A stretch of 64,000 nucleotides of DNA from Carpediemonas membranifera BICM. Taxonomy: Eukaryota; Protista; Fornicata. Shown here one piece after another: positions 1 through 64,000 of the stretch. How positions within the stretch are numbered: the stretch's first letter is position 1; every line of letters starts with the position of its first letter. The stretch is taken from contig JAHDYR010000011.1 in NCBI GenBank assembly GCA_019828565.1, positions 421,314-485,313 on the forward strand, read 5' to 3'. The position numbers and the translations under genes were made by a program. Below the pieces are notes generated by a model. The model had not been told where the DNA came from, made no database searches, and saw only the letters and a program-made list of their open reading frames with translations.

Positions 1-80
1 CCACACGGCATCTTGTCTCATAAAATGACTGTTTATTGCCCTAAATTTGTGCTGCGGCGTGACCGAATCGAAACGAGAAC

Positions 81-1745
81 ATGAAGCCTCACCAAAAGGC
101 AGATACTGTGATTACGGCGGGAGGAATACCAGCAATACTACTCCCCGATGACTTTGAGTCATTTGTTGCGGCCTGTGATGAAGCAGGCATTCGTTCGCGC
201 CCAGCACCACGTTCTCCGTCGCAGTGGACAAGAATGGCTTCAACAGCGAGCTAGATCTGGCCATGGTGCCTCAGCATGCGCTTATGGGGCCGACAGTGGG
301 CGATGGTATCCTTACCAACAAGAGCATCCCCAACGACGCAGTCATTGGCATATACTGCGGCAAGATCATCCCCTCGAGCCCGAACCCGGTGCAGTCACGA
401 CCTACGTGACGAGGCTCAAGCAGCCTAACAACTTTGTTGTTGACTCCGGCCGGCCTCACGTTCGGCTGTCACAAGATCAACGATGGTGCTCGCTTTCTAC
501 AACGTCGTACCGGGGACGGCTCTACGTTAATGTGCAGGTGGGGACCAGAAGAAGCGTCTTCCGTCATTCTTACTTGGCGGATCGCGCTATTGCCAAGTTC
601 GAGTACCTCTCGATCGAGTATGGCGAGCAGTACTGGCGTGGACGCAAGCCCATGGCCCTCTACCCCTGTCTGAGAAGAGCTTGCTGAGGTTGAGTATGAG
701 GAGATCAACGATGTCTTAGACGCCGTTCTTCCTAACCTAAATTGAGATCCCAACAATTCATTGCTTTCAAAAGTTCAAGGGTCCTTCTACCTGGCCCATC
801 ATCACTGGGATCCTCGTGCTTGGCGCCCACATCCCCGATGTCACCCAAAAAGATCTAGAATTTTTCCGGAAAATCGGCTTCCGACAATTTTCATTGATCC
901 CCTGACGCTCGATGGAACTGGATATTGCGTATCAACTGGTTGCTCTGAAGGAGATGAAGTCTATTGAGTCTCTTAAGATCAATTCCATCACGATTCAGAA
1001 GGAAAAGGTCCGGAAAGCTGTCATTCTTGCTTTCGCGCAGTCTCCCGCGGGTAAGAAGTGGGTAACGAGCACACTGAGGCTCTGTGCTGACTCGCTACAG
1101 CGCTTCGATCCAGTACAACGTGCAGAGCATGTTGTTTGGCATGAACTCCAACGCCACATTCAACGAGGAGGCAGCAATAGCGACTCTGCGCGTTCATGAG
1201 AGGCTCGTGACCCCGCTACACCAGTCAGTCTTCGCTAACATGGTCAGGGCCAAGCACAAGACACCGACTCTAGACGATTTCCTCGATACCGCGTGTGTCT
1301 TCCCCGACTTTTTACTGAGTTGGATCGCCTTGCCGCATGGGTGGGTGAGCGCAACCCCAGTGTCTGGGTCATCATGACGGAGGCTCGTATTACTGGCGTT
1401 TTAGATGGTGAGATCTATGAGCCGCTGCTTCGGGCCGTTGCTGACGACGTTGATAGATTCACGTTCGGCAGCCCTGAAAAGTTCCTCCAGTTAACCGACA
1501 CGAGCCTTGACTATGCCGTCGAGAGTGTCCAGATCAAGGACTATGCCAATCGTCGCTGCCTTGTCAAGTGGATCGGGTATCCTGTGCCTGTCACCGTTCC
1601 GCTGACCGATACGTTGCGTGAGCTGGAGGCTGGGGAAACCCTCGGGGTTTGTGGGCGTGCGACGGGAGATAACCTTCTGGGCGGGGTCGTACAACCGGGG
1701 AAAATTCAGAACAATCTTTTTCAGGCGTCGGGAACCCGAGCGTGA
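81..1745 (+). CDS. SET-domain (vSET-like) plus C-terminal chromodomain protein, multiply frameshifted
   Basis: Pieces in ORFs 224, 148, 434, 912, 1084, 1293. SET motifs GDGILTNKSIP..IGIYCG, KINDG and EYLSIEYGEQYW; chromodomain YAVESV..CLVKWIGYP. Confidence 0.65.
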
Positions 1746-1814
1746 CGTTTCTGAGGAGTAAATCAAGATAATATTGTCCAATGAGGCTCTTTTACATCGC
1801 CTTCTAGCTCGATA

Positions 1815-2003
1815 TTGATGTTGTTAGTGATTTTCTAGAGTACAGCACCAGTTTCGGTAATAGGGGACAGACGAGCGCAAACAACTACATGGCTCCGAAC
1901 TACACGCGTCTCGGCGTTGATATTGGTTATTAAAATGCACTGCTGGTAGCATATTGAGGGATTTCGTCATTGTACTCGAATGCACAAGTGTGCAGTTTAT
2001 GCT
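1815..2003 (+). repeat. ~190-bp inverted repeat, copy 1 (partner 8484-8672)
   Basis: ttgatgttgttagtgattttctagagtacagcacc...tgcagtttatgct is the near-exact reverse complement of 8484-8672. Confidence 0.95.
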
Positions 2004-2199
2004 TTTCGGCCAGCCGACGATATTTACTCACCACAGACAGCTGCATACAGGCTGTAGACTAGACATATACAGCAGGCTGAGTAATATAGCACCATACCCC
2101 CTACAAACCGCGAATCAACCCTCAAAGTCACATAAACATAAGCGATACGGTCGGTATATCAATCCTTTTACTCTTACTTCTTCACTGACCATCTCCCTC

Positions 2200-4200
2200 C
2201 TCTTCAGCCCGGGAGGAACCTTTGCGCAGAGTGGCGTGTCCCCTTGTCACTTCGACCGCATACTCGATTTCCCACTCGCGACACTGTTGGGCAAAACACG
2301 CCAGGGCGCTTCCGGCTGTTTTCGTTGGGCTTTAAACGCGACATGTGTCACCTTGCCCTCCTCAGACTTGCTAAAAAAACGTACATGCCGACGACTGGAT
2401 CGATCTTTGGGTCAAAAATCCCGGACAACATGGAGGTATGCAACGGACTTTCCAGTCATTGAGCACCAGGCTTCAACAGCCCACTGAGTTAACCACTTCT
2501 CCTGCATGATTGGCTTACCGATGTTGCTCTCCTCCGTGACAGTGTGTACACTGCACACTTCATGGAAAAAGTTCGTCCCGGAGACCCTTCCTCGGGCCGC
2601 CTGTACCCCCGGAGTGGCCCGCCGGTTCATCTCTATCGCTTCCTTTGTATATCTGCTCGCGGTAGCTGTCCGCCTTCGTCTCCCCGCTGCACACTGCTCT
2701 TCATTCGTCATCGTCTCCCCAGCTCTTGAACGCATGAGGCTCCGTGACGCCCTCGATCATCATGAGGCAGTGTTATACAGCTGCCGTGGGGCAGGGTTTT
2801 GTATCTGACCCACTGCTTGCTCTTTCTCCAGCTGATTGGCGACGCCAACTCTAAACTTGACTTCCCTGCTCCTCATCTGCTTCGAAGCTGGGTCGACGTG
2901 GTCGACCTGGACATATTCAACGTCCGACTCAGCCTCGAATGCCACCTCGTTGTCTGCCTCTTGCTCCTTATCTGCCTCACGCTTTCTCCTCTGACTTCTG
3001 CATTCACCTCTGACTCAGCCATCTCGTCCTCCTGCTCCTCCTCCTCTGCCCTCACCCTCCTCCACTGGCTCTTCTTCCTCCTCTGACTCCTCCTCCGGAG
3101 TCCTCTGGCCTGGCTCTTCGGGCTCAGCCTGGATGCAGGCGTCGCATTTGGTCACGTCCTCCCTCATGTGACTCCACCCTTCCTCTCCTCTGTCACCAGC
3201 TCCCTCGTGTGCTCTCGCGCTTCTTCTCCTCTGTCACCATCTCCTCCCTCGTCTGACTCCTCTGAGTTGTTATCGACATCAGCGATCTTCTGAGGGATTG
3301 TCATGAGGGCCTTGCGCTTCATGTGGATTTCGAGTCGCTCTTCCCCGTACGGCGGGGGTACTCGTTCGTGCTTGGTGTGTGCCCCGACTGGGGTAGGTCG
3401 CGGCGAAACGGCGCGGGTGTCGGGCTGGCACCCATGGAGATGTCAGCTGCGTACCCCACGTCTTGCAGCAGCCTCGTGACGGTCTCCTCCAGCTCGAGTA
3501 CTCTCTTCTGCGCCTTGTGATGGAGCACTCGTGCCTCCATCGGAAGAGATGGGAGGTCTTTGTGAATCCAGTCCTTCATTTCGAGCAGCTTGGATACGCG
3601 AAGGTATCTGTCGAACTGGACGTCGACGTGGTTGTCCCCAGCAACCGCAGCTGACTCTCGAGAGGCGCGAATGCGAAGCTCGCCGTGCACCTCCTTCTGG
3701 ACTCTATGCCACAGGACGTAGTTGCGAGCGTTATTGTCCTCCCCACTCCTTGAGCTTCTGGGCGATCTTTTCTTCGCGCCGGCGCTTGATCGCGCGTTCT
3801 CTAATCTCATCGTCGGACTCGTTGTCAAAGTCCACCTCACTCTCACTGTCGCACAACTCAGAATCGTCGACGCCGCTCTCTTCACCACTGTCCACGCCAC
3901 TCTCATCGTCGACGGGTTCTTTCTTAGCGCTCTCGGCCTTGCCCTTGCCCTTGTCCTTCTCCCTCGGTGTCAATGGCCTCAATAATGGCCTTTACGCGCC
4001 TTGCGCTTCTCCTGGCTATACACGATATCAGCCTGGTTGTCGTCAACCCACTTCGCCAGCGCGCCGGGCTTCTTGAACTTCTTGGTCCGGCGAGTGCCAT
4101 AAACTGCTTCTTCAACTTATCCTGGAGCTCCTCCTTCTCGTCCTTCGTGAGGCGGAATTTCGTGGTGATATGGTTCAGGTTGATTCCTATATAAGCATTG
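2200..4200 (-). CDS. Long acidic/charged hypothetical protein, frameshifted into ORFs 3924, 3731, 3319, 2760, 2412
   Basis: Consecutive - strand ORF fragments with coding-like E/D/K-rich composition; no recognisable domain; ends approximate. Confidence 0.4.
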
Positions 4201-5111
4201 CTATGACTACAAACGCTTCCTGATCACTAGATCGAGCAGTTTCCGTTCATCCAGCAAAACCGCGCGAAGAACAGCACATTTGGCATGATTGGTGGTTGCC
4301 TTGGTGTATGCAGCCAATATCGCATCGTACTGTTCTTGCTAGCGCTCTCAATCCACTTTTAGCAAGTCCATTTTCGGCACTATCAGCAAGAGAGCATAAA
4401 AAAATGGACATAGAGTGCCAAAAGTAATAAACTGAAACCATCCTCACGGCAACTATGTACCTAGGCGGCCCTCAGCACCTCCAATACCTTTCCGTATGTG
4501 CTTTTTTTGTCCGTCCCTACTTCGTCCCACGAACCAGAAAAAGCGCAAAGAGAGGGCTCTTTGAATATTTCCTATAACGGCAGCAGAGCATAAAACACGG
4601 TTCGAAAGGGCTGATTTTTATGCTCTCTTGCCGTTAGTTCAAGCCGAGGCACGCTTTCGGGCGAGCTCCGGCCAAGGGGTCCAGGAGTCAGCTTTTGGGG
4701 AAGGTCTGTGGTGCTATAACGTACCTCGGGACGCACTGTGGAGGCCCCTAGAGTACTCGGTCATGACATGTCAGACCAAGGGTCCCTCAAATCTGGCCCC
4801 CATTCAGGATGCTCCCCCTAAATGTTCCGTTGCAAGCGTCTGACGGGCGTTCTCTGGATACCGACCAAGATGGAGGTCACGTGGATCAACGGACGATAAT
4901 TACGGTATTCTGGCCATGCCTGGTACTCTCAAATCATCTATACTGATCAGTGCTCCATTTATAGTTCATATTGTTTGGTCCTGATGGACTTATAGTTGTT
5001 GATGTTGTTTAGGGATAATTGTTGCTTTAACGATGCTCTGCGCTCGCTTACTGATGTTTCTTAGTGATATGTGCATGCCTACTACGTTAAAGCTGCCAGT
5101 ATTCTTTCTAT

Positions 5112-5156
5112 TCTTAAGTTCGCCATTTCAGTCTCGTTGCGAGCATAAAGTGCACA
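5112..5156 (+). repeat. 45-bp direct repeat of 8454-8498 (TCTCGTTGCGAGCATAAA core)
   Basis: 3 mismatches in 45 bp. Core sub-motifs also at ~6910 (TCTCGTTGCGA) and 4391, 4586, 4616 (AGAGCATAAA, last one inverted). Confidence 0.9.
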
Positions 5157-5407
5157 TTGTGAAGGAAATTGGGTGGTTATATAATGGATACAGGGCAGGA
5201 AAAGGTACACGAATGCCGTCCTGAGGTTTGGCATGGGATACTGATCTCATACGTCAAAAAAATGGGCGGTGGTATTCGAATTTCAGAATTTCGGCATGTC
5301 CGAATTCCGAGGCAAGCGGGTAGGGTGTACAAAACCTGGTCTGGGTCCCTACTGGAGCTAATAGATAACAGTATCACCGTGTATTCGGTTTTCAGAAATA
5401 TAACTTG

Positions 5408-5607
5408 TGTTGGTATTGCTATTTCAGAATTACTTCCAGTACCGGAGATTGTCTTAGAATTTGGATGTTCATGACTACTTTAAAATTTTAAAAAGTTCCC
5501 ATGAACTCCACTCCAGCTCAGGATTGCGGATCTGAGCCAAGTTTAGGTCGAATCCAAGTATTTGATAATTTTTGTATGTACGAAATTCTGAAATTGCAAT
5601 ACCAACA
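5408..5607. repeat. 24-bp inverted repeat pair (5408-5431 / 5584-5607) just upstream of the YR-like gene
   Basis: tgttggtattgctatttcagaatt vs aattctgaaattgcaataccaaca (1 mismatch); partial copies at 5271-5293 and 5381-5399. Confidence 0.85.
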
Positions 5608-5621
5608 GAAAAACTCGTGTT

Positions 5622-6823
5622 ATGGAGGTTCTAGCTGCAAATAACGACGATATTGTTAAGCGCTGGTCTGATAGAGGTTCAGTGAAGACGCGTAGTGTGT
5701 ACAAGAAGCACCTGGAGGACGTTTTTGGCCAGCATTTGCCAGGAAACAGGCGCTGAAATGCAGAAGGGCATCGAGATTGTCCGAAGCGACAACGTTACGA
5801 CTTATTTGGCGCATTATTTCGCTACAAAGACGCCTGCTATGGCTAAGAGGATCGTTTCGGCTGTTCAGTCTTTCCGGAACTTCGACTTGCCACATCCCGC
5901 GAAGCCGTTGTCCTGGAAAGAGGAGGAAGAGGTGTCGCCTGCATCAGTTGAGAGTCTCCCCCAGCCCGTATGGCGCCATTGCCATTCTGCTCAACCAGAC
6001 GGGCTGGGAGTATTCGTATCTCCAAGGTAATCTCCCCGATGCGATAGACCTTACCTCGTGCCCGAGCTGGATGGGCTTTGGCACGCTCAAATCGGGATTC
6101 CCGCAGACCAGTGCTGTATCGGAGGCGCTCAAGGTTCAGGGGTTGACGGTTCGCATGCTTCGCTTTGCGCAGCGGATCGACGTGTCCACCGATAGGATGC
6201 AGTCTATCGGCACGCTAGAGCGCCGCGGCAGACCGCAGGAGAAGCCCTCAGAAGGTCATTAAGGACAAGCGCATCAGCCTGACCGATGAGCAGTTCAGGC
6301 ACCAGTTGGCGTCCAGTCACTTAACGACCACGCGGCGCCCAACGATCCTCGATCTCAACCCGGAGATCCGAAGCTCTGCCGACCTGGTGCCGCCGATGCT
6401 CGATGACTGGCTTTTACAACAGGCTCAAGGCCAGAATGATCGAGCTTCACGATACTAAGAAGAAAGAGAGGCAAAAGCGAGGCTGACAAGGAGGCGGAGT
6501 TCGGCTCGCCGACTCGCGAGACAGAGATGCCAGAGGGCGAGAGAGAGGGCGATACTGACGAGGAGGCGGTGTCCGACGAGCCAGCTTACCAGGCAGAGTG
6601 GATGCACTACGAGGTGCCAGCTCGCGAGGAGAGCGCCTTTGGTGAGGAGGTGGACTTATGCAAGAGTGCCGATGAGGAACCAAAGATCGACCACGACGAG
6701 CATGGCGGGGAGGTGGCGGGCAGAGATGGTGATGGGGAGATTCAAGAGAACGTGATTGATGAGGAGCGCTCAGAGAGCGATACTGCCGACAGTATCGTCT
6801 TTTTCCTTCATCTGACATTGTAA
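5622..6823 (+). CDS. Degenerate tyrosine-recombinase-like protein (XerD-like core-binding domain, reduced catalytic domain) with acidic tail, frameshifted
   Basis: SVKTRSVYKKHL and DNVTTYLAHYF..KRIVSAVQSFRNF resemble the SAM-like core-binding domain. AIAILLNQTGWEYSYL resembles LLxxTGxRxxEL and GLTVRMLRF resembles HxLRH. Confidence 0.5.
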
Positions 6824-6979
6824 AGAGGAAGAGTTTATGATTGGAGCATAGCTGATGTCCATAAACACCATTCATAAGCCAGTCCTGTCTTGTTTTCCAC
6901 TGCTACTTCTCTCGTTGCGACGCACAGCTAGCTGTCGCGAAATGCACTTTAAGACCAATTTTCACACAGCTACCTGTGC

Positions 6980-8280
6980 ATGGTGTTCGAGCTAGATAGC
7001 GACAAGCTGGAGCGACTTACTTCCTTACCTGGTAATAGTAGACAATATCTGCACGACTTTGAACCTGAAAAGCTGCAGGTCGTGATCAAAGTTGATGAGC
7101 ATTATGATATGGAGGTTCCCACCCTGCTAGCGCTCAAGGACAGTCCGCATGTCCTCCCTGTCGTCGATACAGGTTTTTGTCGACCGTGATCCAGCCTTCA
7201 TGGCTCCTTTGGTCAACTGTACCCCCTTCGCTGACATCTGCCAGGCTCACTCCAGCGTGCAGTTCCGCTATGTTTCGCATCTGCTGCAGGCAGTATGCTA
7301 CATGCATGACCACGGGGTTGTCCATTGCGATATTAAGCCAGACAACTTCCTCTTCAGCAAGAGTCAGAAGGGATACCTCATTGATTTTTGGGTCTGCAAT
7401 GAGGAAGCCGGCTAATGGCGACGACAGGTGGGCCATACAACTGAGATTCGCATCCGAGTATCGCGGCACCCATGGATATTTGCCCCCCAGAGCTTTTCTA
7501 CGAGTACCTTGTCTCGCGCTCAGTGATTCCTGCTGCACGCGACACCTCCAAGCTCGCGCGCATGACGGCAGGGGCTCTTTCCGTCACTTCTTATGTCGTG
7601 ACACCTGCATCGGACATTTACTCTTGCGGTGTAGTCATTTTTGATGCTCTTTTACGGTCTCCCCAAGTCCCCCTTTGCCGCGAAGGTGACTGACATGGGT
7701 GCAAACATGGCGCAGATCGACAACAAGAAGAAGAAGAAGATGCTGAAGCTTGGTAGCTTGCTGAACTGGTGCCAATTCTATGGTGGGCAGTTGCAGTTGT
7801 CACCTCAGGCACAGACACATTTCAAAGATTGCCTCGAGTGTGTCAACGTGAACTCTGAGCTCCCGATTCGCGGCACCACGCCACCTACTTGTCTCAGCCT
7901 GTACGACCTGGCAATGCAGATGCTCCACTTCGACCCCTGCGAAGCGTCCCACTGCTGCCGAATGTCTTGACAAGCTCAAGGTCATCATGCGCGTGCATGA
8001 ATGCGTCGCCAAGCCGAGTCCGCTTCTGTTAGATGATACAGAAGAGGTCACCCTGTCTGCAGCTCAGCGAAAGAGACTGACCGACTGCTGTCAGCGAGGG
8101 TTTGAGGGTCAAGTCTTCTATCGGCGCTGCATAGTGTGTGGTAGAGACCTTCATGGACGCGAGAACGTCAGCTGTGACACATGCCACAAGGGATACAGGC
8201 AGGTGAGCACCAATAAGTGCGCAAAAGGTGTGCGCGGAAGACTGCACAGGCAGTTTATTGCGATGATTGAGCGGACGTAA
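6980..8280 (+). CDS. Ser/Thr protein kinase with C-terminal Cys-rich (PHD-like) finger, frameshifted
   Basis: VVIK, HCDIKPDNFLF, LIDF(G), GTHGYLPPE, SDIYSCGVV, QMLHFDP..RPTAAECL; C-terminal CIVC..CDTC. Confidence 0.8.
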
Positions 8281-8483
8281 AAGAGATTGATACTTTCTGT
8301 GATGCAGGAATGAGATCAATGCTGCTGACAGGTCTCGAGATGGCAGAGGTGCTGGAGAAGAGAGAGCAGAAAAGGCATCAGAAGTAAATGAACGAGGTAA
8401 ATTCCAGTTCGCCGGAGATGATATCCTTCCTCGTACGCGGCATGTGTCTTGGGTCTTAAGTTCGCCATTTTAATCTCGTTGCG

Positions 8484-8672
8484 AGCATAAAATGCACACT
8501 TGTGCATTCGAGTACAATGACGAAATCCCTCAATATGCTACCAGCAGTGCATTTAATAACCAATATCAACGCCGAAACGCGTGTAGTTCGGAGCCATGTA
8601 GTTGTTTGCGCTCGTTTGTCCCCCTATTACCGAAACTGGTGCTGTACTCTAGAAAATCACTAACAACATCAA
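8484..8672 (-). repeat. ~190-bp inverted repeat, copy 2 (partner 1815-2003)
   Basis: Reverse complement of 1815-2003. Confidence 0.95.
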
Positions 8673-8996
8673 CTCCTTTTTCTCCGCAATGCAGATGAGA
8701 ATGCCTATTCTCGCGATCTATAACTACCAATCATGTTTTCATTCTTTACTCATACTTGCCACAGATGCACACATCCAGTGAGATCTCTCCTTCCTCATGG
8801 ACATCGATGTCTAACCATTGCCCGTCAAACACGAGCCCTACCTGCCTCAACACCTTCTTCCATAGACCATCCACTTGACCTTCAAACAGAGGTAACAGTT
8901 TCTGACAGTCTCCCTCGTCCAATGTTCCAGTGCCCTCGCTCCGAATACGGATCCAGTGTTTGGCGTCCTTGCAGCAGCGATGAACGCGCATTGTCT

Positions 8997-11304
8997 TCAG
9001 ACGTATTTGGTGGGGGAACGTCTGTTGACTGTCGCCCATACGAGACGACGCCACGGAGGAATCGGTAAAAACAACTCGACCTGCTCCTTCAATATCGTTC
9101 TCTCAAGGACCATCTGGTTGCGCCTTAAGTGTACTCTACTTTCCTGATTGCCAATAAAGTCGCGCTCGAATGACTCCTCAATAATCCGGCCAAGTGGGAC
9201 TCGGATTTTTGACTGAATCTCCGGCAACACAGCAACTCGCGCTAAGCCATGAAGTGTGTCGATGGAGGGAGCCTTCTTGGCTACCTTAGACGGCGGCCGG
9301 ATTGGAATAGACTCCGACACGGTGCTGGTCGTGCTCAGACACATTGTCAGTGAAAAGAGGTGAACAAGCAACGCTGTCAGTCGATGCCAGGTGATAATAT
9401 CATCTGTGGCCTCCTCGTGAGAGTAATAATGCTCTTGCAGGTAGGCAACGAGTCTGAAAAAGTGGCTGAACGGGGGAGGGAATGCCATGTAGAGACCGTT
9501 TCCAATTGACGCGATCATCTTCCTCCCCTTCACTTGCTCATTACAGCCAGTCGTGCGACTGGGAGGTTCAAACTTAGCCAGCCTGGCGAGGTCAGCGTTT
9601 CTGGCCTTCTTGGTCTTGATTTCCTCCGGGGTAGAGTCTGGGTCGACCTCAATTGGCTTGAACATCCGACAAATGTTGTGTATCAAGGAGACGAAGTCAT
9701 GACTGAGGTGCATGATCGGCGGGACAAGGAAGATTTTGCCCCTATCGAGAGTTGGGTCATCCGAGTTCTCGAATAGGCTGGGCATGATGCACTTATTCTT
9801 CTTGTTGTAGAACGACCCCCACTTCTTCTCTCTATCCAGGACTGTCTTGTCCTCAACAGACATCTTCTTCGCATACATCACGTCTGCAATCGTGTTTCGT
9901 GGGGTGAGACCGAATGGGCTCCAGGCCTTGTTGTCAGCATGTACCGAGCTGAATGGAGAGGGATAGCTGCCGCCAATCAAGGTTCCACAGACTTTTGACA
10001 TCGCTGGGTGGTCTGCGATGAACATAACGCGAGTGACACGGCACAGGAGACCGGTATTTCTCACCTCAAGTGACTCGCGATGGGTACTCTCGACTGAGCG
10101 CTCGATGAAGTCGAAGAATTCTCCAATGCGCTTCTCTGGTCCGTTGTACTCGAGTATGCGGAAGGGTGGTGTTCCGCCTGACGGGAAGACTTTGCCGGAG
10201 ACATCGATAAACCGAACCTTCACAGATGTAGTCAACCCTCGCCATCCATCGACCCAGACGAGAAGATCAAGCGGCACTGTCTGAGTCTCTTCAGCTTGAG
10301 TCTGCGCTGTCAACTGCTTGCCCACGTTCTTACGAGCAGCCCTTGACCTCTCGAGATCGATAGGCGAAGCCACCGCCTGGCGATAGTACCGCATGAGGTC
10401 AAACTCAGCGTGTTGCACATGGGAATACCTGCCGCTAGACTGGAGACGCGGGTTGAGACCGGCTCTCTTCATCACGTCATTATGTGCAGTTCGCTTCATT
10501 GCCGATTCGTAGAAGATGCACACCGTCGTACCTCTGAGCACTTCAGTGTTATAGTCGTCGCCGTCGAATGTAGCGTTGACTTGTTCGAGGTCTGCGTCGA
10601 CGTGGGTAATCAGGTCGAGGTCATACTCGCGGTGATCCTTGTCCGTCCTCTTTGCTCGTGTCTCTTGAGTGATCGCCATGGGTATGTAGCCCTTTAGGGC
10701 CTTTTTCAAGTTCCTATGCGACTTGACAATGGTCTCAACGTCTGCGATGTTCCGAATGCTGCACTGAAGCGACTTGACTTGGTTTGTGACCTGATTGATG
10801 TTGATAATGTCAAGGTTGAGTCTCTGTGCAAGGGCTTGCATGATGTGAATCTCGTCATTGACTGCATTCACGCCGATCGTGATGGCCCTGAGCTCGTTGG
10901 ACACCTGCAGAAGACGTTCAGTGTCAGCAATACGCTTACGTAGACGAGCATTCTCTGCCTCGAGGCCGAAGCTATCAGAATGCAGAACATATGCACCAAC
11001 GTAAAGGTGACTGGGACCAGAGCGGTGTGCCTTCTTCTCCCTTTGAGATGCTAGTGGATGATGGCGCTGGGTAGAGATTGCTAGAAATAGCCTCACGCGA
11101 TACAGCGCCGATATTGATTAGTTCCTGCGCGATGCGGGCTAGCTCGAGCCTTTGCTGGTGTTTGGAGGTATCAAATCCGTTAATACGGCGATCCACTGCG
11201 TCAATCGAGAGCCAGACGCTGCAAAGGATGGTATTGATGTCATCAGTGCCCTCCGGAGCATAGATAGATCCGTTAGACAGTTTCCACTTCAGTTGAAGCG
11301 CCAT
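8997..11304 (-). CDS. RAG1/Transib/Chapaev(CMC)-like DDE transposase (ORF 8997-11096; likely N-terminus in ORF 10975-11304 via frameshift)
   Basis: Ordered motifs LLVWVDGW (D1), MFIADHPAMSKVCG..GGSYPSPFS (D2 plus degenerate CxxC), VPPIMH, and TLHGL..VPLGRIIEESFE (E; compare Transib TVHK..LPIGQLSEEAQE). N-terminal coiled coil. Confidence 0.7.
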
Positions 11305-11343
11305 CTGTCAGTCGCTCTTTCAAGAATTCTAAAGATCCTAAAA

Positions 11344-12609
11344 ATGCGTGACTTCGAGAAGATCATCTAATGCCAGCCACGGAACTAGAGATGAAGCGTG
11401 GAAATGAAGGAACTACTCCGGACACCCGAGAGACGAACTCTCAGAAACGCAAGCCGATGGTCAGGGTGGAATGACGCCGCAAAGAGCGAATGCAGGTCGG
11501 CTCTCATGATTGGTATGCTCAAGGCATTCTTTTTGCATCACCGTTGATGTGTTTGGAACGGATATGACTGGTCTATCTGTCCGTAAGGTGGCGAATGCCT
11601 ACAATCACATCATCTCGGTGTACTTGCAGCCCTGCCACCCTGATCCGACATTCTTTGATGGTATCAAGTCCCTCACGGCTGTATCGCAGGGTAGGCTTGT
11701 CATTGGGCATGTTAAGGAGTGGGCAACCCAGTCTTGCCACTGCAACATCGGCATTTCTGATCAGGCTCCTTCGAGAGTGTTTCATAACCTTTCTCGGGCC
11801 CCCAACCCGGTGCGATCGGAGCTTCTGACCGCGATGAAGAAGATTTTCACGAGAGTTGGCCTGGACGTCCCCCAGAATTTTTGATTCGCGTCCTCTGTCC
11901 CTTAATCTGGTGGACCTTTCGGCACCCGACATATTTACTGGTCGGACGAAGACGTTTTTCAAGACAGCAGAAATCCCCCATTCCGTGCCGCAAGTGAAGC
12001 AGGAGGTGAAGGTTGACCCCGTTCGACCCTCTGAGTCTATCTCTAAGCGTAACGTCATGCTACTCGATGACGTCCATCGCATGACACAGCGCATGTCGGA
12101 AGATCTCTCTCAGCTCAAAAGAACGGCCGGTAACCGCTGATTCAGACTCTGACGATGATGGAGAGAACCTCCTTGACTTGCAGAAGAGGATGCTTGCCTT
12201 CTGTTGCGGCCATTGCCACAGCTTGGACTGGGTTGGCAATCTCAACACGTCAAAGTTTGTCTCATGTGGAGAGTGCGGCAGGAACTTTCATGACAATTCC
12301 GTTTGCGTGCCTGCTCGTCCGGAGAAATGTTCAAAGACTGCCAACTGGACGAAAGAAGCCAACAGAAAGAAGTCCTCGTGGAAGTTCACATGCCAGGCTT
12401 GTGTCCAGGAGAAGACTTGTTTCGCATGCCAGAAGAACGCCTCGGTATATCATTGTCGGATGTGTGGGCACTGGTTCTGTGGTAACAAGGGCTGTATGGG
12501 CACCACTGCCGTGAAGGTCGTCATTGACGGCGTGAATATTCCCAAGATCCGTCTTTGTGACGATTGCCTTGAGAACTTCAAGTCGGTGGTTCAACAGTCG
12601 GAGCAGTAA
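11344..12609 (+). CDS. PHD-finger plus second Cys-rich zinc-finger protein, frameshifted (ORFs 11510, 11856, 12178); start uncertain
   Basis: CGHC..FVSCGECGRNFHDNSVC..WKFTCQAC (C4HC3) followed by CFAC..CRMC..FC..C..CDDC; acidic DSDSDDDGE hinge before the PHD. Confidence 0.7.
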
Positions 12610-12874
12610 AGATTGAATCTTTTCAAACATATTTTCATGAAGATAGATCCAATGAAACTATGTACCATGAGCCCGATTGCTCAGTGATTATGTGATAATC
12701 CTGTGTGACCCAGGACAGCGTGCTCCTGGAATCAACAGGGCACAAAACACCCTGCGTATTCCGGTAGCACACCGTTCTGACTCATACGTCCGTCTCTGGT
12801 TGTCGTATACAGGTCTATTTACGTGTTTGGCGATGGCGCTCCCTTAAATCTGCTTGAACGGCGTGTCGTGGCTG

Positions 12875-13138
12875 TCAGTATGCTGCAAATGTCGCAGCGA
12901 GAAAGGAGTCACCAATCGCGTTCAGCTTTCTTGTTTCTCGCCTGATACTGCTCGTAATATCGTTCAAGCGTGAATCTATGAAGTAATGGGACTGAATGGC
13001 CTCTATTGCGTCAATTTCTTGCGTAATCGTTGTTGAATGGCCTAGAATAGATGTTGCAGCTGCTTCCAGCTCCTGTTGCATGCTAAATGCTGTGTTTTTG
13101 GACAATTGGTCGTGTTCAGGCAGATTTTTTTCGTGCAA
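12875..13138 (-). CDS. Small hypothetical ORF
   Basis: 87-aa ORF with helical composition; no motif. Confidence 0.25.
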   Translation of the reverse strand: MHEKNLPEHDQLSKNTAFSMQQELEAAATSILGHSTTITQEIDAIEAIQSHYFIDSRLNDITSSIRRETRKLNAIGDSFLAATFAAY

Positions 13139-13462
13139 AGTGCAGGCTAATACGCGCCCTTAAACTGTGGGATCAGCCGCTGGGTAAATATACTGAGAAA
13201 AACCATATAGCTGAGTTCACTGTCTTGTGCTGAATACGGTGGCGCCATTTATTTCTCTGAATCGCTAAGTTTTGTCAGCGTTGACCGCGCACGACCGGTC
13301 GTCCTTACGCGATGACACCCAGCCCATCTTGTAGGTCGGGTGGCCATACCTCGCGGCCTTGCTTGCTTTTCTTTGACGAGCAATATTCCCTGAGTAATAG
13401 CCTCTCCTTTTCTTCAATTCGACTCTAGCCAAGTCAAAAAAACAAGAAATCGACCATATCTC

Positions 13463-13566
13463 AAAATCTAACAGGTAGATTCACTCTGAAAGTGATTATG
13501 CGCATATGTACCTCCTTTCAACTACTCACATAATCACTATCGTAGTGAATCTACCTGTTAGATTTT
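13463..13566. repeat. Subterminal hairpin: 38-bp inverted arms, 28-bp spacer
   Basis: aaaatctaacaggtagattcact-ctgaa-agtgattatg (13463-13500) vs cataatcact-atcgt-agtgaatctacctgttagatttt (13529-13566); 3 mismatches. Confidence 0.93.
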
Positions 13567-13749
13567 CTGTTATTGTCCATTTTATCGTTTCGTCTTAACC
13601 TGCACGGCGAAATGCTCAAACCAGGCAAGGAGTCAGAGCCAGAGCTTCTTTCCATGCTCTAAGTACATCATATGGACTCTCAAGAAGACCTTCGTTTATC
13701 TCTAAATAGCTTAAATTTAATGAATACTTCATTTCTGAGCAAGAAATTG

Positions 13750-13809
13750 TAGATTATCTAGCGTTTTGAGGTCGAAGATAATCTAGGGTTTAGCAAAGAT
13801 AATCTAGGG
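13750..13809. repeat. Terminal/subterminal AGATAATCTAG repeats at the putative right end of the DNA element
   Basis: aagataatctaggg at 13775-13788 and 13796-13809; near-palindromic tagattatctag at 13750-13761. Confidence 0.75.
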
Positions 13810-14074
13810 ATGTTGACAGCATGTTGCCGCCGCCAACGGAAGCGACGAGGAAGAAGAGCTCCTACGCATCGGAATGGAGCACGAGAGCGACGAACCAGAT
13901 CAAGAGATGCATGAGTAACGAGCCATACCAAAGCAGTGGAGGGAAGAGTGCAGAGTCTAAAGGGATGTGTATATATAGCACGTTAGTGTAGGACTAGGTG
14001 AAGTGAAGGCGCCGGAATAGGTGCAGCGTTGGAGCCCGCCAGAAGGGCTGTACTGGCGCCAATGCCCGGGTGAC

Positions 14075-14290
14075 TTTTCTTTTCTTAAAACCCCTGTTCC
14101 CCGCAGGGACCGGGGGGCGGGTAAGAGGCAGTTGGAACGCCATCGAGGACCCGCCTGTCCGGCAGGCTGGAACTCCAGCCTTGGGAGGGGCGCCGAAAGG
14201 AGTCGCTCCCACCTATGCGTAGTTAGGTAACGATGCTGCCAATGTGCGAGGCCAGAAGCGCTATAGAGACTGGCACGAAAGTCCCGACAA
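14075..14290 (+). other. Conserved multi-hairpin inter-ORF RNA structure (IRES-like candidate), LINE-A copy
   Basis: Pyrimidine tract then hairpins CCCTG/CAGGG, CCGG/CCGG, GGCTGG/CCAGCC, GGGAG/CTCCC, an AGGTAA stem and a GGCACGAA loop; same order as 24358-24560. Confidence 0.55.
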
Positions 14291-14645
14291 GCACCGCGAG
14301 GGCGCGGCCAGTGAAAGGGGTGGTACACCCTAGGTCAGCTCCAAGAGGGAACCTGGGCCACGTCTGGGGACTCTGGAGGAAGCAGCCGTTCTGGCCAAGC
14401 ACCCCATGTGAATGGCGCATGCTTCTGGGTCCTGGAGAAATATCAAGGGCAAAGAAGACGCCTACCCGGGCCGCCCACCAACAACCCACAGGGCGGGAAG
14501 CGGCCCACCCAACGTGCTAAACAACGACGACATAGGCGCTCACCCATTGGGAAGGCAACTATGCAGATGCTAAACCCCAACAACAAGATGAAAGTGTGCA
14601 GGTAGTGCAGAATAAGGAGTGCAGGTTAAGGCAGTAACAACCTGA

Positions 14646-17600
14646 ATGCGAATAGTCTCCCTTAACAGCCAAGGACACTTAACGGGCAATGAAGACTACA
14701 GCGGATCTATAGCGGTAGCGCTTCGCAAGCACACGAGCCCGGACGCCCTCCTCTTGCAGGAAACATTCAGGTACGGTAACTCCGTAGTCCCCTGTTGGGC
14801 GGACCTACAATACGCATGTGCAGGGCACGCCAAACCCATCAAGGCTCGAAAGGGCAAGATTAACCTAGGCGTAGCCACGGTGATCAGCCCACATTCACAG
14901 GCAACCTGGGATGTAGGAGTATCTGACGGCACGAACCCCCGAGTTCAAGTTAGCATCCTCGAAACCTCAAGGGCTATCGCAGTCATCAACATATACGCCC
15001 CTCCAAGTGACCGCAGCGCAGCGGAGCTAGACCGCTTCGACCAACAGCTGGAAAACATCGTCAGAGAGTACCACGGCTTCGAGATAATCATCATGGGGGA
15101 CTGGAACCGTGACCCGCGGAGCCTGCGCCATGCCACCAGCGCCACACTACAGCGAAACAATCTAGACCTAGTTTTCCCCTCGTCTCACACATACATGAGT
15201 GGGAATACCACCTCGACGCTGGATTATGCAGCTGTATCTGGGGGGATCACGAGGGCCAAAGCTAGAGTCATTGACAAAGCTGAGATGGGGCATTGGGGCT
15301 CCCCCCATAGGGCAGTGGAGCTAACCTGGGACGAACCGCATTGGAAGAAACAACCGGCCAAACCCAAGCTGGAAATCCCAGGAACAACCACCTGGAATGT
15401 CCTCCCAGAGCGCAACGGGGGAAAGGGCAAGGGAATGGCCGCAACCCGATGTGGAGCTCCATGTAGATACAATCGAGTACCAAATACGGGAACTCTTATC
15501 GGTGGGATTTCAAACTTCCGCTAGGAACGTCAGACCAGGGAGATCGCAAAAAAGGATCCCGGAGAACGTATGGAAGCAACTCATCCTAGCCCGATGGAAC
15601 AAAGCGGGGGCCGCGGAAATCAAGCGGACCCTGAACAACGAGCTCCAGAAGTCATGGAAAAGCTTCAAGGAGGAGTGGACGCAGCAGGTGGAAAACAGCG
15701 CAAGGGCAGGGTATAAGACCACCAAGAAGGTCATAGCAAACCAGGTCCACAGGTTCTGGAACGAGAAACAACACGCAGGGCTACCGGCGATGCTCAGAGG
15801 AAAGAGGTCGATCTTAACAAGGGAAAACGAGATAGCTAGGGAGCTGCAGAGGCAATACGCCCAAGTCAGTAGTGGCATAGCACCTAGTTGGGACCAGATC
15901 CCGGCGGCCCAAACAACTGATCAACCCCCCACGGAGGAGGAGGTCACGGCCACCATCAAGTCCCTGAAGAAATCATCGGCAGGAGGCCCGGATGGTATCA
16001 CGGGCGAATGTCTGAGAGACCTCCCCCAGGCGGCCTACAGGGCAATCACATGCCTCTTCCAGAAAGTATACGAGTCTGGGGAACTACCCACCACGTGGAA
16101 GTACGCCTCCATCTCCCCGATACACAAAGTAGGGAAAGATAAGCTACTGCCAGGATCCTACCGACCCATCTCACTCACCCCCTCCTCTACCGAGCATATG
16201 GGAAGGTACTCAAATGGAGGCTCAAACCAACAGTTGAGAGGCACACCCCCAGAGAGCAGATCGGCTTCATGAAGGGAAAGACAGTCATAGACCACATCGC
16301 CCTCCTAACCCAACTGCACCAAGAAGGAGACCGGACCAGCGTGCTGCTCGACATTGCAAAGGCGTACGACACGGTTCCCAGGGACATCCTAGTCAGCAAG
16401 CTGATCAATATGGGTGTACACCCCCACCTAGTCAGAGCAGTACAAAGCACAATGGAGAGGACCTACATTGCGGTAAGGGGATCCGACCTATGGTCCGAAA
16501 CGAACCTAGGAGTCAAGCAAGGTTGCGTGGTCGCCCCCACCCTATTCATACTATTTACGGCCAACTGGATTAGCCAGGCGTCACTCAGAATACAGTACGG
16601 CGAGATACCAGACCCGAAGCTTCCCCCCACCCACCACAGACCCGGGAATGGCATCATAGCAATGTTCGTAGACGATACGAGCATCTCGGCAAAGAAAGAA
16701 AATGATGCGGAGTCCCTCACCGCCGCAATGGTGGAAGTGATAGTGGCACACAAGCTGTGTATCAGCCCAGGAAAGAACATCGTCATAAGTACCAATCCAA
16801 ATGCGGAAGTGCGAATTCAAGGGGAGGCCACCCGAGCAGCGGAGTCAGGCCGATACTTGGGACTCTGGATAGCAAGTGGCCCTCATCCGCTCAGCGCATG
16901 CATCGCAAAAGAAAAGAGAACAGTCGAACAAGTACATCGCCCTCGCCCGGAGAGTGGGATGGACTAAAGGCTCCACGCCCGCGGCTGTCTCCGAGTCCAT
17001 CCTCCGCACCTTCCTATGGCCAAAGATCGAATTCGGAATCGAAATCTGGGGCCAAGTCCCAGGAGGCAGAAGGCTTTGGAACGACTGGCGAGGACTCATG
17101 GCGGGAACCGGACCCGGTGGAGGGGGTGTCGCCCGCCTGATGATGGGATGGATGTGCTGGGAAGCGGACATGGGTGTAAGAGCGGTTAGAATCCGCGAAT
17201 CGGCCCGGGACCCTGACCGCCCATCGCCCCTAGCGGACTTCGACTGGGGAAGAGCGAACCCCAAGTCCGTTATCGGAAAGCTGAACAAGTGGGCAGACAA
17301 CGTACTAGATCTGGCCCCTAGCGACCTTCACGGACCCAGACCCAGAGCAATAGCCGGGGGATGGAAGATGACAGCACGAGACATCGCCACCAAAGGTAGC
17401 CGAACAGCCAAGGCGGCCGCCGAAGTGCTAGCTGCGGAGGCAATGCAAACAATGGCAGGCGGGAGAGCACCCAAGAAACCAAAGATTATCAGAGGGGAGA
17501 TGATGCTCAGGAGGGAGCTGAAGAGGGTAGTTGCAACAGCCTCCAACACGCTCCCCTCCGCTAGCAACAGCCACACAACTCGAGGAGCCGCGCTCATCAT

Positions 17601-18018
17601 AAGCAGGAGGTACCCTGGGCAGGAAATGCTCTGCGACCGTATCCAAAGAATATGCCCGATATGCACACTCGCAGCCGAACGCGAATTGATCAACTACCTC
17701 CAACTATACCCCCCCCAGGCGCAGGCGCTAGTGGCAGTAGCCGGGTGGCTGGAAGACCAACCGCTAGGAACACAAAGCCACATCATAGCGGAGTGCCAGG
17801 GCGTCGGCCGCCCAAGTGGGTGGGAGCAGTGCTGGGAAGCTGCGGCAACACACACCATGGCAAGTAGGCTGCGGCACGGCCCAGATGGGGAGTGGTATAA
17901 CTCCAGGGCCATATTGGAGCTCCACTGGCTACTGCAACAGGAGGATGAAACAGTGAAGGAGGGTCTATTATGCGGGAAAAAGGCCCTCATGAACCTCAGA
18001 ACAGGCCCAGACCCCTAG
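14646..18018 (+). CDS. LINE-A ORF2: APE endonuclease, reverse transcriptase, C-terminal zinc finger (3 frameshifts)
   Basis: SLNSQG, LLQET, INIYAP, MGDWN, LDY, SPH; GPDGI, SYRPISL, LDIAKAYD, GVKQG, MFVDD, RYLGLW; CPIC..HIIAEC. Confidence 0.92.
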
Positions 18019-18990
18019 GAGGAAAGCCCTGGGTGAAGACAAGGCACAGGGCGGAACATTCCTGGAACCGGCGGGAGGTGTTTTCCCCCCACATGTTCCG
18101 GTAGCGCCAGGCGGAGGGAAGGCTGCAAAGGACCACTAAGGGACAACCGCATACAACAAGCACGAAATAGGGAAGGCCTGGCAAAACAGCTGGGCCAGTA
18201 GGGCGCAAGCGTCCGGACAAGCAGTCCGGCGCATCCCTCCGGCGCGCAAGGGGGTACCCCCTCCCCACACAGTGGGGGCGCACCAGGAGGATGATGCATG
18301 GCAGACTGGCGGAGGTACTGGATGACGCAAGAAGCTACCCACTCCGTCGGTAACCTGCCGGGAAGGCAGGGCCATCCTGATGTGGCCCGGCGCCTAGCCA
18401 GGAACACTGGAAGACGTGGCAACCGCCCCTGGGAGCTCCCCCGATAATGGGAACCTGGAGTGAAATCGGACAGCGCTAGATGAGCCCGAACGCAGCCGGC
18501 AAGTCCGTGGAAGTCTACCTACGCGGCGTCGGTGGGTTCCTAACCCGGCCCAGCTGGTACGGCGAACTCTAGACCCGACCCCGCCCTGGCGGGTGCCTGA
18601 AACATGGCGAGCGGGTCGAGGAAACTCCAGGACCTCCCTAGGGGACCCGGGGGAGAGGAGAAACGTACGGAAGGTCCCCTGACAGCAGCGTGCAGGGCAA
18701 GGCTTTGTAGGTGCCAGGCAGACCTGGGACCCAAAGGGCCCCTAAGAGTAAGACCTGGGTTAGCCTAACTTTGGGGGTATTAATGTGGCCATGTATAGGA
18801 TCCCTCTAGCGTACCAGCTAGGCCTTGACGGCCGTTGTTCACGCCCTCTTAGGAAGTGTTAGGTGTGCTCTGTAGAGGTACCAACACGCTTAGGCGTTCC
18901 TCGAAGGGGTGACACAAACTGTGACATTCAGCTTACACAGCAGGACGAGTAGCAGGACACATTAAATTCTTTCTTCTTCTTTCTTCTTCT

Positions 18991-20511
18991 GTTGCCCTGT
19001 TCATCGAAAGAGATGTCGCCTCTCGTCAGGCCGAAGATCTCGCCTCCCCGGCTGACTGAGATGAATGTAAGTGCAGCGAACAGCGCTACCTGGAACGCTT
19101 TCGGTGAGGAGCGTCGCCTGTCGACGACCTTGCGGACCTGGGCTCTGGTCACCGGTAGTGCGCCTCCTGTTAGGCCGTCGAGAGATGCTACGTTCTCCGC
19201 ACTCTTGATGATCTGCCTGGCTTCTGGCGGAGGTCGCCAGTTGGAGACGAGTGGAGCCGCTTGACAGATCCAGTAGCCCTTTCTGTGGATACTCTGCGGG
19301 CCAGTGGTCTCGCCCTCGGCGAGGAGGAATGCTCTGAGTTGTTCGGCGTCGGAGAGGGCTGCCTGTCGCGATAGGACGAACTTAGAGACCCAGCCAGCCG
19401 CTGAGCGGCGCGATGACTCGTTTCGGAAGTGAGATAGCCTGTCGTGGCGGAGGAGTTCGTCGAACGGGTCTTGACGATCATCGCAATCATTCTGATCTTT
19501 CCTTGCCTCTCGGTCCAGGATAGCTCCGTGTTGAGCATGTGCGAGGAGTGGACTCTGAGATACATCTTGTGTTGGGACAGCCGTTTCAGCGCTCTGACTT
19601 CGGGTGAGTTGAGATCGGGGAAGAGGAGTATTGCCGCTGACCTCCACGTCCGAGGGGACGTAGTCGGGGTCTGAGGCGTCCGAATCTTCTCCAGACGACG
19701 ATGTGCCGCTCCCAAGAGCGCTGTCGGCGGAGCCAGATAGATCCTGGCGCCGGTCCAGGAGCGCTGGAAGCCGTGATCGTCGAGGGACCAAGCTTTCCTG
19801 ACGAATCCTGGCAGTGCGAGCTTCTTGTCCGGAGATGCAGTGACGTCTATCTCCGCCGGACCCCACTTGGCCATTATCGTCTCGAGTACCTCGCGGGGTG
19901 AGTGCCAATCGAGCTTTGCGAATCTCGACAGCCGGTCCGCCTGGACATTGAGGTGCCCTGCGATATGGAAGCAGTGAATATCGACATTCTTCGTGTTCGC
20001 CGTGGTGAAGATATCCTGCAGGAGTCGAATGGCCGTGTCGGCGAGACATGGGGAGCCCTGGCGGTTGACCCATGCGATGGCCGCGGTGTTGTCCGAAAAG
20101 ATAGCTAGTTGGGTCCTGGTGCGCTGGGTTGGGGTGAGCTTGATAGCCTGGCCAATCGCGTAGAGCTCCTTGACTCCGATATGAGAGTCTCGGAACTCGG
20201 GAGGAAAGCGGCCTTGAGCCGAGCGGCCCTGGTCGCCGTTGAATAGGCAGGCGCCCCACGCGAAGGAGGACGCGTCGGATGCGACCGAGAGCTGGAGTTC
20301 GTCCTTGATCTCCCAGTCTGCCCTGGCCTGAGCGAAGGGTCTGGATGGACGATCTCTGAGCAGCGCTAGCCAGCTGTTGAGCTGGCGACGCATCTGCTGC
20401 GAGATGTGAAGCGTCGGGGCGGGATGTAGGGCCTGGAGTGATCTGAGCTGGAGCCTGGCGAACTGTGTCGTACTTGCGAAGAACGAGAGGCGGCCTAGTA
20501 GGCGTTGCCAC
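18991..20511 (-). CDS. DIRS tyrosine recombinase frame (N-terminal part, cut by LINE-A insertion)
   Basis: ALPVTRAQV...ALFAALTFISVSRGGEIFGLTRGDISF (first catalytic Arg box); overlaps the RT/RH frame as is typical of DIRS. Confidence 0.8.
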
Positions 20512-20629
20512 TCGGTTGCATCGATCCTGCCGGCCCTGAGGGCCTGCTCGATTGATGTTGCATAGCGATCGGCTCTGTCCTTGGAAATCTGCAGTGTCTC
20601 GGCGGCTGTGTTGATGGTGACTCCTAGGT
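19188..20629 (-). CDS. DIRS pol C-terminal part: RT thumb, RNase H, Dam-like methyltransferase domain
   Basis: LLGRLSF; SDASSFAWGA, HIGVKELYAI, FSDN, HIAGHLNVQADRLSR; WGPAEIDVTAS..SW..IYLAPP. Confidence 0.9.
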
Positions 20630-20630
20630 G

Positions 20631-23600
20631 GCAGCTTGGTGCAAGACAGGAGTCAACACGGAGGGCAGAGGCGCAATAAGGGCACAAGGACAGGAGACGC
20701 CGCTCAGCAACAAGCTCGTCTTCTCTGACGTCAGGGCCAGGGTGATCAATGCCACCAGCCGCCGCCAAAAGAGGGACAGGGAAGAAGAGTCAGACAACGA
20801 GAGCGGCGCACAGACCAGCCAAGAGGAAGACCCCAAACCCAAGGTCGTGTTGACACAAGCGGAAGGAGTGAGCGCCAGAAGGGGCCTTGGAGCCGAGCTT
20901 GATCAGCAGGAAGAAGAGAGCATACCCCGAGCATCAGAGGGAAGTGCATCAGCAGGGAGCCTACCGGAGGCATTGCAGAGTCAGGGTCAGAAGAAGCTCA
21001 TCCTCGGTTCTAGCGACTTCGAGTGTGGAGATCCTGGGAGTGAGAGGGCAGGGATCAGTGCGGTGCCGACAGAGGGGGGGCTCGTGCTAGTGGACGTCGA
21101 GACGGGGGAGGTCGTTGGCCATGGCCACGGCCTCTTCTATGAGCCCAACCTGCCGGCCAACAAGGTGGACCAGAGCAGATACGCGACGTGGGCAGTGACG
21201 GGGATTCCCCCAGCGACGTTCGTGGAAGTGGACACAGGGGAGGTGCCGATGGACTATCAGCAGCACTTCAGCAGATTTAGAGAGTGGGCCACGCGGCTCG
21301 CAGCCAAGCTGAGAAAGAAAGAAAGAAATTTATGGTGCTTGGATTCTGACCCCGGACTGAGCTTGTTTCCCGTTGTCTTGGAGCTGAGTGCCCCGGGGTA
21401 CTGCCTATTTCCCGTGGCAAACTGGTCAGCAGCGTTTGCCTTGGGCTTTCGGTGCTACTGTCTCCGCGGAAAGCCGATTCCAATCGCCCCAGAGGCCCTG
21501 CGGCCATCTCCGTGCAAATATGCTTTCCTGTCTCCCTGAAAGTCCGGCAACTATCCGGGGAGCCTGGGGGTCTGTCCTCGGGGCATTGACAGGCAGGATC
21601 GTCCTGCAGAACCTTGACTATGACACTCCTTGCTTCCCTGCAGTCCTTGTAGAGCCGTTCAGCCACGGCACCCTCTCGTCTGTCCGGTTCCCCAATTCCA
21701 TGCCCCCTCGACTCTGTTAAGAAGCCTACCCGAAGGCGGGGAAAGTGACTAAGTCCATGCTGTCTACCCCGGTTAGGTGGCGTGGGTCAGGGCATGGGTG
21801 GTGTACCCCCAGGCACTAGGCCTGGTTGTCCTGTTACCCCTTACAACATTTCGCTTGCACTACATGTCCTTGGTTTCCCATGTCGTTAACAAGGGCGGCA
21901 GGGGCACCTGTGCCCCTCCGACCCCCGTGGCCAGTCCCTGCAGTTTCCTTGGGGTCCCAACGAGTGGTGCAACCATATGAATATGGATTTCCTTGACCTT
22001 ATCCTTGCTCTGTCCTTGTTGCATGTCCTTTCTTTCTTATTTCTGATCTGTCCTTCCCTGTTCTTTCCTTGCAGTCGTTCCTTCCCTTGCTTTGGTTCCT
22101 GGCTACCGGGATACGTGGGGCCTTTCCTCACTGATCCCAGGAGCTTAGCACCCAGCGAGGGTGGTCCATGGCTGATTCCTTGTCCATCCCTTCCCGGTCC
22201 TGGAGTCAGGGGTTCATGACATGCTTCTATTCCACCTTGAAGCTGTTGTAAACCTTTGCCAGTTCCCGTAGTCCTGCCGTGAGGCCTTCCCAAATGTCCT
22301 CCGAGCCCCATATTATTAGTTGCAGCCAAGCTGAGAGACAGAGAGACCAGGGAGAACTGGAAGCTAGTCCTTCATGCCAAGGGCGTCCACATGGAGAAGT
22401 TCCTCCTGACGAACGAGGTCAACGGGCTCAACAGGGACACCAGGGACTTCTTTAGAATGAGGCTGGTGGACGATAGCGAGCTGGCCGACGCCATCGAGGA
22501 GCTCGCCCCGGATAAGGCAAGAGAGTACAGGGCAAACTACGAGATCAAGAACTACAGGGAGATGGCAGATATATGGGCCAGCCAATGGCAGCGCAGGGAG
22601 CTCCCGAAGGGGGCCTGTCCGTACCACAGGCACACTGCAGGGTGCTACCATTGTGCGCTGGCAGATGCAACGTTGTTCGCGGCGAAGGTGTGGGGCATGA
22701 TGCTGAAGAAGATGAGCACGCCGGATCTGGAGAGTGCGATGGGTAACGCTTTCAACAGCATGTATGACACGGTCAGGGACGCAGGGATCAGAGACGACCT
22801 CTGCGGAGGCAACGGAGTAGCGTACAGGCGTGAGACCTTCAACATCTTCGGAGGGCACCCGTACGGCAACAGCAGGGACCTAAGCAGGGAAGAGGGCGAC
22901 CGCATCCTAGTGGTCCCGGACAACGATCACTGCTATGGGATCGGCTTCGGATTCAGCGAGGTCATTAAGGGTATGAAGGGCATTCTATTGGCCCCAACCA
23001 CGGTCATGGAGAGAGGAGTCACCACGAGAGTCCCCATATGGTCGATCCATGAGAACACGACCCACATTCAGAGACTGATGTTGCAGGGAAGAGCTGGCAG
23101 GGCAGTTACTAGGGACGAGGACATCGTCACCATCGCGATGGTCTACAGCTGGTGGCCCTCAAGGGAGGATACTGCTCATCAGGGTCAGCCGGGAGTCCAC
23201 GACCTGGCAGAGAGCGTCAGACGCGAGGAGAAAGCCATAGCGAACGTCAGGGCACCCCCAGGGTATAGCGCAACCATCAGAGCGGCCTTCATCCCGAGAG
23301 ACTGGGGGCTGTATCAGGGTCAGAGAGGCAGGGACGACACTGGGACGGATGAAGAAGGTGGGGACCCGTATGGTGTCCACGACCATCCCGCCAGAGGATA
23401 ACTGCAAGATCACCCAGAGGCCGACGGTTAAGTACATCCCGTCAAGAGATGGAAAGGAGGAGAGACCCTACACGGTCGATTACTCGGACATGGGCATAGA
23501 GGGATCTATCAGACGGCTCACCGAGATGATTGGCACGCCGGTCGGGCCAGTAGGCCGAGATGACCTCTATACCAACAACCGCCGAGCCGACGGAACCCTC

Positions 23601-24311
23601 AGAGACGAGAGAGAGCCCAGAAACAACGGCGTCCATCGGTGCGACAGAGAGCGCAGGGACGTCAGGCCTCATCATGAGGACAGAGAGCGCAGGGACGACG
23701 GGCCTCACCATGAGGACAGGGAGCGCAGAGAGGTCAGGCCTCACCACGAGGACAGAGAGCGCAGGGACGACGGGCCTCACCATGAGGACAGAGAGCGCAG
23801 GGACGATCAGGGCAGATACTCCGGAGAGAGCAGACGCCGCTCACCCCCTCATGGGACCGGCAAGAGGAGTGGCAAGGACAGGGCGGTGAGCTACACAGGG
23901 GCTGGAAAGAGGGGCAAGCTCGACGGCGACGCCCGTTACGAGGCTGGAAGCAGACAGTCGAGTGACAGCGACGCGGAGAGGGACGAACTCAGGAAGGAAC
24001 TTGATGAAGCCAAGAAGCTGATTCTCGCACTCAGGGCCAGGGACAGCAGGGAGGAGGAGCAGGCGACGCCAACCCCAGCACCGGCTGACACCCAGGGAAA
24101 CCAGGGTACCGGCAAGGAGCACAGGGTAGTCCGTCACAAGAAGAGGACTCGGACAAAGAGGTCTCGCAAGCCGAGACAGCTAAACCAGATGGAGCTAGTG
24201 GCCCAGATCGTGTCAACGGTGATGAAGACCATGCAGCAACAACAGGGGATGGCAACCGAGAACCAGAGCGATGATGGCAGTGACAGTGGCAACTCAACGG
24301 AGACCGATTAA
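20631..24311 (+). CDS. LINE-B ORF1 (interrupted by LINE-C at 21315-22321; one frameshift near 23305)
   Basis: Removing LINE-C and one TSD joins RLAAKLR|DRETRENWK..HMEKFLL in frame. Continues into ORF 23349-24311 across a G5 run. Confidence 0.8.
21315..22321 (-). mobile_element. LINE-C: 5'-truncated antisense copy of a LINE-B relative (end of ORF2 + 3' UTR)
   Basis: TSD GCAGCCAAGCTGAGA at 21300-21314 and 22322-22336. The - strand encodes GSEDIWEGLTAGLRELAKVYNSF* (compare LINE-B GSEEIWEGLRAGLRALAKVYDSY). Ends caccataaat(ttct)n. Confidence 0.93.
23643..23806 (+). repeat. 36-bp tandem repeat x4.5 within ORF1 (DRERRDxxPHHE)
   Basis: gacagagagcgcagggacg..ggcctcaccatgag units with two alternating variants. 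Confidence 0.95.
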
Positions 24312-24357
24312 GCAGGGTAAAGTGGTATTCTTTGAGAGTGATAGTGACAGTTGTCAG

Positions 24358-24560
24358 TTCTTTTCTTTTAATCCAACCCTGGCTCCCACCCAGGGTCCGG
24401 CATTAGCTGAAATGCACTGCCGGTGGGCTGTGGCGGCAGCCAAAGGGGGGTCACGCCAATGCGCCCCCTCCTAAGTATCCCTGCCCGAAGGTAAGGATGG
24501 TCACCAGGGTAACCCATAGTTGGCCCGCCATGGGTAACCGGAGCCGGCACGAAGGCCCCG
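24358..24560 (+). other. Conserved multi-hairpin inter-ORF RNA structure (IRES-like candidate), LINE-B copy
   Basis: Same ordered hairpin series as 14075-14290, with different loops and altered stems. Confidence 0.55.
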
Positions 24561-24628
24561 TGACGGGACAAGGGCAGATTGCAGGGAATTTCCGAAAATT
24601 CGCAGGATAGGAAAGACGGAGTACAAGA

Positions 24629-27600
24629 ATGGAAACGATCAAGATAGCGAGCCTGAACACTGAGGGACACATCGGGAAGGGAAAGGACTTCACGGCCTCA
24701 ATGGCAACGGCTATAAGGATGAAACTGAGCGACACAGATGCAGTATGCATCCAAGAAACGTGGAGGACGGCGAATACGAGGGTACACAACTTCATAGACT
24801 TCGACTACGCAATGGCAGGGAAGGAAACAGAGGAGGAGCTAGCTATGGACAACGAGAGGAGGAAGAAAGAAGCCCAAAGCCAGCGCCGAATAGATGCCCA
24901 GCTGGGCATAGCAGGGAGCAGTAGCCGGACGCCCAGGACGAGGGGTACTAGAGAAGGAGTGGGCACAATCATCAACCCAAGAGCAAGAGGGAGCTGGGAC
25001 GTAGGCATCACAGATAGCTTATCAGGGAGGATACAGGTGAGCATACTCAGAACCCATAGGGACATCCTGGTGATCAACGTGTATGGCCCACCGGTCGGCC
25101 ACGGAAGGGAGGAGAAGGACGAGTTCAGGGACGGAATAAGGAGCATTATGGAGATGAAAGGAGAGATGGAAACAATCATCATAGGGGACTGGAACCTCGA
25201 CCCCAAAAGGATAGCCACAATGGCAAGATGGAAGGACCTGATCAGGGACTATAAGCTGGGAGCAGTGATCCCCATGGAAGGTACCCTCACCAAGGGAACT
25301 ACCACTCCGGACTTCGCGCTGGTATCATCAGGGATCAGAGGAGCAAGGATAGAAGTACTGGATGCTAGTCGACTCGGAGTCTGGGGGTCAGCCCACAACA
25401 TGATAAGACTGGAATGGAGGGAACAACGGATCCAACGGACTACAAAGAGAGAGGAAGTCCTAGACATACCGGGCGTCAGAGTGTGGAACATGAGGAAGAA
25501 GGCTGAACGCACATCAGTCAGAAGACTGCACCGTTTTAAGAGCCTGGATGAGTGGGAGGAGGATATCAGGAAGGATATGGGCGAGCCGTCAGGTCACCCA
25601 GGCAGTGGAGACAGGGAAGAGGTCATCAAAGAAAAGGTGTGGTCAGAACTCCGGCACACACCATGGACAGAAGAGGGAAACAAGACCAGAAGTGAGATCA
25701 TGAAGCGTGAGCTACAGGCCTTCTGGGGAAAACGCAGGGAAGAGTGGATCCAGGACCTCAGCCGGAGCGCGAAGGAAGGATACAAAGCATCCAGGTCCAT
25801 GGTGGAAGCAGCGGTAAGAAGATGGTGGTGTGAAAACCAGTTCAAGGGCATGCCAGAGAGCATACTGAAGGACGGGAAGATTACCACCAACAAGGAAGAA
25901 ATAGGTAAGATCCTCCTACAACAGTATGCAGGAGTGAGCAGGGGCAGGGAACCGGAGTGGAAGGATAGAGGCAATGGAAAGAGGGAGGACGAATTTAAGG
26001 AGAGAGAAATACGAGAAGCGATCAGAAGGATAAAGAGGGACACTGCACCGGGACCGGACCACACTACAGGGGACATGCTCAGGGACACAGATGACCAGGG
26101 GATCGCTCAGATAACTAGGCTCATGAACAGGGTATACAGGGAGGGCAAGATCCCGACAGCATGGAAGTATGCTACAGTCTCGGCCATCCACAAGACAGGG
26201 AAGCCCAGAGTGAAGCCGGAGTCGTACAGACCCATCTCGCTAACACCACTACTGTATAGGGTGTATGGTAGGCTCCTGAAGAGAAGATTAGAAGCAGCCA
26301 CATGGCACCTCATCCCAAGAGAGCAAGCAGGGTTCCAATCGGATAAGGACGTAATACAACAGATACAATACATCGTGCAGAGACACCAGGAAGGGGGGGA
26401 GACCACGTCGATCTTCCTAGACATAGAGAAAGCCTATGACACCGTCCCGAGGGACATCCTCATGGATAAGCTGCAGGGAATGGGGGTCGAAGACCACCTC
26501 ATCAGGGCAATACAGAGTACACTAGAAGAGACATGGATCTCGGTGAAGGGGGCAGGGTCATGGGAGAGAACAAACAGGGGAGTGAAACAAGGATGTGTCC
26601 TAGCGCCGACCCTGTTCGTTTTTTTCATGGCAAACTGGCCTCACCTGGTCAGGAAGAAGCATCAGGGACAAGAGTACGATATCAGGGAACCACCAACGGA
26701 GTTACCAAGAGTCCGGGACACGCTGCCGGCCACCCTAACCATGTTCGTGGACGATACAGCGGTCACAGGGGAGACACCGGAAAAGAGCAAGATAGTGGCG
26801 AACCTAGTCATAGAAGTTATCAAGGAGCACCTCATGAGGGCAAATGCACAAAAGAGTGAGATGATCAGTGTAGACAGGGCAGCAGTGGCGAGAGTGGGGG
26901 AGTTACCCTAATGGCAAAGAGGAAGCTAAGTACCTAGGTCTCTGGATAGCCAGCGGAAAAGACCCACTGGCAGCCTGTATCAGAAAGAAGCGGGAGCAGA
27001 GCGAAAGGTACAAGAAGCTAGTGAGAAGAGTGGGATGGACCAGAGGCAACATGCCGGCGCTAGCCAGCAGGCTCCTCCTCGAAGTTTACATATGGCCGAG
27101 GATAATGTTTGGAGTGGAGGTGTGGGGCTACGCAGCAGGGGGGAACAAGATATGGACGGATTGGCAGGGCATCATGGCCGGAACAGGCCCAGGTGGGGGC
27201 TCGGTCATGCGCATCTTGAACGGATGGATGGACCTGCAAGCCCACCTGGAGATGCTAGCAGTCAAGAGGATCGTGACAAGCAGGGGCCAGGATATACCAA
27301 TCAGAGACAGGGTCTGGAAGGAGGGATCGATTATGTGGAAAGCCAGGGACTCAGTGAACGCACTCCTCAGAGGAACAAGAGAGGGAGCAACGAATGCAGG
27401 GAAGATAGACTTTGGTAGGGAGATGGTAAGAATGAACTGGACCAGGAGGTGCAAGAGCAAGACAGCGGTGGGGCTCATGGAAGTCCTAGGACCCAAACGT
27501 ATGGGAAAGTGCATGGCGGGGAAACCGGCCATAAGTAGGAAGACAGGGAAGTGGCAGTCAAGGGCAGAGTGGAAAAGGATAGTGTCGGTGGCAGCGAATG

Positions 27601-28076
27601 TCAGCCCGTCTCCATCATCAGCGGAAAGGGGAGAAGGCCCAGAGCGAGCGCTGGCGGACCTGGCGATGGGTGAGGAACTCAAACACAAGATACAAAGGAG
27701 GTGCCCCCTGTGCACAAAGGAGAGCGAGATAGAGTTACTGTGGCAAATAGCGAGAGAGCAGCCAAACCAAGCCAGGAAGCAGGCACTAATCAGGGAGTGG
27801 GTAAGGGGTCAGCCGCTGGGATCGGCGGCCCACATTATGTGTGAGTGCCCAGAGGTTGAAAGAGGAGATGACTGGGAAAAGATATGGAAGACAGCTAAGG
27901 AGAGGACCAGGGAATTGCAAGTCAGAAGAGGCCCGAATGGGAGGTGGTATGAGAAGAGGCCAATCTTAGAGGTGCAACAACTAGTGTTAACAGGGTCGGA
28001 AGAGATATGGGAAGGACTGCGAGCTGGGCTGAGAGCCCTGGCAAAGGTCTATGATAGCTATAGAATAGATGGATAG
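24629..28076 (+). CDS. LINE-B ORF2: APE endonuclease, reverse transcriptase, zinc finger (one frameshift near 26908)
   Basis: SLNTEG, CIQETW, INVYGP, IGDWN, PDF, SAH; APGPD, SYRPISL, QAGF, LDIEKAYD, GVKQG, MFVDD, KYLGLW; CPLC..HIMCEC. Confidence 0.95.
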
Positions 28077-28850
28077 ATAAGGAACACCACATCCAGAAAG
28101 GGGGCAGGGAAGCATAGACTCTGGGATCAAGGGGAGACCCCCATGTTTCCCAGGGAGAGGGCAGGGCCAGGGACAGAGGAAATCCATCAATTGGATGGTT
28201 GCACCACTCGCGGTGAACCTAAGGAAACTGCAGGGACTGAGCATGGGATACGGGGGACATGACGTCCCCGCCGCCCTTGTGAACGATAGAGGGACGCTGG
28301 GAAGTGTAGCACAAGAGAACTATCATAAGGGGTACTAGGCCTTGCAGATCTAGAGTCTGTGTTAGCCCTAGCCCACGCCGCCTAACAGGGGGTAGATGAG
28401 AGGGACTTAGTTGCTTTCTCCGCCCACGGGTAGGCCACTTAACAGGGTCGTGGGGGCACTGAACAGGGAATCTGGAAAGAGGAGAGGGTGCCATGCTTGA
28501 ACGACCCCGTAGGGACTGCAGGGAATCAGGGAGTGCTATAGAGAAGGTCTTGCAGGACAAACCTGCCTGTGGAAGCACCGAGGACAGACCCCCAGGCTCC
28601 CTGGAAGCTGCCGGGTTTACAGGGAGACAGGAAAGCGCTCAGCGCACGGAGATGGCGAAGGCCTATGGGGGGAAGTGAAATCGGGAGTGAGCGGAAGCAG
28701 TAGCACCGAATCGCTCGTTGGACGCAGCTGACAAGTTCAATCGCAGGGAGGAGGCAGCGCCCCGGGGAACTCGGCTCCAGTAATAAGGGAGATCAGCCTA
28801 AGTAACCGGGGCCCGATACCAGGCACCATAAATTTTCCTTCTTTCTTTCT

Positions 28851-29574
28851 TGGTGACTCCTAGGTACTCCAGGCGTTGTGTGGGAGTTAGGATGCACTTG
28901 TTGAGCCCTGGGATAGCTCCCAGCGACCTCATGAGCGCGACTATTTGGGGAGCGGCGTCTGCTAGGTGGCGACGTGACCGATGTGAGATGAGAAAGTCGT
29001 CGAGGTACACCGCTATTGTCACGTTGAAGCGGTTCGCGAGTATCTTTGCTAGCTGGATGGACGTAGACTGGAACACGAACGGGGCAGCGGTCCAGCCGAA
29101 CCCTAGTGTGTTGTATCTGTACGCCTGCCCGTTCGGGAGGACGATCCCCAGTAGCGTGGAGTCGGTCGGAGCCACACCCATCTGGTGGTAGCCGGAGGCT
29201 AAGTCGATCTTGAGCATGAAGTCGTTGCGCTTGAGGTTGCGCACTGCTCGTTTTAGGCCGAAGAGCCGGAAGACCCGCGTCTCCGCAGTGATTGCGTTGA
29301 GGTCGCGTAGGTCGTGTACCGGGCGGACATCGTGCTCGCCCTTTGCAACCGCGAAGAGCGGGGCACTGTGCCGGAGTTGCCCGCTGGTACAGGGTGAGAT
29401 CACGCCAAGTCGGACCATCTCGTCGAGCTTTGGGGTGAGCCGTGGGTCCAGGCGCCGTTGTGGCGTGGGTGGCGGGGGAGTGCCTGTTAGCTTGATAGGT
29501 ACGCCGTGACGGAGCCAGCCGACCACCTCGTCCGAGGCGCCGAGCCTTTCCCATAACCACCACCTCGCGTTCAT
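28851..29574 (-). CDS. DIRS reverse transcriptase, N-terminal part
   Basis: RPVHDLRDLN, KIDLASGYHQ, LGFGWTAAP, VYLDDFLI, EYLG. Confidence 0.92.
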
Positions 29575-29600
29575 CGACGGGAATTGATGAACAGAGGTTG

Positions 29601-30155
29601 TTATGTTCTCTTCTTCTTGTGAAACCCCCCCATGTTACCGTTGGTGTCCTTACGCCTGCCCTTAGAGCGGGCCTTCGCTGCGCAGTAAGCGATGGTGCGT
29701 CTGCTCTTGCTTTCTGTGCTGTTGAAGAGGTCCTGAAACAGCTCGGTCGTGGCATCGGACCAGTTATCATCTTTGAGGTCTAGGACCATTCTACGAGCCT
29801 GTAGTTCGAGAAGAAGACGTTGTTTCGTCGCGGAATCTGGGAGAGCACTAGTGATCACGACAACGCGTTGAAGCCACTTCGCTTCTGCCTTGAGAGGTCT
29901 CTTGCTTGGTAACTCCGAGAAGGTGTCCATCTCTGCCAGAGTTGCATCTATGTCCTCCATCGTGTCCTCCTCCAACGATTCGGAGGTATTGAACCTAGCA
30001 ACGGTGGAACTTTCGAGCATTTCGTCGTCAGGTTCTTTCTCTGGCGGAGGCGGAGGAGCAAGCCTGTTCAGGGCTTCGGACATGGAATTGATTGAAGCTT
30101 CTAGCTTATCTAAGCGTGTTGCCGTCGGATCCGGCGGATCCGAACCTTGCGCCAT
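29601..30155 (-). CDS. DIRS ORF1 (gag-like)
   Basis: ORF from MAQGSDPP immediately upstream of the RT; the listed ORF's extension to 30299 runs into the Gypsy LTR. Confidence 0.7.
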   Translation of the reverse strand: MAQGSDPPDPTATRLDKLEASINSMSEALNRLAPPPPPEKEPDDEMLESSTVARFNTSESLEEDTMEDIDATLAEMDTFSELPSKRPLKAEAKWLQRVVVITSALPDSATKQRLLLELQARRMVLDLKDDNWSDATTELFQDLFNSTESKSRRTIAYCAAKARSKGRRKDTNGNMGGFHKKKRT

Positions 30156-30237
30156 TCTGTCCGCATAAACTGCGTGACTCGCCTGACCGGCGAAACACCT
30201 TTTGCCCGGAGTGAGGCTATCGCATCGCCCTCCGCTC

Positions 30238-30324
30238 TTTGGCGTATAAAGCGCTGTGGATGGTACTTCATTTAGATTAAATACACACACTAAATACACA
30301 TCAACTGATTACGAAATCACAACA
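30238..30324 (-). repeat. 3' LTR (87 bp)
   Basis: Identical to 34675-34761; TGTTGTG...CGCCAAA on the - strand. Confidence 0.97.
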
Positions 30325-33300
30325 CCTCCGTCTTCTCCAAAGAGCTTGCCGCGCAACTTGTGTGCGTCGATATACGACTCAACTTGTTCGTTTCCTCTCA
30401 CATCCTCATCATAGCACTGATAAGTATCTTCTTCAGGCTCGTAACCGCTCCAGCGTAGTCTGAAAACGATGTTCCCGTCCTCATCGGTCGAATGGCTCAC
30501 TACTGATTCGACAACGTATAATTCATCATCATCATCAAACTTGGCGAGCTCAGATATCTCCTCCTCAGTTAAGAAGGATCGATGGAACCTCCTCAGACGG
30601 TGTACATGTGACACCAGCTCCGCCCTCCCTGAAAAGGCCTGTAAGGCGTATTGGTTGTTCGGAAGCGAGTCTTTCACCATGAATGGGCCTCGGTAATTCG
30701 GGAGCGTCTTGCTACGCGGACCCTTAGGTGGGGCCAGCAGGACATAGTCGCCAGGCTTGAAGACATCAGGCTCTACTGAGGGGGTAGTCCAAGGCAGAGG
30801 ACTGGGTGGCTCTGGCGAGGTCGTGGATCTCCCTCAATCTGCTCAGCAACCCGGAGGTATAAGACGAGGTGGACTCGTAAGAGTCAAGGTTAGGGGTCAA
30901 CGTCCTCGGTAACAGGCTGTTGGATGGGGAAAGGACATCGCCATAGAGCATGGCGTAGGGCGTGGTGTTAATGATCCTGTGCTTGGCGTTGTTCATGACA
31001 AACTGGACCAGAGGTAGACAGGAACTCCAGTCGCTCCAACGTCTTCCAAGGGAAGGCAAGAGGGTCTTCAGATGACGCCTAACCTCGCGATTGGCCCTTT
31101 CAGCTATACCGTTCTGCTGGGAGACGTAAGGGAAAATGGTGGTGTGTTCGATATGCAGAGACCGGTTCAACGCAGCAATGGTGTCGTTGACGAACTGGGA
31201 GCCGTTGTCGGAGTGCAAAAAGTGGGGCAAACCGTGACGTGAGTACACTCTTTCCACCAAGGCCTCGGCAGCGCTGAGAGCGCCAAGGTCACTCAGTGGG
31301 ACCAGCTCGACCCATCTTGTGAAGTTGTCAATAATTGTCAGCACATATTTGGATCCAGACGACTCGTCTACTGGCAGGGGACCAATGGCATCGATAGACA
31401 CCGTGTGAAAAGGGGTGTCGGTGACAAGGTGGCCAAGTTGCGTCTTGACAGTCTTCTGGAGACGGAATTTCTGACAGATGCCACAGCTGGAAATGAAGGT
31501 AGCCGCATCCGAAGACATGTTCTCCCACTCGTGGCCTAGGTCTTTGAGGGTCTGAACAGTGGCGGCTACTCCCTTGTGACCGCTAAGAGCGTTGCCGTGG
31601 ACCTTGCGGAATAGATCAACCTTCTCCTCTTGAGATAGAACGGGGAGGCGAGACTGGACAGCGTTACAGAAGGAAGTTTTCGGTTGGAACATCCTAGACA
31701 GAGTGTCAGCAAGGACATTAGTCTCTCCGGGGATGTAAGCGATCTCGAACATGTACTCTCCTAGTCTGTTCTTCCATCTGTTGACCTTCTCCGACTTGCT
31801 AGCAGTCAAGAAGGTGAGGTTCTTATGGTCAACCTCAGCAACAAAGGAAGTTCCTCTGAGGAAACTGTCGAACTTCAAGACGGCTTCGTAGAGGGCAGCA
31901 GCCTCCTTCTCAGTTATAGACCAGCTCAACTGCGAGCCGGAGAGGGCACGAGAGAAGAAAGAAATGAAGCGGGTCTCGCCATCAATGACTTGGTACAAAA
32001 ACGGCGCCGAGTCCATAGCCCGAAGCATCGGTCTGGAGTCTAAGGGGATGGTTATAGTCAGGATGATGAAGCATGTCCGCATTCCGGAGAATCTCTTTCA
32101 GATCGGACAGAGCTTCGCGGGCTGAGTCGTCCAGAGAGAAGGGAACGGGGGTCTCCTTGAGTAGGCGCAAGAGAGGATGGGCGACCTCAGTATATCGGGG
32201 AACGAATTGACGACAATAGTTGAATATGCCGAGGATCGCGCGCAACTCAGAGAGAGATCTAGGCTCCTGCAGGTTGTCGATATCCAGCAATCTGTCCGGG
32301 TCGATAGTCATGCCACTCTCGTTCACGATGAAACCCAAGAAACGAGCCGAGTCAGTGCCGAACTTGCACTTGTTTCCGGACAAACGGAGATGGTGAGAGA
32401 CGAGGCGGTCCAAGACAGCCTCCAAGTTCTCGAGGAATTCCTCGGCATTCCGGCCGACTACCAGTAGGTCATCAACGTAGATGATCAAGCGTCGCTCTCT
32501 CACGATGTCGTCAAAGATCTCCAACATCACCTTCTGGAAATGGCCGGGGGCGTTCATTAGGCCAAATGGTATCCGCTTGAACTGGAATTGCCCGCTGTGG
32601 CAGACGAAGGAAGTCAGGTAGCGAGAGTCTTCGTGCAGCTCGAACTGGTGGTACCCGGAACGGAGGTCTAATGAGGCAAAAGTACTTCATACCGGCAGCC
32701 TGTCTTAGCAAGGTATCGCAGCCTTGGAGAGGCACGGGTTCCGGCACCGTCACGGCGTTGACTTGAACATAATCCAAGACCATTCTCTCCTTATCCTTCT
32801 GGTGAACATAGAAAAGAGGCGAGGCCCAGGGGGACGAGCTGCGCTCGATAATGTCGCGAGCGAGAAGGTCGTCGATGATGTCGTCGGTCATCTCTCTCAG
32901 AGGCTTGGACATGTTGTAGGGCTTCGCGGCAACCGGTTCGGCACCTTCCCGCAGCCTCACTATCATGGGCCTGGCCTTGGCTGGGAGGGAGTCTGGCTTC
33001 TCAAACAACTCTCGATACCGATTCAAAAGGGAACAGACACGCTGCTTTATAGCAGGAATCGTGTCCGCAGTAGCAGTCTCGATTAATGAGTCGACAGAAG
33101 AAGGAATGTCTGCAAGGGGATCGTGTGAAGCGTCAGAGGTTTCGGGACGACCAAGTGTAACCGCGTCGGGGTTGAGGAGCCCCAAGTGAGACGAGATCTC
33201 CTCAGAGAGGATGAGAGGGACATTCAAGTCCGGCATCACATGCACCACACATGTCTCGGAGATAGCGGAAGGAACGCAGCCGGGTCTCTTGTGCGTTATC

Positions 33301-34658
33301 AGTAACTTCGCATCGAAGAGGGCCATCGTCTCGGAGTTGTTGGCGGAGATCATGATGTGTCCCGAGGGACGAGTTGCCGGGAATAGGTCCTTAGTCATAT
33401 CAGACCACTCACGCAGACGTAGGTAAGAAGCCTCACTGCACTGATCAGCAAGGGCGGGGAGGTGGGTCTCGTGACCATCGATCGTTATGACAACGTTGGC
33501 GGGCTGGCTATGAGTACCGATGGCGTTCGAATGGCCGCGCTCCGGAGGGTTCGGGTTCAGATAACACTTGTCAGTCGAGTGCTTACCCCACTTCTTGTGG
33601 AATGGACACCACACGAAGCCCTCGCCGGGACTGACCGACTTGTCAGTGAGATCAGCGATGACAGTGGACGAACCCTTAGCAGAGGTTTGACCAGTGGGTG
33701 CGACAACCTGAGTCTGGGCCGAGGAGGGACCAGTTTGATGAACCTCGGGCTTGGGCTTGACCGTGGGAACGAAGGGTTCAGGCTTCTTGGCAGAGGAACT
33801 GTCAGGCTTGACAGTCGACGATGTCTCAAACTCAATGAGTCGAGCGCGAGTATCCACAAGGACGCGAGCATCTTCGAGTCGTTCCTCGTTGGCGACCATG
33901 TCTGCCAGGATTTCATCGAAAGCAGACTTGCCTAAACGGGCAATCCGGGACCAATGGGCTTGTAGGGTCTTCGGCAAGGTGGCCTTGATAACAGAGGAGA
34001 GAGCCTTCTCGGAGTAGGAGTCTCGCATGCCTAGGATGCGGACGATGAGTGATACACGGTGCGCAAACTTCGCAAGGGCGATCGAGTTGGCGGTTGCTGA
34101 AGGCTTAGCGGCTTCCAAGAACTTGGAGAGCCAAGCCTCGACGATGAGATTGTCGTCGGGCAACACGGCCTGAGAGATAAGGGAATTCAGAGCTTCGTTC
34201 AGACTGTCCCGAGCTTGGGTGTAAGTGACCTCACTCTCCGGAGTGACGTAAGCCTCTTTGCCCTGGGCGAGCTTAAGGACGGCAGAGACCCTGGTGAATT
34301 GAGGCAGTAGGGAGATGGTCCCCAAATGAGGGAGCAACGAAGCGGCGATCGAAGCAACATTGGGATGCTTGATAAGGTGTGCGTCATAGTCGAGGATCAA
34401 GCGGAACCACCCTTCCTTCGAGGAGGGGAGAGCGCAATGGAAAATCTGGCGTTCGATCGATCCCGGCTTGAAGTCGCAGGGGAAGAGCTTAAAGATAGTC
34501 TCGAAAGACTCAAGGCATGAAGAATCAAGCGTGGAATCCGAATCAGGGACATCATGGGCACGAACATCGGGCTTCTTCGCGAGAGAACTCACGAGAGTGA
34601 CCAGATTACCTATAGTCTCTTCTAGTGCCGCTATACGAGCGTCATAATCGGACTGCAT
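30309..34658 (-). CDS. Gypsy gag-pol polyprotein (three homopolymer frameshifts near 32678, 31998, 30782)
   Basis: Knuckle CPFH..H..C; protease LADQCS; RT DLRSGYHQ, YVDD; RH TDASGYGLG; IN H..H..CGIC, IDAIGP, SDNG, AERANR; GPF; chromodomain YVVESVVSH..RWSGYEPEEDT. Confidence 0.93.
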
Positions 34659-34674
34659 AGCTCAAATTGATCAA

Positions 34675-34761
34675 TTTGGCGTATAAAGCGCTGTGGATGG
34701 TACTTCATTTAGATTAAATACACACACTAAATACACATCAACTGATTACGAAATCACAACA
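34675..34761 (-). repeat. 5' LTR (87 bp)
   Basis: Identical to 30238-30324. Confidence 0.97.
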
Positions 34762-35261
34762 CGCTCCGGGCCCGTTACCCGAGGTAACCTTACTGACGAT
34801 GTAGCGCCAGGAAGGCAGCGAGAACAGCGTCGGCATGGCTCCGTGTGTCTGGAGGCTCGGGTCCACTTCGCACAAATTTTTATTGCTCACCTGTATGTGG
34901 GATGTCGAAACCGCGAAAGTAACGTCTGGGAGGCGCACTCATTGTCTCTGAGGATCAGTACCGCCCGAAGAACGGGCCATCTATCACGCTACGCCCAAAC
35001 GGGCGCAGTTGTGAGAGGGTTAATCTACCGACTGAGCTAAAGGGACCCGTGTGACACAGTTGAGCAAAAACCGCACGCGGAAAATGGTTTTAACTCTAAC
35101 TAATAACTGTGACACGCCCACTGTGGTTTACATACGACTTTACCTTACCTTACGATACATGGCAATATGTTAGCTAGACCGCTATGCGCAGCATATGGCC
35201 TTGTATCTGCCCTGTTTGACCACCGCGTGATCGTATCGAACTGATGTTGTCCAGAAAACTC

Positions 35262-35612
35262 TCACTGTGAATCCTTAGGCTTAACATCATCGTCGTAAAC
35301 ACCAGCATTACCCGGTTCCTTGCTGGCAGGCAGCCTCTTTGGCCGTGCTGACGTAGTGGTGCTGCCAGACCTGCGGTTACCGCGTCCACGCTTAAGTTTG
35401 AGCTGTGTCAGAAATAAATTGACTATACATACCATAATCTTCTTCACAGCTGCATCATCGTCCTCTCTGCGCTTCGCATCAGCTTCAGTTCGAGCTTTGC
35501 TCTGAATCGCGACCCAGACGCGATCAGTGTCCGTCAAATTGTCATTAATATCAGAACTAGCGCCAGTATGCTGCTCAACAGTCACTGTATTCTCTCCGCT
35601 CTTCTTTTCCAT
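35262..35612 (-). CDS. Small hypothetical protein
   Basis: 116-aa ATG-initiated ORF divergent from the ankyrin kinase; no motif. Confidence 0.35.
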   Translation of the reverse strand: MEKKSGENTVTVEQHTGASSDINDNLTDTDRVWVAIQSKARTEADAKRREDDDAAVKKIMVCIVNLFLTQLKLKRGRGNRRSGSTTTSARPKRLPASKEPGNAGVYDDDVKPKDSQ

Positions 35613-35811
35613 GGCGGATCTTGGTATTCATGCGCAGATCTGACAAATCATTTTTTGTTGCTTTATCGTGCCAGCCGAGAACCTTTCAGTGATGTGTCTG
35701 GCATAGCCGGGGAAGATGGCGCGAGTCCAGCACGATATTGCACGAAATCGAATTTAGATTCGACACAGAAGAACAACCTTGGGACCAAGGCAGGAGGCTG
35801 TATTATTGACC

Positions 35812-38800
35812 ATGCCAGAACATATTCAGCCCAACGTTGCAAGGCCAGTTGGTGATGGCGTTCGTTATGATCTGATGACTGCTATCGTCGACAAAAGCAT
35901 TGAACGAATGCGTTGCGCTCTTCTCGCCGGTGCTGACGTGAATGCGAGTGATGCACTTGGCAACACTCCCTTAACATACGCTGTTGCCGTCGGCAGCGTG
36001 GACTCCGTTGGCTTCCTCATCCACAAAGGAGCATCGCTTGACCTCGCTGACCGGATGGGAAACACCCCGTTGCTCGTAGCGTGCCACAGAGGGTACGCAG
36101 ACATCGCATGCGCCCTGGTCAAGCTGGGCGCGGACATCAATAAGTGCCAGACGGGAACTCGGCAGTCCCCTCTAGTCGTCGCGGCCAAGCGTCTCGACAC
36201 GTCGCTCACCAAGGCCCTCTGTGGGTTCGAGCACGTCACTATTGACACCAGGAATGACTCTGGCCGTACGCCGCTCCTCATCGCCGCCGCTTCAGGCCAC
36301 GCCGTTCTCCTCGAAACGCTTCTCGACGCCGGCGCTGACGCCAACTCCAGAGACAGCCAAGGCCTCACCCCCCTCGCCGCAGCCACCTCTAGCGGCAGCG
36401 TGGAGGCTGTACACGTCCTCCTGGCGCACGGGGCCGATCCATCTCTCCGAGCGACCACCGGCGACTCGCCCCTCCTCACTGCTGTCGTCCGATCACTTGG
36501 TGACATAGCCGTCGAGCTGCTCAAATGCGGGGCAAGCCCCGAGGATGTCCGACCCAACGGGATGACAGTGCTGTACTTGGCAGCTGAGCGTGGTCTTGTT
36601 GAGGTAGTCCGGACTCTCCTCCACAAGCGCGCGTCAGCCGACAGGAAGGGGATCATGGGCCGTACCGCACTACACATAGCCGCGGGCAAGGGCCTCAGAC
36701 TTGTATGCCAAGCCCTGGTGGCAGGCGGCGCCTCTGTTTCCATCGGAGACGACCAAGGCGACTCTCCCCTCCGTTTTGCCGTTAGGGCGAAGCAGCTTGA
36801 CGTTGTTGACATGCTGCTGGACGCCGGGAGTGACGTGAACATGCCGAACCAGGCCGGGCTCAATGCGCTACACACAGCCGCGGCGGCTGGAGACATCGAC
36901 TGTTGCCGACTCCTGCTCGACCGAGGGGCGGACGTCTTTTCCCTCACAGCTGAGGGGAAGGCGCCCCTGCACACGGCTGTCGAGGGTGCCAGTGCCGCTG
37001 TACTTGATCTACTGCTCGCCATGAGCCCTAGGGTAGACCAGAGGGACCATGCGGGTTGCACTGCGCTGTGGTCAGCCGCGGCTGCAGGGAACGTCGCCGC
37101 CGTGCGTGCGCTGGCAGCAGTGGGCGCGGACATTAACGCTGTAGGCGGTGGTAAGACGCCGCTGGCTATTGCAGCAGATAAGGGGCGCGTGGAAGTTGTC
37201 GAGACACTGTGCTCAATAGACGGTGTTCAGCTGGACACAAAGGACGACAAAGGCGACACACCATTGCTGCTGGCCGTTGCTGCGGACCATGAGGCAATGA
37301 CGGCAATCCTCCTCGACGCCGGGGCCGACGCATCTGCTGTTCGGGAGTCCACACAGCAGACAGCCCTGCATATGGCCGTTGAGGCGTGTAACAGCGCCAT
37401 TGTAGCCCTCCTACTCGACCACGGAGCCCCTGTGGACGCCATGGACGGGGCTGGCAGGACCCCACTCTTCCTGGCCGCCGGCAGGGGTCCAGACAGCATA
37501 GTAGAGGCGCTGCTGGGCGCTGGGGCTGACCCAGACCTGAGCAGACCGAACACCCTTCGCACTCCACTGATGTGTGCAGCTATCGAGGGCAGGAGCTCCG
37601 TGGTGAAGCTCATGGCAGACGCTGGGGCCGACCTCGAGGCTGTGGATAAGGGAGGGGACAACGCGGCCATCATGGCAACTATCAACGAGCACGCCAGCTC
37701 AGTAGCCGCCCTGCTCGAGGCTGGGGCGCAGGTGAACGTCAAGAGAGCCAACGGAACACCGCTGATCCTGATAGCTGCACAGAAGGGCGAGACCGACCTG
37801 CTGAAGCTGATGATCAAACGGCCAGGCACCCAGACGGACCTGGCAGGACCCGCGGGCAACACAGCGCTGCTGGCCGCCAGCCGCAGGGGCGATGTCGACG
37901 CCGTACACGTGCTGATTCTCAACGGAGCCAACCTCAACGCCAAGCGGGTCGACAACGGTTTGACTCCCATCCTGGTGGCCGCGTTACAGGGCCACACGAC
38001 CGTACTCACAACCCTGCTGGCGTTCGGCGCGGACATTGGCTCGAGAGACGACGAGGGTGATACTGCGCTAATCTGCGCGGCTCTCAACGGGCACACCGAG
38101 ACTGCACGGTTCCTGATCCAGTCAGGGGCCGAGCTGGACGCCCGCAGGTCCCATGACGGCGCCACCGCCCTGTTTATCGCGGTCAACGACCAGAACACGG
38201 TGCTGGTGCAGCTTTTGGTCGAGTCTGGCGCTGATATGTCGCTCGAGAACACAGCAGGAGCCGAGCCCCTGACTCCACTACAACTGGCCCACGCACTGAA
38301 GGCCAGAGGCATCGTGAAGCTCCTGAAGAGTTCAAAGAGTCTGAGGAAGAAGGCGAGCGCCCTCTCTGGCCGTGCAACGCAGTACAGAGAGCGGCTGTTC
38401 AGCGCCATAGCGAACGAGGACACCAAGGACCTCGCCCTGCTCCTCAAGAAGGGTGCCGACCCCAACATTTACGGGTCCGGCTGTGTGCCCGCGGTCATCA
38501 TGGCCGCCAGGACCGACAACGAGGCCCTGGTGACTCTGCTGCTCGACAGCGGGGCCAACGCTATGGCGGATGACCCAGATCGCCGGACTCTGCTGCACCA
38601 CGCGACACAGCGGGGCATGACGACCACGGTGCTGCGTTTGGCGGCCAGTCTGAATACAGTGGACGTCCCTGACGCCGAGGGGACGACTCCACTGATGCTC
38701 TCAGCAATACACGGCCAGCACACAGCGATGGCCGCGCTGCTTGACGCAGGGGCGCTCGTTAACCTCCAGGACGTCCGCGGGATGACTGCATTGATGTACG

Positions 38801-39795
38801 CGGCGCAGCACGGCTGGACCCGATGTGCAGCCCACCTGGAGCACACCGGGGCCAACAGCAGACTCAAGAACGCCGCTGGGTTGACCGCAGTGGAGATTGC
38901 TACTAATGCCGGCCACACGGGGGTGGTCACGACGCTCACCCCAGCACTGGACGAAGGCATTGCCCCCACCTTGGCTAGGGCCGCCCAGGAGACCGCAGAC
39001 GACGGTGACGGCGAGATTAGCGAGTTCGATGTCGAGCTGGGCGATATGATCGGTGCTGGGCCGAGCGGCGAGGTGTACCGCGCCACCGTCAAGGGCGAGG
39101 AGCGCGCCGCCAAGTCTGTCCCGACTGGGCACTATAGCGACGCTAGGAAGGGCGCGTTGGTGCGTCATATCCAGAGCATGGTCAGATTACAACATGAGAA
39201 TCTAGTCCGTATCTATGGATATGTTCGGACCGTCGGGTCCATTCTGATCATCATGGAGCTTGGCGATGAGGATCTTGGACACCTATTGGATAAGGACACT
39301 CCTTGGAACACCCGGTGGCAAGCAGCGTCGGATGTAGCAGCGGGCATGGCTCACTTGAACAGCCTGGGCCTTGACCATGGTGACCTTAAGTCGACCAATG
39401 TTATAAGATTCGGGACCCGTTTCAAGGTTAGTGACACCGGTTTTGGTCGGACACGCGGCCTCGACCCTCGCTGTCCCGAGATGCCGATGACGCCCTCGTT
39501 CTCCGGGCCCGAGAGGTTTGAGTGGGAGTTTGTTGCGATGAAGAGCGATGTGTACTCTTACGGCATGGTCCTGACCCACTTGGCCACGGGTGTAGTGCCC
39601 TTTGCAGGAGCCGTGGACGTGTTCACCGTGATCCGGGCCGTACTGGGAGGAGACCGGCCGGTTGTTGATGTAGACGCCCCCACGCCCCTAGTGGACCTAA
39701 TAGAGCGGTGCTGCGTCGTAGACCCCGCCACCAGGCCCGACTTTGCCTCAGTGTGCCACGAGCTGGAGGACATGCCAGACATGGGCTCCATGTGA
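35812..39795 (+). CDS. Ankyrin-repeat protein with C-terminal TKL-type kinase
   Basis: >20 GxTPLxxA repeats; IGAGPSGEVY, HGDLKSTN, SDTG, KSDVYSYG, RPDF. Confidence 0.93.
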   Translation: MPEHIQPNVARPVGDGVRYDLMTAIVDKSIERMRCALLAGADVNASDALGNTPLTYAVAVGSVDSVGFLIHKGASLDLADRMGNTPLLVACHRGYADIACALVKLGADINKCQTGTRQSPLVVAAKRLDTSLTKALCGFEHVTIDTRNDSGRTPLLIAAASGHAVLLETLLDAGADANSRDSQGLTPLAAATSSGSVEAVHVLLAHGADPSLRATTGDSPLLTAVVRSLGDIAVELLKCGASPEDVRPNGMTVLYLAAERGLVEVVRTLLHKRASADRKGIMGRTALHIAAGKGLRLVCQALVAGGASVSIGDDQGDSPLRFAVRAKQLDVVDMLLDAGSDVNMPNQAGLNALHTAAAAGDIDCCRLLLDRGADVFSLTAEGKAPLHTAVEGASAAVLDLLLAMSPRVDQRDHAGCTALWSAAAAGNVAAVRALAAVGADINAVGGGKTPLAIAADKGRVEVVETLCSIDGVQLDTKDDKGDTPLLLAVAADHEAMTAILLDAGADASAVRESTQQTALHMAVEACNSAIVALLLDHGAPVDAMDGAGRTPLFLAAGRGPDSIVEALLGAGADPDLSRPNTLRTPLMCAAIEGRSSVVKLMADAGADLEAVDKGGDNAAIMATINEHASSVAALLEAGAQVNVKRANGTPLILIAAQKGETDLLKLMIKRPGTQTDLAGPAGNTALLAASRRGDVDAVHVLILNGANLNAKRVDNGLTPILVAALQGHTTVLTTLLAFGADIGSRDDEGDTALICAALNGHTETARFLIQSGAELDARRSHDGATALFIAVNDQNTVLVQLLVESGADMSLENTAGAEPLTPLQLAHALKARGIVKLLKSSKSLRKKASALSGRATQYRERLFSAIANEDTKDLALLLKKGADPNIYGSGCVPAVIMAARTDNEALVTLLLDSGANAMADDPDRRTLLHHATQRGMTTTVLRLAASLNTVDVPDAEGTTPLMLSAIHGQHTAMAALLDAGALVNLQDVRGMTALMYAAQHGWTRCAAHLEHTGANSRLKNAAGLTAVEIATNAGHTGVVTTLTPALDEGIAPTLARAAQETADDGDGEISEFDVELGDMIGAGPSGEVYRATVKGEERAAKSVPTGHYSDARKGALVRHIQSMVRLQHENLVRIYGYVRTVGSILIIMELGDEDLGHLLDKDTPWNTRWQAASDVAAGMAHLNSLGLDHGDLKSTNVIRFGTRFKVSDTGFGRTRGLDPRCPEMPMTPSFSGPERFEWEFVAMKSDVYSYGMVLTHLATGVVPFAGAVDVFTVIRAVLGGDRPVVDVDAPTPLVDLIERCCVVDPATRPDFASVCHELEDMPDMGSM

Positions 39796-39834
39796 AGGGG
39801 GAGACATTGATGATAAACGGAGCCTCTAGGTTTA

Positions 39835-40323
39835 CTACTCCTTGCGCATCACCCTTGTCGCTGTAAGCGGCTCTTCGCCGTCCATTTCGACGCTGAACTT
39901 TTGCATGAGGAGGGTCACGTCGCCGTCCTTCTCGAGGGTACGGTGAATTGTCATCGTTCCCTCGCGGTTCTTATCCTTGCGGTGCACGACCTTGTTGACC
40001 TGCGTGAGGGTCTTCTCATCAGAGAAGAACACGGCAACATCAGCCGAGCTCCCGTCCATTTGCTTCACAGCCTTGACGAAGGAGTCGGGGTCCAATGTGA
40101 AGGTTGTATCGTTGCCAACACCAACAGAAGGCTTCGCTATGATGCGAATGGTGCCTTCTTTCTGCTCATACACGTACCTGGAACTCAGCTTGTCCGAGAT
40201 CTTTGCTTTCCACCCGGAAACACCGAGGGCAACGAAAAGAGGACCGAGCTTCTCACTACGCTTCGTGTCAGAAACGTAGGTACCGCTGAAGTCAACAGAA
40301 GGGACTACGTTGTTTGCAACCAT
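39835..40323 (-). CDS. Lipocalin/fatty-acid-binding-protein-like
   Basis: DFSGTYV..SEKLGPLFVALGV resembles the FABP N-terminal motif; beta-rich with C-terminal ATRVMRK. Confidence 0.65.
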   Translation of the reverse strand: MVANNVVPSVDFSGTYVSDTKRSEKLGPLFVALGVSGWKAKISDKLSSRYVYEQKEGTIRIIAKPSVGVGNDTTFTLDPDSFVKAVKQMDGSSADVAVFFSDEKTLTQVNKVVHRKDKNREGTMTIHRTLEKDGDVTLLMQKFSVEMDGEEPLTATRVMRKE

Positions 40324-40485
40324 GTTGGGATTGTGCCGTGTTGTGCCACAGTCGCATCGAGTCGACATGCAATTCCGGATGGGATGCTGTATGGGACTAG
40401 CAGGTGTGGTTCTGCGGTCATATGTCTTGTTCCGCCCATGCGCGTTGTTCCCGTTGCTTCACAGCCAAGCTTTCAAAATCCATTT

Positions 40486-41799
40486 TTAAAAGCCACGATA
40501 CGCGCCTTCAACTCCACCTGGGCTTGCAGGCCCCTCGCTGTTACTCACCACATTGTTCGCTGCCGTCACTTCCTTGGGCACGGCAAAGCCTAGCAGATGG
40601 TTCACATCAACCACAGGGTACTTCTGCAGCATCGTAATGGTCTCGCTATATCCACACTGAAGAAGATCATCCTCGACAAACCCGATCATCGTCACGCACA
40701 CAGCCTGCAGACGGTCCATAACTCCGTCAGGACCGTTGACCCGGCCGCCAAGAACGGTATCCCATACCCGGACGGCGTCGGGAAGCTCGAACTCGCCCGC
40801 AAGAAGGAGTGTGAACCAACGGATGGCGAAAAAGTCCGCGGGGATGCCAAGGGACGAAAGGTGCTTGTGGCAGGCGGGGTAGCGGGCTTCTATTCCCTTC
40901 ATGAGACGGGACATGTGGCCTCGTATGCCAATGACGTCTCCGTCGAGCCCGACGGTGTAGATGTCTCCAACAGCACTCATGAGATTGACAAAGCACCAAA
41001 AGGCGTCAGCCTCAGCGTACTGGCGCTCTTCAGGCTCGCACTCTGTGTAGAAGACGTAGTAGATCATCGACACCAGCTCGTTCAGTCCCTGGACATATTG
41101 GATGGCTGTGTTCAGACGGGCAAAGAGCATGAGCATCCGGACGAGCGCCGCGTGGTGCTGAGACACCTGTGGCTTGTCCAGAATGCCCCCGAATGTCCCA
41201 TTAGCGAGCCTATCGAAGTCGGTGAGGAGGCCGTTGAGTCGGGCCCGGTTCCTCTCTGGTGGGTTGAAGATCGTTCCCTTTTCGGAGTTGTTAGTCAATG
41301 ATGAGAACTTGATAGCGGGGGACTTATCCCCGACGTTGCTCTGGTAAGAACCGATGTCCTTCTGCGTCACACCGAACTTGGCAAGGTATTCTGGGTCGCA
41401 GCGGAAAAACTGCACCATCGGGTGTGTCCTGCGCACGTCCTTGTCGATCTCGATCAGGAGCTTGGCGTTCTTCTGGTACTCAGCCCATGCGCTGTCTGAT
41501 GGGCCCTTGTCGTTGATTGGCTCATCCGAGAGAGGGTCCACGCATACGTCCTCCGTGGACTTGCGGACTTTGATGAAGAACTGGTGGACGTATGTGTCGT
41601 AGAGGTCTCTCATATCTTTCAATGTGCTCTCCCACAGCTTTCTGTCCGTGGGTAGGTAGCCAAGCATCAGTTTCCAGTATATTGGGCGTAAGCGAAGCCC
41701 GTCGGGGACGCCGAAGTTGGCAAGGCGTGATATTTCCCTCAGATCTATGTTTTCACTTTCTAACGCCACTGAAAATGGCGCGGTGCGCTCATTTCGCAT
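40486..41799 (-). CDS. TBC-domain Rab GAP (TBC1D13-like)
   Basis: LRPIYWKLMLGYLP, IDKDVRRT, YVQGLNE, EADAFWCF, RWFTLLL, VWD. Confidence 0.93.
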   Translation of the reverse strand: MRNERTAPFSVALESENIDLREISRLANFGVPDGLRLRPIYWKLMLGYLPTDRKLWESTLKDMRDLYDTYVHQFFIKVRKSTEDVCVDPLSDEPINDKGPSDSAWAEYQKNAKLLIEIDKDVRRTHPMVQFFRCDPEYLAKFGVTQKDIGSYQSNVGDKSPAIKFSSLTNNSEKGTIFNPPERNRARLNGLLTDFDRLANGTFGGILDKPQVSQHHAALVRMLMLFARLNTAIQYVQGLNELVSMIYYVFYTECEPEERQYAEADAFWCFVNLMSAVGDIYTVGLDGDVIGIRGHMSRLMKGIEARYPACHKHLSSLGIPADFFAIRWFTLLLAGEFELPDAVRVWDTVLGGRVNGPDGVMDRLQAVCVTMIGFVEDDLLQCGYSETITMLQKYPVVDVNHLLGFAVPKEVTAANNVVSNSEGPASPGGVEGAYRGF

Positions 41800-41977
41800 G
41801 GCTGAGTTCGGAGGTCACGCAGGTTTAGACATGAGATCATATATCGAGCATTGGTGAAAGTAAGGTGCAGGGACGCAGTATGAAGGCCACGAAGGGCCGC
41901 AGGGTGCCATGCGGTGAATCAAGTCGGCTTATCCTGCGTAAAAATTTCTGCGTTTTTAAGAGCGAAACGAACCCCGA

Positions 41978-43789
41978 ATGCAAAGGAGAACCGTACAAGC
42001 ACGTAACAGGCCTCCATCAGCTTCTATGACCAAAACGATGAGGTCTACTGGCACCAGGAGCAGAAACCCCTACTCCTCGATGAGCGCCACTGGAACGGGC
42101 GTTAGTGCTCAATCCCGCCCCCAATTCTCAGTATCCGACAGCGTAGACATGGATAGACAATCCATGGCAGGTACCCGTACCGCCGATTCCTTCCGCGGTG
42201 GCGCTGCTTCGATGAACTACACTTCCGCGACGCAGGGACAGTCATCCATCGAGAAGGAGTACGTGTATAATCTCCAGCAACAGGTGTACTTCCTCGAGCT
42301 CGAGTCCAAGCTCATGCGGGAGAAGCTGGCCGACCCAGGCCCGCGTCTGAAGGACAAGGGGTGTGCTGCCGACCCCCTGGATGACCCCGAGCTCGACCAG
42401 GCCAAGCCGCTCGATGACCACATCAAGAGCCTGAAGATGAAGTATGTGGAGCAGAAGGAGCAGTTTAAGCGAGATCACGAGGAGATGGTCCGCGTGCAGG
42501 AGGATCTGAGGTCGCAGGTGACTAAGCGGAACAGAGCCATCGAGGTGCTCGAGCAGAAGCTGGCTAAGAAGGACGAGAAGGTGCGCGAGCTTGACGAGCA
42601 GTATTCTGAGCACCGGACCGAGCTTCTTCTCGAGAACGAGGGCATCAGAAAAGAGGTTGAGTCAAGGGACCGGACGATCAAGCAGATGGAAATGGACCTC
42701 GCCCACCAGAAGGAGATGATCGACAAGATGAAGCAACAGAACGTGGATCTCCAATCGACCCTAGGTCAGCTCAAGGACGAGCTCCGCCAGGCCACCATGG
42801 GTAAGGCGAGCCCTGTGGAGCTGGACAGGAGGCAGGAGGAGATCAGCAAGCTCACCGTCGACGTCAAGGACCTGAGGGCAAAGATCGAGGAGCAGAAGAT
42901 GGAGATCGAGAACGCCAAGACTGCCGAGAGATCTGAGAGAGACGCCCGGTGGAAGGTAGAAGGCGAGCTTGATGAGATCAAGGCCGCCCACCGCATCTCC
43001 GAGCGCCAGGTAGAGCAGCTCAAGGAGCAGACTGACCAGATGCGGGAGGCAAACATCAGCGTGAAGGCGCAGCTTGACCTGCTCACAACAGACTTCGCGA
43101 ACGCCGAGGACAGAGTGAAGAGGCTAGTAGCGGAGAAAGAGGAGCGAGACACGGAGCAGCGCATCGCTTTCGAGAAGTCCAAGCAGGTTGCCAGTGCCGC
43201 TGTGTCCGAGAGATCTGATGCTGAGGCCGCTCTCAAAGAGGCGCGCGTGGAGATCGCGAAGACTAACCAGACGCTTATGGACCTCGAAGCAAACATCGAG
43301 AAGCTCAACCACGACCTTGCCCACAAGGACCAGCAAGTGGACGAGATGGCGAACGAACTCGCCGAGCAACGGGCTCTCAAGCGTGAGGCAGAGAACAGGC
43401 GGGACGGTGCCGAGGCTGAGATCGTCGCGGTAGAGGAGGAGCGTGATAAGGCCAAGCAAGAGGCGGCGAAGGCCAAGGCAGACGCCGACTTCGTGCGCCA
43501 GAAGAGTCACATCCGCGAGGACCTGACCAAGCTGCAGCAACAAGACTTCGAGCGCATGCGGCAGACCAACGACGAGCTGACTGCCACAATCGCAGGCCTC
43601 ATGGATCGACTGAACGCCCTTTCATCGTCCCGCGGCCTCCTTGATGACATGTCCAAAGATATCAGTGCAAATGGGTCATATGTGGATCGTATGAGCGCGT
43701 TAGAGGAGATGGATGACAGCAAGATGATGGAGAGCCCGATTGTGCCTCAGGACGATGACATTAGCCAGGTCAGCGAGGTGGCAGAGTGA
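41978..43789 (+). CDS. Long coiled-coil protein
   Basis: 603-aa E/K/Q-rich heptad ORF; EYVYNLQQQVYFLELE motif. Confidence 0.85.
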   Translation: MQRRTVQARNRPPSASMTKTMRSTGTRSRNPYSSMSATGTGVSAQSRPQFSVSDSVDMDRQSMAGTRTADSFRGGAASMNYTSATQGQSSIEKEYVYNLQQQVYFLELESKLMREKLADPGPRLKDKGCAADPLDDPELDQAKPLDDHIKSLKMKYVEQKEQFKRDHEEMVRVQEDLRSQVTKRNRAIEVLEQKLAKKDEKVRELDEQYSEHRTELLLENEGIRKEVESRDRTIKQMEMDLAHQKEMIDKMKQQNVDLQSTLGQLKDELRQATMGKASPVELDRRQEEISKLTVDVKDLRAKIEEQKMEIENAKTAERSERDARWKVEGELDEIKAAHRISERQVEQLKEQTDQMREANISVKAQLDLLTTDFANAEDRVKRLVAEKEERDTEQRIAFEKSKQVASAAVSERSDAEAALKEARVEIAKTNQTLMDLEANIEKLNHDLAHKDQQVDEMANELAEQRALKREAENRRDGAEAEIVAVEEERDKAKQEAAKAKADADFVRQKSHIREDLTKLQQQDFERMRQTNDELTATIAGLMDRLNALSSSRGLLDDMSKDISANGSYVDRMSALEEMDDSKMMESPIVPQDDDISQVSEVAE

Positions 43790-43859
43790 TGAAGGCGTTG
43801 TTATATATAAATAGGGAGATTGTCGGTATCTCTAGAGTTTTTATTATTTGATTTTGAGC

Positions 43860-46800
43860 TCACTCGAGGATTCCGACATTGCATGTTTGACAGCGTCCTC
43901 CATCAACATGGCAGGCCCCGCATACGCCACACGTCTTCCCAGCACCGTCGACAGACTTCAACGTCTTCCAATCCACGCTAACAACACCGCCACAAGAGCA
44001 ACGACCGCCCATGAGCAGCGGGGCGCCGCACTTGTTGCACTTGGCAGCCACAGGCAGTGTCACTCTGTCACCAGCCGCAGGGTCGGCGTCCTTGACGAGA
44101 GGCAGGGTCGACTCACCGCAAGTCTCAGCGACACGGCGGGCCGACTGCACAAGGCCGAGTCGGAGGAGCAGGGCGATGCACTGAGTGGCGATCACGGTCT
44201 CCTGGTCGGTGGTCAGGATTCCTTCGGACATGAGGGCGACAGACCAGGTGGCAAGGGAGAAGAAGGCGACTTGGAGGAGCAGCTTGCCCTGTTGGGTGGC
44301 GGGAACCTTCGCAGCGTTCGCCTTGTTCGTGTTAATCTTCATTAGATTAAGCGCCATTCTTCTATAGAGGCCCAGGGCTCTCGTGGTCTTGTTCCCGTCG
44401 AGCAGGGTCGGGTTGACAGTAGAAACGGCGTCAAAGCCCTCCCCGGCTGCGGCGTACGCGATATGGTATGTCGCAGGGTTGGAGAAGGCGCTGCGAGCCT
44501 TTGCAAGAGCCGTGGATAGCGCATCAAGGGCCTCGGCGCTCACCTCCGTGTGCTCCGGCTCATTAACAGCTGCAGGGGCAGTAGGCACAGAGCTCTGCAG
44601 CCCGCCCGCCTCAGGAGCAGCTGCCTCAGCCTGAGCAGCGTCTCCGTCCTTCGCCTCGTCCGCAGGCGGCTTCATGAACGCAGCCGGTATCGCGCTGTGC
44701 GGGCTCCCACCAGGCGGCGGCTTGAGCGACTTGAGTGTCAGGCCCCGGGCGAGGGTCATGTCAGGTGTGCTCCTGCCCTCACTCTTAATCTTGATGTTGA
44801 ACTTCTTGGCCGACCTCTTGGGCCCCCAGTCGTCTTCGTCCTCGTCCTCTGGGAGATCGGTCGGTCTGCTGAGGAAGGAAGCACGGATTCGATCTTGTTC
44901 GGACCTGGTGCTGTCGGGAGCAGTGGAGGGCTCTGTTTCGGGCTCTGGGACGGCGTTAGGGGCGGGTTGGGGCTCTGCTGGGGGCTTGTCGGCCTTTCCC
45001 TTCGCCTTATCCTTGTGCTTTGCAGCCTTCTTCTTGCCCTTCGTCGGCGGCTCCTCGATGCTCGCCACAGGTTCAGGTTCAGGTTCAGGTGCGGCTTCCT
45101 CCGCGACGTCCTGGGCCTCGGGAGTGCACACATCGACCACAACAGGCTGCTCAGCGCCCTCGTAGAAGACATACTGCACCTGCGCCGCGGGGGGAGCAGT
45201 AGCAGCACTGTCGTCCGGCATCGCAGAGAGTATGGCCGCGAATGTTTTCATCAGTGGCCGCGTCGCCTCGGGGATGTCAGTTGTTGGGGAGGCCAATATG
45301 CCGATGATGTCCATGATAGGGCCCGAGACAGGTGCCCTGGTGCGACCGCCGGCCGCGGTTATTGATGCCCCGAGGTCCCTGAGAGCGATGGCACGACTCG
45401 ACGCGAGGTCAGCCTTAATCTGGGAGCGGTGGAAGGCAGAAAGGTCCTCTGAGGAGTGAAGGTCGGCAGCAAAGGACCCTATCGCATCTTCAGCGAGCTC
45501 TGTGTCAACCAGAGCGAATGCGGCGTCCACCAGCGCAGGCCTGGAAACCACGCCGATGGCAGGGCGAAGAGTTCCCTGTTCTGCGTCCCAGATCGAGTGT
45601 ACGGGATGCACGAGCAGCCCAGCGGCGACAGCGGGCATGAGGATGGCGCCGACAGTCGGCAGTGCGGCCACGTGCCTCACCCTGCCCGCTGCGGCGACGT
45701 AAAGGTCAGATACGGACGACATGATAAGCACTGGGCTTGTGTGGCCGACTGCACGCCACTCAGCACCTCTAATGCCGCCCCGGATGTCTGCGGCCTTGGC
45801 ACTGTACACGTGATCTACACCGGGCCGACCGTTGGGCTTCACTGTGACGACGATGGCGGTGTTGGCGTTGAATACACATGCAGTGGTGCCGCTGACAGTG
45901 ATGTGTGCCCCGCGGAGGCCTGCGTGCACCGCCATCAGCCGTGTAGCAGCCCCAGTGTCCTGATTAACGTCGTAGATCCCGTGTGATGTCACAACAAGTG
46001 TCATCGCCCCCACCATTGCGATGGCAACAATGTCGCTGTCGAGATCCAGGGACACTGTCTTCGTGAGCACCAGCTTGCGGTCCTGGGCCTTGATGGAGAT
46101 AGTACGCAGTTCCCGACGGACGGCAGCAAGGGCCGAGGAGCTATCGAGGACGGCGACAGCGTCAGCGTCAACAGGACCGAACGCAACCTTGGAATCCAGG
46201 TCCACGAACGTTGCCGAGGCCGCGGGGATGTCTCCGTCGGCCCGACGTCCGTACTGGATGCCAGCCAGCCTTTCCTTCCGAGACACGTGCCCGATGCCGA
46301 GCACGCGCAGTGGGGCAAGCGACAGCAGCGGCTCGACCACTGGTCCGTCATTGTGGACAACACACATGCGCTGGGCCGTGACGAACAGATGATCGGGCCC
46401 CTCCGATGTCATGGACCCATGAACCTCGCCGGCGAAGAAGTGTGACACGGCGGTCGCCCCTTTGGTCTTGGGAGACTGGCCGTGTGGGTCCTTTGGTGCG
46501 AACACCAGGCCGGTCACTGGGCCGCATAAGACGATGCGGGGCGTCCCTCGTACCCATGGCACATGCACCCTGGTTCGCAGGATAAGGGCGGTGGGAGTCA
46601 CAACGTGGGTGAGTAGTGTCACCTTTCCAGACCCCACGTGTGCTGTGGTGAGCAGGGGGTAGGCTGACGTCGGGCTGCTGTGAACGAGCTCAGCAGCCAT
46701 CAGAGGGCCCCGGGTCAGCAGGTCCGTGAGAGCGGGACATGTGTGGTGTAGAGGAGTGGCTGCGTCCTGCCGGTAGAGCCAGACGCCAGACCCCACTCCC

Positions 46801-47501
46801 ACTTCTCCGAGAGATGGGGAGTGGGCCGCCGCGAGGACGGTAGACTTCGCCTGGGGAGGGATGACGGTCGGCGTGTCTTGACCCTTGTGGTAGACGGCGA
46901 CAGTGCCTGTCGGGCTGACCACGAGGAGACGACCTTGGCCGTCTACAGCGATCTTGATCACGTCATCGATGGAATTCGGGTACTTGTACTTCTCCATCGA
47001 TGTTGTCGAGCCAATGCGGCCGAATGCGTAAGACTGGACAGACTTACGGTCCTTGCACGCGACATAGAGGGTAGGGGCGCCCTGGTCGGAGAAGGCGACG
47101 GTCCATGATAGCACATGCGGCTTCGTACGGCGGCGCAGAGTGCCCAGAGCGGAGCCTTGCAGCTTCCCTGTGTGATTCACCTCCCAGACTGGCTCTAGAG
47201 TGAGCGTGTCGTAGACGACGGCGGATATATCGTCGTAGAGAGCAATGACGTAGATCGTGTTGTCGACAAGCCGCGCCTCTAGCCCTACTACAGCACCGCG
47301 AGAGGACATGATCGTGTCCGATTCGATCCATGTGCCTGTAATGTAGTTGTATTCTGTGTTGGGAGGGGAGAATGGGCACAAACTGAAAATATCATAGCCA
47401 ATGGCGACGTAGGCGAAAGGGAAGCATGGGTTCCCCGCAATAGCAGTGCAACAACCATCGGATTTTGCTGAACGGAGCTTATCGTCAGCGATGGCCTGCA
47501 T
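43860..47501 (-). CDS. Large protein: beta-propeller-like N-terminus, Pro/acidic linker, helical and Cys-rich C-terminus (coat-protein-like)
   Basis: 1213-aa uninterrupted ORF; beta-strand-rich first ~640 aa; C-terminal CxxC motifs. Confidence 0.75.
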   Translation of the reverse strand: MQAIADDKLRSAKSDGCCTAIAGNPCFPFAYVAIGYDIFSLCPFSPPNTEYNYITGTWIESDTIMSSRGAVVGLEARLVDNTIYVIALYDDISAVVYDTLTLEPVWEVNHTGKLQGSALGTLRRRTKPHVLSWTVAFSDQGAPTLYVACKDRKSVQSYAFGRIGSTTSMEKYKYPNSIDDVIKIAVDGQGRLLVVSPTGTVAVYHKGQDTPTVIPPQAKSTVLAAAHSPSLGEVGVGSGVWLYRQDAATPLHHTCPALTDLLTRGPLMAAELVHSSPTSAYPLLTTAHVGSGKVTLLTHVVTPTALILRTRVHVPWVRGTPRIVLCGPVTGLVFAPKDPHGQSPKTKGATAVSHFFAGEVHGSMTSEGPDHLFVTAQRMCVVHNDGPVVEPLLSLAPLRVLGIGHVSRKERLAGIQYGRRADGDIPAASATFVDLDSKVAFGPVDADAVAVLDSSSALAAVRRELRTISIKAQDRKLVLTKTVSLDLDSDIVAIAMVGAMTLVVTSHGIYDVNQDTGAATRLMAVHAGLRGAHITVSGTTACVFNANTAIVVTVKPNGRPGVDHVYSAKAADIRGGIRGAEWRAVGHTSPVLIMSSVSDLYVAAAGRVRHVAALPTVGAILMPAVAAGLLVHPVHSIWDAEQGTLRPAIGVVSRPALVDAAFALVDTELAEDAIGSFAADLHSSEDLSAFHRSQIKADLASSRAIALRDLGASITAAGGRTRAPVSGPIMDIIGILASPTTDIPEATRPLMKTFAAILSAMPDDSAATAPPAAQVQYVFYEGAEQPVVVDVCTPEAQDVAEEAAPEPEPEPVASIEEPPTKGKKKAAKHKDKAKGKADKPPAEPQPAPNAVPEPETEPSTAPDSTRSEQDRIRASFLSRPTDLPEDEDEDDWGPKRSAKKFNIKIKSEGRSTPDMTLARGLTLKSLKPPPGGSPHSAIPAAFMKPPADEAKDGDAAQAEAAAPEAGGLQSSVPTAPAAVNEPEHTEVSAEALDALSTALAKARSAFSNPATYHIAYAAAGEGFDAVSTVNPTLLDGNKTTRALGLYRRMALNLMKINTNKANAAKVPATQQGKLLLQVAFFSLATWSVALMSEGILTTDQETVIATQCIALLLRLGLVQSARRVAETCGESTLPLVKDADPAAGDRVTLPVAAKCNKCGAPLLMGGRCSCGGVVSVDWKTLKSVDGAGKTCGVCGACHVDGGRCQTCNVGILE

Positions 47502-47592
47502 TTATTCGATGGATGGGTTCGTGAAGTATCATAGAGTGCACAGTGCAAGCACTGCGTCTCTCCACTTCAATTAGCTTGCCCGGAGGCAAAGA

Positions 47593-47997
47593 CTAGCGGC
47601 TGGTTAGCCGTAATTGGTGTATTGGGTTATAGTTGGGAAGACGGGCTGGAGGTCTTGGATTTCTGAAAGCACTGGCTTGATACTGTGCATCCGTCATGAG
47701 GCCGCAATCCAAGATGTTCTGTGCAGCAGTCTTGTCTCTGTGGGAGAGATTGAGCCAAGTGGTGGTAGGATCGGAATTGAGGCGTTGCTGTCTGTACCAT
47801 GGAGCACCTTGACAATTCGGGTTGTGGCATCGCATCGTGCGCCTCGTGTAGCGAGTTCTACGGAACCTCGCGCGGCAGAAGGGGCAGACGAGTGAGATAC
47901 TGCAGTCTTCCGATACTGATTTATAATTATAATTTATATAAACTGCACAATGACTCAGAGGTGCAGGGCAAATATGACCCAACCAATTGGTCACCAC
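47593..47997 (-). CDS. Hypothetical small Cys-containing protein
   Basis: CPFC..CHNPNC motif; start uncertain. Confidence 0.3.
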   Translation of the reverse strand: MVTNWLGHICPAPLSHCAVYINYNYKSVSEDCSISLVCPFCRARFRRTRYTRRTMRCHNPNCQGAPWYRQQRLNSDPTTTWLNLSHRDKTAAQNILDCGLMTDAQYQASAFRNPRPPARLPNYNPIHQLRLTSR

Positions 47998-48379
47998 AGC
48001 TGCCTCCTCTCCCGGTGGGGCAACTTTGCACTCGGGGTGTCTGGGATAGGTGGGAAGCTAGTTGCTTGGCGAGAGGACTGGAGAAGCACTGATTGATGAC
48101 CCCCGACGATGATGACTGACTATCGATCATCCATCATCACAGCCAAGTCTAGTCTTCGTTTTCTAGCTGGCACCGGCTGCTTGTCAAACGGCCCGTTTTG
48201 TGGCCGCAGGTCGACAACCGCGCTGCTCAACAGCAACAACACAAGCCAGCCAATGTGCTCTTCTCCTTGTCTTCCGCATTTCGGTCGTCACGTGCCGGCT
48301 GATGATATCCCAACCACGGTGACATCCAATGAGGCGGCACCACCGTTTTGCAGCTGCACAAGCAGCGCTCGCTGCATCA

Positions 48380-49009
48380 ATGTTAATATTACCACTATTT
48401 CTTCTCCTAGTACCAACAGAAGCGCGACATTTCCCCGCCACCGATTACCGCGACTACAGAGTGTATCGCTACCGGTATACATGGTGGTATGAGATCTGGA
48501 ATCCAGTAAGAGACCTCACGCTGTTTCCAAACCTCGATGGACTGACGGAGAACATCAATAAGACGACATACTTGAACTATCATCTCTTCGATGGCTACGG
48601 CAACTACTTCGGCCCCGGCCACGGCGATGAAGACTACCAGCTCCCCGCGCTCGACTGCCTGGACGCCGGGGCGATGCTACACGACTGGATTTGGACGACG
48701 GACAACACCGACATCATTTATGACGGCGACCGCGCCTTGCAGGACCACTGCGCATACATCAAGAACAACGGCATGCTCGGGTCGGGATGGTCCAAGCTGC
48801 TGTGCTGGCTGGTCAGGTCAATATTCTTCCTGCCCGCGACATACATATTTCGGCATCGCTGGATCCAGTGGGTCATTGTCATAGTGGTCATACTGGCCGT
48901 ATTCCTCATCATATGGTGCTGTTTGTGTACATGCTGCTGTACAAGGTGTCTGATGCGGACAGTTTGCTTCCCCTGTTGTTGTCTGTGTAACATCCTATGC
49001 CCATGGTAA
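48380..49009 (+). CDS. Secretory phospholipase A2-like membrane protein
   Basis: Signal peptide MLILPLFLLLVPTEA; YGNYFGPG Ca loop; LDCLDAGAMLHD active site; TM helix and Cys-rich tail. Confidence 0.75.
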   Translation: MLILPLFLLLVPTEARHFPATDYRDYRVYRYRYTWWYEIWNPVRDLTLFPNLDGLTENINKTTYLNYHLFDGYGNYFGPGHGDEDYQLPALDCLDAGAMLHDWIWTTDNTDIIYDGDRALQDHCAYIKNNGMLGSGWSKLLCWLVRSIFFLPATYIFRHRWIQWVIVIVVILAVFLIIWCCLCTCCCTRCLMRTVCFPCCCLCNILCPW

Positions 49010-49134
49010 GAGGCCTAGGGATCAATGCGGAGCGCTAGGGCGTTGTATGGGTAGACTCAGTCGGGGTTGACTGGGCGATCGCGCGATCGTGACATAAACT
49101 GCACGTGCAACAACTTCCTCGTACCTCAGAAAAT

Positions 49135-50189
49135 ATGCCTCGCCGTGGACTTTCGCTTCGTATCGACACTGCAATGAACAACAACCCGAAGAACATGTCC
49201 GATTCTGGGACATGGAACTTCAACAACGATCGTAGGCTCCACGTCGGCCGCTCTGGCATCAGACAATCAAGCCTGGCAACATCCAGCAGCTTTGTCCCTC
49301 ATGAGGTTAGTATCTCTCCAACCCCCATCTTATTTAGACCAAGATTAAGCGTGAAGACCTTGAAACCATCGGCACTCTCGGCCAAGGCTCCTCTGGGCAA
49401 GTTGAAAAGGTCGTTCATCTCCCCACAAACACTGTCCTTGCCCTCAAGACAGTCGCCATTGCCGAGAACGAGGATGTCCAGAAGAACCTGTTCAAGGAGC
49501 TCCTTGCGTTGACCCGCGTCCGCTGCCCCCAGGTCGTCTCCTTCTACGACGCCTTCAGCAACGAGGCACATATCGACATGGTCCTCGAATACATGGACGC
49601 CGGCTCTCTGGCGTCCCCCCTCTTCCACCACGTCCCCGAGAACCTCCTCCGCCTCATGGCCGTCAGCCTCTTCCGCGGTCTCTCCCACATGCACACAAGC
49701 CACTACATCCACAGAGACATCAAGCCGGCCAACATCCTCGTCAACACCAAGGGCGAGGTTAAGCTCACCGACTTTGGTGTGGCGGCCGAGCTTGACCACA
49801 CCCTCGCCCAGGCGAACAGCTGGGTCGGAACCATGGTCTACATGTCGCCCGAGAGGATCAATGGTGGGTCATATTCCTTCGCTGCGGACATATGGGCGCT
49901 GGGCCTGACTGTAATGGAGGTGGCCATGGGCCGCTTCCCTCTGGCGCCGACCATGGAGGACGCCGGGTCCTTCTTGGACGTCATGGACATAATCGTCTCC
50001 CAGGAAATCCCCAGACTGCCCGATGAGTTCAGTCCCGAGTTCCAGCACTTTATCTCCCTCTGTCTGAAGAAGGATGTCGCTGAGAGACCGATGGCGCCGA
50101 CACTGCTCGAGCATCCTTGGCTTGAGGGTCTTGCGAACGTCAGCCACGAGGAGGTGTCGGCTCAGATTAAGGCGGGGATGGGGTTATAA
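49135..50189 (+). CDS. MAP kinase kinase (MEK/STE7), intron 49306-49337
   Basis: Spliced LGQGSSGQV; HRDIKPANIL, DFG, SWVGTMVYMSPER; N-terminal RRGLSLRI docking motif. Confidence 0.92.
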
Positions 50190-50274
50190 ATTCTTAGTTT
50201 GTCCGGATTGAGCGTTTGGGCGATTGTTTCTTGTGTGCATTTTTGGGTTTTGTCTTTTCTGACAAAACAACCGA

Positions 50275-50914
50275 ATGTTCCGCAACACGTTCCAGAGCGG
50301 TTTCCTATCAATCCTATACTCAATTGGGTTTGTACATCCTAGTTTGACTCACATAGATCGCGGCCGCTCCAAATTTGGGATAAGCAGGTGCAGAACGGGT
50401 TTGTTCCAAAATTTCGTGCTTATACAGCCACATCAAGAGAATCACTGATCCTGACATCCAATCCTGTGTTCTAGAACTCCTTGGCAGTAATGTTTCGACA
50501 ACATACATCACTTGCCCCGCCGATCCCAAGAAGACCCTCGGCATCAAGCTCCCCTTCCTCGTCATGGTTATCAAGAACTTGAAGAAGTACTTCACCTTCG
50601 AGGTCCAGGTCCTTGATGACAAGGGCATCCGCCGCCGCTTCCGTGCCTCGAACTACCAGTCGACGACCCGGGTGAAGCCCTTCGTATGCACCATGCCCAT
50701 GCGCCTCGACGACGGCTGGAACCAGATCCAGTTCAACCTGTCTGATTTCACCCGCCGTGCGTACGGCACGAACTACGTTGAGACGCTCCGGGTGCAGCTC
50801 CACGCCAACTGCCGCATCCGCCGCATTTACTTCTCGGACAGACTGTATACCGAGGACGAGCTCCCTCCGGAATTCAAGCTGTTCCTTCCCCTGAAGCACA
50901 CCGGCGCCCAGTAA
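50275..50914 (+). CDS. CFAP20: Cilia- and flagella-associated protein 20 (BUG22), introns 50328-50356 and 50399-50427
   Basis: [18 protein letters not shown]|[39 protein letters not shown]. Confidence 0.97.
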
Positions 50915-51104
50915 GTATAAACAAGTCTTTCGAGATGAGGGCGGTTTGAAGTGGGAGAGTAAGATGATGAGAGAACATCACGATTCCCATCATCGTATGC
51001 ATGTATGTATGTGTTACCAATCCACTTCACTCGGCACGGGTATTTATTGCGGGTCGACGTCTGGTTATTGTGATGAACAAGTGTCAATGATCGCCATGAT
51101 CAGC

Positions 51105-51478
51105 TCAACTTTGCATCTGCATGGATGTATGGAAGCGTATGAATGAGTTTGAGGTAGTCTTGGCTAGTGCAAGGCGCTGTGTGAGATGATATCGAAGAAC
51201 GAACCATGGGCTTGTCCAAAAGAAGCTCGCCCTGAAGCTCATCGATCGCACGGGTAGCCGCACGGTTGTCTTGGAAGACAATGAACGCCTGGCCCCTCTT
51301 CTTCATGGTTTTGTAAGCCACAATATCGAGTATAGGGCCAAATGGCGCAAACGTGAAATAGATCTGGCGTTTCAGGCCTGAGTAAGTGCTTATGAACGTA
51401 CATACTGTTAACAGATGCCCTATCGTTCAGATTGCTCGCATACACCGTTGTGCGCTGTGTATCGTCGGCAGCCTCCAT
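51105..51478 (-). CDS. U1A/U2B''-family snRNP RRM protein, introns 51378-51405 and 51177-51204
   Basis: TVYASNLND..FGPILDIVAYKTMKKRGQAFIVF..KPM|RLALAK. Confidence 0.88.
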
Positions 51479-51631
51479 CGCTCGCGAAAAACTGCACCGA
51501 AAGAAAACCAGACTCTGACCTCACCCACCGGTGTTTCATCGCGTGTCTCAACGGCTTACAGTCGGCCCACGATGATCGAATACTGGTGAGCAAAACCCGC
51601 CACCACGGCGCCGAATTCTCAAAGGACGATA

Positions 51632-52252
51632 ATGCAGTCAAGTGTTGCATCGAGCGCAGTTCTAGATGACTTAGTAGAGGAATACCTGCTGTTCCGTGGT
51701 CTCAATGATACACTAGCTGCCTTCCGCCGAGAGATCAAGCAAGACAGGCTCCAAGCGTTCGATAAGGAGAAGCTCACCCGCCGTTTGATCACTCTATGCA
51801 AGGAAGGGCGTAATGACGAGCTTTGGGATACCTGGAACTACATTGTCGATCGTTTCTGCAAGGAAATGAACCCAGACCTCCAACGCGCCCTCGATACGGC
51901 CCGCCAACTCCTCCAGCAGCTCATGATTGTGCACGCCGTCGAAAGACACGACAAAACCAAAGTCCACACGCTCCTTGCCGAGATGGCGGCCGTGAACAGC
52001 GAACCATCCCACTGGTACGGCATAGAGCACCTTCCAAACCCTGCCCACACGGCGTTCTTCGCCCCGTTCTTCACCAATGATTGGAAGGAGAGTGTGGCGA
52101 CACAGTTGTGTAACACCATCTCCCTCGTGTTCCAAGCAGTGCCCCAGCCCAGGCTCTTAGGATTCAGGACTGCTCAGCTCAACATGAAGAAGATGGAGGC
52201 GAGGGTCCACCACCTCTCGGCCCTGCTGGACATGACGGGGCAGATGAGGTAG
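51632..52252 (+). CDS. WDR91 N-terminal (LisH-like) domain protein
   Basis: DDLVEEYLLFRGLNDTL..EIKQD matches the WDR91 N-terminus; F.PFFT.DW..L.N.IS..F..VP.P.L. Confidence 0.75.
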   Translation: MQSSVASSAVLDDLVEEYLLFRGLNDTLAAFRREIKQDRLQAFDKEKLTRRLITLCKEGRNDELWDTWNYIVDRFCKEMNPDLQRALDTARQLLQQLMIVHAVERHDKTKVHTLLAEMAAVNSEPSHWYGIEHLPNPAHTAFFAPFFTNDWKESVATQLCNTISLVFQAVPQPRLLGFRTAQLNMKKMEARVHHLSALLDMTGQMR

Positions 52253-52560
52253 AGGCGGGTAGTGTAGTCTAGTTCTCACGATAAAGCTGTTTAAAGAGGC
52301 GATGGAGATGGGTTGGGGTAGGTGCTGGTCATGTCCGTGATGTAATATGGCCAAAACAGCTGCAAGGCGGCATCAATTGTAGCTTTTAGTTTGGTCAACG
52401 CTGGTCAACGCTTGACACATCACCCGGCCTAGCAAAGAAATGGCGCCCAGCCGGTTATTGAGGTCCATAGCGACCTCCTGGGGTCTCGATCGTGGATTGA
52501 GTCGCCACGATCTTCCAAGAATCTCGACACCACATATCCAACGAAGAAGCTCAAGAGCTG

Positions 52561-54597
52561 ATGAAGCGGATTTCCATCTGCCTGCTTCTTTTGCTAGTAG
52601 CAACGGTAGCGTGCTACAGCAAGAACTCGATTCCCTCCATGTGGCTCAACAACTGGAGCAACATGATAGTGATGTGGGAAAACAACCGCCGCCTGCTCAA
52701 CGGGCCGGCGACATACCCCATTGGTGTTTCTGACGTCCGCGTTAGCGCCAACTGGGAGGAGAGCGCCATCCAAGCCGATGCTTTCGTTCTCAAGGTTGGC
52801 AACACGCTCTACCAAGACCCGAAACTCTTCGACGGCGACAGCTATCTCAGCGAGAACGGCACGATGATCACCGAGTACACCACGTATGATGGCCACGACC
52901 TCGACTTCACACTCATCGGGCATGTCCAGTTGGGCCCCACACAGGAATCGTTCTACATCCGGAGCTACTACGTGGTGGACGATAGCCAGCGGCCAGTCAG
53001 CCTCATGGCCTACGTGACCACGGAGACACCGAAGAACACGGAGAACGTCTACGGGTGGCATGACACGAACAACGGGTTCTTCGAGGTGGACATCAAGCCG
53101 ACTGGTCTCTACCTCGCCACATACGCCGACCAGACGTACTCTAAGTTCCAGATAGGGTCCCCCAACACTCCTTCTGACCCCGTCAACCAGTTCGCGGGCT
53201 CCGGGCTCCAGGGCCAGACTGTGTCTAACACTCCTGAGGCTGTGATCGGCATGCAGTTCGATGGCACTGGTGGTCTCGCCATAAGCCTCTACCGCGCCGT
53301 CGGGAGCAACTGGGCGGACGTTGTGGCCAAGGCTAAGGCGGCCAAGGCGCATGACTACCTGGGCTGGCTCTCCATGGGCAGCGTCGCCGTAGAACAGAAG
53401 CTTAACAGCGCCATCCTCCCCTCCGGCACCGCAGAGGAGGTCAGGTACTTCAAGTTGTGTCTGCTTCTCCTCAAAAACGCCCAGCATCCCACGATTGGTA
53501 CGATTACCGCCTCATTCCACCCGTGCTACGGTTACAAGACCTGGGCGAGAGACGGTGCCTTTGCCGCCCTCATCCTGACCGCTGTCGGCTTCACCGAGGA
53601 GGCTTCGAAGTACCTTTCTTGGATGGGTAACGCCGAGCTCCGCGGCGACGGCATGTACCACACGACATATGCCACCTTCACTGGCAAGCCCGAGAGCTTC
53701 GTGGAGCCCCAGCTGGACCCTATGGGCACGTTCATGCTCTCCGTCGGCTACTACACGGCCACCACGGGCGACCGAACCCTCGCCCGGTCCGTGGCGGGCC
53801 GACTTGGCGCGGTGCAGGACTACCTGATCCATAACCAGCCGTACAAGTCCTTCACTAGCCCCGACTACTCCATCTGGGAAGAAAGCAGCGACCCCGTCAC
53901 TGGCGCCGGTCTACCCGTGGGCTTCTACACGTTCTCCCAATCCATGAGTGCGGGCGGCCTCTTCTCCGCGGCCTACCTCTGGGGCATGATGGGTGACAGC
54001 GCCCGCCGCTCGGCCGCTACTGCCAGGGCTCGCGAGCTCCAGGCTGCGATCGTCACCAACCTGTGGCAGGAGGACCTTGGTCACTTCGCCCGCCAGATCT
54101 GGTCTGACTCGAAGCAGGTCCAGACCAAGCTCGACGGCGCTTCCTCTGCCCCGCTGTTCCTCGGACTCATCAAGACGAGCGATAGCATGTACTCTCGGCA
54201 ACTTGATGCTGTCAGCCGTCTCATCACCAGAGACAACCACGGTGTGGCCCGCTACGAGGGCGACGTCTTCTTCTACAGCGGTGTGTTCAACCCCGCCGGT
54301 GCCCACGTGCCCGAGGTCTCCTCTGACATGCCTGCTTGGGGCGTCACCACCATGTTTACTGCCTGGGCCGAGCTCCGTGCTGGCAAGGACGTGTCAGCCA
54401 GGCTCAAGTGGATGCGCGACCGCAGTGCGTACGGCGGCATCGCTGTGGGCGAGGCCGTTGACGGCAACTCTGCACACGAGGACACGTTTGTGTTCTCCTC
54501 GGCACCTGATATTTATGAGCACGCTGGTGTGTATGCGGTCACTACGCTTATCTCCCAGGGTAAGGCCCTGCCCGTGTGCCCCTTCGACTGGGACTAG
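52561..54597 (+). CDS. Secreted glucoamylase-like glycoside hydrolase (GH15, six-hairpin)
   Basis: Signal peptide; YKTWARDG, EPQLD, DYSIWEE. Confidence 0.85.
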   Translation: MKRISICLLLLLVATVACYSKNSIPSMWLNNWSNMIVMWENNRRLLNGPATYPIGVSDVRVSANWEESAIQADAFVLKVGNTLYQDPKLFDGDSYLSENGTMITEYTTYDGHDLDFTLIGHVQLGPTQESFYIRSYYVVDDSQRPVSLMAYVTTETPKNTENVYGWHDTNNGFFEVDIKPTGLYLATYADQTYSKFQIGSPNTPSDPVNQFAGSGLQGQTVSNTPEAVIGMQFDGTGGLAISLYRAVGSNWADVVAKAKAAKAHDYLGWLSMGSVAVEQKLNSAILPSGTAEEVRYFKLCLLLLKNAQHPTIGTITASFHPCYGYKTWARDGAFAALILTAVGFTEEASKYLSWMGNAELRGDGMYHTTYATFTGKPESFVEPQLDPMGTFMLSVGYYTATTGDRTLARSVAGRLGAVQDYLIHNQPYKSFTSPDYSIWEESSDPVTGAGLPVGFYTFSQSMSAGGLFSAAYLWGMMGDSARRSAATARARELQAAIVTNLWQEDLGHFARQIWSDSKQVQTKLDGASSAPLFLGLIKTSDSMYSRQLDAVSRLITRDNHGVARYEGDVFFYSGVFNPAGAHVPEVSSDMPAWGVTTMFTAWAELRAGKDVSARLKWMRDRSAYGGIAVGEAVDGNSAHEDTFVFSSAPDIYEHAGVYAVTTLISQGKALPVCPFDWD

Positions 54598-54781
54598 CGG
54601 ATAAATCTTTGAATTGAGTGGTGGGCATGGGGTGATGGGCGAGAGGCAATGGGTGAAGGTGATGACGAGTGCGTTGACAGTGACTACTGCTGCTACAGTG
54701 ATGCATGCTCGAGGAGTCTTGCTCGGTTGACTGTCTCTGCAGTCTCGACAAGTACGAAGCCCGTATTGTGCACTGGGAGCG

Positions 54782-56371
54782 ATGAGTAGCGCTGATTCCG
54801 TGCCAGTGGATATAAGAGAGGCGTTGATCTCCGCATATCGCATTTCACGTACCACCACCGCCACCCTCCCCGGGAACATCCCCTCTCTTCTCGCGCACGC
54901 CTATTCGCGTCATTTCCGAACGAATATGCCCTTAATCCAGGACCAAGAGAACGATGATGTACCTTCTAGTTCATATACGCTTGAATTGCTCCTCGCCAAG
55001 CTCGTCGCCATCCCCCCTCTCTCCGAGAAGGCACAAACCCTCCTCGACCGCGCCCGCTCGATCCTCACAGACGGCCCCCCGCTGTCCATGAACATCGAGC
55101 TGGCTGACGGCCAAGAGCTCCCGGACGCCCTGCACACCCTGCTCCAGGGCACGCTGTGGGCCATCCTCATGGGGGCTGGAGCCTACCCGGAGTTGGACGG
55201 CTCAACAAACGATCCCACTGCCTCAGACGACGATAGCTCCAGCTACGAGTCGTCATGCTACTCATCCGACGCTGTTGCTGACGACAAGAGCCTCTGGTTC
55301 CTCTGCCGTAAGTTCCTCTTCGTTCACCAGGCTGCTCAAAAGGACGGCGAGGCCTTCTCCAACATCAACCACGCCGGCTACTACATCGAGCATCGCTATG
55401 CCGGCTTCCTCTTCAAGACTAACGCCTCCTACGATCCCCTCGAGCGGGCCCGTCTCCCCCGCGTTCTCAGCGTCTACAGGGACCGGATCTCGACTCTGGT
55501 AGTGACTCCAAAGGGTGTTTACGGGTGGAATGGAGGTAGGAACCTTGGACTCGGGTCGCAGGTCATGTTTACTACAGACCCAACCCGCCTCACTTTTCGT
55601 AACTGTCCCGCCGTCTTGGAGTACGAGTCGGCCCTACCCGCCTGGGAGAAGGACCGTATAGCCACGCTGGTGCGGCACAGCTATGCTCGGACACTAATTC
55701 TCACCCCTGTTGGCCTCGTCGCGGCGGGGGTTTCCACGGAGATGTTCACACGGCAAATGAGCAACGGTCCGTGCTTCCATATGGTTCCCCTGCCGGAGGG
55801 CTTTGTCCCAGATCACATTATGGACGGTGAGAAGGTGGTTGTTCTCTCAATGGGCGATCGGCAAATGATTGCCGGAGAAAACAGCCACGGCGAGCTCGGC
55901 ATTGGTGAGGCCGGCGACCTCTCGGGCTTCGTCGACCTCCCATACCGCATAGACGGCATTATTGCCTCTGCCTCCGACTTCAACGTCTTCCTCAGTGGCC
56001 GCCAGCTCCTCTTCACCGGGGTCCCGCCCGCCCCGCTCCTCGACTCTAACCTGCACCCCGGTCAACCCGGCCCCACCCCCACCCCTCTCACTGTCCCTAA
56101 AGAGGCCTGGGCGTTTGGACTGTCCTGGGGCCATCTGGTATGGGTTGGGGGAGGCAGGACACACCGATACGGCCTCCTCGGTGACCTCGGCTCGTATTAC
56201 ATCAACGGAGAGGCAAGCCACTGTGGGAGCAGTCGGTATAGACTCACAGACGGGTCCTGGGTGGATGTGCTTGGCGTGCATGACGGCGTGGGGCGGACCG
56301 TCGAGTGCCGACCAGACCCTGATGGCGTGCTGGAGATACCACTGGTGCGGCCGACGGAGAGGCGGGTGTAA
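54782..56371 (+). CDS. RCC1/BLIP-II-like repeat family protein
   Basis: GVYGWNG..NLGLG and GENSHGELGIG repeats. Confidence 0.7.
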   Translation: MSSADSVPVDIREALISAYRISRTTTATLPGNIPSLLAHAYSRHFRTNMPLIQDQENDDVPSSSYTLELLLAKLVAIPPLSEKAQTLLDRARSILTDGPPLSMNIELADGQELPDALHTLLQGTLWAILMGAGAYPELDGSTNDPTASDDDSSSYESSCYSSDAVADDKSLWFLCRKFLFVHQAAQKDGEAFSNINHAGYYIEHRYAGFLFKTNASYDPLERARLPRVLSVYRDRISTLVVTPKGVYGWNGGRNLGLGSQVMFTTDPTRLTFRNCPAVLEYESALPAWEKDRIATLVRHSYARTLILTPVGLVAAGVSTEMFTRQMSNGPCFHMVPLPEGFVPDHIMDGEKVVVLSMGDRQMIAGENSHGELGIGEAGDLSGFVDLPYRIDGIIASASDFNVFLSGRQLLFTGVPPAPLLDSNLHPGQPGPTPTPLTVPKEAWAFGLSWGHLVWVGGGRTHRYGLLGDLGSYYINGEASHCGSSRYRLTDGSWVDVLGVHDGVGRTVECRPDPDGVLEIPLVRPTERRV

Positions 56372-56511
56372 CGATGACTTTAAATCGTGGGATATAGCTA
56401 TGTAGCGCTAGTTACGCCCGTTGGGCAGGCTGCATCGCCTGGAACGCTTGCTTGGTTCTCCGCATTTTAGGGGGTAGCTTTCAGAACGCAGGCGATCCGT
56501 AAATCCACCCC

Positions 56512-58746
56512 ATGTGGATCATTTGTGACGACTACGAGATTATACGAGAGATAGGTCGTGGTAGCTACAGCCAGGTTCTCAAAGCCCGCGATAAGCGCAC
56601 TGGTATTCTCAGAGCGATCAAAGTGATGAATCTGGAGGGTATGTCTCCTAAGGAGTACATCAACCTGGACCGCGAGCTTCATATTCTTACTAGCCTCCGC
56701 GGAACCTCCCCAAATGTCGTCGAGCTGATCGATGTGCGCGAGGACCCTGCCAACTCATACAAGTACCTCATCTTCGAGCTCTGTGAGGGCGGAGACCTCC
56801 TCGCAGCCATCCGCAACAACAACAAGAAGCATGGCGGCGGCCTGCCCGAGACTGTGTGCTGCCGTCTTTTCGCACAGATGATTATGGGTATGGAGCAGTT
56901 GTGGCGACGGAACTTCATACACAGAGACCTCAAACCGGCCAACCTACTGCTGTCAGAGAGTAACCCAGCCACAGCGACGCTTAAGGTGGCAGACTTCGGG
57001 TTTGTCAGGAAGGTCTCCCCCGGTACGATGGCAGTGACCCTGTGCGGCTCCCCACTTTACATGGCGCCAGAGGTTGTGAAGCACGGAAGTACATATGATT
57101 ACAAGGCGGACATATGGTCGCTCGGCGTCATCCTGTTTGAGATGCTGACCGGGTCTGCCGCCTTTTACTCGCCCACTGGCATCATGGAGCTTCCCAGAGT
57201 AGTAGCGGAACAAACGCCCAAGCTAGAGTGGCGTGCCCGTAACGCTGGTGTGTCCAAGAGTGCGATTGATCTCCTGAGAATCACTCTGAGCGTCGACCCG
57301 ATCCAGCGGGTCTCCCGAACGGGTCTGCTCCGCCACCGCTTCGTGGCCAACGGCTTCGACCTTCTCGGATCGACTCTGCCAGCCCTATCGACCCCCACCC
57401 TCTCCATGCCGACCCTGCCACAGTTCCCCAGCCCCGTGATGGGCGCCGTGACCACTGGTGAGCCGCCCTCGGAGTCCTCAACCGTCTTCCAGAGCATGTC
57501 TCTAGGTCCTGACTCGGACGACTCGACGGCCGATTCGCCCGGGTCTGGGGCGATGAGCTCGTTCGCCGCCAGTCCCGCCACGACTCACCGCACTGTGCAC
57601 GAGGCCACGGATGACGAACCAGAGGCCATGGAGCCGCCACGGACGAAGGAAACCAGGTCAGAAAGCACTGCCACGCTGACCCAGGCCCGGCCGGCGACCA
57701 TTTCCACGACACGCAGTCGGCCCCTGATTGAGATCGCGCCACTGGTGATCACGGAATCACAGAGCACACTTCAGAAACGGTTCGCGTACGCCAACAGCAA
57801 CGAGATCCTGCCGGAGAAACTGTGGGCCGACCTGCCGTCTGACACGTTTGAATCACTCATTCAGCAATTCCGCCGCGGCATGCAGGCCCAGCTGACCGAA
57901 TGTGACATTCCAGTGAACGAGAGACACACGTTCAAACCCTGGACGTCTCCCAAGTACGGCCTCGACGACAACGACGTCACCCTTCCCGTTCTCATGGAGC
58001 TACTCGGCCGGGTCGTCTCCGTTGTGAGACATAACCTGCGATATTCGTTCATCAGAGCCACCGAGGCCCCAGACGCTATCGCCCCCAGTCGCGTGCTGCT
58101 CACAGCCTTACTCCTGTGCGATTCCATGGTTCGCTGCGTCAGACCCTCTCAGCCGTACGCGCTCATGGTAGCGGAGGGCGCCCTCAACATTGGCGTCAGG
58201 ATCGGTGTCTTCGCTAAGTCCGTGCCCGCCGTGACACAGCCTTTGCCTCCGTCTTTTGTCTCGGAGACCCTGCCAGCGCTCATGTACCTATACCAGACAG
58301 TTGGGGTGATCGTTACAAAAACCGTCCCTAGCCGAATCGAACCCCTGCCTGAGGTACCGCTAACCGCTTGCCTACCAACAGGCCCGTTTTTACTCGCAAC
58401 TCCGAAGGCGAACCGGCTTGTGATGGCCCGGAACGCCAAGGGCGGTGCTGAGCTGAGGGAGGTAGACGCTGTTGAGGCAATCACGTCGATCAGCGTCGCC
58501 ATATCCAATCTCAGCAACAAGTATCTCGGATCTATAGATCCAATAGAGATTTTGTGTATCTTTTCCGCGATTGAGAAATATCTACAGGATCTAGCGACGT
58601 TTACGCTGAGCGGTGACGCTAAAAGTGCCCGTGTGTCGGCCCTCCGCGCCCATCTCCTGGCCACGTGGTGCAAGTCGATAACCGGTGATCGCCTCGATCA
58701 GCTCGACTCCGTCATCAGTGCGGTGGCGCCGCTAGCTGGGCTGTGA
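56512..58746 (+). CDS. ULK/ATG1-like Ser/Thr kinase
   Basis: IGRGSYSQV, HRDLKPANLLL, LKVADFGF, TLCGSPLYMAPEV, YDYKADIWS; S/T/P-rich linker. Confidence 0.85.
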   Translation: MWIICDDYEIIREIGRGSYSQVLKARDKRTGILRAIKVMNLEGMSPKEYINLDRELHILTSLRGTSPNVVELIDVREDPANSYKYLIFELCEGGDLLAAIRNNNKKHGGGLPETVCCRLFAQMIMGMEQLWRRNFIHRDLKPANLLLSESNPATATLKVADFGFVRKVSPGTMAVTLCGSPLYMAPEVVKHGSTYDYKADIWSLGVILFEMLTGSAAFYSPTGIMELPRVVAEQTPKLEWRARNAGVSKSAIDLLRITLSVDPIQRVSRTGLLRHRFVANGFDLLGSTLPALSTPTLSMPTLPQFPSPVMGAVTTGEPPSESSTVFQSMSLGPDSDDSTADSPGSGAMSSFAASPATTHRTVHEATDDEPEAMEPPRTKETRSESTATLTQARPATISTTRSRPLIEIAPLVITESQSTLQKRFAYANSNEILPEKLWADLPSDTFESLIQQFRRGMQAQLTECDIPVNERHTFKPWTSPKYGLDDNDVTLPVLMELLGRVVSVVRHNLRYSFIRATEAPDAIAPSRVLLTALLLCDSMVRCVRPSQPYALMVAEGALNIGVRIGVFAKSVPAVTQPLPPSFVSETLPALMYLYQTVGVIVTKTVPSRIEPLPEVPLTACLPTGPFLLATPKANRLVMARNAKGGAELREVDAVEAITSISVAISNLSNKYLGSIDPIEILCIFSAIEKYLQDLATFTLSGDAKSARVSALRAHLLATWCKSITGDRLDQLDSVISAVAPLAGL

Positions 58747-58899
58747 GGCTGGGGTGATCGTTTAGATGTATATATGAGTGATTGGTTGTATCTGTTTTGG
58801 ACCGTTAAATGTCGATTTTTTATGCCAAACACTTTCTTACCATTTTCGAGTGGTAAGGTAAGGTGGTGGTGGCGCTGCTTTCGCTCAGATTCCAGTCTC

Positions 58900-59440
58900 G
58901 CTCGCGGTACATCGACATCAATTGGTGGGACCTCAATAACATTGTAGATAGGCGCCTCGTGCTCCTCCGCCTCGGCCCCCACACCCTGGTCTACAACTCC
59001 ACACCCTGAACAATTGGCCGGCCGGGTCACGGTTTGACTCACCGTTGGAAGCAGTCACCTCGAGGGGGGATGACACTTGCTCTGCAGGAGTCGGATCTCA
59101 TGTGATGAGTCTTTCCCTCGGTGACCCAGATCAGATCATGGTCGGAACCGATCAATCCATTGGATCTCTTGGGGAACCGGAGCGGCATGGCTGTGCGTAC
59201 CGTGACGCGCATGCAGCAGACCCGATTGGGGGATATGAGGGGGAACTCAACCGGCGATCAGGAGTTGGCGGCCGCTGAGATTATGTTGCCGGAGTCGGTT
59301 GCCGATCCGGACCCTGAAGGGCAGGTCGACGAAGCCAGTCATATCATTATCGTGCCCGAGCCCCAACTGGCCGTCTCAGCTGTTCCCACTGATCATTTGC
59401 CGATCGCCCAAGGCGAAGATGACAACTGACGACAATGGGT
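58900..59440 (-). pseudogene. Degenerate fragment of the RCC1-like family gene
   Basis: - strand reads ALGDRQMISGNS*DGQLGLGHDNDMTGFVDLPFRV, paralogous to 55850-55950, with an in-frame stop. Confidence 0.75.
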
Positions 59441-59570
59441 ACCTGTCGCTGGCCAGCCTCCTCGGCCATGCCTGCTGTGAGTTTACTGTGGGACGAGGAG
59501 GACTACACTCTCAATCCCACGCGTGGCAGACCTCACAAGTCAACTGGAGCACAGTCGACTTCGGCAGGCC

Positions 59571-60041
59571 ATGGACTTTCTGACGAATCTCGTCAATGCG
59601 CCTTCTAACGAGCATAAAGGGGAATCAATGAGCCCGGCAAAATCATTAGCGGCCAAAGCAGCTCCGAAGAAGACTGCTCCATCCAGGCCTATCCAGAAGA
59701 AGCCAAAAGGCGTCCCCTCGACAGCAGGTTACCGCATTCCGATCATTGAAACCGACGAGGACCTGCGGAAGTACATTGCGGAGCGTAAGGCCCGCTATCC
59801 CACTCGAGCGCGCGTCGCTGAGAAGATCGCCAGACAGGAGGACGCCAAGGTGGAGGCAGAAGCCGAAGCCGAGGAGAAACTGGAAGTAGAGGCCAGCACT
59901 GCTCACAAGGCAGCTCCGCGGCAGACCTTCATCGAGCCTTCTCGGCCCCCGACACTGCTGGAGCAGCTCAAATACGGCGATGTCCGGAGGGACAAGCGTC
60001 TGGTGCTCCTGGCCCTGGTTCATCTGCTGAACGGTAAGTGA
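59571..60041 (+). CDS. NUFIP1: NUFIP1/Rsa1 box C/D snoRNP assembly factor
   Basis: ETDEDLRKYIAERKARYPT and TLLEQL..DVRRDKRLVL motifs. Confidence 0.75.
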   Translation: MDFLTNLVNAPSNEHKGESMSPAKSLAAKAAPKKTAPSRPIQKKPKGVPSTAGYRIPIIETDEDLRKYIAERKARYPTRARVAEKIARQEDAKVEAEAEAEEKLEVEASTAHKAAPRQTFIEPSRPPTLLEQLKYGDVRRDKRLVLLALVHLLNGK

Positions 60042-60253
60042 GCGATGTGGTGTATTGTATTGAACCATACCTTGATGGTTGGCTGGCCTCTCGGGATACG
60101 GACCGGCATTGACTGTGACGTTTTATTGCCGAATTGGATATTTTCTAAACCGCCTGCGGAAAATGGCCTGACATCCCGTTGATACGCCAAAAGGGGTGCA
60201 TACGTGTTACCGTTTGTTTTGCCAGTTTTGGCACAAGATCATTATCGCTATCA

Positions 60254-61387
60254 ATGCAGACAAATAAGCTTGCTGAGCACATTTCAGCTCACGCATGGAA
60301 CGCTGATCACACTCAAGTTGCCATCTGCCCCAATAACAACGAGATTGTGATCTTCGAGATGACAGAAAAGGGTCCTGTCGAAAAGCACAAGCTTCTGAAG
60401 CACGACCAGCATGTTAGCGCTATTGACTGGTGCCATGAGACGAACAACATTGTTTCATGCTCTCATGATCGCAGTGCCTACGTCTGGACGTTTGCTGACG
60501 GCGTCTGGTCCCCCGAGCTTGTCATCCTGCCCATCAACCGCGCCGCCCTCTCCGTGGCCTGGTCTCCGAACGGCACTAAGTTTGTTGTGACCTCTGGCCA
60601 GCACTGTGTCTGCATCTGCCACCGTGACACCCGCTCGACCGAGTGGTGGGTATCCCGCCGCACGGACCACCCATCAATGGCCGAGTCCGTCACCGCGGCC
60701 GCCTGGCACCCTAACGGCATCGTCTGCGCGTGCGGTGGGATGAACGGCAAGGTCCTGCTGTTCGCCGCGGTCATGAAGGGAGTCGACAAGCGTCCCACCG
60801 AGGCTGTGTACGGCTTCGGTCCCCCGATCCGCTTCCCCCAGCCCCTTATCGAGCTCGACGTCACGGACGGCGCCTGGATTCAGGACATCGCCTTCAGCCC
60901 CAGCGGCGATGAGCTGATGATCGTCACGGGCGACGCCAAGGTCCGCTTCGTCACCCTCTCGGCCGACCAGCCCTGCCCCGTGGCCACAGTCACTCTCACC
61001 AGCGAGGCTATGCTCGCAGCCGTGTATATTAACGAGACCGCGGCCATCGCCACCGGCTACAACGCCGAGCCGCTTCTCTTCACCAAGGACGCCGAGGGAT
61101 GGGCTATGCGGAAGTCCCTCGACCCCAAGAAGGGCAACGCAGAGATCGGCGGTGGCCCTAAGAAGCCCCGCAGCGCTGCCTTTGCCAAGTTCGAGGCGGC
61201 CGCGGCGTCGAGCGGCAAGGCCGAGTCCGCGATGAAGAGCAAGGGCGTGCAGACGGTACACCGCAACACGGTGCCCTCCATCCGCCTTGTCGACGGCGGC
61301 GTGGTGTCGACGGCGGGTCTGGATGGCGTCCTTGTCCAGTGGAAGTTGGGCGAGGGCGAGGTCGCCGAGCTCATCAAGGCCATGTAG
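60254..61387 (+). CDS. ARPC1: Arp2/3 complex subunit 1 (p41)
   Basis: HAWNADHTQVAICPNNNE, IVSCSHDRSAYVW, LVILPINRAA, WWVS. Confidence 0.95.
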   Translation: MQTNKLAEHISAHAWNADHTQVAICPNNNEIVIFEMTEKGPVEKHKLLKHDQHVSAIDWCHETNNIVSCSHDRSAYVWTFADGVWSPELVILPINRAALSVAWSPNGTKFVVTSGQHCVCICHRDTRSTEWWVSRRTDHPSMAESVTAAAWHPNGIVCACGGMNGKVLLFAAVMKGVDKRPTEAVYGFGPPIRFPQPLIELDVTDGAWIQDIAFSPSGDELMIVTGDAKVRFVTLSADQPCPVATVTLTSEAMLAAVYINETAAIATGYNAEPLLFTKDAEGWAMRKSLDPKKGNAEIGGGPKKPRSAAFAKFEAAAASSGKAESAMKSKGVQTVHRNTVPSIRLVDGGVVSTAGLDGVLVQWKLGEGEVAELIKAM

Positions 61388-61441
61388 AGTGTGTGTTAAA
61401 GGAGATACTGTATGCTGAGAGGCGCTGGGTGCCTTGGTTGA

Positions 61442-61855
61442 ATGGTTCCCGGAGGGGCAGAATTAGGGTCAAGACAAATGCAGGTGGATGACGCGCATCC
61501 ACTGGCGGATTATGCCCTGTCACAGTTTACCGTGCAGCTCACTGATCAATTGACGGAAATTCTTCACCCAGCAATCGCTGAAGGTCGAAAGGACGAAAAT
61601 CTTGTCTTGAGATTGCTAGAGCAGGTGTTCTCATTCGAAGATCCATCGGGACTGCCTGGATTCATCTCACGGCTTGCTACCAACGTCATAACTGTGGAAT
61701 CTGTGTTTCGTGAGATGAGCATCACCCCCGAGTCTGTTCGAGCAGCCTCATTCGAGGTCCAAGAGCCCGAGCCCGTCGTCGAACTGAGGCCTGCGCTTGA
61801 GGAGGAAGATGATCCGGGTTATGTGGCCCATTTGCAAATGTTGGGAGCAGAATGA
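61442..61855 (+). CDS. Hypothetical protein
   Basis: 137-aa ORF filling the space between ARPC1 and NTF2. Confidence 0.5.
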   Translation: MVPGGAELGSRQMQVDDAHPLADYALSQFTVQLTDQLTEILHPAIAEGRKDENLVLRLLEQVFSFEDPSGLPGFISRLATNVITVESVFREMSITPESVRAASFEVQEPEPVVELRPALEEEDDPGYVAHLQMLGAE

Positions 61856-61998
61856 GGCTATGTATTGTTATGTGGTCCTTTGGACACAATCCACCACAAC
61901 TCCGCCGCCGCCCCAGGTGCCAACAAGCCATCCTTGTATACATATCAACGTAAAAACCGCCATACTACCGCATTCCGTTTACATTGCCGTCCAAAGGC

Positions 61999-62407
61999 TC
62001 ACATGAAGGAGAGGTTGAAGATATCGTTGAGGATGAACCATTGGCCGTTAGCCGGGCACAGTGTGAACACCTGCGAGAACATCATAGGGTGCTCGCTATC
62101 ATCATCGGCGATGAGCTGGCCGGAGACGAAGACGAGGATGCTGTCGTTGACGGTGGGCTGGATGTTGATGTTGAGGCCCTCGACGTCGTGCTGGACCTTG
62201 CGGAAAGAAAGCGAGGTAAGCTTCTCCATAATAGCAGTGGTGCCCATAGCCTGGGCGCCAGAGAACGTGAGCATGGAGTTAGCCTGCTGTGTGAGAATTA
62301 GGGTCAGTGGAACGAACGTAAAGGCTCGCGAGGTTAGAACGGTCAGTATCGAAGGTCTGGTAGTAGAACTTGACGAAAGCAGTGCCAATCTGGACCGGGT
62401 CGCTCAT
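61999..62407 (-). CDS. NTF2: Nuclear transport factor 2, intron 62287-62317
   Basis: MSDPVQIGTAFVKFYYQTFD..LY|QANSMLTF..ILVFVSGQL..FSQVFTL..NDIF. Confidence 0.93.
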
Positions 62408-62518
62408 GGAACAGCAGAACTCAGAATCAGAAATTTCCAGCGTGCAGGATAAGAACAAATCTCCTATGCTATTGAAGGGTCGAAAAATGTGTTTATACTG
62501 CGCAACATCTCCTGGGCT

Positions 62519-63307
62519 CTAAGCCGTGTAGCCGCTGCAGAGTACCGCGCCGTTGGAGACAGACCCGAGGGCGGGGAACTGCGCGTCCTTGACGACCTTT
62601 CCGCCCTTGCGAGCCTTATCGCCTCTGGGCTTGCCGCCCTTCTTGGTGTTCTTACTCTTGTCGCCTCTAGGTCCACGCTGGCGGTAGAACCACACTGGCA
62701 TCGCCTTAGACACGTCGAAGTCAGCCACCTCAAGGCCATCAGCTCTGGCAGCGTCGAGGAAGGTCTTCATTGGAAGAGCGGGCTTGATGGTCACAGACAC
62801 GGCCTTGTCGCCGACAACGAGCTCCTGGTTCTTCTGGACGAACATACTCGCCTGCTTCTCGGTGGGGAACGTCGCGGTCCATGTTGTGGGATCGATTTGC
62901 GCGAGCTCGGGCTTGGTCTCGTCAAAGAGAGCAAGGACATCCGTCTCAGTGGAGCTAGAAGGCAGCTGCTTCATCAGGACAACGTCCTTCTTTGAGTGCT
63001 CGACCTTGGGGCTGACGAGAACACGGTCCTCGGTGACGAAGAGACCGCTTTTCTTGAGAGCCGTGATGAAGAGATCGAAGTCGTTGGTGATGGCCTGGAT
63101 CTTGTGGAAGTTAAATACAACATCTGTTGGGAGCTGCATGTTTGTGGTCATCTTGGAGAGCATGAATGTGTCCTTGACGAGGTTCTGGCGAGAGAAGTAG
63201 AAGGAAATCTGCTTGACGAGCATTTCCATGCACTCATCTTCTGATATCTGTGCTTTCAGCTGCGCATACTCAACAATCTCTTGTGAAGGTACGAAAGTGA
63301 ACGGCAT
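62519..63307 (-). CDS. La-related protein (La motif + RRM)
   Basis: KQISFYFSRQNLVKDTFM La motif followed by an RRM-like segment. Confidence 0.85.
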   Translation of the reverse strand: MPFTFVPSQEIVEYAQLKAQISEDECMEMLVKQISFYFSRQNLVKDTFMLSKMTTNMQLPTDVVFNFHKIQAITNDFDLFITALKKSGLFVTEDRVLVSPKVEHSKKDVVLMKQLPSSSTETDVLALFDETKPELAQIDPTTWTATFPTEKQASMFVQKNQELVVGDKAVSVTIKPALPMKTFLDAARADGLEVADFDVSKAMPVWFYRQRGPRGDKSKNTKKGGKPRGDKARKGGKVVKDAQFPALGSVSNGAVLCSGYTA

Positions 63308-63529
63308 TGATCCCGTTGCGTTCTTCTGAGTAAAAAAGTTTTTCTGCAGTGGCCCAAGCAAGCTCTCAGCATCGGCGGCAGACAATATAGAGGCATGCCG
63401 CCACGTATCATGGCGCTAGAGGGTGCGTGGAGGGCACCGGACACATGCCCCAGCCATATATCCCCCCCACCAAGGGAGACAACAGCATGACACGCTTAAC
63501 CGATTTTTAAAGCATTAAACCGCGAACAG

Positions 63530-64000
63530 TCACCGCCTCTCTGGAAGCAGCTCCGTGTCACTAAACTGGGCACTCCTTGCCCTTGTCCCGAGTCTCAGCA
63601 ATGACCCGTTGGCCGTTGTAACCACATCATGGCCAACTCCCAGCAAGCTGTCTGCCGCACTCAGGATAGACGTGGTCCTGATCCCATCAGTGGCATACAA
63701 CACTCCCCGGGCAAGCGTGAGTGCGAGACCCATACCAATGGGCAAGAACTGCTGCGCAGGTACGGACTGAGCGCACACCGGTGTGGCCGGGCCATCGCCA
63801 CACGCCCCATGGGCCACACAGTGGAGCCTGCCCCTGCAGTGGACCCAGCCCTGGTACTCCCCTGACCTCCACTCCACCTGATGCCCCGTGATTACCGACG
63901 GGGCGACCCATGGCGTGCCTAGTCGCAGCACCGGTCTCCTTATGTCCACGACGGTCAGGGTGTCACTACTCTGGACAGACAGCACAGGTGCGAGTGTCGA
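63530..64000 (-). CDS. 3' part of hypothetical protein (starts outside window)
   Basis: Open frame running toward the window edge; beta-rich. Confidence 0.45.
   Translation of the reverse strand, partial: STLAPVLSVQSSDTLTVVDIRRPVLRLGTPWVAPSVITGHQVEWRSGEYQGWVHCRGRLHCVAHGACGDGPATPVCAQSVPAQQFLPIGMGLALTLARGVLYATDGIRTTSILSAADSLLGVGHDVVTTANGSLLRLGTRARSAQFSDTELLPERR

Follow-up and report, generated by a model that had tools for sequence, protein, structure and literature searches.

Genes, repeats and terminus of the block

The window, i.e., the whole stretch of 64,000 nucleotides of Carpediemonas membranifera BICM DNA that was analyzed, begins with a block of about 13.8 kb that carries a transposase gene, several accessory genes and a repeat-rich terminus, followed by a retrotransposon.

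81 to 780, plus strand: SET-domain gene (SET core at about 299 to 636), frameshifted, 3' limit approximate
912 to 1780, plus strand: gene with a chromodomain-like segment (1512 to 1610), frameshifted
1815 to 2003, plus strand: left arm of a 190-bp internal inverted repeat, 3' of the chromodomain-like gene
2412 to 4290, minus strand: acidic/charged ORF(s) with no assigned function, frameshifted, from a six-frame reading, limits approximate
5112 to 5161, plus strand: 51-bp repeat, partner of 8454 to 8504
5622 to 6823, plus strand: gene with a helical N-terminal and an acidic C-terminal part, frameshifted
6980 to 8280, plus strand: Ser/Thr-type protein kinase with a C-terminal Cys finger, five single-base frameshifts
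8454 to 8672, no strand: right arm of the internal inverted repeat (8484 to 8672) and overlapping 51-bp repeat copy, 3' of the transposase gene
8749 to 11304, minus strand: 851-aa DDE transposase with a predicted RAG1/Transib fold, three single-base frameshifts
11344 to 12609, plus strand: gene ending in a PHD-like and a FYVE-like finger, frameshifted, head to head with the transposase
13447 to 13582, no strand: subterminal hairpin (54-nt arms, 85% complementary)
13752 to 13812, minus strand: right terminus, with a 12-nt motif twice (21-nt spacing) and a degenerate third copy
13813 to 18018, plus strand: flank outside the element, a non-LTR retrotransposon (endonuclease and RT from 14646)

An earlier note, made from the sequence alone, had described the block as unlike the host half, rich in shared internal repeats and ending in a repetitive terminus, and all three observations hold. 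Its GC content is 51% vs. 56–58% in the remainder of the window, with 45% in the spacers and 54% in the genes (gene limits set by the analyst). The internal repeats consist of the inverted pair 1815–2003/8484–8672, with 97% identical arms and no flanking duplication, and the direct pair 5112–5161/8454–8504 (92% identical). The two copies of the terminal 12-nt motif lie 21 nt apart, the last one finishing at 13809, in the same layout as at the terminus of the relatives L002/L003, and no plus-strand copies above chance were found in the window. The true end of the element is probably a few bases past 13809, with 13812 (5'-CAT) as the most likely outer base within a possible range of 13809–13826; both 13812 and 13815 would give a TG end. 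All of 1–13809 is likely one fixed unit with its left end beyond the window. Against this reading, the left end of this copy, a matching inverted repeat and a target duplication were not seen.

All eight frameshifts in the transposase (three) and kinase (five) genes are +1, seven of them fall at runs of four or more (background 6–12%), and neither gene contains in-frame stops. The frameshifts of this copy probably stem from errors in the assembly or from slippage that happened very recently, and therefore the transposon family is probably young or active.

The transposase and related elements

The DDE transposase-like ORF of the earlier note was confirmed, 832 of 848 aligned residues being identical to an intact annotated 851-aa protein. 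In C. membranifera there are 18 annotated family transposases, spread over 12 contigs, with two subfamilies side by side on one 46-kb contig. Conserved positions include D352, D431 and the E710/E713 region (numbering of the intact copy P0001): both aspartates are kept in 17 of the 18 aligned rows and an EExxE region in 14 of 18, while the assignment of the catalytic E is our assumption. At the sequence level the transposase had no match in Pfam or PDB; Pfam contains a Plavaka model, and none of the 18 family members matched any of its transposase families at E 0.1. The AlphaFold model (pLDDT 81) was submitted to the Foldseek comparison suggested in the note, where RAG1 (E 6e-8) and HzTransib (7e-4) were the best matches. 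Structural alignment of this model by VIA gave Z 13.3 (rmsd 5.8, 439 aligned) for RAG1 and Z 12.6 (rmsd 5.9, 402 aligned) for HzTransib. Language-model features, useful as a lead only, pointed to RAG1 clusters as well (0.90–0.91, 148–156 features in common).

A complete relative of 11.6 kb (L001; element at 2171–13799 of a metagenome contig) encodes a transposase 27% identical to that of the window and is bounded by terminal inverted repeats of 74 nt (93%) with CA..TG ends, in full CATAC..GTATG. It is inserted in a Gypsy pol gene, and overlapping its flanks by 2 bp (GC) restores an open Gypsy RNase H frame; among overlaps of 0–6 bp, just 0 and 2 bp fit. Alternatively, the junction is compatible with blunt insertion if each end is taken to extend by one more base. 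Between the same terminal inverted repeats lie six genes, among them the transposase, SET and PHD genes homologous to those of the window, and a 274-aa gene without assigned identity; no kinase or chromodomain gene was found in L001. In L003 a transposase, a SET gene and a kinase with a Cys finger occupy one 12.6-kb stretch, with no PHD gene in the part known. Caspase-fold and OTU-like genes are additionally present in both L001 and L003. Over 3398 bp, L002 and L003 do not differ; at the terminus the L003 contig stops and L002, which ends in CACAC, continues into a Gypsy integrase.

Cargo genes

The SET gene was matched by tblastn with its counterparts from L001 (E 2e-4) and L003 (E 0.008), and a two-row profile of these counterparts found G9a/GLP in 14 of 16 PDB matches (best E 0.023), spanning the whole domain with collinear SET-N and SET-C motifs. 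The window SET pieces align to this family; the N-terminal half searched on its own gave just two PDB matches, both to a bacterial SET protein (E 0.8). Of the "vSET-like+chromodomain protein" proposed earlier, the SET domain thus stands, but vSET is absent from the matches, and the union of both domains in one protein is not supported, the SET genes of the relatives standing alone (267–270 aa). The segment at 1512–1610 weakly suggests a chromodomain: against a profile of two Gypsy chromodomains it reached E 0.067 (rank 2 of 2694 segments; best E of the reversed control 2.4), and two of its five weak PDB matches are entries that, from their names, we take to be chromodomains, but it had no match in Pfam. 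Annotated copies of either gene were not found among the proteins of 303–966 aa that were searched, and five of five exact look-ups were empty.

The supposed PHD protein is homologous to a 422-aa protein of L001 (tblastn E 6e-7), and its double zinc finger (12202–12579) has a PHD-like pattern by eye, but Pfam returned PHD with just E 0.7; the second finger resembles FYVE at E 1e-5, under the curated cut-off. By Pfam the second finger is thus closer to FYVE than to a histone reader, which speaks against a chromatin role. The reversed window gave no match to the L001 SET and zinc-finger genes in the run that produced E 2e-4 and 6e-7. A wider six-frame run had one reversed-window control match (E 0.002, 13 aa).

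The kinase with a Cys finger was identified correctly in the earlier note (Pkinase E 2.4e-23 in Pfam for the intact copy P0033), and 423 of 426 residues are identical to P0039. Set against three host kinases of the window, the element kinase and that of L003 are reciprocal best matches. The ORF(s) at 2412–4290 had no meaningful match in Pfam.

Interpretation and comparison with known transposons

We consider it likely that a single large Carpediemonas transposon of the cut-and-paste type supplies positions 1 to about 13812, which would be its right-hand part. Its transposase lineage has a predicted RAG1/Transib fold, and its cargo is predicted to modify and read proteins, probably histones. 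The giant-transposon branch of the earlier proposal is upheld by L001, where transposase, SET and PHD genes share one pair of terminal inverted repeats, and by L003 with its transposase, SET and kinase genes. The role in host chromatin is what the domain families alone suggest. The DDE transposase would bind the short motifs repeated at 21–23-nt spacing near each end, excise the element and insert it with a 2-bp stagger (GC in relatives). The cargo would be dispensable for catalysis and likely aids persistence: histones at the element or close to it may be methylated by the SET enzyme, such marks may be read by the PHD-like and chromodomain-like proteins, which could influence expression or guide insertion to chromatin rich in repeats, and the kinase, like the caspase-fold and OTU-like proteases of relatives, may act on host silencing or signaling proteins. 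Such cargo appears to be modular, with different subsets in different subfamilies, and genes likely pass between these when shared intergenic repeats recombine or when one element inserts into another.

The block could instead be a mosaic of at least two elements of the same family, in which nesting or recombination attached a transposase-PHD module (~8700–13812) to an arm with SET, chromodomain and kinase genes from another subfamily; we regard this as unlikely, yet it deserves more weight than the remaining alternatives. Ten annotated copies of the kinase are found at nine other loci. At three of these a family transposase is no more than 3 accessions away, and at the other six none is listed up to a distance of 60 accessions. 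The kinase copies at those three loci are 95–99% alike, but the transposases beside them are 25–70% identical to that of the window and belong to other clades, and none of the three annotated copies closest to the window transposase has an annotated kinase nearby; nesting or cargo swapping is conceivable because the near-identical kinase adjoins three other subfamilies. One such kinase is truncated beside a transposase fragment, as expected from nesting, two subfamilies adjoin on the 46-kb contig, and the 190-bp repeat links the two halves. However, no left terminus of a transposase-PHD module was found between 8280 and 8749, SET with PHD (L001) and SET with kinase (L003) naturally accompany this transposase type, and missing neighbors weigh little since Carpediemonas genes were predicted after repeat masking, which leaves repeat annotation incomplete.

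It is improbable that the 6.9-kb block 1815–8672 forms a cassette of its own, whose movement or inversion would rely on site-specific recombination by a tyrosine recombinase (YR)-like protein encoded in it. The 97% identical inverted arms without flanking duplication would fit, as would the presence inside the block of the neighbor-changing kinase and of the ORF at 5622–6823, which resembles a YR by eye only. The YR label of the earlier note has no support from any search, however: with single-frame pieces of this ORF, neither Pfam and PHROGs nor the PDB sequences gave a match, and inspection by eye did not reveal the catalytic residues (R-H-R-H/W-Y). L001 and L003 also have shared intergenic repeats, at gene starts and ends, with no YR-like gene seen.

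Slightly less probable again is the other branch of the earlier proposal, a virus-transposon fusion, or else a piece of an endogenous DNA virus (Teratorn- or Polinton-like) that took up a transposase. The genes are compact, with no evident introns and with shared upstream motifs, the sequence upstream of position 1 is outside the window, and the SET, kinase and protease cargo resembles kinds of genes that DNA viruses also carry. Nevertheless, this branch is unsupported because L001 is complete without a viral hallmark (no Pfam or PHROGs match among its six genes, of which the 274-aa one has no assigned identity) and viral searches were empty: the capsid, packaging ATPase, pPolB or herpesvirus core genes of Polinton/Teratorn-type virus-transposons were not recognized in L001 or 1–13812, relatives on viral contigs numbered 0 of 53 candidates (transposase) and 0 of 142 (caspase-fold gene), and no viral structures were hit at E 0.001. 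That host genes lie next to a transposase by chance is very improbable, for although SET, kinase and zinc-finger genes are common in hosts, L001 with homologous cargo inside its terminal repeats largely refutes it, the kinase is multi-copy and near-identical, and the composition of the block is unlike the host half.

The likely transposon can be compared with the CMCT clade (EnSpm/CACTA, Mirage, Chapaev, Transib, Plavaka, ESTA, Lanisha, RAG1), which is marked by a RAG1-like fold, DDE, C(2)C in the stretch from the second D to the final E, H(3-4)H before the last E, mostly CA..TG ends and 2–5 bp target duplications (Kojima 2025, PMC12730594). The predicted fold, the DDE residues and the CA..TG ends (both ends of L001; L002) are shared, and the 2-bp overlap of L001 is within the clade's range, although its blunt reading also fits. 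In contrast, C(2)C (C-x2-C), whose site was placed according to its distance from the second D, is absent in all 17 of the 17 rows that have residues there (the first Cys is kept in six rows, and the window's lineage has S-P-F-S). For H(3-4)H, the site picked by eye holds single His residues only, and an invariant His lies ~175 residues before it (H-x2-H in 13 of 18 rows). No CMCT member family was matched at the sequence level. Transib/RAG, the best structural matches (~10% identity), share the CAC end with L002, and a gene with a PHD finger next to that of the transposase is reminiscent of RAG2, which has a PHD too. Still, no RAG2-like Kelch-PHD gene was recognized (a Kelch match was lacking for the PHD-like genes of both the window and L001), the gene count of six or more is unlike Transib and RAG transposons, and the 5-bp target duplication given for Transib in PMC4411706 differs from the 2 bp of L001, whose flanks do not fit 5 bp.

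The earlier note had seen a candidate for an undescribed system, but giant SET-carrying elements of the same broad clade are already published. The Plavaka elements of the red alga Bostrychia (17.4–19.1 kb) likewise belong to the EnSpm/CACTA-related clade and are large DDE transposons; they have several accessory genes, a SET domain in one of them, and such genes move from one transposon family to another. They carry a fusion of DNA adenine methylase and SET, a protein of the ParB/2OG-oxygenase type and a gene of no named function (bioRxiv 10.1101/2025.02.11.637652). The window, unlike these, has stand-alone SET, PHD/FYVE-like, kinase and chromodomain-like genes with no recognized DNA-modifying enzyme, its relatives have caspase-fold and OTU-like genes, and the Plavaka termini TGT..ACA (A) or CATCA..TGATG (B), as given in PMC12730594, are not matched by L001 (CATAC..GTATG) or L002 (CACAC). 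The window element is probably a new lineage with different, protein-modifying cargo. HarbingerS, oomycete MuDR and Helentrons have also captured SET methyltransferase or OTU-like protease genes, but with unrelated transposases and usually one such gene, compared with the set of writer, readers, kinase and proteases here (PMC12730594, PMC4067079).

Few transposons have epigenetic tools of their own, and in most of these the tools are a single gene of this sort or enzymes that modify DNA, while this family bears several protein-modifying or -reading genes, conserved beside transposases just 25–28% alike. Our literature search found no report of a caspase-fold gene in a DNA transposon, and the Carpediemonas genome paper does not mention transposases. 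With this family, the RAG1/Transib/CACTA clade gains a deep branch, detected by structure, from a metamonad. Thanks to its intact copies (P0001; L001 with both ends), two questions become testable: what allows a RAG1-fold enzyme to function when the clade's zinc motif is missing, and whether histone writers and readers borne by a transposon overcome silencing or guide insertion. A bolder and rather doubtful reading is that of an undescribed superfamily-level RAG1-fold lineage that lost the zinc site and holds an exchangeable host-control toolkit (SET/PHD/chromodomain/kinase/caspase-fold/OTU-like/perhaps an RCC1-like propeller), with the PHD protein as a RAG2-like partner aiming the transposase at marked chromatin in retrotransposons; if true, a metamonad would offer a model convergent with RAG1-RAG2.

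The transposase and the block that carries it

The block at positions 1–13812 differs from the host half of the window in composition, as the earlier note had described, with a GC content of 51% vs. 56% and 58% in the two zones after it; within the block the spacers have 45% GC and the genes 54% (gene limits set by hand). It is followed by LINE, DIRS-like and Gypsy retrotransposons (13813–35700), with host genes beyond. Intact annotated copies were available for two of its genes, and the kinase of the earlier note is confirmed.

Window genes compared with their intact annotated copies
6980–8280: kinase, 423/426 residues identical to its copy P0039
11304–8749, minus strand: transposase, 832 of 848 residues identical to its copy P0001

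Frameshifts in these two genes (n = 8) are all +1, there are no in-frame stops, and seven of the eight lie at runs of ≥ 4 bases (background: 6–12% of 14-nt windows). According to the available part of the genome paper (PMC8516963), the Carpediemonas membranifera assembly combined nanopore and Illumina reads, and repeat masking preceded gene prediction. Assembly error is therefore the likely source of all eight frameshifts, the alternative being recent slippage, and the feature as a whole is real.

For the long ORF on the minus strand, the three matching protein clusters all carry the name C. membranifera; the window thus probably comes from this species or a very near relative. A search of 1.84 billion representatives recovered 18 transposase relatives. 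The source was looked up for 14 of the 18 representatives (all except P0019, P0021, P0024, and P0026), and a 57-aa protein in a transposase cluster (P0006) appeared unrelated and was excluded from the counts. With cluster members counted, the family includes 18 annotated C. membranifera proteins spread over 12 contigs. None of the 18 aligned family members matched a Pfam transposase family. The predicted model (pLDDT 81, pTM 0.74) was compared using Foldseek, where it matched RAG1 (E 6e−8) and HzTransib (7e−4), and using VIA, a second look confined to Foldseek's own matches (RAG1: Z 13.3, rmsd 5.8, 439 aligned; HzTransib: Z 12.6, rmsd 5.9, 402 aligned). This predicted RAG1/Transib fold agrees with the DDE transposase-like ORF proposed previously, and D352 and D431 are conserved in 17 of the 18 aligned rows. 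An unrooted tree of family members alone (21 rows) contained several deep subfamilies, with the transposases of two related metagenome loci (L001 and L003, see below) outside the clade of the window.

Within the element spacers, a 9-nt motif occurs five times (4392, 4586, 4617, 5141, 8483) vs. once in the other 50 kb, and may be a candidate regulatory or binding site. The internal 190-bp inverted repeat (1815–2003 and 8484–8672) bears a short palindrome at its inner ends (1981–1994, 8493–8506).

Related elements and their cargo genes

Among the 598 pattern matches listed in a metagenome scan, at least three were related loci, one complete (L001) and two partial (L002 and L003).

Features of the related loci
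L001:2171–13799: complete element with 74-nt inverted repeats, 93% alike
L001:8643–9647 (minus) and L003:7164–8144 (plus): caspase-fold gene, 34–37% identical to each other
L001:5349–7181 (minus), L003:4068–4943 (minus) and 8174–8992 (plus): OTU-like gene, with a motif common to both loci
L003:83–1558 (plus): RCC1-like propeller gene, with an upstream motif common to the kinase, 123-aa, and transposase genes

Bounded by its repeats, L001 interrupts a Gypsy pol gene, and a 2-bp GC overlap of the flanks restores the frame. When overlaps of 0–6 were tried, 0 and 2 alone fit, and the junction sequence can be read as a 2-bp GC overlap or, with the ends extended by one base, as a blunt insertion. 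The L002 and L003 sequences agree at every position over 3398 bp, and L002 extends beyond the terminus into a Gypsy integrase. All three observed insertion sites lie next to other retrotransposons, perhaps as a result of targeting or of survival bias. At the end of L002, CAC precedes a motif that recurs at 22-nt spacing, and in the window element CAT precedes one that recurs at 21-nt spacing, provided that the terminus of the latter is at 13812. At the other edge (window 1–8), the first six bases equal the L002 end when that end is read one base longer; the window start does not match the right terminus of the element and the SET gene begins just 80 bp in, and this six-base likeness is probably a coincidence.

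L001 carries six genes (transposase, OTU-like, a 334-aa caspase-fold gene, a 274-aa gene of no assigned family, SET, and PHD/FYVE-like), while L003 encodes a transposase, SET, a kinase with a Cys finger, and caspase-fold, OTU-like, and RCC1-like proteins. The L001 SET and finger genes match the window (E 2e−4 and 6e−7, respectively), with no matches in the reversed-window control of this comparison; a wider comparison run gave one short match on that control (E 0.002). At the family level, similarity to the L001 and L003 SETs makes the SET domain of the window real, but nothing pointed to the vSET type that had been claimed. The PHD protein was likewise borne out by a PHD-like finger, encoded together with a FYVE-like finger at the 3′ end of the zinc-finger gene. 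For the proposed chromodomain, the profile score was weak (E 0.067, rank 2 of 2694 segments), although the alignment places Y, W, and Y at positions common to two Gypsy chromodomains, which we take to be the methyl-lysine cage. The YR-like label was supported by none of the searches made. One frame of the SET/chromodomain region had no homologs among 7995 candidates of 303–966 aa, and exact look-ups of window ORFs returned no match in five of five cases.

The 334-aa L001 protein yielded a low-confidence model (pLDDT 38) whose best Foldseek matches were caspases (E 6e−5), and His and Cys are kept at matching strands in the L001 and L003 proteins. The sequence profile of this pair retrieved just ATP synthase noise, and a counterpart sought in the window was not found. 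The motif common to the other L001 and L003 pair is presumably that of OTU-like cysteine proteases; database searches gave no support for this label, and the N-terminus of the L001 protein matches a separate 272-aa L003 gene (E 0.001). Since its upstream motif is common to other element genes, the RCC1-like gene of L003 may belong to the cargo. The window has a distant host counterpart, likewise RCC1-like, at 54731–56371 (E 3e−4).

Linkage of the cargo and proposed mechanism

Linkage in C. membranifera was judged by accession neighbours, with accession order standing for gene order, together with the related loci. The kinase has 10 annotated copies at nine other loci, six of them 95–99% alike, and a family transposase lies within three accessions at three of the nine loci (nominal P 1.4e−4 under a uniform null that ignores repeat clustering). 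These data favour the single mobile unit with linked cargo proposed earlier only in part: the neighbouring transposases are 25–70% identical to that of the window and belong to other clades, no annotated kinase lies near any of the three transposase copies closest to it, and at six of the nine kinase loci the nearest 60 accessions include no listed transposase, all of which counts against a fixed unit. The negative counts are weakened because masked repeats are incompletely annotated. Cargo exchange at common intergenic repeats, e.g., the 190-bp pair, found downstream of the transposase and of the chromodomain-like gene alike, or nesting, would explain this pattern. At one C. membranifera locus (J8273_7203–7210) a split kinase is flanked by two family transposases, and on a 46-kb contig two transposase subfamilies are adjacent (J8273_7645/7647).

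We infer that the predicted DDE transposase would act by cut-and-paste at ends with tandem binding motifs, integrating with a 2-bp stagger, while the cargo would methylate and read histones and modify host proteins, so that silencing is avoided or insertion guided.

Comparison with known systems

The window element would work like a DNA transposon of the CMCT clade, which includes EnSpm/CACTA, Transib, Plavaka, and RAG1, but differs in missing the C(2)C motif (0/17 rows of the transposase alignment). As this motif is a defining feature, listed for the clade in the available part of Kojima 2025 (PMC12730594), no named superfamily was assigned. As far as the consulted parts of the sources go, Transib was excluded by target duplication length and Plavaka by its termini. 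The nearest system is the giant Plavaka of red algae, which according to the accessible portion of the preprint (bioRxiv 10.1101/2025.02.11.637652) carries a SET gene and accessory genes that are mobile, and SET capture is also reported for HarbingerS, MuDR, and Helentrons in the portions available of PMC12730594 and PMC4067079. No published description of the family was among the matches listed in the literature, a scope outside which Repbase Reports and most subscription journals fell, and a prior Repbase entry is possible; "transpos" has no occurrences in the main text and 10 searchable supplementary files of the genome paper (PMC8516963).

The 1815–8672 segment was ruled out as an ordinary inserted TIR element by its missing flanking duplication. 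The suggested virus–transposon fusion found no support for a viral origin, with hits to the transposase in 0/53 and to the caspase-fold gene in 0/142 viral-contig candidates (and to the transposase in 0/150 prokaryote-genome candidates). A piggyBac assignment was rejected: such elements have a CCCTAG-like end, a TTAA flank, and a fold of their own, and the end here is CCCTAG-like, yet the TTAA flank is missing and the fold is another.

Beyond the element, a DIRS-like retrotransposon (18928–21990 and 28195–30308, minus strand) encodes an RT, an RNase H with a weak Dam match, and a tyrosine recombinase (by eye), and appears to be split by a LINE at approximately 22283–28076, with flanking inverted repeats of 78%. 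Retrotransposons bearing Dam are reported for C. membranifera in the available part of bioRxiv 10.64898/2026.05.21.726589. A Gypsy element with a chromodomain occupies 30238–34762, and its insertion is recent because its short LTRs (88 nt) are identical.

Follow-up and report, generated by a model that had tools for sequence, protein, structure and literature searches.

SET domains are marked by a GxG motif, a YxG motif and a terminal ELxxxY...W, with NH(S) as the cofactor motif. The chlorovirus enzyme vSET is a SET-only protein of about 120 aa, a compact domain that has no zinc clusters and ends in a motif like I-x-Y-G-x-x-Y-W. It is reported to methylate H3K27 (PMC3089700). Other SET genes belong to mobile DNA: they are known from HarbingerS and MuDR elements in Phytophthora (PMC12730594), from proto-Helentron-Pi (PMC4067079), and from red-algal Plavaka elements, including PAG2 (10.1101/2025.02.11.637652).

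Here, we describe a SET-domain gene near the left edge of a 64,000-nt stretch of the genome of Carpediemonas membranifera, a free-living member of the Fornicata. This whole stretch is referred to as the window, and its relevant features are collected in Table 1. The gene is best explained as a repeated stand-alone SET gene that is likely carried by a transposon and whose product would methylate lysine, a reading to which we assign, taken as a whole, a probability of about two in three.

Table 1. Positions of the features discussed, in window coordinates
Feature	Position	Strand	Basis or remark
Stand-alone SET-domain gene	81..735	+	Alignment of P0004 plus stop; window copy with 17 indel events
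SET core (GDG, YCG, AVD, HKINDG, LADRAI, EYLSIEYG, EQYW)	299..636	+	P0004 residues 74-185
Stops in all three plus-strand frames (TAA 733, TAA 738, TGA 743)	733..745	+	
Second, separate, frameshifted ORF	741..1745	+	Best-scoring frame 3 to 1 to 3 in the codon-position model
Chromodomain-like N-terminal half, YAVES...LVKWIGY	1512..1580	+	Aromatic cage residues Tyr, Trp and Tyr
190-nt inverted repeat, left arm	1815..2003	.	97% identical to right arm
Frameshifted Ser/Thr kinase gene	6953..8280	+	Pkinase E 3.7e-11 on piece 7131-7412
190-nt inverted repeat, right arm	about 8484..8672 (8454-8672 at widest)	.	
851-aa multi-copy gene, likely a RAG1/Transib-like DDE transposase	8749..11304	-	Window copy with 5 indels at homopolymer runs
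Zinc-finger ORF, weak PHD-like then FYVE-like finger	12178..12609	+	FYVE E 1.1e-5 (under cut-off); PHD E 0.066; PDB FYVE E 2.4e-4

The SET gene and its copies

A homolog search with the segment 397-684 returned two proteins from 20 candidates, P0004 (219 aa) and P0005 (236 aa), both from Carpediemonas membranifera. P0004 is one 219-aa sequence that is filed under three accessions (KAG9390942.1, KAG9391335.1, KAG9391825.1) on three contigs. Together with its stop codon it aligns to the window from ATG 81 to TAA 733-735, and 202 of the 210 aligned codons are identical. Judged by its sequence, the region 81-735 encodes a SET domain. The SET motifs of the window copy are spread over frames 2/1/2/1, and the motif EYLSIEYGEQYW that the initial annotation had pointed out is present as stated. 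In P0004, GDG is found at residue 74, YCG at 92, EYLSIEYG at 174 and EQYW at 182, and P0005 has all four of these motifs too. Both proteins also contain HKINDG, in which the Asn is kept and an Asp stands in place of the His of the usual NH motif.

In the intact copies, the Pfam SET model is covered completely (1-105 of 105; residues 74-181 of P0004), with E-values of 6.4e-4 for P0005 and 0.044 for P0004, both below the family's cut-off of 22.4 bits, and Pfam gave nothing relevant on the broken SET pieces of the window. For the C-terminal half (397-684), all 30 of 30 Atlas matches fall into SET clusters, with a score of 0.96. The two best PDB matches of the N-terminal SET piece are to the LegAS4 SET domain (E 0.16-0.17), and LegAS4 is likewise the sole match in the NCBIfam search (E 0.14). 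Searched against the PDB, P0004 and the two-sequence profile gave nothing but weak matches, which include LegAS4, the best SET match (E 0.007), and EHMT1/2; the artificial Pizza proteins that top this list were taken as false hits. AlphaFold modelling of the SET protein from the two sequences reached a pLDDT of 31.

The P0004-type enzyme is probably catalytically active, with the GxG, YxG, Asn and terminal Tyr/Trp positions kept and the His changed to Asp. It would act on lysine, with histones as the most likely carrier, and the sequence points to no particular residue, the H3K27 of vSET included. P0004 contains only four cysteines, which are scattered over the protein with none within 5 residues of another, and the absence of pre- and post-SET cysteine clusters, already noticed in the initial annotation, is thereby confirmed.

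The same annotation had described the domain as a minimal viral-type SET and likened it to vSET, and this description is not supported. The protein is 219 aa long, the listed SET matches are LegAS4 and EHMT1/2, and no kinship to vSET was found beyond a short motif. vSET is absent from the 20 and 23 PDB matches that are listed at E <= 10 for P0004 and the two-sequence profile, respectively; structures of vSET are present in the PDB. It could be argued that the whole block derives from a DNA virus that became endogenous and that its SET protein is a vSET-like viral enzyme, as a compact SET domain without zinc clusters and with an I-x-Y-G-x-x-Y-W ending resembles vSET, but we consider this highly improbable. 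Neither the SET alignment nor the downstream ORF nor the alignment of the 851-aa family had a relative in viral or metagenome contigs, in scans whose reach, for the viral contigs, was restricted to close relatives, and a tblastn search of P0005 against plasmids gave 7 hits at chance level (E 3). In a Pfam scan of 63 ORFs, whose broken state could conceal such families, none of the viral hallmarks capsid protein, packaging ATPase and DNA polymerase was detected. Moreover, the 851-aa neighbour of the SET gene is predicted to fold like RAG1/Transib.

Frame breaks in the SET copy

In comparison with P0004, the window copy shows 17 indel events, with 7 bases inserted and 12 deleted. Against these stand just 5 non-synonymous changes and not a single internal stop, and long-read error therefore fits better than decay. 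In a decay simulation that takes P0004 as the parent copy and places one substitution per indel, the mean was 12.8 amino-acid changes, and 5 or fewer changes occurred in 0 of 2000 runs. We thus regard it as very likely that the breaks in the SET copy are consensus errors of long-read sequencing. The public genome of the species is described as having been built from MinION R9.4 and Illumina reads (PMC8516963). Similar breaks occur elsewhere in the window. Four of the five indels in the window's copy of the 851-aa gene lie at runs of 5 and the fifth at a run of 3, with homopolymer runs of at least 5 making up 1.4% of the bases, and where the two arms of the 190-nt inverted repeat are separated by gaps in their alignment, both gaps lie inside homopolymer runs.

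That the window copy is a truly decayed pseudogene appears quite unlikely, even though 17 indel events within 655 nt correspond to 13 times the rate of the transposase copy 8 kb away, and many of the SET indels lie outside long runs. Decay would have to be reconciled with the missing internal stops and the mere 5 non-synonymous changes, and the nearby kinase gene and the inverted repeat show the same single-base pattern. The case is also a warning that false domain fusions easily arise in frameshift-rich repeats of long-read assemblies.

The end of the SET gene and the downstream ORF

The initial annotation had proposed that the SET domain is fused to a chromodomain within one polypeptide. This is not borne out, since P0004 stops at 733-735 and all three frames are closed within 733-745, and the chromodomain-like motif therefore sits in a separate downstream ORF. 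As the next CAG/TAG acceptor after the stops ends at 858, an intron spanning the stops would have to be at least 134 nt long, whereas the two clearest host-like intron candidates in the scan, judged by eye, have 30 and 33 nt. Neither P0004 nor P0005 matches any part of 736-1800, and the paralog P0005 is likewise short. When the chromo-bearing piece 1239-1742 was compared with proteins of 295-2000 aa, none of 1548 candidates matched at E <= 1, a blank that counts as weak evidence. Taken together, the shared stop, the closed frames, the intron size and the lack of a match to the SET proteins or to a long homolog do not support a fusion, and the downstream ORF is very likely a gene of its own. 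This agrees with the outcome of separate genes that the annotation itself had considered, as three identical database copies stop at the codon that matches 733-735.

A single SET-chromo protein, made by an intron across the stops or masked by assembly errors, is very unlikely. The two parts do lie adjacent on the same strand, the region has an indel error of about 2.6%, so that lone motifs could be misread, and the end of P0004 depends on the gene model, P0004 being a predicted gene product rather than a transcript verified by reads. Such a protein would nevertheless need to overcome a stop that ends three identical database proteins and is accompanied by stops in the two other frames, and a GT..YAG intron across these stops would have a poor donor as well as its unusual size; in addition, the chromo piece has no long homolog. 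An alternative genetic code that reads TAA as an amino acid was discarded on inspection, given that the window has ORFs of more than 1,200 codons that stay open under the standard stops.

The second ORF may start anywhere from about 741 to ATG 912 and ends at about 1745-1761. Its chromodomain-like motif begins about 290 codons past the SET core. Chromodomains have three aromatic cage positions, and typically end in a T-W-E-P strand and a helix. The first half of the Rhino chromodomain aligns with 1512-1580 over 25 residues (E 1.2), with Tyr/Trp/Tyr in the cage positions as compared to Tyr/Trp/Phe in Rhino. A longer cut of the motif region gave 8 weak PDB matches, two of which are the chromodomains 4quc_A (Rhino-like) and Oxpecker. 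In the Atlas search with the chromo-like piece, unnamed phage clusters come first (0.85), and the best family-named cluster is Chromo at ranks 17-18, with a score of 0.81 that counts as a lead only. Pfam Chromo did not match any of five cuts of the second ORF, which an indel within the domain could explain; the chromodomain of the Ty3 element in the same window (30312-30680) passes Pfam Chromo with E 5.5e-7, and the motif compares to this chromodomain with E 0.11. The second half of the chromo-like region reads VTVPL and does not contain the usual Trp, an absence that may be real or due to error in this error-prone region. A chromo pattern was found once in the window and in 0 of 300 block-shuffled windows, but this pattern was written post hoc and missed the true Ty3 chromodomain, which makes it a weak test.

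On balance, it is somewhat more likely than not that the downstream ORF carries a diverged chromodomain. The C-terminal chromodomain that had been placed some 300 aa downstream of the SET motifs is thus retained as a motif at 1512-1580, but not as part of the SET protein and not as a Pfam Chromo match. In the profile searches, SET was recognised over the full model, though below cut-off, and Chromo was unmatched.

A multi-copy transposase candidate

The 851-aa gene to the right of the inverted repeat is a multi-copy gene. Its window copy is identical to P0007 in 839 of 850 codons, with 11 substitutions and 5 indels, and the ORF 8997-11117 on the minus strand shares 97% identity with a protein from Carpediemonas membranifera, with paralogs at 97, 69 and 42%. 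The family comprises nine named copies or fragments in three clusters. P0008, which had been grouped in one of the transposase clusters, was rejected because it has no similarity to the transposase, and was therefore omitted from this count. A metagenome scan run with P0008 (53 loci) is irrelevant, with 0 matches from the proteins studied at E <= 0.01.

The 851-aa protein is likely a DDE transposase, as far as modelling and motifs can tell. The structure model, made from alignment A1 with 9 rows, P0008 among them, has a pLDDT of 43. In Foldseek, the first 18 listed rows are all RAG1 or HzTransib, the best with an E-value of 5.8e-4 and a probability of 0.98. VIA-align of the model to RAG1 gave a Z-score of 5.6 with an rmsd of 6.8 over 264 aligned positions, and helical bundles score higher; among the 50 rows listed in a wide VIA search, RAG1 does not appear. 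All 3 of the 3 representatives of the subfamilies contain VWxDxW, IADHP, PPIMHxSHD and IEExFER as invariant motifs, and in all three, the Asp residues of VWxD and IAD and the Glu of IEExFER occur in the order D, D, E. The CMCT clade of DDE transposons is described as being defined by CxxC and H(3-4)H motifs (PMC12730594). These motifs were not matched in the 851-aa family, which has YPSPF, without Cys, and MHxSH (HxxH) in place of H(3-4)H. The fold matches to RAG1 and HzTransib and the invariant acidic motifs therefore argue for a likely DDE transposase, but the unmatched CMCT motifs do not permit a firm assignment to this clade.

Other features of the window

Host genes that are long and intact occupy the right half of the window, and retroelements of the LINE, DIRS-like and Ty3 types are found at 14-35 kb. 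Two LINE-like elements with endonuclease plus reverse transcriptase lie on the plus strand at 14646-18018 and 24611-28076, with three frame breaks and one, respectively. DIRS-like pieces at 18928-22018 and 28151-30308 show a weak Dam methylase match (E 0.029) and share a 717-nt inverted similarity of 73%; a DAM clade of Carpediemonadida has been reported already (10.64898/2026.05.21.726589). At 30238-34762 on the minus strand, there is a Ty3-type LTR element with identical terminal repeats of 88 nt, which encodes reverse transcriptase, RNase H and integrase in shifted frames. It is young and chromovirus-like, and its frame breaks may be errors as well.

Within the left part of the window, the 190-nt inverted repeat brackets 6.5 kb and has a partial third, direct copy inside (5112-5161); it may represent a non-autonomous unit within the block or else the junction of a mosaic. 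Inside the bracketed region, 2200-4230 on the minus strand is a long acidic, coiled-coil-like coding stretch in many frames that gave no significant Pfam family. The kinase piece HCDIKPDN matches MELK, CK2 and Cdc7 about equally, with E-values from 1e-7 to 1e-6. A hairpin with 54-nt arms that are 85% complementary (13447-13582) is located close to the likely right end of the block.

The SET gene as likely cargo of a transposon

The SET gene and the candidate transposase gene are 8 kb apart, with the kinase gene and the PHD/FYVE finger in the same 14-kb block, and we lean slightly towards the view that the SET gene belongs to the same element as the transposase. This linkage is observed in one place, the present window. 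Copies with nearby locus tags, J8273_5811 for SET and J8273_5809 for the transposase, were rejected as proof of linkage because the two tags sit on contigs that differ in length (158,680 vs 166,045), and the remaining SET accessions do not adjoin listed transposase accessions. The mobile-element origin that was initially proposed is upheld in so far as the DNA is repeated and probably mobile, whereas the location of the SET gene and the transposase in one element is seen here only as an 8-kb proximity.

There is a less probable but serious alternative, namely that the multi-copy SET gene is part of some other element, or of a repeat that is segmental or located at contig ends, and that it came to lie near the transposase gene merely by nesting. 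The 8 kb between the genes would allow this, and so would the internal inverted repeat with its partial third copy. The contigs of the named SET copies do not match those of the named transposase copies. Ends of the element were not found in the window, and the block extends past its left edge. With nesting, however, it would have to be accepted that both genes happen to be multi-copy genes with near-identical members, and that the ORFs scanned at 1-14 kb included none that could be recognised as an intact housekeeping gene of the host; furthermore, DNA transposons with SET cargo are well precedented.

The region 81-735 is one copy of a small stand-alone SET gene that occurs repeatedly in the genome of Carpediemonas. 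If this gene is indeed transposon cargo, it would travel with a large RAG1/Transib-like DNA transposon. The element would express a small SAM-dependent lysine methyltransferase that marks histones, and such a histone mark could shape the chromatin of the element itself, probably keeping its copies in a favourable state. The downstream chromo-like protein may read methyl-lysine, which would result in a read-write loop that functions in trans with two proteins. The read-write module of the initial annotation would in this way persist as two neighbouring genes that might cooperate, but it is not one protein, and its reader half is unproven. It is even conceivable, albeit unlikely, that the block is a giant RAG1/Transib-like metamonad transposon whose chromatin tools are encoded by separate genes: a SET protein as writer and a chromodomain protein as reader, together with the PHD/FYVE finger and the kinase. 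By setting a histone mark and then recognising it, such an element would shield or target itself, in a host that is short of much of the canonical replication and segregation machinery. Should the cargo reading be true, the small, intact and publicly available P0004 would be a test enzyme for the question of whether transposon-borne SET proteins set active or silent marks.

Comparison with known systems

SET cargo in DNA transposons is already known, and what is likely added here is a case in repeated, probably mobile DNA of a free-living member of the Fornicata. In the open-licence literature, no report of a SET-carrying element in Carpediemonas or free-living Fornicata was recognised by title. 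Among the cellular systems, Su(var)3-9 and Clr4 have in common with the Carpediemonas pair that the writer, a SET domain, is encoded near a chromo-like reader, but in Carpediemonas the two are separate ORFs in the opposite order, and the pre- and post-SET cysteines are missing. With vSET of the chlorovirus PBCV-1, the protein shares a compact SET domain without pre- and post-SET zinc clusters and a similar C-terminal motif, and it differs by its length of 219 aa, in which the core is preceded by about 70 residues and followed by 35, and by the absence of a viral context.

The 851-aa neighbour resembles the CMCT DDE transposons (EnSpm/CACTA, Mirage, Chapaev, Transib, Plavaka, ESTA, Lanisha, and RAG1) in its Foldseek matches to RAG1 and HzTransib and in its order of D, D and E, and deviates from them by YPSPF at the place of CxxC and by HxxH at that of H(3-4)H. 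CMCT transposons also have CA..TG termini and target-site duplications of 2-5 bp. The closest parallels are HarbingerS, MuDR, proto-Helentron-Pi and the Plavaka element PAG2, in which, as here, an accessory SET ORF lies beside a transposase in multi-copy DNA and is proposed to affect the chromatin of the element. In PAG2, the SET domain is fused to an adenine methylase, whereas the Carpediemonas SET stands alone. Unlike all of these elements, the Carpediemonas block resides in a metamonad host, and the neighbours of its SET gene are the chromo-like ORF, the kinase gene and the ORF with the PHD/FYVE finger.

Follow-up and report, generated by a model that had tools for sequence, protein, structure and literature searches.

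RAG1 is the enzyme that cuts antibody genes. RAG1-like (RAGL) and Transib relatives are already known from protists (PMC9435367) and, as stated in PMC12730594, all members of the CMCT clade (EnSpm/CACTA, Mirage, Chapaev, Transib, Plavaka, ESTA, plus Lanisha) have two motifs in common, C(2)C and H(3-4)H. In mouse RAG1, C727, C730, H937 and H942 make up a single zinc site that falls between D708 and E962, with the cysteines at +19 and +22 from D708 and the histidines at -25 and -20 from E962, and this site hosts destabilising human disease mutations (PMC4914335). The C2H2 zinc site is described as stabilising domain folding (PMC7204232). RAG1, Transib and hAT enzymes nick DNA and form a hairpin on the flank, as described in PMC5499845. 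Here we report a window, meaning the whole analysed stretch of 64,000 nucleotides from Carpediemonas membranifera BICM (contig JAHDYR010000011.1), containing a gene that probably encodes the cut-and-paste transposase of an undescribed multi-copy transposon lineage, on the grounds of a conserved Asp-Asp-Glu triad and a predicted RAG1/Transib fold, with non-ligand residues at the four positions that likely match the zinc ligands of RAG1. No description of a zinc-less RAG1/Transib lineage was found in searches of the open literature, and 10.64898/2026.08.26.747230 and 10.1101/2021.09.26.461848 gave nothing on zinc loss.

The gene is interrupted in the window (Table 1; residue numbering follows the intact paralogue P0004). 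The original prediction had described a 699-aa open frame, whereas the frame at 8997-11117 measures 706 aa from stop to stop, the ATG at 11304 is out of frame with it, and the real gene, which extends to 8746, encodes 851 aa and carries five single-base indels relative to P0004 (near 11043, 9470, 9462, 9074 and 9019) along with 11 amino-acid differences. Because these frameshifts break the window copy, the last ~95 residues were missed by the first reading. A 25-nt intron near 10996-10972 that would join the frames was considered and rejected, as P0001 and P0004 read through that stretch. The neighbouring zinc-finger gene has four single-base insertions in the window copy and no amino-acid changes relative to P0032. 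Across both genes, 9 of 9 indels fall in runs of at least three bases, which represent 11% of positions, and the sequence pattern makes long-read consensus (assembly) error in a repeat the likely source of the frameshifts in the transposase copy. True slippage also prefers homopolymers, so the window's copy may be truly broken.

Table 1 Features of the transposase locus, in window coordinates
Feature	Position	Strand	Basis or remark
Non-coding repeat 3' of transposase gene	8454..8672		Possible element-end sequence
Transposase-like gene, ~851 codons, predicted single exon	8746..11304	-	Comparison with P0001/P0004
C-terminal domain with His774, Cys776, Cys845 and Cys847, candidate zinc site	8761..8982	-	Family alignment and model
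Catalytic Glu, E713 (putative RAG1 E962 equivalent)	9165..9167	-	E in 14/14 rows
Degenerate H(3-4)H site, Leu687 ... Val692	9228..9245	-	Family alignment
Invariant Cys587 of RTTGC motif	9543..9545	-	C in 14/14 rows
His532 of PPIMH (putative RAG1 H795 equivalent, from chain order)	9708..9710	-	H in 14/14 rows
Degenerate C(2)C site, Ser449-Pro-Phe-Ser452	9948..9959	-	Sequence and family alignment
Catalytic Asp 2, D431 (putative RAG1 D708 equivalent)	10011..10013	-	D in 13/13 rows
Catalytic Asp 1, D352 (putative RAG1 D600 equivalent)	10248..10250	-	D in 13/13 rows covering it
Cys/His-rich zinc-finger gene, 411 aa, head-to-head with transposase	11370..12609	+	Possible second gene of element
Strong hairpin past zinc-finger gene	13447..13582		54-nt arms, 85% complementary

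A protein search returned P0001 (98%, 851 aa) and P0002 (64%), each with Carpediemonas membranifera as its species label, and a word-based profile search found only the two closest proteins. Searching 1.84 billion representatives gave 18 matches with E ≤ 0.001, of which 16 reached E ≤ 1e-10; the same species label is carried by 10 of these 16. We aligned 14 non-redundant family members, whose core identity ranges from 24 to 72% (median, 29%). The fragment P0016 was excluded for columns before ~460. The counts and the tree omit P0011 and P0024, whose ends are garbled, P0022, which covers the N-terminus only, and near-duplicates; P0005 (57 aa) was dropped as unrelated. Searches of Pfam and PDB sequences did not connect the family at the sequence level with RAG1, with Transib or with a Pfam transposase, Transposase_21 and Plavaka included; no reference transposase was returned by the sequence searches, and identity to RAG1 is 9-12%. 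Rfam, searched over positions 1-15000, yielded nothing informative, and neither did phages, viral contigs or prokaryote genomes, with a best E value of 3e-3 among viral structures.

Structure prediction gave a clearer signal. The family-based model of P0004, a metal-free model built on a 20-row alignment, reached a mean pLDDT of 84 and a pTM of 0.75, compared with a pLDDT of only 38 for a single-sequence prediction. Foldseek returned 48 matches to this model at E ≤ 1e-3 (best, 3e-9); among the matches listed, ranks 1-47 were all RAG1, BbRAGL or HzTransib, and the next unrelated row stood at E 5e-3. An RNase H-fold DDE match, whose absence had been named beforehand as refuting the prediction, was thus found with both RAG1 and HzTransib. 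Structure comparison (VIA) aligned 443 residues with RAG1 (Z 14.1, rmsd 6.1), 400 with HzTransib (6pqx; Z 13.3, rmsd 6.0) and 431 with BbRAGL (Z 12.4, rmsd 6.1), scores to be read with care since a Z near 13 can be unspecific for largely helical models. A Foldseek-independent search of 48,161 chains recovered the same top group, and a language-model search placed RAG1 clusters at 0.93. Backed by the Foldseek E values and by coverage of ~440 residues, the predicted fold of P0004 is that of a RAG1/Transib-like DDE transposase, with model residues ~125-755 corresponding to ~460-1008 of the RAG1 core (compared with RAG1 and BbRAG1L/ProtoRAG structures 6xnx, 6oem, 4wwx and 6b40).

The catalytic motifs that had been called intact, D (VDG), D (ADH), PIMH and E (EESFE), are all present where they were reported and lie in invariant family columns, with VDG at 10253, ADH at 10016, PIMH at 9719 and EESFE at 9179 on the minus strand. 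In total, 35 of 709 well-filled columns of the family alignment are invariant, including D431, H532, E713, C776, C845 and C847. As in RAG1, there is a histidine at the H795-equivalent place and a glutamate three residues ahead of the catalytic one, and DDE spacing is similar (D2 to E, 282 here versus 254 in RAG1). A DDE triad in an RNase H fold, a criterion of the CMCT clade, is present in the family, according to the model and the alignment. Separately, Cys587 lies 55 residues after His532, and in RAG1 the residue governing transposition, R848, follows H795 by 53 (PMC7204232); by position, Cys587 and R848 are possibly equivalent.

Between the second Asp and the Glu, the window's protein departs from RAG1. 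It has Ser449 and Ser452 at +18 and +21 from D431 and Leu687 and Val692 at -26 and -21 from E713, so that all four candidate ligand positions are at most one residue off the RAG1 spacing. These residues likely correspond to the four zinc ligands of RAG1, an equivalence based on spacing and the family alignment because structure comparison gave aligned ranges and not residue pairs. The CxxC position after the second Asp had been read as S-P-F-S, correctly (at 9959). The first His of an HxxxxH pair had been thought to remain (in TLHGLARV, at 9257), and here the first reading erred: this residue, His685, is two residues off the family His column 687, where the window's protein has Leu, and column 685 holds Tyr, Phe, Lys or Gln in 12 of 14 rows, with His only in the two closest subfamilies. 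As aligned, the loss in the window's protein is more complete than first read and extends to all four positions.

The same holds across the family. Six of 13 rows have the first Cys of C(2)C, one has the second and none has both; at the H(3-4)H place, His is found at column 687 in 8 of 14 rows and at 691 or 692 in none, with the second-His position occupied by Val, Ala or Thr in all 14. Every row that has the first Cys, six of 13, has the first His as well (Fisher p 0.02 over rows that are not independent), and because each of these six relatives keeps both residues, a partial zinc site is possible in them. In a tree of 16 rows, P0004, P0006 and P0010 form a clade (99/99) that is joined by P0034 and P0016 (90/99), and wherever a member of this group covers the sites, all four ligands are missing. 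The proposed course is stepwise, in which the second Cys and second His would have gone almost family-wide and the first pair would have been lost as well in the branch of the window's gene; as the tree has no known outgroup, the order of ligand loss is unrooted.

These counts bear on whether the window simply contains a dead Transib-like copy undergoing random decay. Its five frameshifts fit that idea, but the same substitutions recur in intact paralogues of 840-857 aa and in relatives at 24-40% identity, with catalytic residues conserved, which refutes decay at the family level and makes it barely credible overall. Close homologues retaining the cysteines, the other outcome named beforehand as refuting, were not found either. 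Since no relative checked for the same substitutions has CxxC (0 of 13 rows) or H(3-4)H (0 of 14), the ligand loss is not the decay of a single copy; judged from these alignments, it is real, lineage-wide and goes beyond what was first read. The original prediction of a coordinated loss in place of random decay therefore stands at the family level, whereas its phrase 'Zn-free lineage' is too strong, because the first Cys persists together with the first His in 6 of 13 relatives and a C-terminal His/Cys/Cys/Cys set is conserved.

The half-sites also raise the question of whether the zinc site was rebuilt and not lost, with Cys587, His535, Cys439 or an Asp/Glu after the family His completing a metal site. 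The invariance of Cys587, the paired retention of the first Cys and first His, and the presence of His535 in 13 of 19 rows would all suit such a site. We nevertheless regard it as unlikely, given that P0004, P0006, P0010 and P0034 have neither the first Cys nor the first His while keeping all of their catalytic residues, and that CxxC is absent anywhere between the second Asp and the Glu in all 14 aligned rows.

A further explanation is that the lineage never had a full zinc site and branches between CMCT and the P/hAT/MULE type, in which the insertion is all-helical and has no such zinc. P element transposase (6p5a) shares an RNase H core with a helical insertion and scores close to RAG1 (Z 12.1, rmsd 5.7, 344 residues aligned by VIA; Z 12.1, rmsd 5.4, 342 aligned in the Foldseek-independent search; Z 13-14 for RAG1), and no family member has the full motif. 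However, RAG1 aligns over ~100 more residues than the P element does, only RAG and Transib entries pass E 1e-3 among the Foldseek matches listed, the P element being absent from them, and Pfam found no THAP domain in the transposase. Half-sites at RAG1 spacing in six members moreover look vestigial, and we consider a primitive absence very improbable. Loss of the site from a RAG1/Transib-like transposase remains our preferred reading.

The part of the protein that the first reading did not cover contains a second set of conserved Cys and His residues. This C-terminal domain of ~95 residues lies past the last two frameshifts, outside the frame first described, and the model shows it well ordered, with pLDDT 82-93 across the greater part of 770-850. 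Conservation is nearly complete for His774 (12 of 13 rows), Cys776 (13 of 13), Cys845 (12 of 12) and Cys847 (12 of 12), and the four residues probably bind zinc. According to PMC10629977, invertebrate RAG1L carries a C-terminal CX2CX3GHX4C tail, and in BbRAG1L a CCGHC tail grips the element ends; the H-x-C ... C-x-C pattern of P0004 and its relatives is unlike that tail.

Compared with RAG1, the family is without equivalents of C727, C730, H937 and H942, lacks a Cys-rich RING N-terminus (a single Cys falls within the first 180 residues) and carries a ferredoxin/ACT-like insertion. The inserted domain, ferredoxin/ACT/RRM-like with middling scores (Z 6-7.8), precedes the RNase H core at residues ~215-295 (~10420-10660, minus strand). 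Unlike RAGL/ProtoRAG, the window's protein has, judged by spacing, none of the four zinc-coordinating residues of ZnB, and its gene has no RAG2L with kelch core and PHD in view next to it, its neighbour being the zinc-finger gene. Transib (HzTransib, 6pqx and 6pqn) agrees in fold and in having a single-exon gene, but the protein is ~350 residues longer than the solved chains, both zinc motifs are absent from its family, and CAC-type terminal repeats with a 5-bp duplication were not found around the window's gene. With the CMCT clade the family shares a DDE core with a long insertion, a conserved middle His, Cys/His vestiges at the motif positions in six relatives and, perhaps, a second gene, but it completes neither C(2)C nor H(3-4)H. 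As it failed these two motif tests, we did not file the transposase as a strict Transib, RAG1L or CMCT member.

We found 20 family proteins labelled Carpediemonas membranifera on 12 contigs that differ in length, many of the proteins being truncated. Three contigs hold the three listed copies of subfamily A and four hold the five of subfamily B. P0001 and P0004 are identical except for 3 of 851 residues, and the one species accommodates at least eight divergent groups, two of which sit two locus tags apart on one contig. Such a multi-copy family suggests a mobile element, and recent transposition is favoured because near-identical copies occur on different contigs and the window's gene has retrotransposon-like neighbours. 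Neither the window nor one 3.6-kb locus showed terminal inverted repeats accompanied by a target-site duplication around the gene, and for this reason we infer mobility from copy number only; the pairs recovered as candidate ends were at chance level. For the 5'-CA..TG-3' ends and 2-5 bp target-site duplication of the CMCT clade, the DNA of one copy offered 32 pairs that start with CA and agree at 10 or more of 12 positions, and none extended well with a duplication; repeats starting with CACAA at 1983, 5161 and 8504 do not form a gene-bracketing arrangement and have no duplication. Within the repeat 3' of the gene, 8484-8672 (~190 bp) matches 1815-2003 in inverted orientation at 97% and 8454-8504 (~50 bp) matches 5112-5161 directly at 92%, but the repeat and its matches in the window do not bracket the transposase gene.

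Segmental duplication could give the same copy pattern, and the copies might then be host-retained nucleases, a domesticated multigene family with no mobile element at all. That neither ends nor a target-site duplication turned up, that at least eight divergent groups share one species, two of them as close neighbours, and that the zinc-finger neighbour recurs by locus tag are all compatible with domestication. We judge it improbable in view of the near-identical copies on different contigs, the many truncated members and a region full of retrotransposon-like frames, and we retain the transposon reading.

Other sequence features near the gene were recorded in their own right. The 9-mer TTTATGCTC has 18 matches with one mismatch allowed (9.85 expected; reached by 3 of 100 shuffles), and five exact matches cluster in 4392-8491. 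Hairpins or inverted repeats occur in the window at 4575-4636, 5405-5610 and 13447-13582, and at 526-580 and 3532-3582 of locus L001 from metagenomes, which encodes P0018; four hairpins near transposase loci that were folded had z of -5 to -10. The one at L001 3532-3582, at a contig end, looks like a bidirectional terminator. At L001 867-3498 (plus strand), the P0018 relative is seemingly split near 1340-1390, and an upstream frame looks by eye like P0013's N-terminus.

The zinc-finger neighbour may travel with the transposase. P0031, which is near-identical to the zinc-finger protein, has a locus tag adjoining that of P0004 on one contig, so that the pair occurs at least twice; for P0032, no transposase was seen at an adjacent tag among the proteins listed. 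The zinc-finger protein has a FYVE match of 25.1 bits, below the 27.8 cut-off, and a PHD-like pattern by eye, while the full protein had no Pfam match and an atlas search returned nothing above cut-off. As there was no kelch match, we did not file it as RAG2L. A wider interpretation, which we put forward only tentatively, is that of an undescribed, recently active protist transposon superfamily in the RAG1/Transib clan, whose transposase would do without the zinc site regarded as universal in the clan, would have acquired another zinc domain at its C-terminus, and would be accompanied by a head-to-head zinc-finger chromatin-reader gene, in independent parallel to the PHD finger of RAG2.

If the enzyme works as its relatives do in RAG1, Transib and hAT biochemistry (PMC5499845), a dimer would bind the element ends, D352, D431 and E713 would hold two metal ions, and one strand would be nicked; the flanking DNA would then close into a hairpin, and a target would receive the ends. 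Packing among the substituted residues would stabilise the helical insertion domain in place of zinc. The C-terminal His/Cys/Cys/Cys domain would bind zinc and may grip the ends, for which the unrelated CCGHC tail of BbRAG1L offers a comparison (PMC10629977). A natural series of half-sites and sites with no ligands, all with catalytic residues intact, makes the role of zinc and its replacement testable. Motif-based screens miss this deep branch of the protist relatives of RAG1, which bears on the origin of RAG1.

The remainder of the window was surveyed more briefly. Gene pieces broken by frameshifts, in which SET-like and chromo-like motifs were recognised by eye, occupy 1-1740 (plus strand), where Pfam found nothing in three pieces, and are followed by the 190-bp repeat. 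At 6950-8280 (plus strand), tail-to-tail with the transposase gene, lie a protein-kinase gene with frameshifts (Pkinase, E 4e-11) and a short frame for a zinc ribbon (DZR_2, E 1e-3), which are possibly cargo. LINE-like elements with several frames are present at 14646-18018 and 24611-28076 (plus strand), with an endonuclease domain confirmed in the first and reverse transcriptase recognised by eye, and DIRS-like or chromodomain Gypsy-like frames were noted by eye at 18928-20789, 28793-30308 and 30309-34661 (all minus strand). Frameshifts seem confined to this repeat-rich half of the window, and the host genes after 35758 are long, intact frames.

Follow-up and report, generated by a model that had tools for sequence, protein, structure and literature searches.

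The stretch of DNA analysed here (the window, 64,000 nucleotides of a contig of Carpediemonas membranifera, a free-living, anaerobic fornicate) is gene-dense and eukaryotic, and contains three LINE copies, the principal features of which are collected in Table 1. LINE-B possesses everything expected of an APE-type LINE, namely an ORF1, an ORF2 with APE and RT domains, a 3' tail and a target duplication, and it lies within the RT of a DIRS-like element. LINE-C, the third copy, is a 5'-truncated element on the minus strand, nested inside LINE-B ORF1 and flanked by a 15-bp duplication of its own. In LINE-A, ORF2 (start codon ATG 14646) and the tail are the only such APE-type features, in addition to which there is a long 3' UTR; no target duplication was found, and the only open stretch upstream, 33 codons before position 13918, resembles none of the three ORF1 ends compared. 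As LINE-A is thus without a demonstrable ORF1, both that ORF1 and the 5' limit of its 727-nt "spacer" are putative. An earlier note on this DNA had placed a structured RNA between ORF1 and ORF2 of both LINE-A and LINE-B. This placement holds for LINE-B, the ORF1 of which is homologous to that of a related element (L009, below) and which was inserted as one unit with its 15-bp duplication; it is putative for LINE-A, with its 33-codon stretch, lack of ORF1 similarity and lack of a target duplication.

Table 1. Features of LINE-A and LINE-B and of the spacers upstream of their ORF2 (positions in the window; hairpins are predicted)
Feature	Position	Strand	Remarks
LINE-A ORF2	14646..18018	+	APE endonuclease, RT, C-terminal Cys/His motif; spread over four frames
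LINE-A 3' UTR	18019..18990	+	terminates in TAAA, then (TTC)n tail
LINE-B	20630..28851	+	single insertion; 15-bp target duplication 20615-20629 / 28851-28865; 5'-truncated within ORF1
LINE-B ORF1	3' part 22337..24311; 5' part 20630-21311	+	one frameshift; homologue of L009 ORF1
LINE-B ORF2	24629..28076	+	APE, RT, Cys/His motif; one frameshift near 26900
LINE-B 3' UTR	28077..28851	+	terminates in TAAA, then (TTTC)n
A, U-rich pyrimidine tract	14074..14090	+	ends TTAAAA; TTAA 14085; TAAA 14086-14089, the inferred host poly(A) signal
A, hairpin 1	14092..14108	+	CCCUG/CAGGG, C-rich loop; CCCTG 14092, CAGGG 14104; A and B only
A, hairpin 2	14110..14162	+	CCGG/CCGG base (14110, 14159), 45-nt interior; A and B only
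A, hairpin 3	14164..14181	+	GGCUG/CAGCC; GGCTG 14165, CAGCC 14176; core common to four elements
A, hairpin 4	14182..14211	+	G-rich/C-rich stem; core common to four elements
A, AGGTAA segment with upstream AUG	14212..14241	+	AGGTAA 14225; predicted pairing with ORF2 start region 14630-14655, A only
A, GGCACGAA block	14268..14291	+	GGCACGAA 14272; GACU/AGUC flanks, GACAAG; also in B; hairpin not favoured in A; candidate
B, TAAA	24318..24321	+	GTAAA context, 6 nt past ORF1 stop; candidate internal poly(A) signal
B, U-rich tract	24358..24372	+	ends TTAAT; TTAA 24368
B, hairpin 1	24376-24396	+	CCCTG 24377, CAGGG 24391
B, hairpin 2	24397-24423	+	CCGG 24397, 24420
B, hairpin 3	24426-24441	+	GGCTG 24426, CAGCC 24437; core common to four elements
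B, hairpin 4	24444-24472	+	core common to four elements
B, AGGTAA and GGCACGAA blocks	24476..24572	+	AGGTAA 24489; GGCACGAA hairpin 24543-24556 (GGCACGAA 24546); GACAAG 24567; shared with A only; candidate

The nearest named proteins to the two ORF2 products come from Carpediemonas membranifera itself: one (P0006) equals LINE-B over its first 80 aa and another (P0005) is 58% identical, which together indicate that other copies and subfamilies exist; of the proteins with a solved structure, human L1 ORF2p is the best match (E 1e-14). The ORF2 proteins of LINE-A and LINE-B are 42% identical to each other, and their four-fold degenerate sites are saturated (55 of 205 identical, i.e. 26.8% versus 28.4% expected). 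A scan for RTs in metagenome contigs confirmed at least 320 of 555 candidates, and among the best 80 that were kept we recovered four close loci, two of which (L009 and L010) represent one element at two sites and one of which (L011) has no upstream DNA; as only these 80 were kept, further members of the clade may be hidden among the remainder, P0171 being one such protein. In a quick tree of 40 unlabelled rows, from which we omitted L010, L011 and any locus whose RT match was short or interrupted, LINE-A, LINE-B, L008 and L009 form a single long-branch group (SH-aLRT 100, branch length 1.62) with L008 and L009 as sisters, and four-fold sites are saturated in all six pairs of these elements (27-31% identity). 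L009 encodes an ORF1 with 31-34% amino acid identity to that of LINE-B, confirming the two-ORF layout. The ORF1 of this clade is long, with about 890 aa in LINE-B and at least 1074 aa in L009 (L009:3-3227), and contains a Cys/His cluster, with no match to a Pfam family and no usable match to an Atlas cluster. Other searches confirmed none of 273 candidates from an endonuclease-pattern scan of metagenome contigs, none of 193 from an RT scan of viral contigs and one of 136 from prokaryote genomes, the last without upstream DNA.

Several other elements and features were noted in the window. What we take, from its motifs, to be the DIRS-like element, with gag, RT, RNase H, methyltransferase-like and tyrosine-recombinase-like parts, occupies 18991-20664 and 28798-30308 on the minus strand; it is split by LINE-B and abutted by the 3' end of LINE-A, with both LINEs antisense to it, and the element found at its 5' end (30238-34762) is of the Gypsy LTR type, with repeats of about 90 nt. 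The ends of L008-L010, too, seem to fall within sequence of a retroelement-like character, and a preference of the clade for insertion into other elements is possible. An AT-rich, MITE-like inverted repeat (13447-13582; 54-bp arms, 85% complementary) gives weak covariance matches to miRNA families, far below gathering. A pair of 190-nt inverted repeats, 97% identical and about 6.5 kb apart (1815-2003 and 8484-8672), near which lies a 706-aa ORF on the minus strand (8997-11117) with no Pfam match, possibly constitutes, along with this ORF, a DNA transposon. Host introns, as seen by eye at 49307-49338 and near 50330-50430, appear to be very short (about 29-33 nt) and to have the form GTWWGT...YAG.

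The spacers measure 727 nt in LINE-A and 317 nt in LINE-B, in keeping with the earlier estimates of about 730 and 320 nt, and 405 and 276 nt in L008 and L009, respectively. The pyrimidine tract with TTAA and all the hairpin motifs that had been described for LINE-A and LINE-B are indeed present in both, and in the order given (Table 1). A covariance model built from LINE-B alone, using its RNAalifold fold, was run without filters and with rough calibration over both strands of the 64 kb window (128 kb); it returned LINE-A as the top non-self match with 22.7 bits (E about 1e-6), as against 10.0 bits for the best match outside both elements. This match spans only the U tract and hairpins 1-4. 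Given the saturation of four-fold sites, non-coding similarity kept between LINE-A and LINE-B needs selection. At the level of sequence, the similarity score of the two spacers was reached by 1 of 500 shuffles with the U tract and 19 of 500 without it; taken by sequence alone, hairpins 1-4 are not significant (260 and 409 of 1000 shuffles), nor is the region 3' of hairpin 4 by itself (64-659 of 1000 shuffles reach its score), and, taken whole, the spacers show no exceptional folding (z -0.4 to -1.7). Folding of the separate motif regions gives hairpins 1-4 ensemble probabilities of 0.56-1.00, which fall in the whole-spacer folds to 0.40 for hairpin 2 and 0.47 for hairpin 4 of LINE-B. The remaining two motifs fare less well as structures: the helix predicted for the supposed AGGTAA stem differs between the two elements (p <=0.26 in LINE-A), and the GGCACGAA hairpin is predicted in LINE-B (p 0.29-0.88) and not in LINE-A (p <=0.05), even as the GGCACGAA octamer is invariant between them and flanked by two double changes.

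The spacers of L008 and L009 have a U-rich tract and, immediately 3' of it, two hairpins similar to hairpins 3 and 4, without hairpins 1 and 2, the AGGTAA block or the GGCACGAA block; a 6-mer of the octamer recurs in L008, with the full octamer absent from both, and both covariance models miss these two elements. A descriptor drawn from features of LINE-A and LINE-B only (a U tract, a 5-bp stem with at least three of five positions like GGCUG and an adjoining GGGRG stem) matched four times in 941,404 bases (the window and 86 loci, on both strands), precisely in the four spacers on the sense strand; relieving hairpin 3 of its sequence constraint added one locus, and a tighter version matched none of 2000 shuffles of each spacer, though, as the descriptors were written after the folds of L008 and L009 had been seen, the choice of hairpins 3 and 4 is post hoc and these counts are not probabilities. 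Counting pairs across the four spacers by coordinates, all 20 cells of hairpin 3 are Watson-Crick, with two of the five pairs changed on both sides, and all 20 cells of pairs 1-5 of hairpin 4 are paired, among which there is one double change, the neighbouring pairs adding another two; with L008 and L009 being sisters these paired changes represent few independent events, and four sequences are too few for formally significant covariation. There are no invariant unpaired nucleotides common to all four elements, and the descriptor did not find the core in the 3' UTRs or the rest of the elements. Beyond the clade, motif scans of viral contigs gave only six chance matches, four of them in one phage coding sequence, along with ten further matches that were all rejected by model R1; model R2 yielded a single match (E 2.1) over 76 distant LINE loci (361,231 bases).

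Based on the conservation across saturated elements and the base-pair swaps in hairpins 3 and 4 over four elements, the selected RNA structure posited in the earlier note is supported, and what was observed there is mostly real, with a conserved core smaller than was drawn, comprising the U-rich tract and the two hairpins that follow it in L008 and L009. Hairpins 1 and 2 and the AGGTAA and GGCACGAA blocks would then be accessory modules of LINE-A and LINE-B.

Two further sequence features of these elements deserve record. A CYGCCA motif occurs 3' of hairpin 4 in all four spacers (24525-24533 in LINE-B, 14236-14244 in LINE-A, L009:3402-3410 and L008:2080-2097), and in L008 and L009 it is the loop that caps a long hairpin; an AUG follows it after 0-9 nt, in the ORF2 frame in LINE-B, L008 and L009, and in L008 this frame stays open across the entire structured region. 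The motif, which reached no significance in the test made, could mark an upstream start. Separately, the 3' UTRs of LINE-B (28150-28851, plus strand) and LINE-C (21312-22020, minus strand) are 73% identical over about 700 nt, without clear codon periodicity, the stretch right after the stop being unalignable. Their consensus fold has an energy of -175 kcal/mol, compared with -135 +/- 9 in 40 column shuffles, and includes 27 double changes, where the shuffles have 10.8 on average and 18 at most; this region, which has no Rfam match, is likely to be a second, larger conserved RNA.

Examination of the sequences around stop codons brought out a tetranucleotide, TAAA. It occurs, mostly as WTAAA, in the flanks of 12 of 13 host ORFs, at most 70 nt from the stop codon, and only three times in 21,738 nt of host coding sequence, where 17.4 occurrences are expected and the minimum in 200 synonymous shuffles is nine; the LINE ORFs of the window likewise have three against 14.1 expected. 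Outside the window, L008 shows no depletion (9 versus 9.0). It also stands just before the tail at all six LINE 3' ends and is the sole TAAA in four of the six 3' UTRs. On account of its placement after host stops and before LINE tails, and its depletion in coding sequence, TAAA is likely to be the poly(A) signal of this host. The tandem tails that follow it in LINE-A, -B and -C, L008, L009 and L011 are short and specific to the element, of the types (TTC)n, (TTTC)n, (TTCA)n and (TCAAA)n, and a GGGGGAAG motif was seen by eye in the 3' UTRs of LINE-B, L008, L009 and L011. Each of the four spacers, too, has a TAAA in the interval from the ORF1 stop to where the U tract ends (at +6, +18, +39/+167 and +66), with a joint chance of roughly 1e-4 at the rate in the elements' other non-coding sequence, a post hoc figure. 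A probable host signal thus lies 3' of the ORF1 stop in every spacer, in a weak context in two of them, lending the RNA processing suggested as an alternative in the earlier note an unexpected form.

How might ORF2 be translated in these elements? Its start lies 276-727 nt past the ORF1 stop, and the AUGs that lie past the tract and ahead of this start (nine in LINE-A, four in LINE-B, three in L009 and six in L008) have not been avoided, which argues against scanning. LINEs are marked by cis preference, and ORF2 would on that account be read from the full-length bicistronic RNA; plain reinitiation followed by scanning is unlikely to be able to cross such spacers, which would leave the ribosome-loading role to the one conserved non-coding feature. 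No shared non-coding feature other than the core was found in the spacer, and we tentatively propose, by elimination, that the U-rich tract and its two adjoining predicted hairpins form a putative IRES-like element by which ribosomes would be brought to ORF2 on the full-length RNA. The TAAA just upstream may in addition release some ORF1-only mRNA, which is compatible with such a role. In Giardia, a fornicate relative of this host, scanning is reported to be absent and a viral IRES to be functional (PMC3066225).

The geometry of the spacers constrains the form that such an element could take. Hairpin 4 is separated from the homologous ORF2 AUG by 435 nt in LINE-A, 157 in LINE-B, 175 in L009 and 252 in L008, and the core lies 64-115 nt from the ORF1 stop in L009, LINE-B and L008 and 247 nt from it in LINE-A. 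With so variable a distance to the AUG (157-435 nt), and no pairing there that the elements have in common, an IRES of the direct-placement type, such as the HCV or dicistrovirus IGR kind, is disfavoured. In LINE-A the 30-nt segment 3' of hairpin 4 pairs best with the region of the ORF2 start (rank 2 of 379 overlapping windows, p 0.97). This predicted helix might loop out the additional length or might just as well conceal the AUG; it is not common to the group, the corresponding ranks being 176 of 324, 294 of 343 and 234 of 327 in LINE-B, L008 and L009. Pairing of the U tract with the region before the AUG is not special either (ranks 76-197 of 340-408), and kissing of the hairpin 3 loop with downstream sequence, sought by eye, has no partners in homologous places. 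A ribosome shunt or looping was likewise rejected, as the ORF1 stop is not predicted to come near the ORF2 start (32 of 60, 42 of 60, 43 of 60 and 8 of 25 shuffles bring them as close or closer), and so was stop-start coupling as in SART1 or TURBS, there being neither overlap nor adjacency across spacers of 276-727 nt.

The main rival of the IRES-like reading is one in which the element tunes a leaky internal poly(A) site that would end an ORF1-only mRNA, with the hairpins setting the frequency of read-through; the two roles are compatible. We consider it a lesser possibility, despite its drawing on the distribution of TAAA in host flanks, coding sequence, LINE 3' ends and the four spacers, and according with AWUAAA, which is reported as the ancestral signal in use in trichomonads in a source that does not mention Carpediemonas (PMC11529991). 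The sites of LINE-B and L009 are in a GTAAA context, seen at one of 12 host sites, and the first site of LINE-A is CTAAA, a form tolerated in coding sequence; further, L008 is without TAAA depletion, U-rich stretches raise the chance occurrence of TAAA, and the same source reports no U-rich downstream element in the metamonads it covers, Giardia and trichomonads, with Carpediemonas outside its scope (PMC11529991). A poly(A) site leaves the translation of ORF2 unexplained. That both hold at once, i.e. that an undescribed compact IRES of tract and tandem hairpins is coupled to a leaky internal poly(A) site so as to split the LINE bicistron, is a combination that we deem unlikely on present evidence; were it the case, ORF1-only mRNA would be abundant and ribosomes would be loaded onto ORF2 of the transcript that reads through, in a lineage of which the relative that has been studied is reported to be unable to scan. 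The tract and hairpins might instead be bound by ORF1p or ORF2p, nucleating the particle or marking full-length RNA for packaging. A compact core of two hairpins, conserved in stem sequence and free in its loops, would suit recognition by a protein, and another large structured RNA is probably kept in the 3' UTR of these elements; against this, the core recurs neither in the 3' UTRs nor elsewhere in the elements, and we hold such a binding site to be improbable. We give as little credence to an ORF2 translated from its own subgenomic mRNA, arising by an internal promoter or splicing, with the hairpins in its leader. In LINE-A and LINE-B the pyrimidine tract, TTAA and CAG/G resemble a 3' splice site, and a donor-like AG/GTAA lies 29 nt before a YAG, matching host intron length (about 29-33 nt); moreover, EhLINE1 of Entamoeba is said to make separate ORF1 and ORF2 transcripts. 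The two candidate sites, however, do not match the GTWWGT with which host introns start (by eye), the donor block is missing from L008 and L009, and the paired changes point to RNA structure rather than to a DNA promoter.

The earlier note had also raised a ribozyme, and a self-cleaving RNA of a new class that frees the ORF2 RNA would find a foothold in the invariance of the GGCACGAA octamer between LINE-A and LINE-B amidst two double changes, and in the HDV-like ribozymes that many LINEs reportedly carry. The tests made render it highly improbable. Rfam 15, a search of which had been suggested, matched no family at the gathering threshold in any spacer (best <=20 bits, far below). Using descriptors and patterns for these classes, we found in LINE-A or LINE-B no strict match to the HDV-like fold (a nested double pseudoknot P1-P2-P3-P1.1-P4, with the L3 motif and the catalytic C in J4/2) and no conserved core of the hammerhead, twister, pistol or hairpin ribozymes. 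A relaxed HDV-like fold was missing from the sense strand of LINE-B, though 25 of 30 background chunks gave one, and in LINE-A it arose only from folds using the U tract as L3. The octamer is missing from L008 and L009, its hairpin is not favoured in LINE-A, and the four elements share no invariant unpaired nucleotides; the ribozyme candidacy thus finds no support. A tRNA-like fold was not found, nor was a bacterial-type terminator in LINE-B. As for chance resemblance or unselected residual homology, short hairpins form easily in GC-rich RNA and the similarity by sequence alone is weak without the U tract (19 of 500 shuffles); set against the saturated neutral sites, the covariance-model E of 1e-6 and the descriptor matches in four of four spacers, with none in 2000 shuffles per spacer, this is the explanation to which we assign hardly any weight.

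Among known systems, the HDV-like ribozymes of L1Tc/ingi, R2 and RTE, reportedly described in LINEs by Ruminski in 2011, are comparable in being structured RNAs upstream of the RT frame of a non-LTR element. They lie at the 5' end and adopt a nested double pseudoknot, whereas none was found here by the descriptor on LINE-A and LINE-B or by Rfam. As to LINE clades, LINE-A, LINE-B, L008 and L009 occupy a long branch of their own in the 40-row tree and have an ORF1 without a Pfam or Atlas match, and no named clade that fits was assigned. We found no conserved inter-ORF RNA fold in a LINE in Rfam or in the literature searched, which included few subscription papers; the genome paper of Carpediemonas membranifera does not contain "retrotranspos", "transposable" or "ribozyme" in its main text, or "retrotranspos" or "transpos" in 10 of its supplements.

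The L1 elements of mouse and human resemble those described here in being bicistronic APE-RT LINEs with non-overlapping ORFs and in facing the same ORF2-start problem (PMC4091050, PMC2881922, PMC5972666). In human L1, the best-studied LINE, the inter-ORF element is reported not to be needed, and the claim of an IRES upstream of ORF2 in mouse L1 is doubted (PMC4091050, PMC2881922). Scanning or unconventional reinitiation has been proposed over the L1 spacer of 63 nt (PMC4091050, PMC5972666, PMC2881922), which is dispensable by these accounts; the present spacers, in contrast, are 276-727 nt long with several AUGs and a conserved hairpin core, and L1-type scanning reinitiation fits them poorly. 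The UAAUG stop-start of SART1 and the TURBS of caliciviruses are alike in that an RNA structure close to where the two ORFs meet is proposed to favour translation of the second (PMC5972666); here the ORF2 start does not overlap the stop of ORF1, the core is within a long spacer, and UGGGA is found in LINE-A only, 3' of the stop. The Giardiavirus IRES offers a likeness, by description only, in that internal initiation is reported in a fornicate host without scanning, the difference being that it is viral and covers the 5' UTR and coding region (PMC3066225). The probable host poly(A) signal is a by-product of this analysis. With the translation of LINE ORF2 unsettled even for L1, a core of about 70 nt with natural compensatory variants is directly testable, and would open a way to study how translation starts and how 3' ends are formed in free-living metamonads.

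Follow-up and report, generated by a model that had tools for sequence, protein, structure and literature searches.

A perfect 16-bp palindrome lies at the primer-binding position of a Ty3/gypsy chromodomain LTR retrotransposon of Carpediemonas membranifera, and comparison with related elements confirmed it as a real and conserved feature. From the sequences compared, we consider it rather probable that two RNAs of the element pair at this palindrome and that the cut 5' fragment of one of them primes reverse transcription on the other. The chances that such dimer priming in trans constitutes a third route for LTR reverse transcription, beside tRNA priming and the cis self-priming of the Tf1 type, seem to us about even.

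Structure of the element and of its LTR boundary

The element extends from 34761 to 30238 on the minus strand of the window, the whole 64-kb stretch of DNA that was analysed. Two direct LTRs, a polypurine tract (PPT) and a target-site duplication, the features of an LTR retrotransposon, are all present (Table 1). The order of the Pfam domains, with reverse transcriptase (RT) followed by RNase H and integrase, is that of Ty3/gypsy, and the chromodomain found at the integrase C-terminus (PF00385) is one mark of a chromovirus in the sense of GyDB/REXdb. The identity of the two LTRs suggests a recent insertion. The reading frames are broken near 32690, 31997 and 30780, and contigs of public runs show a one-base difference at the breaks at 31997 and 30780.

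Table 1. Features of the element and of its surroundings, in coordinates of the 64-kb window.
Feature	Position	Strand	Remarks
Palindrome, perfect, 16 bp	34663..34678	.	axis between 34671 and 34670; primer-binding position
5' LTR, 87 bp	34675..34761	-	TG start, AA end; CA 2 nt inside the end
3' LTR	30238..30324	-	identical to 5' LTR
Leader, 16 nt, LTR end to gag ATG (34658)	34659..34674	-	without TGG
Target-site duplication, 5 bp, upstream copy	34762..34766	-	identical to downstream copy
Target-site duplication, 5 bp, downstream copy	30233..30237	-	identical to upstream copy
Purine-rich tract, PPT by position	30325..30338	-	abuts 3' LTR; within integrase reading frame
gag-protease and RT start	32511..34658	-	without Pfam match; aligns with full-length relative P0001
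RT and RNase H start	31982..32686	-	PF00078 (E 1e-25), PF17919
RNase H, integrase zinc finger and core	30766..32097	-	PF17917, PF17921, PF00665
Integrase C-terminus with chromodomain	30309..30833	-	PF00385 (E 1e-6); stop codon inside 3' LTR
Hinted RNA 5' end, LTR position 57	34705	-	junction with 25 non-genomic adapter-like letters; one contig from X4 and one from X5, both of one sample
Hinted poly(A) site, LTR position 64	30261	-	A-rich tail at the end of a single X4 contig

Other retroelement sequences and forms were observed in the same window. In a contig of public runs X1 and X2, 1339 nt of the RT-RNase H region (31653-32993) are missing, and its depth exceeds that of the full form; either a copy with a deletion or a spliced transcript would account for it. 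The insertion of the element falls immediately upstream of a gag-like frame and of an RT reading frame (PF00078) that belong to a second retroelement (28798-30232 and 34767-35100), which we take to be DIRS-like in look. Five overlapping 72-nt repeat matches with a spacing of 36 nt (23607-23822) are located upstream of a further RT frame (24611-28076), the whole being probably a non-LTR element. The host is a eukaryote, and for its TBC-domain protein the named relatives reach no more than 41% identity.

The first-pass annotation had described a palindrome straddling the 5' LTR boundary and a 16-nt leader devoid of TGG, a description borne out by the coordinates and by the LTR and target duplications. 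Four nucleotides of the palindrome belong to the LTR and 12 to the leader, only 4 nt of which remain past it. There is no TGG within 25 nt in the window element, and the TGG-starting primer-binding site (PBS) adjoining the 5' LTR, by which the class primed by tRNA 3' ends is recognised, is absent from it. With 1.17 palindromes of 16 bp expected per simulated window, two were found in the 64 kb, the other one at 24894-24909, and the chance of finding one within 20 positions of the LTR end is about 6e-4. What rises above chance is the position at the LTR end and the conservation in relatives, not the 16-bp length.

Contigs of public runs X4 and X5, of unrecorded library type (for X1 and X3-X5 the label as RNA is a guess), give a weak hint of an RNA start near LTR position 57 and of an RNA end near position 64; contigs cannot prove starts or ends. 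These positions would delimit an R region of about 8 nt (34698-34705 and 30261-30268), resting on single contigs. The adapter-like letters are also joined at 31929, at a genomic look-alike, so that joins of this kind are not all 5' ends. The ends of X3 contigs at 34704 were rejected as an RNA start, being 30 nt from the LTR end, as an assembly fork would give.

Conservation of the palindrome among related elements

Relatives were searched for with an alignment of 37 RNase H-integrase sequences, and the loci retrieved comprised 79 from metagenomes (from the best 80 of 348 confirmed stretches), 12 from viral contigs and 35 from genome contigs. In 55 cases leader windows could be placed with the gag ATG as anchor, taken as the initial ATG of a long frame, and not by palindromes; they were scanned for CA followed by a palindrome of 8-14 nt and then T, the expectation being derived from dinucleotide shuffles. 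This arrangement is found in 32 of the 55 leader windows against 1.5 expected, the metagenome loci being among the best 80 of 348. The 32 matches include the window element and three family duplicates, which leaves 29 families after merging, the window included. Relatives that keep the palindrome have 30-65% protein identity to the window element.

Among the 23 leader windows without a match, 5 belong to elements ended by TA rather than CA, and in 6 others the site lies beyond the 250 nt scanned. A further 6 come from outgroup or unplaced loci, and the last 6 (L008, L014, L039, L046, L055 and L060) from close relatives in which there is no site. Five of these six close relatives appear, as judged by eye, to lack the LTR end. 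The clade member L014 has a short inverted repeat, with a 3-nt loop between its arms, and no palindrome after its apparent LTR end (L014 1-60), and may be a true exception or a variant.

Under a wider rule, and with a single site chosen by hand for each element, 62 sites were obtained, 60 of them in the tree, representing 52 families at less than 70% identity. The 52 families have 36 different cores, and all four pair types occur at the two innermost pairs; half-sites of 4, 5, 6 and 7 nt are found in 10, 30, 8 and 4 families, respectively. Pair counts in this set are 100% paired by construction, and only the counts from the 55 windows and from free centres are unbiased by palindrome selection. 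When the two innermost pairs were left free, both were complementary in 27 matches against 0.49 expected, and the centre was mismatched in 14 matches against 5.9 expected, each of the 14 belonging to a locus that has a perfect site at another place or shows no LTR end in the stretch scanned. Conservation of the palindrome with compensation in related families, proposed in the first-pass annotation as a check, is what these 32 of 55 leader windows and 36 cores in 52 families display.

In a FastTree phylogeny (no bootstrap), 59 of the 60 rows with a palindrome fall in one branch (SH 99), together with a protein of Carpediemonas and three loci that have no site. This branch stands apart from the named plant, algal and animal gypsy proteins, in a tree that contains neither Tf1 nor Skipper nor Ty3 and whose deep forks are open. 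L078, with 32% of its alignment columns filled, is placed outside the clade. The tree left out L122 and L123 (less than 200 aa) as well as the loci without a site, except L014, L027, L060, L081, L084, L086 and L088. The window element and L011 share the core together with 12 nt past the axis (L011 60-76) at about 35% protein identity, in different subclades; L044 shares the core alone with the window. Otherwise, less than 8 nt past the axis is common to families of identical core, the exceptions being L011 with the window lineage and one pair of related families.

Several of the loci retrieved had features of their own. Two different families, each with its own palindrome, stand in tandem about 60 nt apart in L002 (4460-4710), and telomere-like hexamer repeats occur shortly downstream of the LTR and palindrome in L054 (3470-3502). 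The related retroelement sequences L092-L126 are carried by contigs of bacterial genome bins and are probably eukaryotic contamination of these bins. L081, an outgroup, is a 12-kb IMG/VR contig with a terminal repeat of 1251 nt and a TGG-type primer site, retrovirus-like in nature.

Probable pairing of two RNAs and its proposed role in the initiation of reverse transcription

The known priming routes were looked for in the same families. TGG within 5 nt of the LTR end is found in none of the 52 families, a count partly bound by the choice of sites. A self-primer of Tf1 type, defined as in PMC6317226 by at least 10 nt of perfect complement upstream, occurs in 0 of 49 families (0.32 expected), and a second inverse-complementary 9-mer of GalEa type, 12-41 bp downstream, likewise in 0 of 49 (0.75 expected). 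The 64-kb window contains no tRNA gene, its interval 34500-34900 has no Rfam match (short sites being below the reach of Rfam), and its leader is a mixed palindrome without the polypyrimidine stretch that follows the 5' LTR in Skipper. No primer site other than the palindrome was found in the TGG, Tf1-type and GalEa-type tests.

The remark of the first-pass annotation that the LTR offers only a weak match of Tf1 type is correct: the match is present at LTR positions 15-25, and the longest perfect complement in the window element is 5 nt (7 nt with G-U pairs). The best duplex of this match reaches -6.1 kcal/mol with a bulge, and its location is apparently in U3, upstream of where the RNA is hinted to begin. 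The first 15 nt from the hinted RNA start, a start hinted at by contigs alone, pair with the leader at -0.8 kcal/mol.

Folding energies separate a hairpin from a duplex. Folded alone, the palindromes have a median energy of 0.0 kcal/mol, with 9 of 52 at or below -1, whereas the homodimers have a median of -10.95 kcal/mol (-17.8 for the window). The 57-nt 5' RNA of the window element likewise goes from -8.1 kcal/mol as a monomer to -32.8 as a dimer. Moreover, the two innermost pairs are complementary, yet in a hairpin they could not pair. Because the energies are near zero and the would-be loop positions covary, the hairpin is disfavoured, and an RNA dimer appears favoured over it. The first-pass annotation had suggested tRNA-independent priming through a hairpin or an RNA dimer. 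A functional palindrome replacing the tRNA site is supported by the compensatory conservation across 52 families and the 0 of 52 with TGG; as to the mechanism, the hairpin half of the suggestion is lost to the median energy and the covarying loop, and the dimer half gains from the median duplex energy.

In the mechanism that we propose, the two genomic RNAs of one particle would pair head to head through a duplex of 10-20 bp at the site, and the RNase H of the element would cut one of the two, in the manner of the Tf1 RNA duplex, at 4-5 nt past the axis. A role of RNase H in the cut that yields the Tf1 self-primer was reportedly described by Levin in 1996. The 5' fragment would stay paired by about 9-12 bp (12 in the window element, 11 in the commonest class and 9 in the shortest; the Tf1 primer has a length of 11 nt), and its extension across U5 and R of the intact RNA would be minus-strand synthesis. 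Plus-strand synthesis would copy the last bases of the primer, which would restore the site and provide for the second strand transfer. A palindrome would be needed because the rebuilt site equals the original only if it is palindromic. At L043 7201-7264, one contig ends in the LTR, the palindrome and an inverted LTR end, which form a perfect 64-nt fold-back on the axis. This may be the product expected from plus-strand read-through of the primer, and, coming from one contig, it may also have arisen artificially during library preparation or assembly.

The right end of the LTR bears on this mechanism. The end at 34675 is fixed by the agreement of the target duplication, of a second insertion, in which an X3 contig leaves the LTR at 34675, and of L001/L002, which have 65% protein identity to the window element, an identical 16-mer and an identical LTR end point. 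The LTRs of the window element and of L001/L002 end in AA, so that the canonical TG...CA termini are not found there, a trait that the first-pass annotation had not mentioned; those of L003 and L015 end in CA. In the window element and in L001/L002, a CA stands 6 nt from the axis, yet the integrated end is located at 4 nt. The other mapped distances from end to axis are 4 for L011 (contig end), 3-4 for L037, 5 for L003 and 5 for L015 (two flanks). An end placed 4 nt from the axis rather than at CA favours priming over mere pairing, in the one lineage formed by the window element, L001 and L002, where a plain substitution of CA by AA explains the end equally well. The idea that the AA end derived from an L011-like ancestor with CA was dropped as evidence, L011 not being the sister of the window element in the tree.

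Some observations count against priming in trans by a dimer: L014 shows no palindrome at its apparent LTR end; the hinted R of about 8 nt is very short for strand transfer; and the 12 nt shared past the axis by L011 and the window element would be explained by a shared host primer. If dimer priming in trans is nevertheless true, genome pairing and primer formation would be one event, and the initiation of reverse transcription would be confined to genome dimers and independent of any host primer. Where the cDNA ends on the right would be determined by the palindrome axis, not by the terminal CA, and priming between families whose palindromes differ would be impossible. The mechanism would also define a widespread protist Ty3/gypsy clade, and the copia site of GalEa would find its explanation as a product of convergence.

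The palindrome might instead be a dimerisation or packaging signal only, like Ty1 PAL or the retroviral DIS, with priming by some other route, a possibility that we regard as real if unlikely. It explains the covariation of the centre and the duplex energies equally well, for covariation shows pairing and not its purpose, and a packaging dimer would covary as well. Palindromes have indeed been proposed to mediate Ty1 dimers (PMC4974528, in its accessible text). However, known dimer palindromes occur in addition to a PBS according to the available part of PMC5445492, and no other primer site was found here. The palindrome begins at the last LTR base throughout the clade and fills the primer position, leaving 4 nt of leader in the window element, an arrangement that favours priming over mere pairing.

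A single RNA could also form a hairpin at the palindrome, be cut behind it and prime in cis, the loop being flipped at each cycle. Such flipping would favour a symmetric centre and could yield the fold-back of L043, and an extended U5-leader stem does fold in the window element (32-nt piece, -5.4 kcal/mol, z -2.0). Nevertheless, longer pieces and the whole 5' RNA are no more stable than shuffled sequences when folded (z -0.5 to +1.2), 43 of the 52 family palindromes are weaker than -1 kcal/mol, and the cDNA end would have to keep the 4 palindrome bases of the LTR in RNA form, which makes this route quite improbable in our estimation.

Very doubtful, in comparison, is priming by a host tRNA half or another small RNA, with the palindrome as an incidental feature. 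The leader, read as its complement, agrees with a generic anticodon-loop pattern, which is of a kind likely to turn up by chance. Half-tRNA priming does exist in copia lineages (PMC6317226 and PMC10886601, as far as their available text goes), and the stretch common to L011 and the window element, preserved at so low a protein identity, speaks for it. Against this, the 36 cores would each require a palindromic host RNA, sharing past the axis is confined to the two exceptions given above, Rfam matches nothing around the site within the limits of its reach, and the cited survey found half-tRNA priming in Ty1/copia only, in the part of it that is accessible. Finally, the reading of the palindrome as a chance feature of one AT-rich leader, for which the roughly one 16-bp palindrome expected per 64 kb might speak, is hardly credible and is refuted by the 32 of 55 leader windows against 1.5 expected, with their changing letters.

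Comparison with known priming systems

REM1 of Chlamydomonas is a possible case of a self-primer at the LTR end. How reverse transcription starts in elements with neither a tRNA site nor a self-primer is stated to be open for GalEa, Skipper and SM-Tcn1 in the accessible portions of the respective papers (PMC5445492, PMC5006619 and PMC2864245), to which, as to the other sources cited here, our statements are limited. The elements described above suggest a rule for one clade, namely a perfect palindrome that starts from the last LTR base, is free in sequence and has the LTR end 4-5 nt from its axis where mappable. Annotation tools would thereby gain a PBS class that they are missing. With LTRs of 87 bp, a leader of 16 nt and an intact full-length relative (P0001, L001), the element offers a compact test case.

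The Tf1/sushi group (Tf1, Tf2, Tj1 and Tcn1) resembles the window element in consisting of chromodomain Ty3/gypsy elements that are free of tRNA and take the primer from their own RNA (PMC4600332, PMC6317226). Tf1, however, primes in cis by pairing its RNA 5' end with a non-palindromic PBS (PMC4600332, PMC6317226, bioRxiv 2022.12.06.519325), whereas the primer proposed here would be the site itself on a second RNA. In SM-Tcn1, no primer site was identified according to the available text of PMC2864245. Skipper of dictyostelids is likewise a protist chromodomain gypsy element with neither TGG nor self-primer, the priming of which was left open (PMC5006619); it differs by its polypyrimidine stretch, and a palindrome is mentioned 0 times in the accessible text of that paper. 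Palindromes that pair two genomes are known in Ty1, as PAL, and in the tRNA-palindrome dimer of Ty3, but these accompany a tRNA PBS, and the Ty3 palindrome sits on the tRNA (PMC4974528, PMC5371799).

Across the full-text literature within reach, which leaves aside most subscription papers and the Repbase notes, neither a palindromic PBS in gypsy elements nor a model of priming in trans was found, and palindromes are unmentioned in the main text of Kojima 2024 (PMC10886601), as far as it is accessible. The closest case in print is the palindromic site of the fungal GalEa copia elements, a 10-nt palindrome including the last LTR base for which Donnart et al. 2017 proposed a PBS role, and which fits no described priming model according to its authors (PMC5445492). 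The GalEa palindrome study is also cited for the TRIMs of bivalves (PMC6934838). As in the window element, the Conserved Hairpin Site of GalEa replaces the PBS by a palindrome with the final A of the 5' LTR among its bases, and there is no tRNA PBS (PMC5445492). The two systems differ in other respects. GalEa belongs to Ty1/copia and the window element to Ty3/gypsy, with integrase after RNase H; the GalEa palindrome is 10 nt long with two forms in 85% of families (PMC5445492), as opposed to 10-20 nt and 36 cores here; and its pairing partner is another, inverse copy located 12-41 bp downstream, of which 0 of 49 families here have an equivalent. The palindromic site of the Ty3/gypsy clade would represent a tRNA-free variant of the LTR priming site, apparently convergent with that of GalEa, for which we propose a mechanism of priming in trans.
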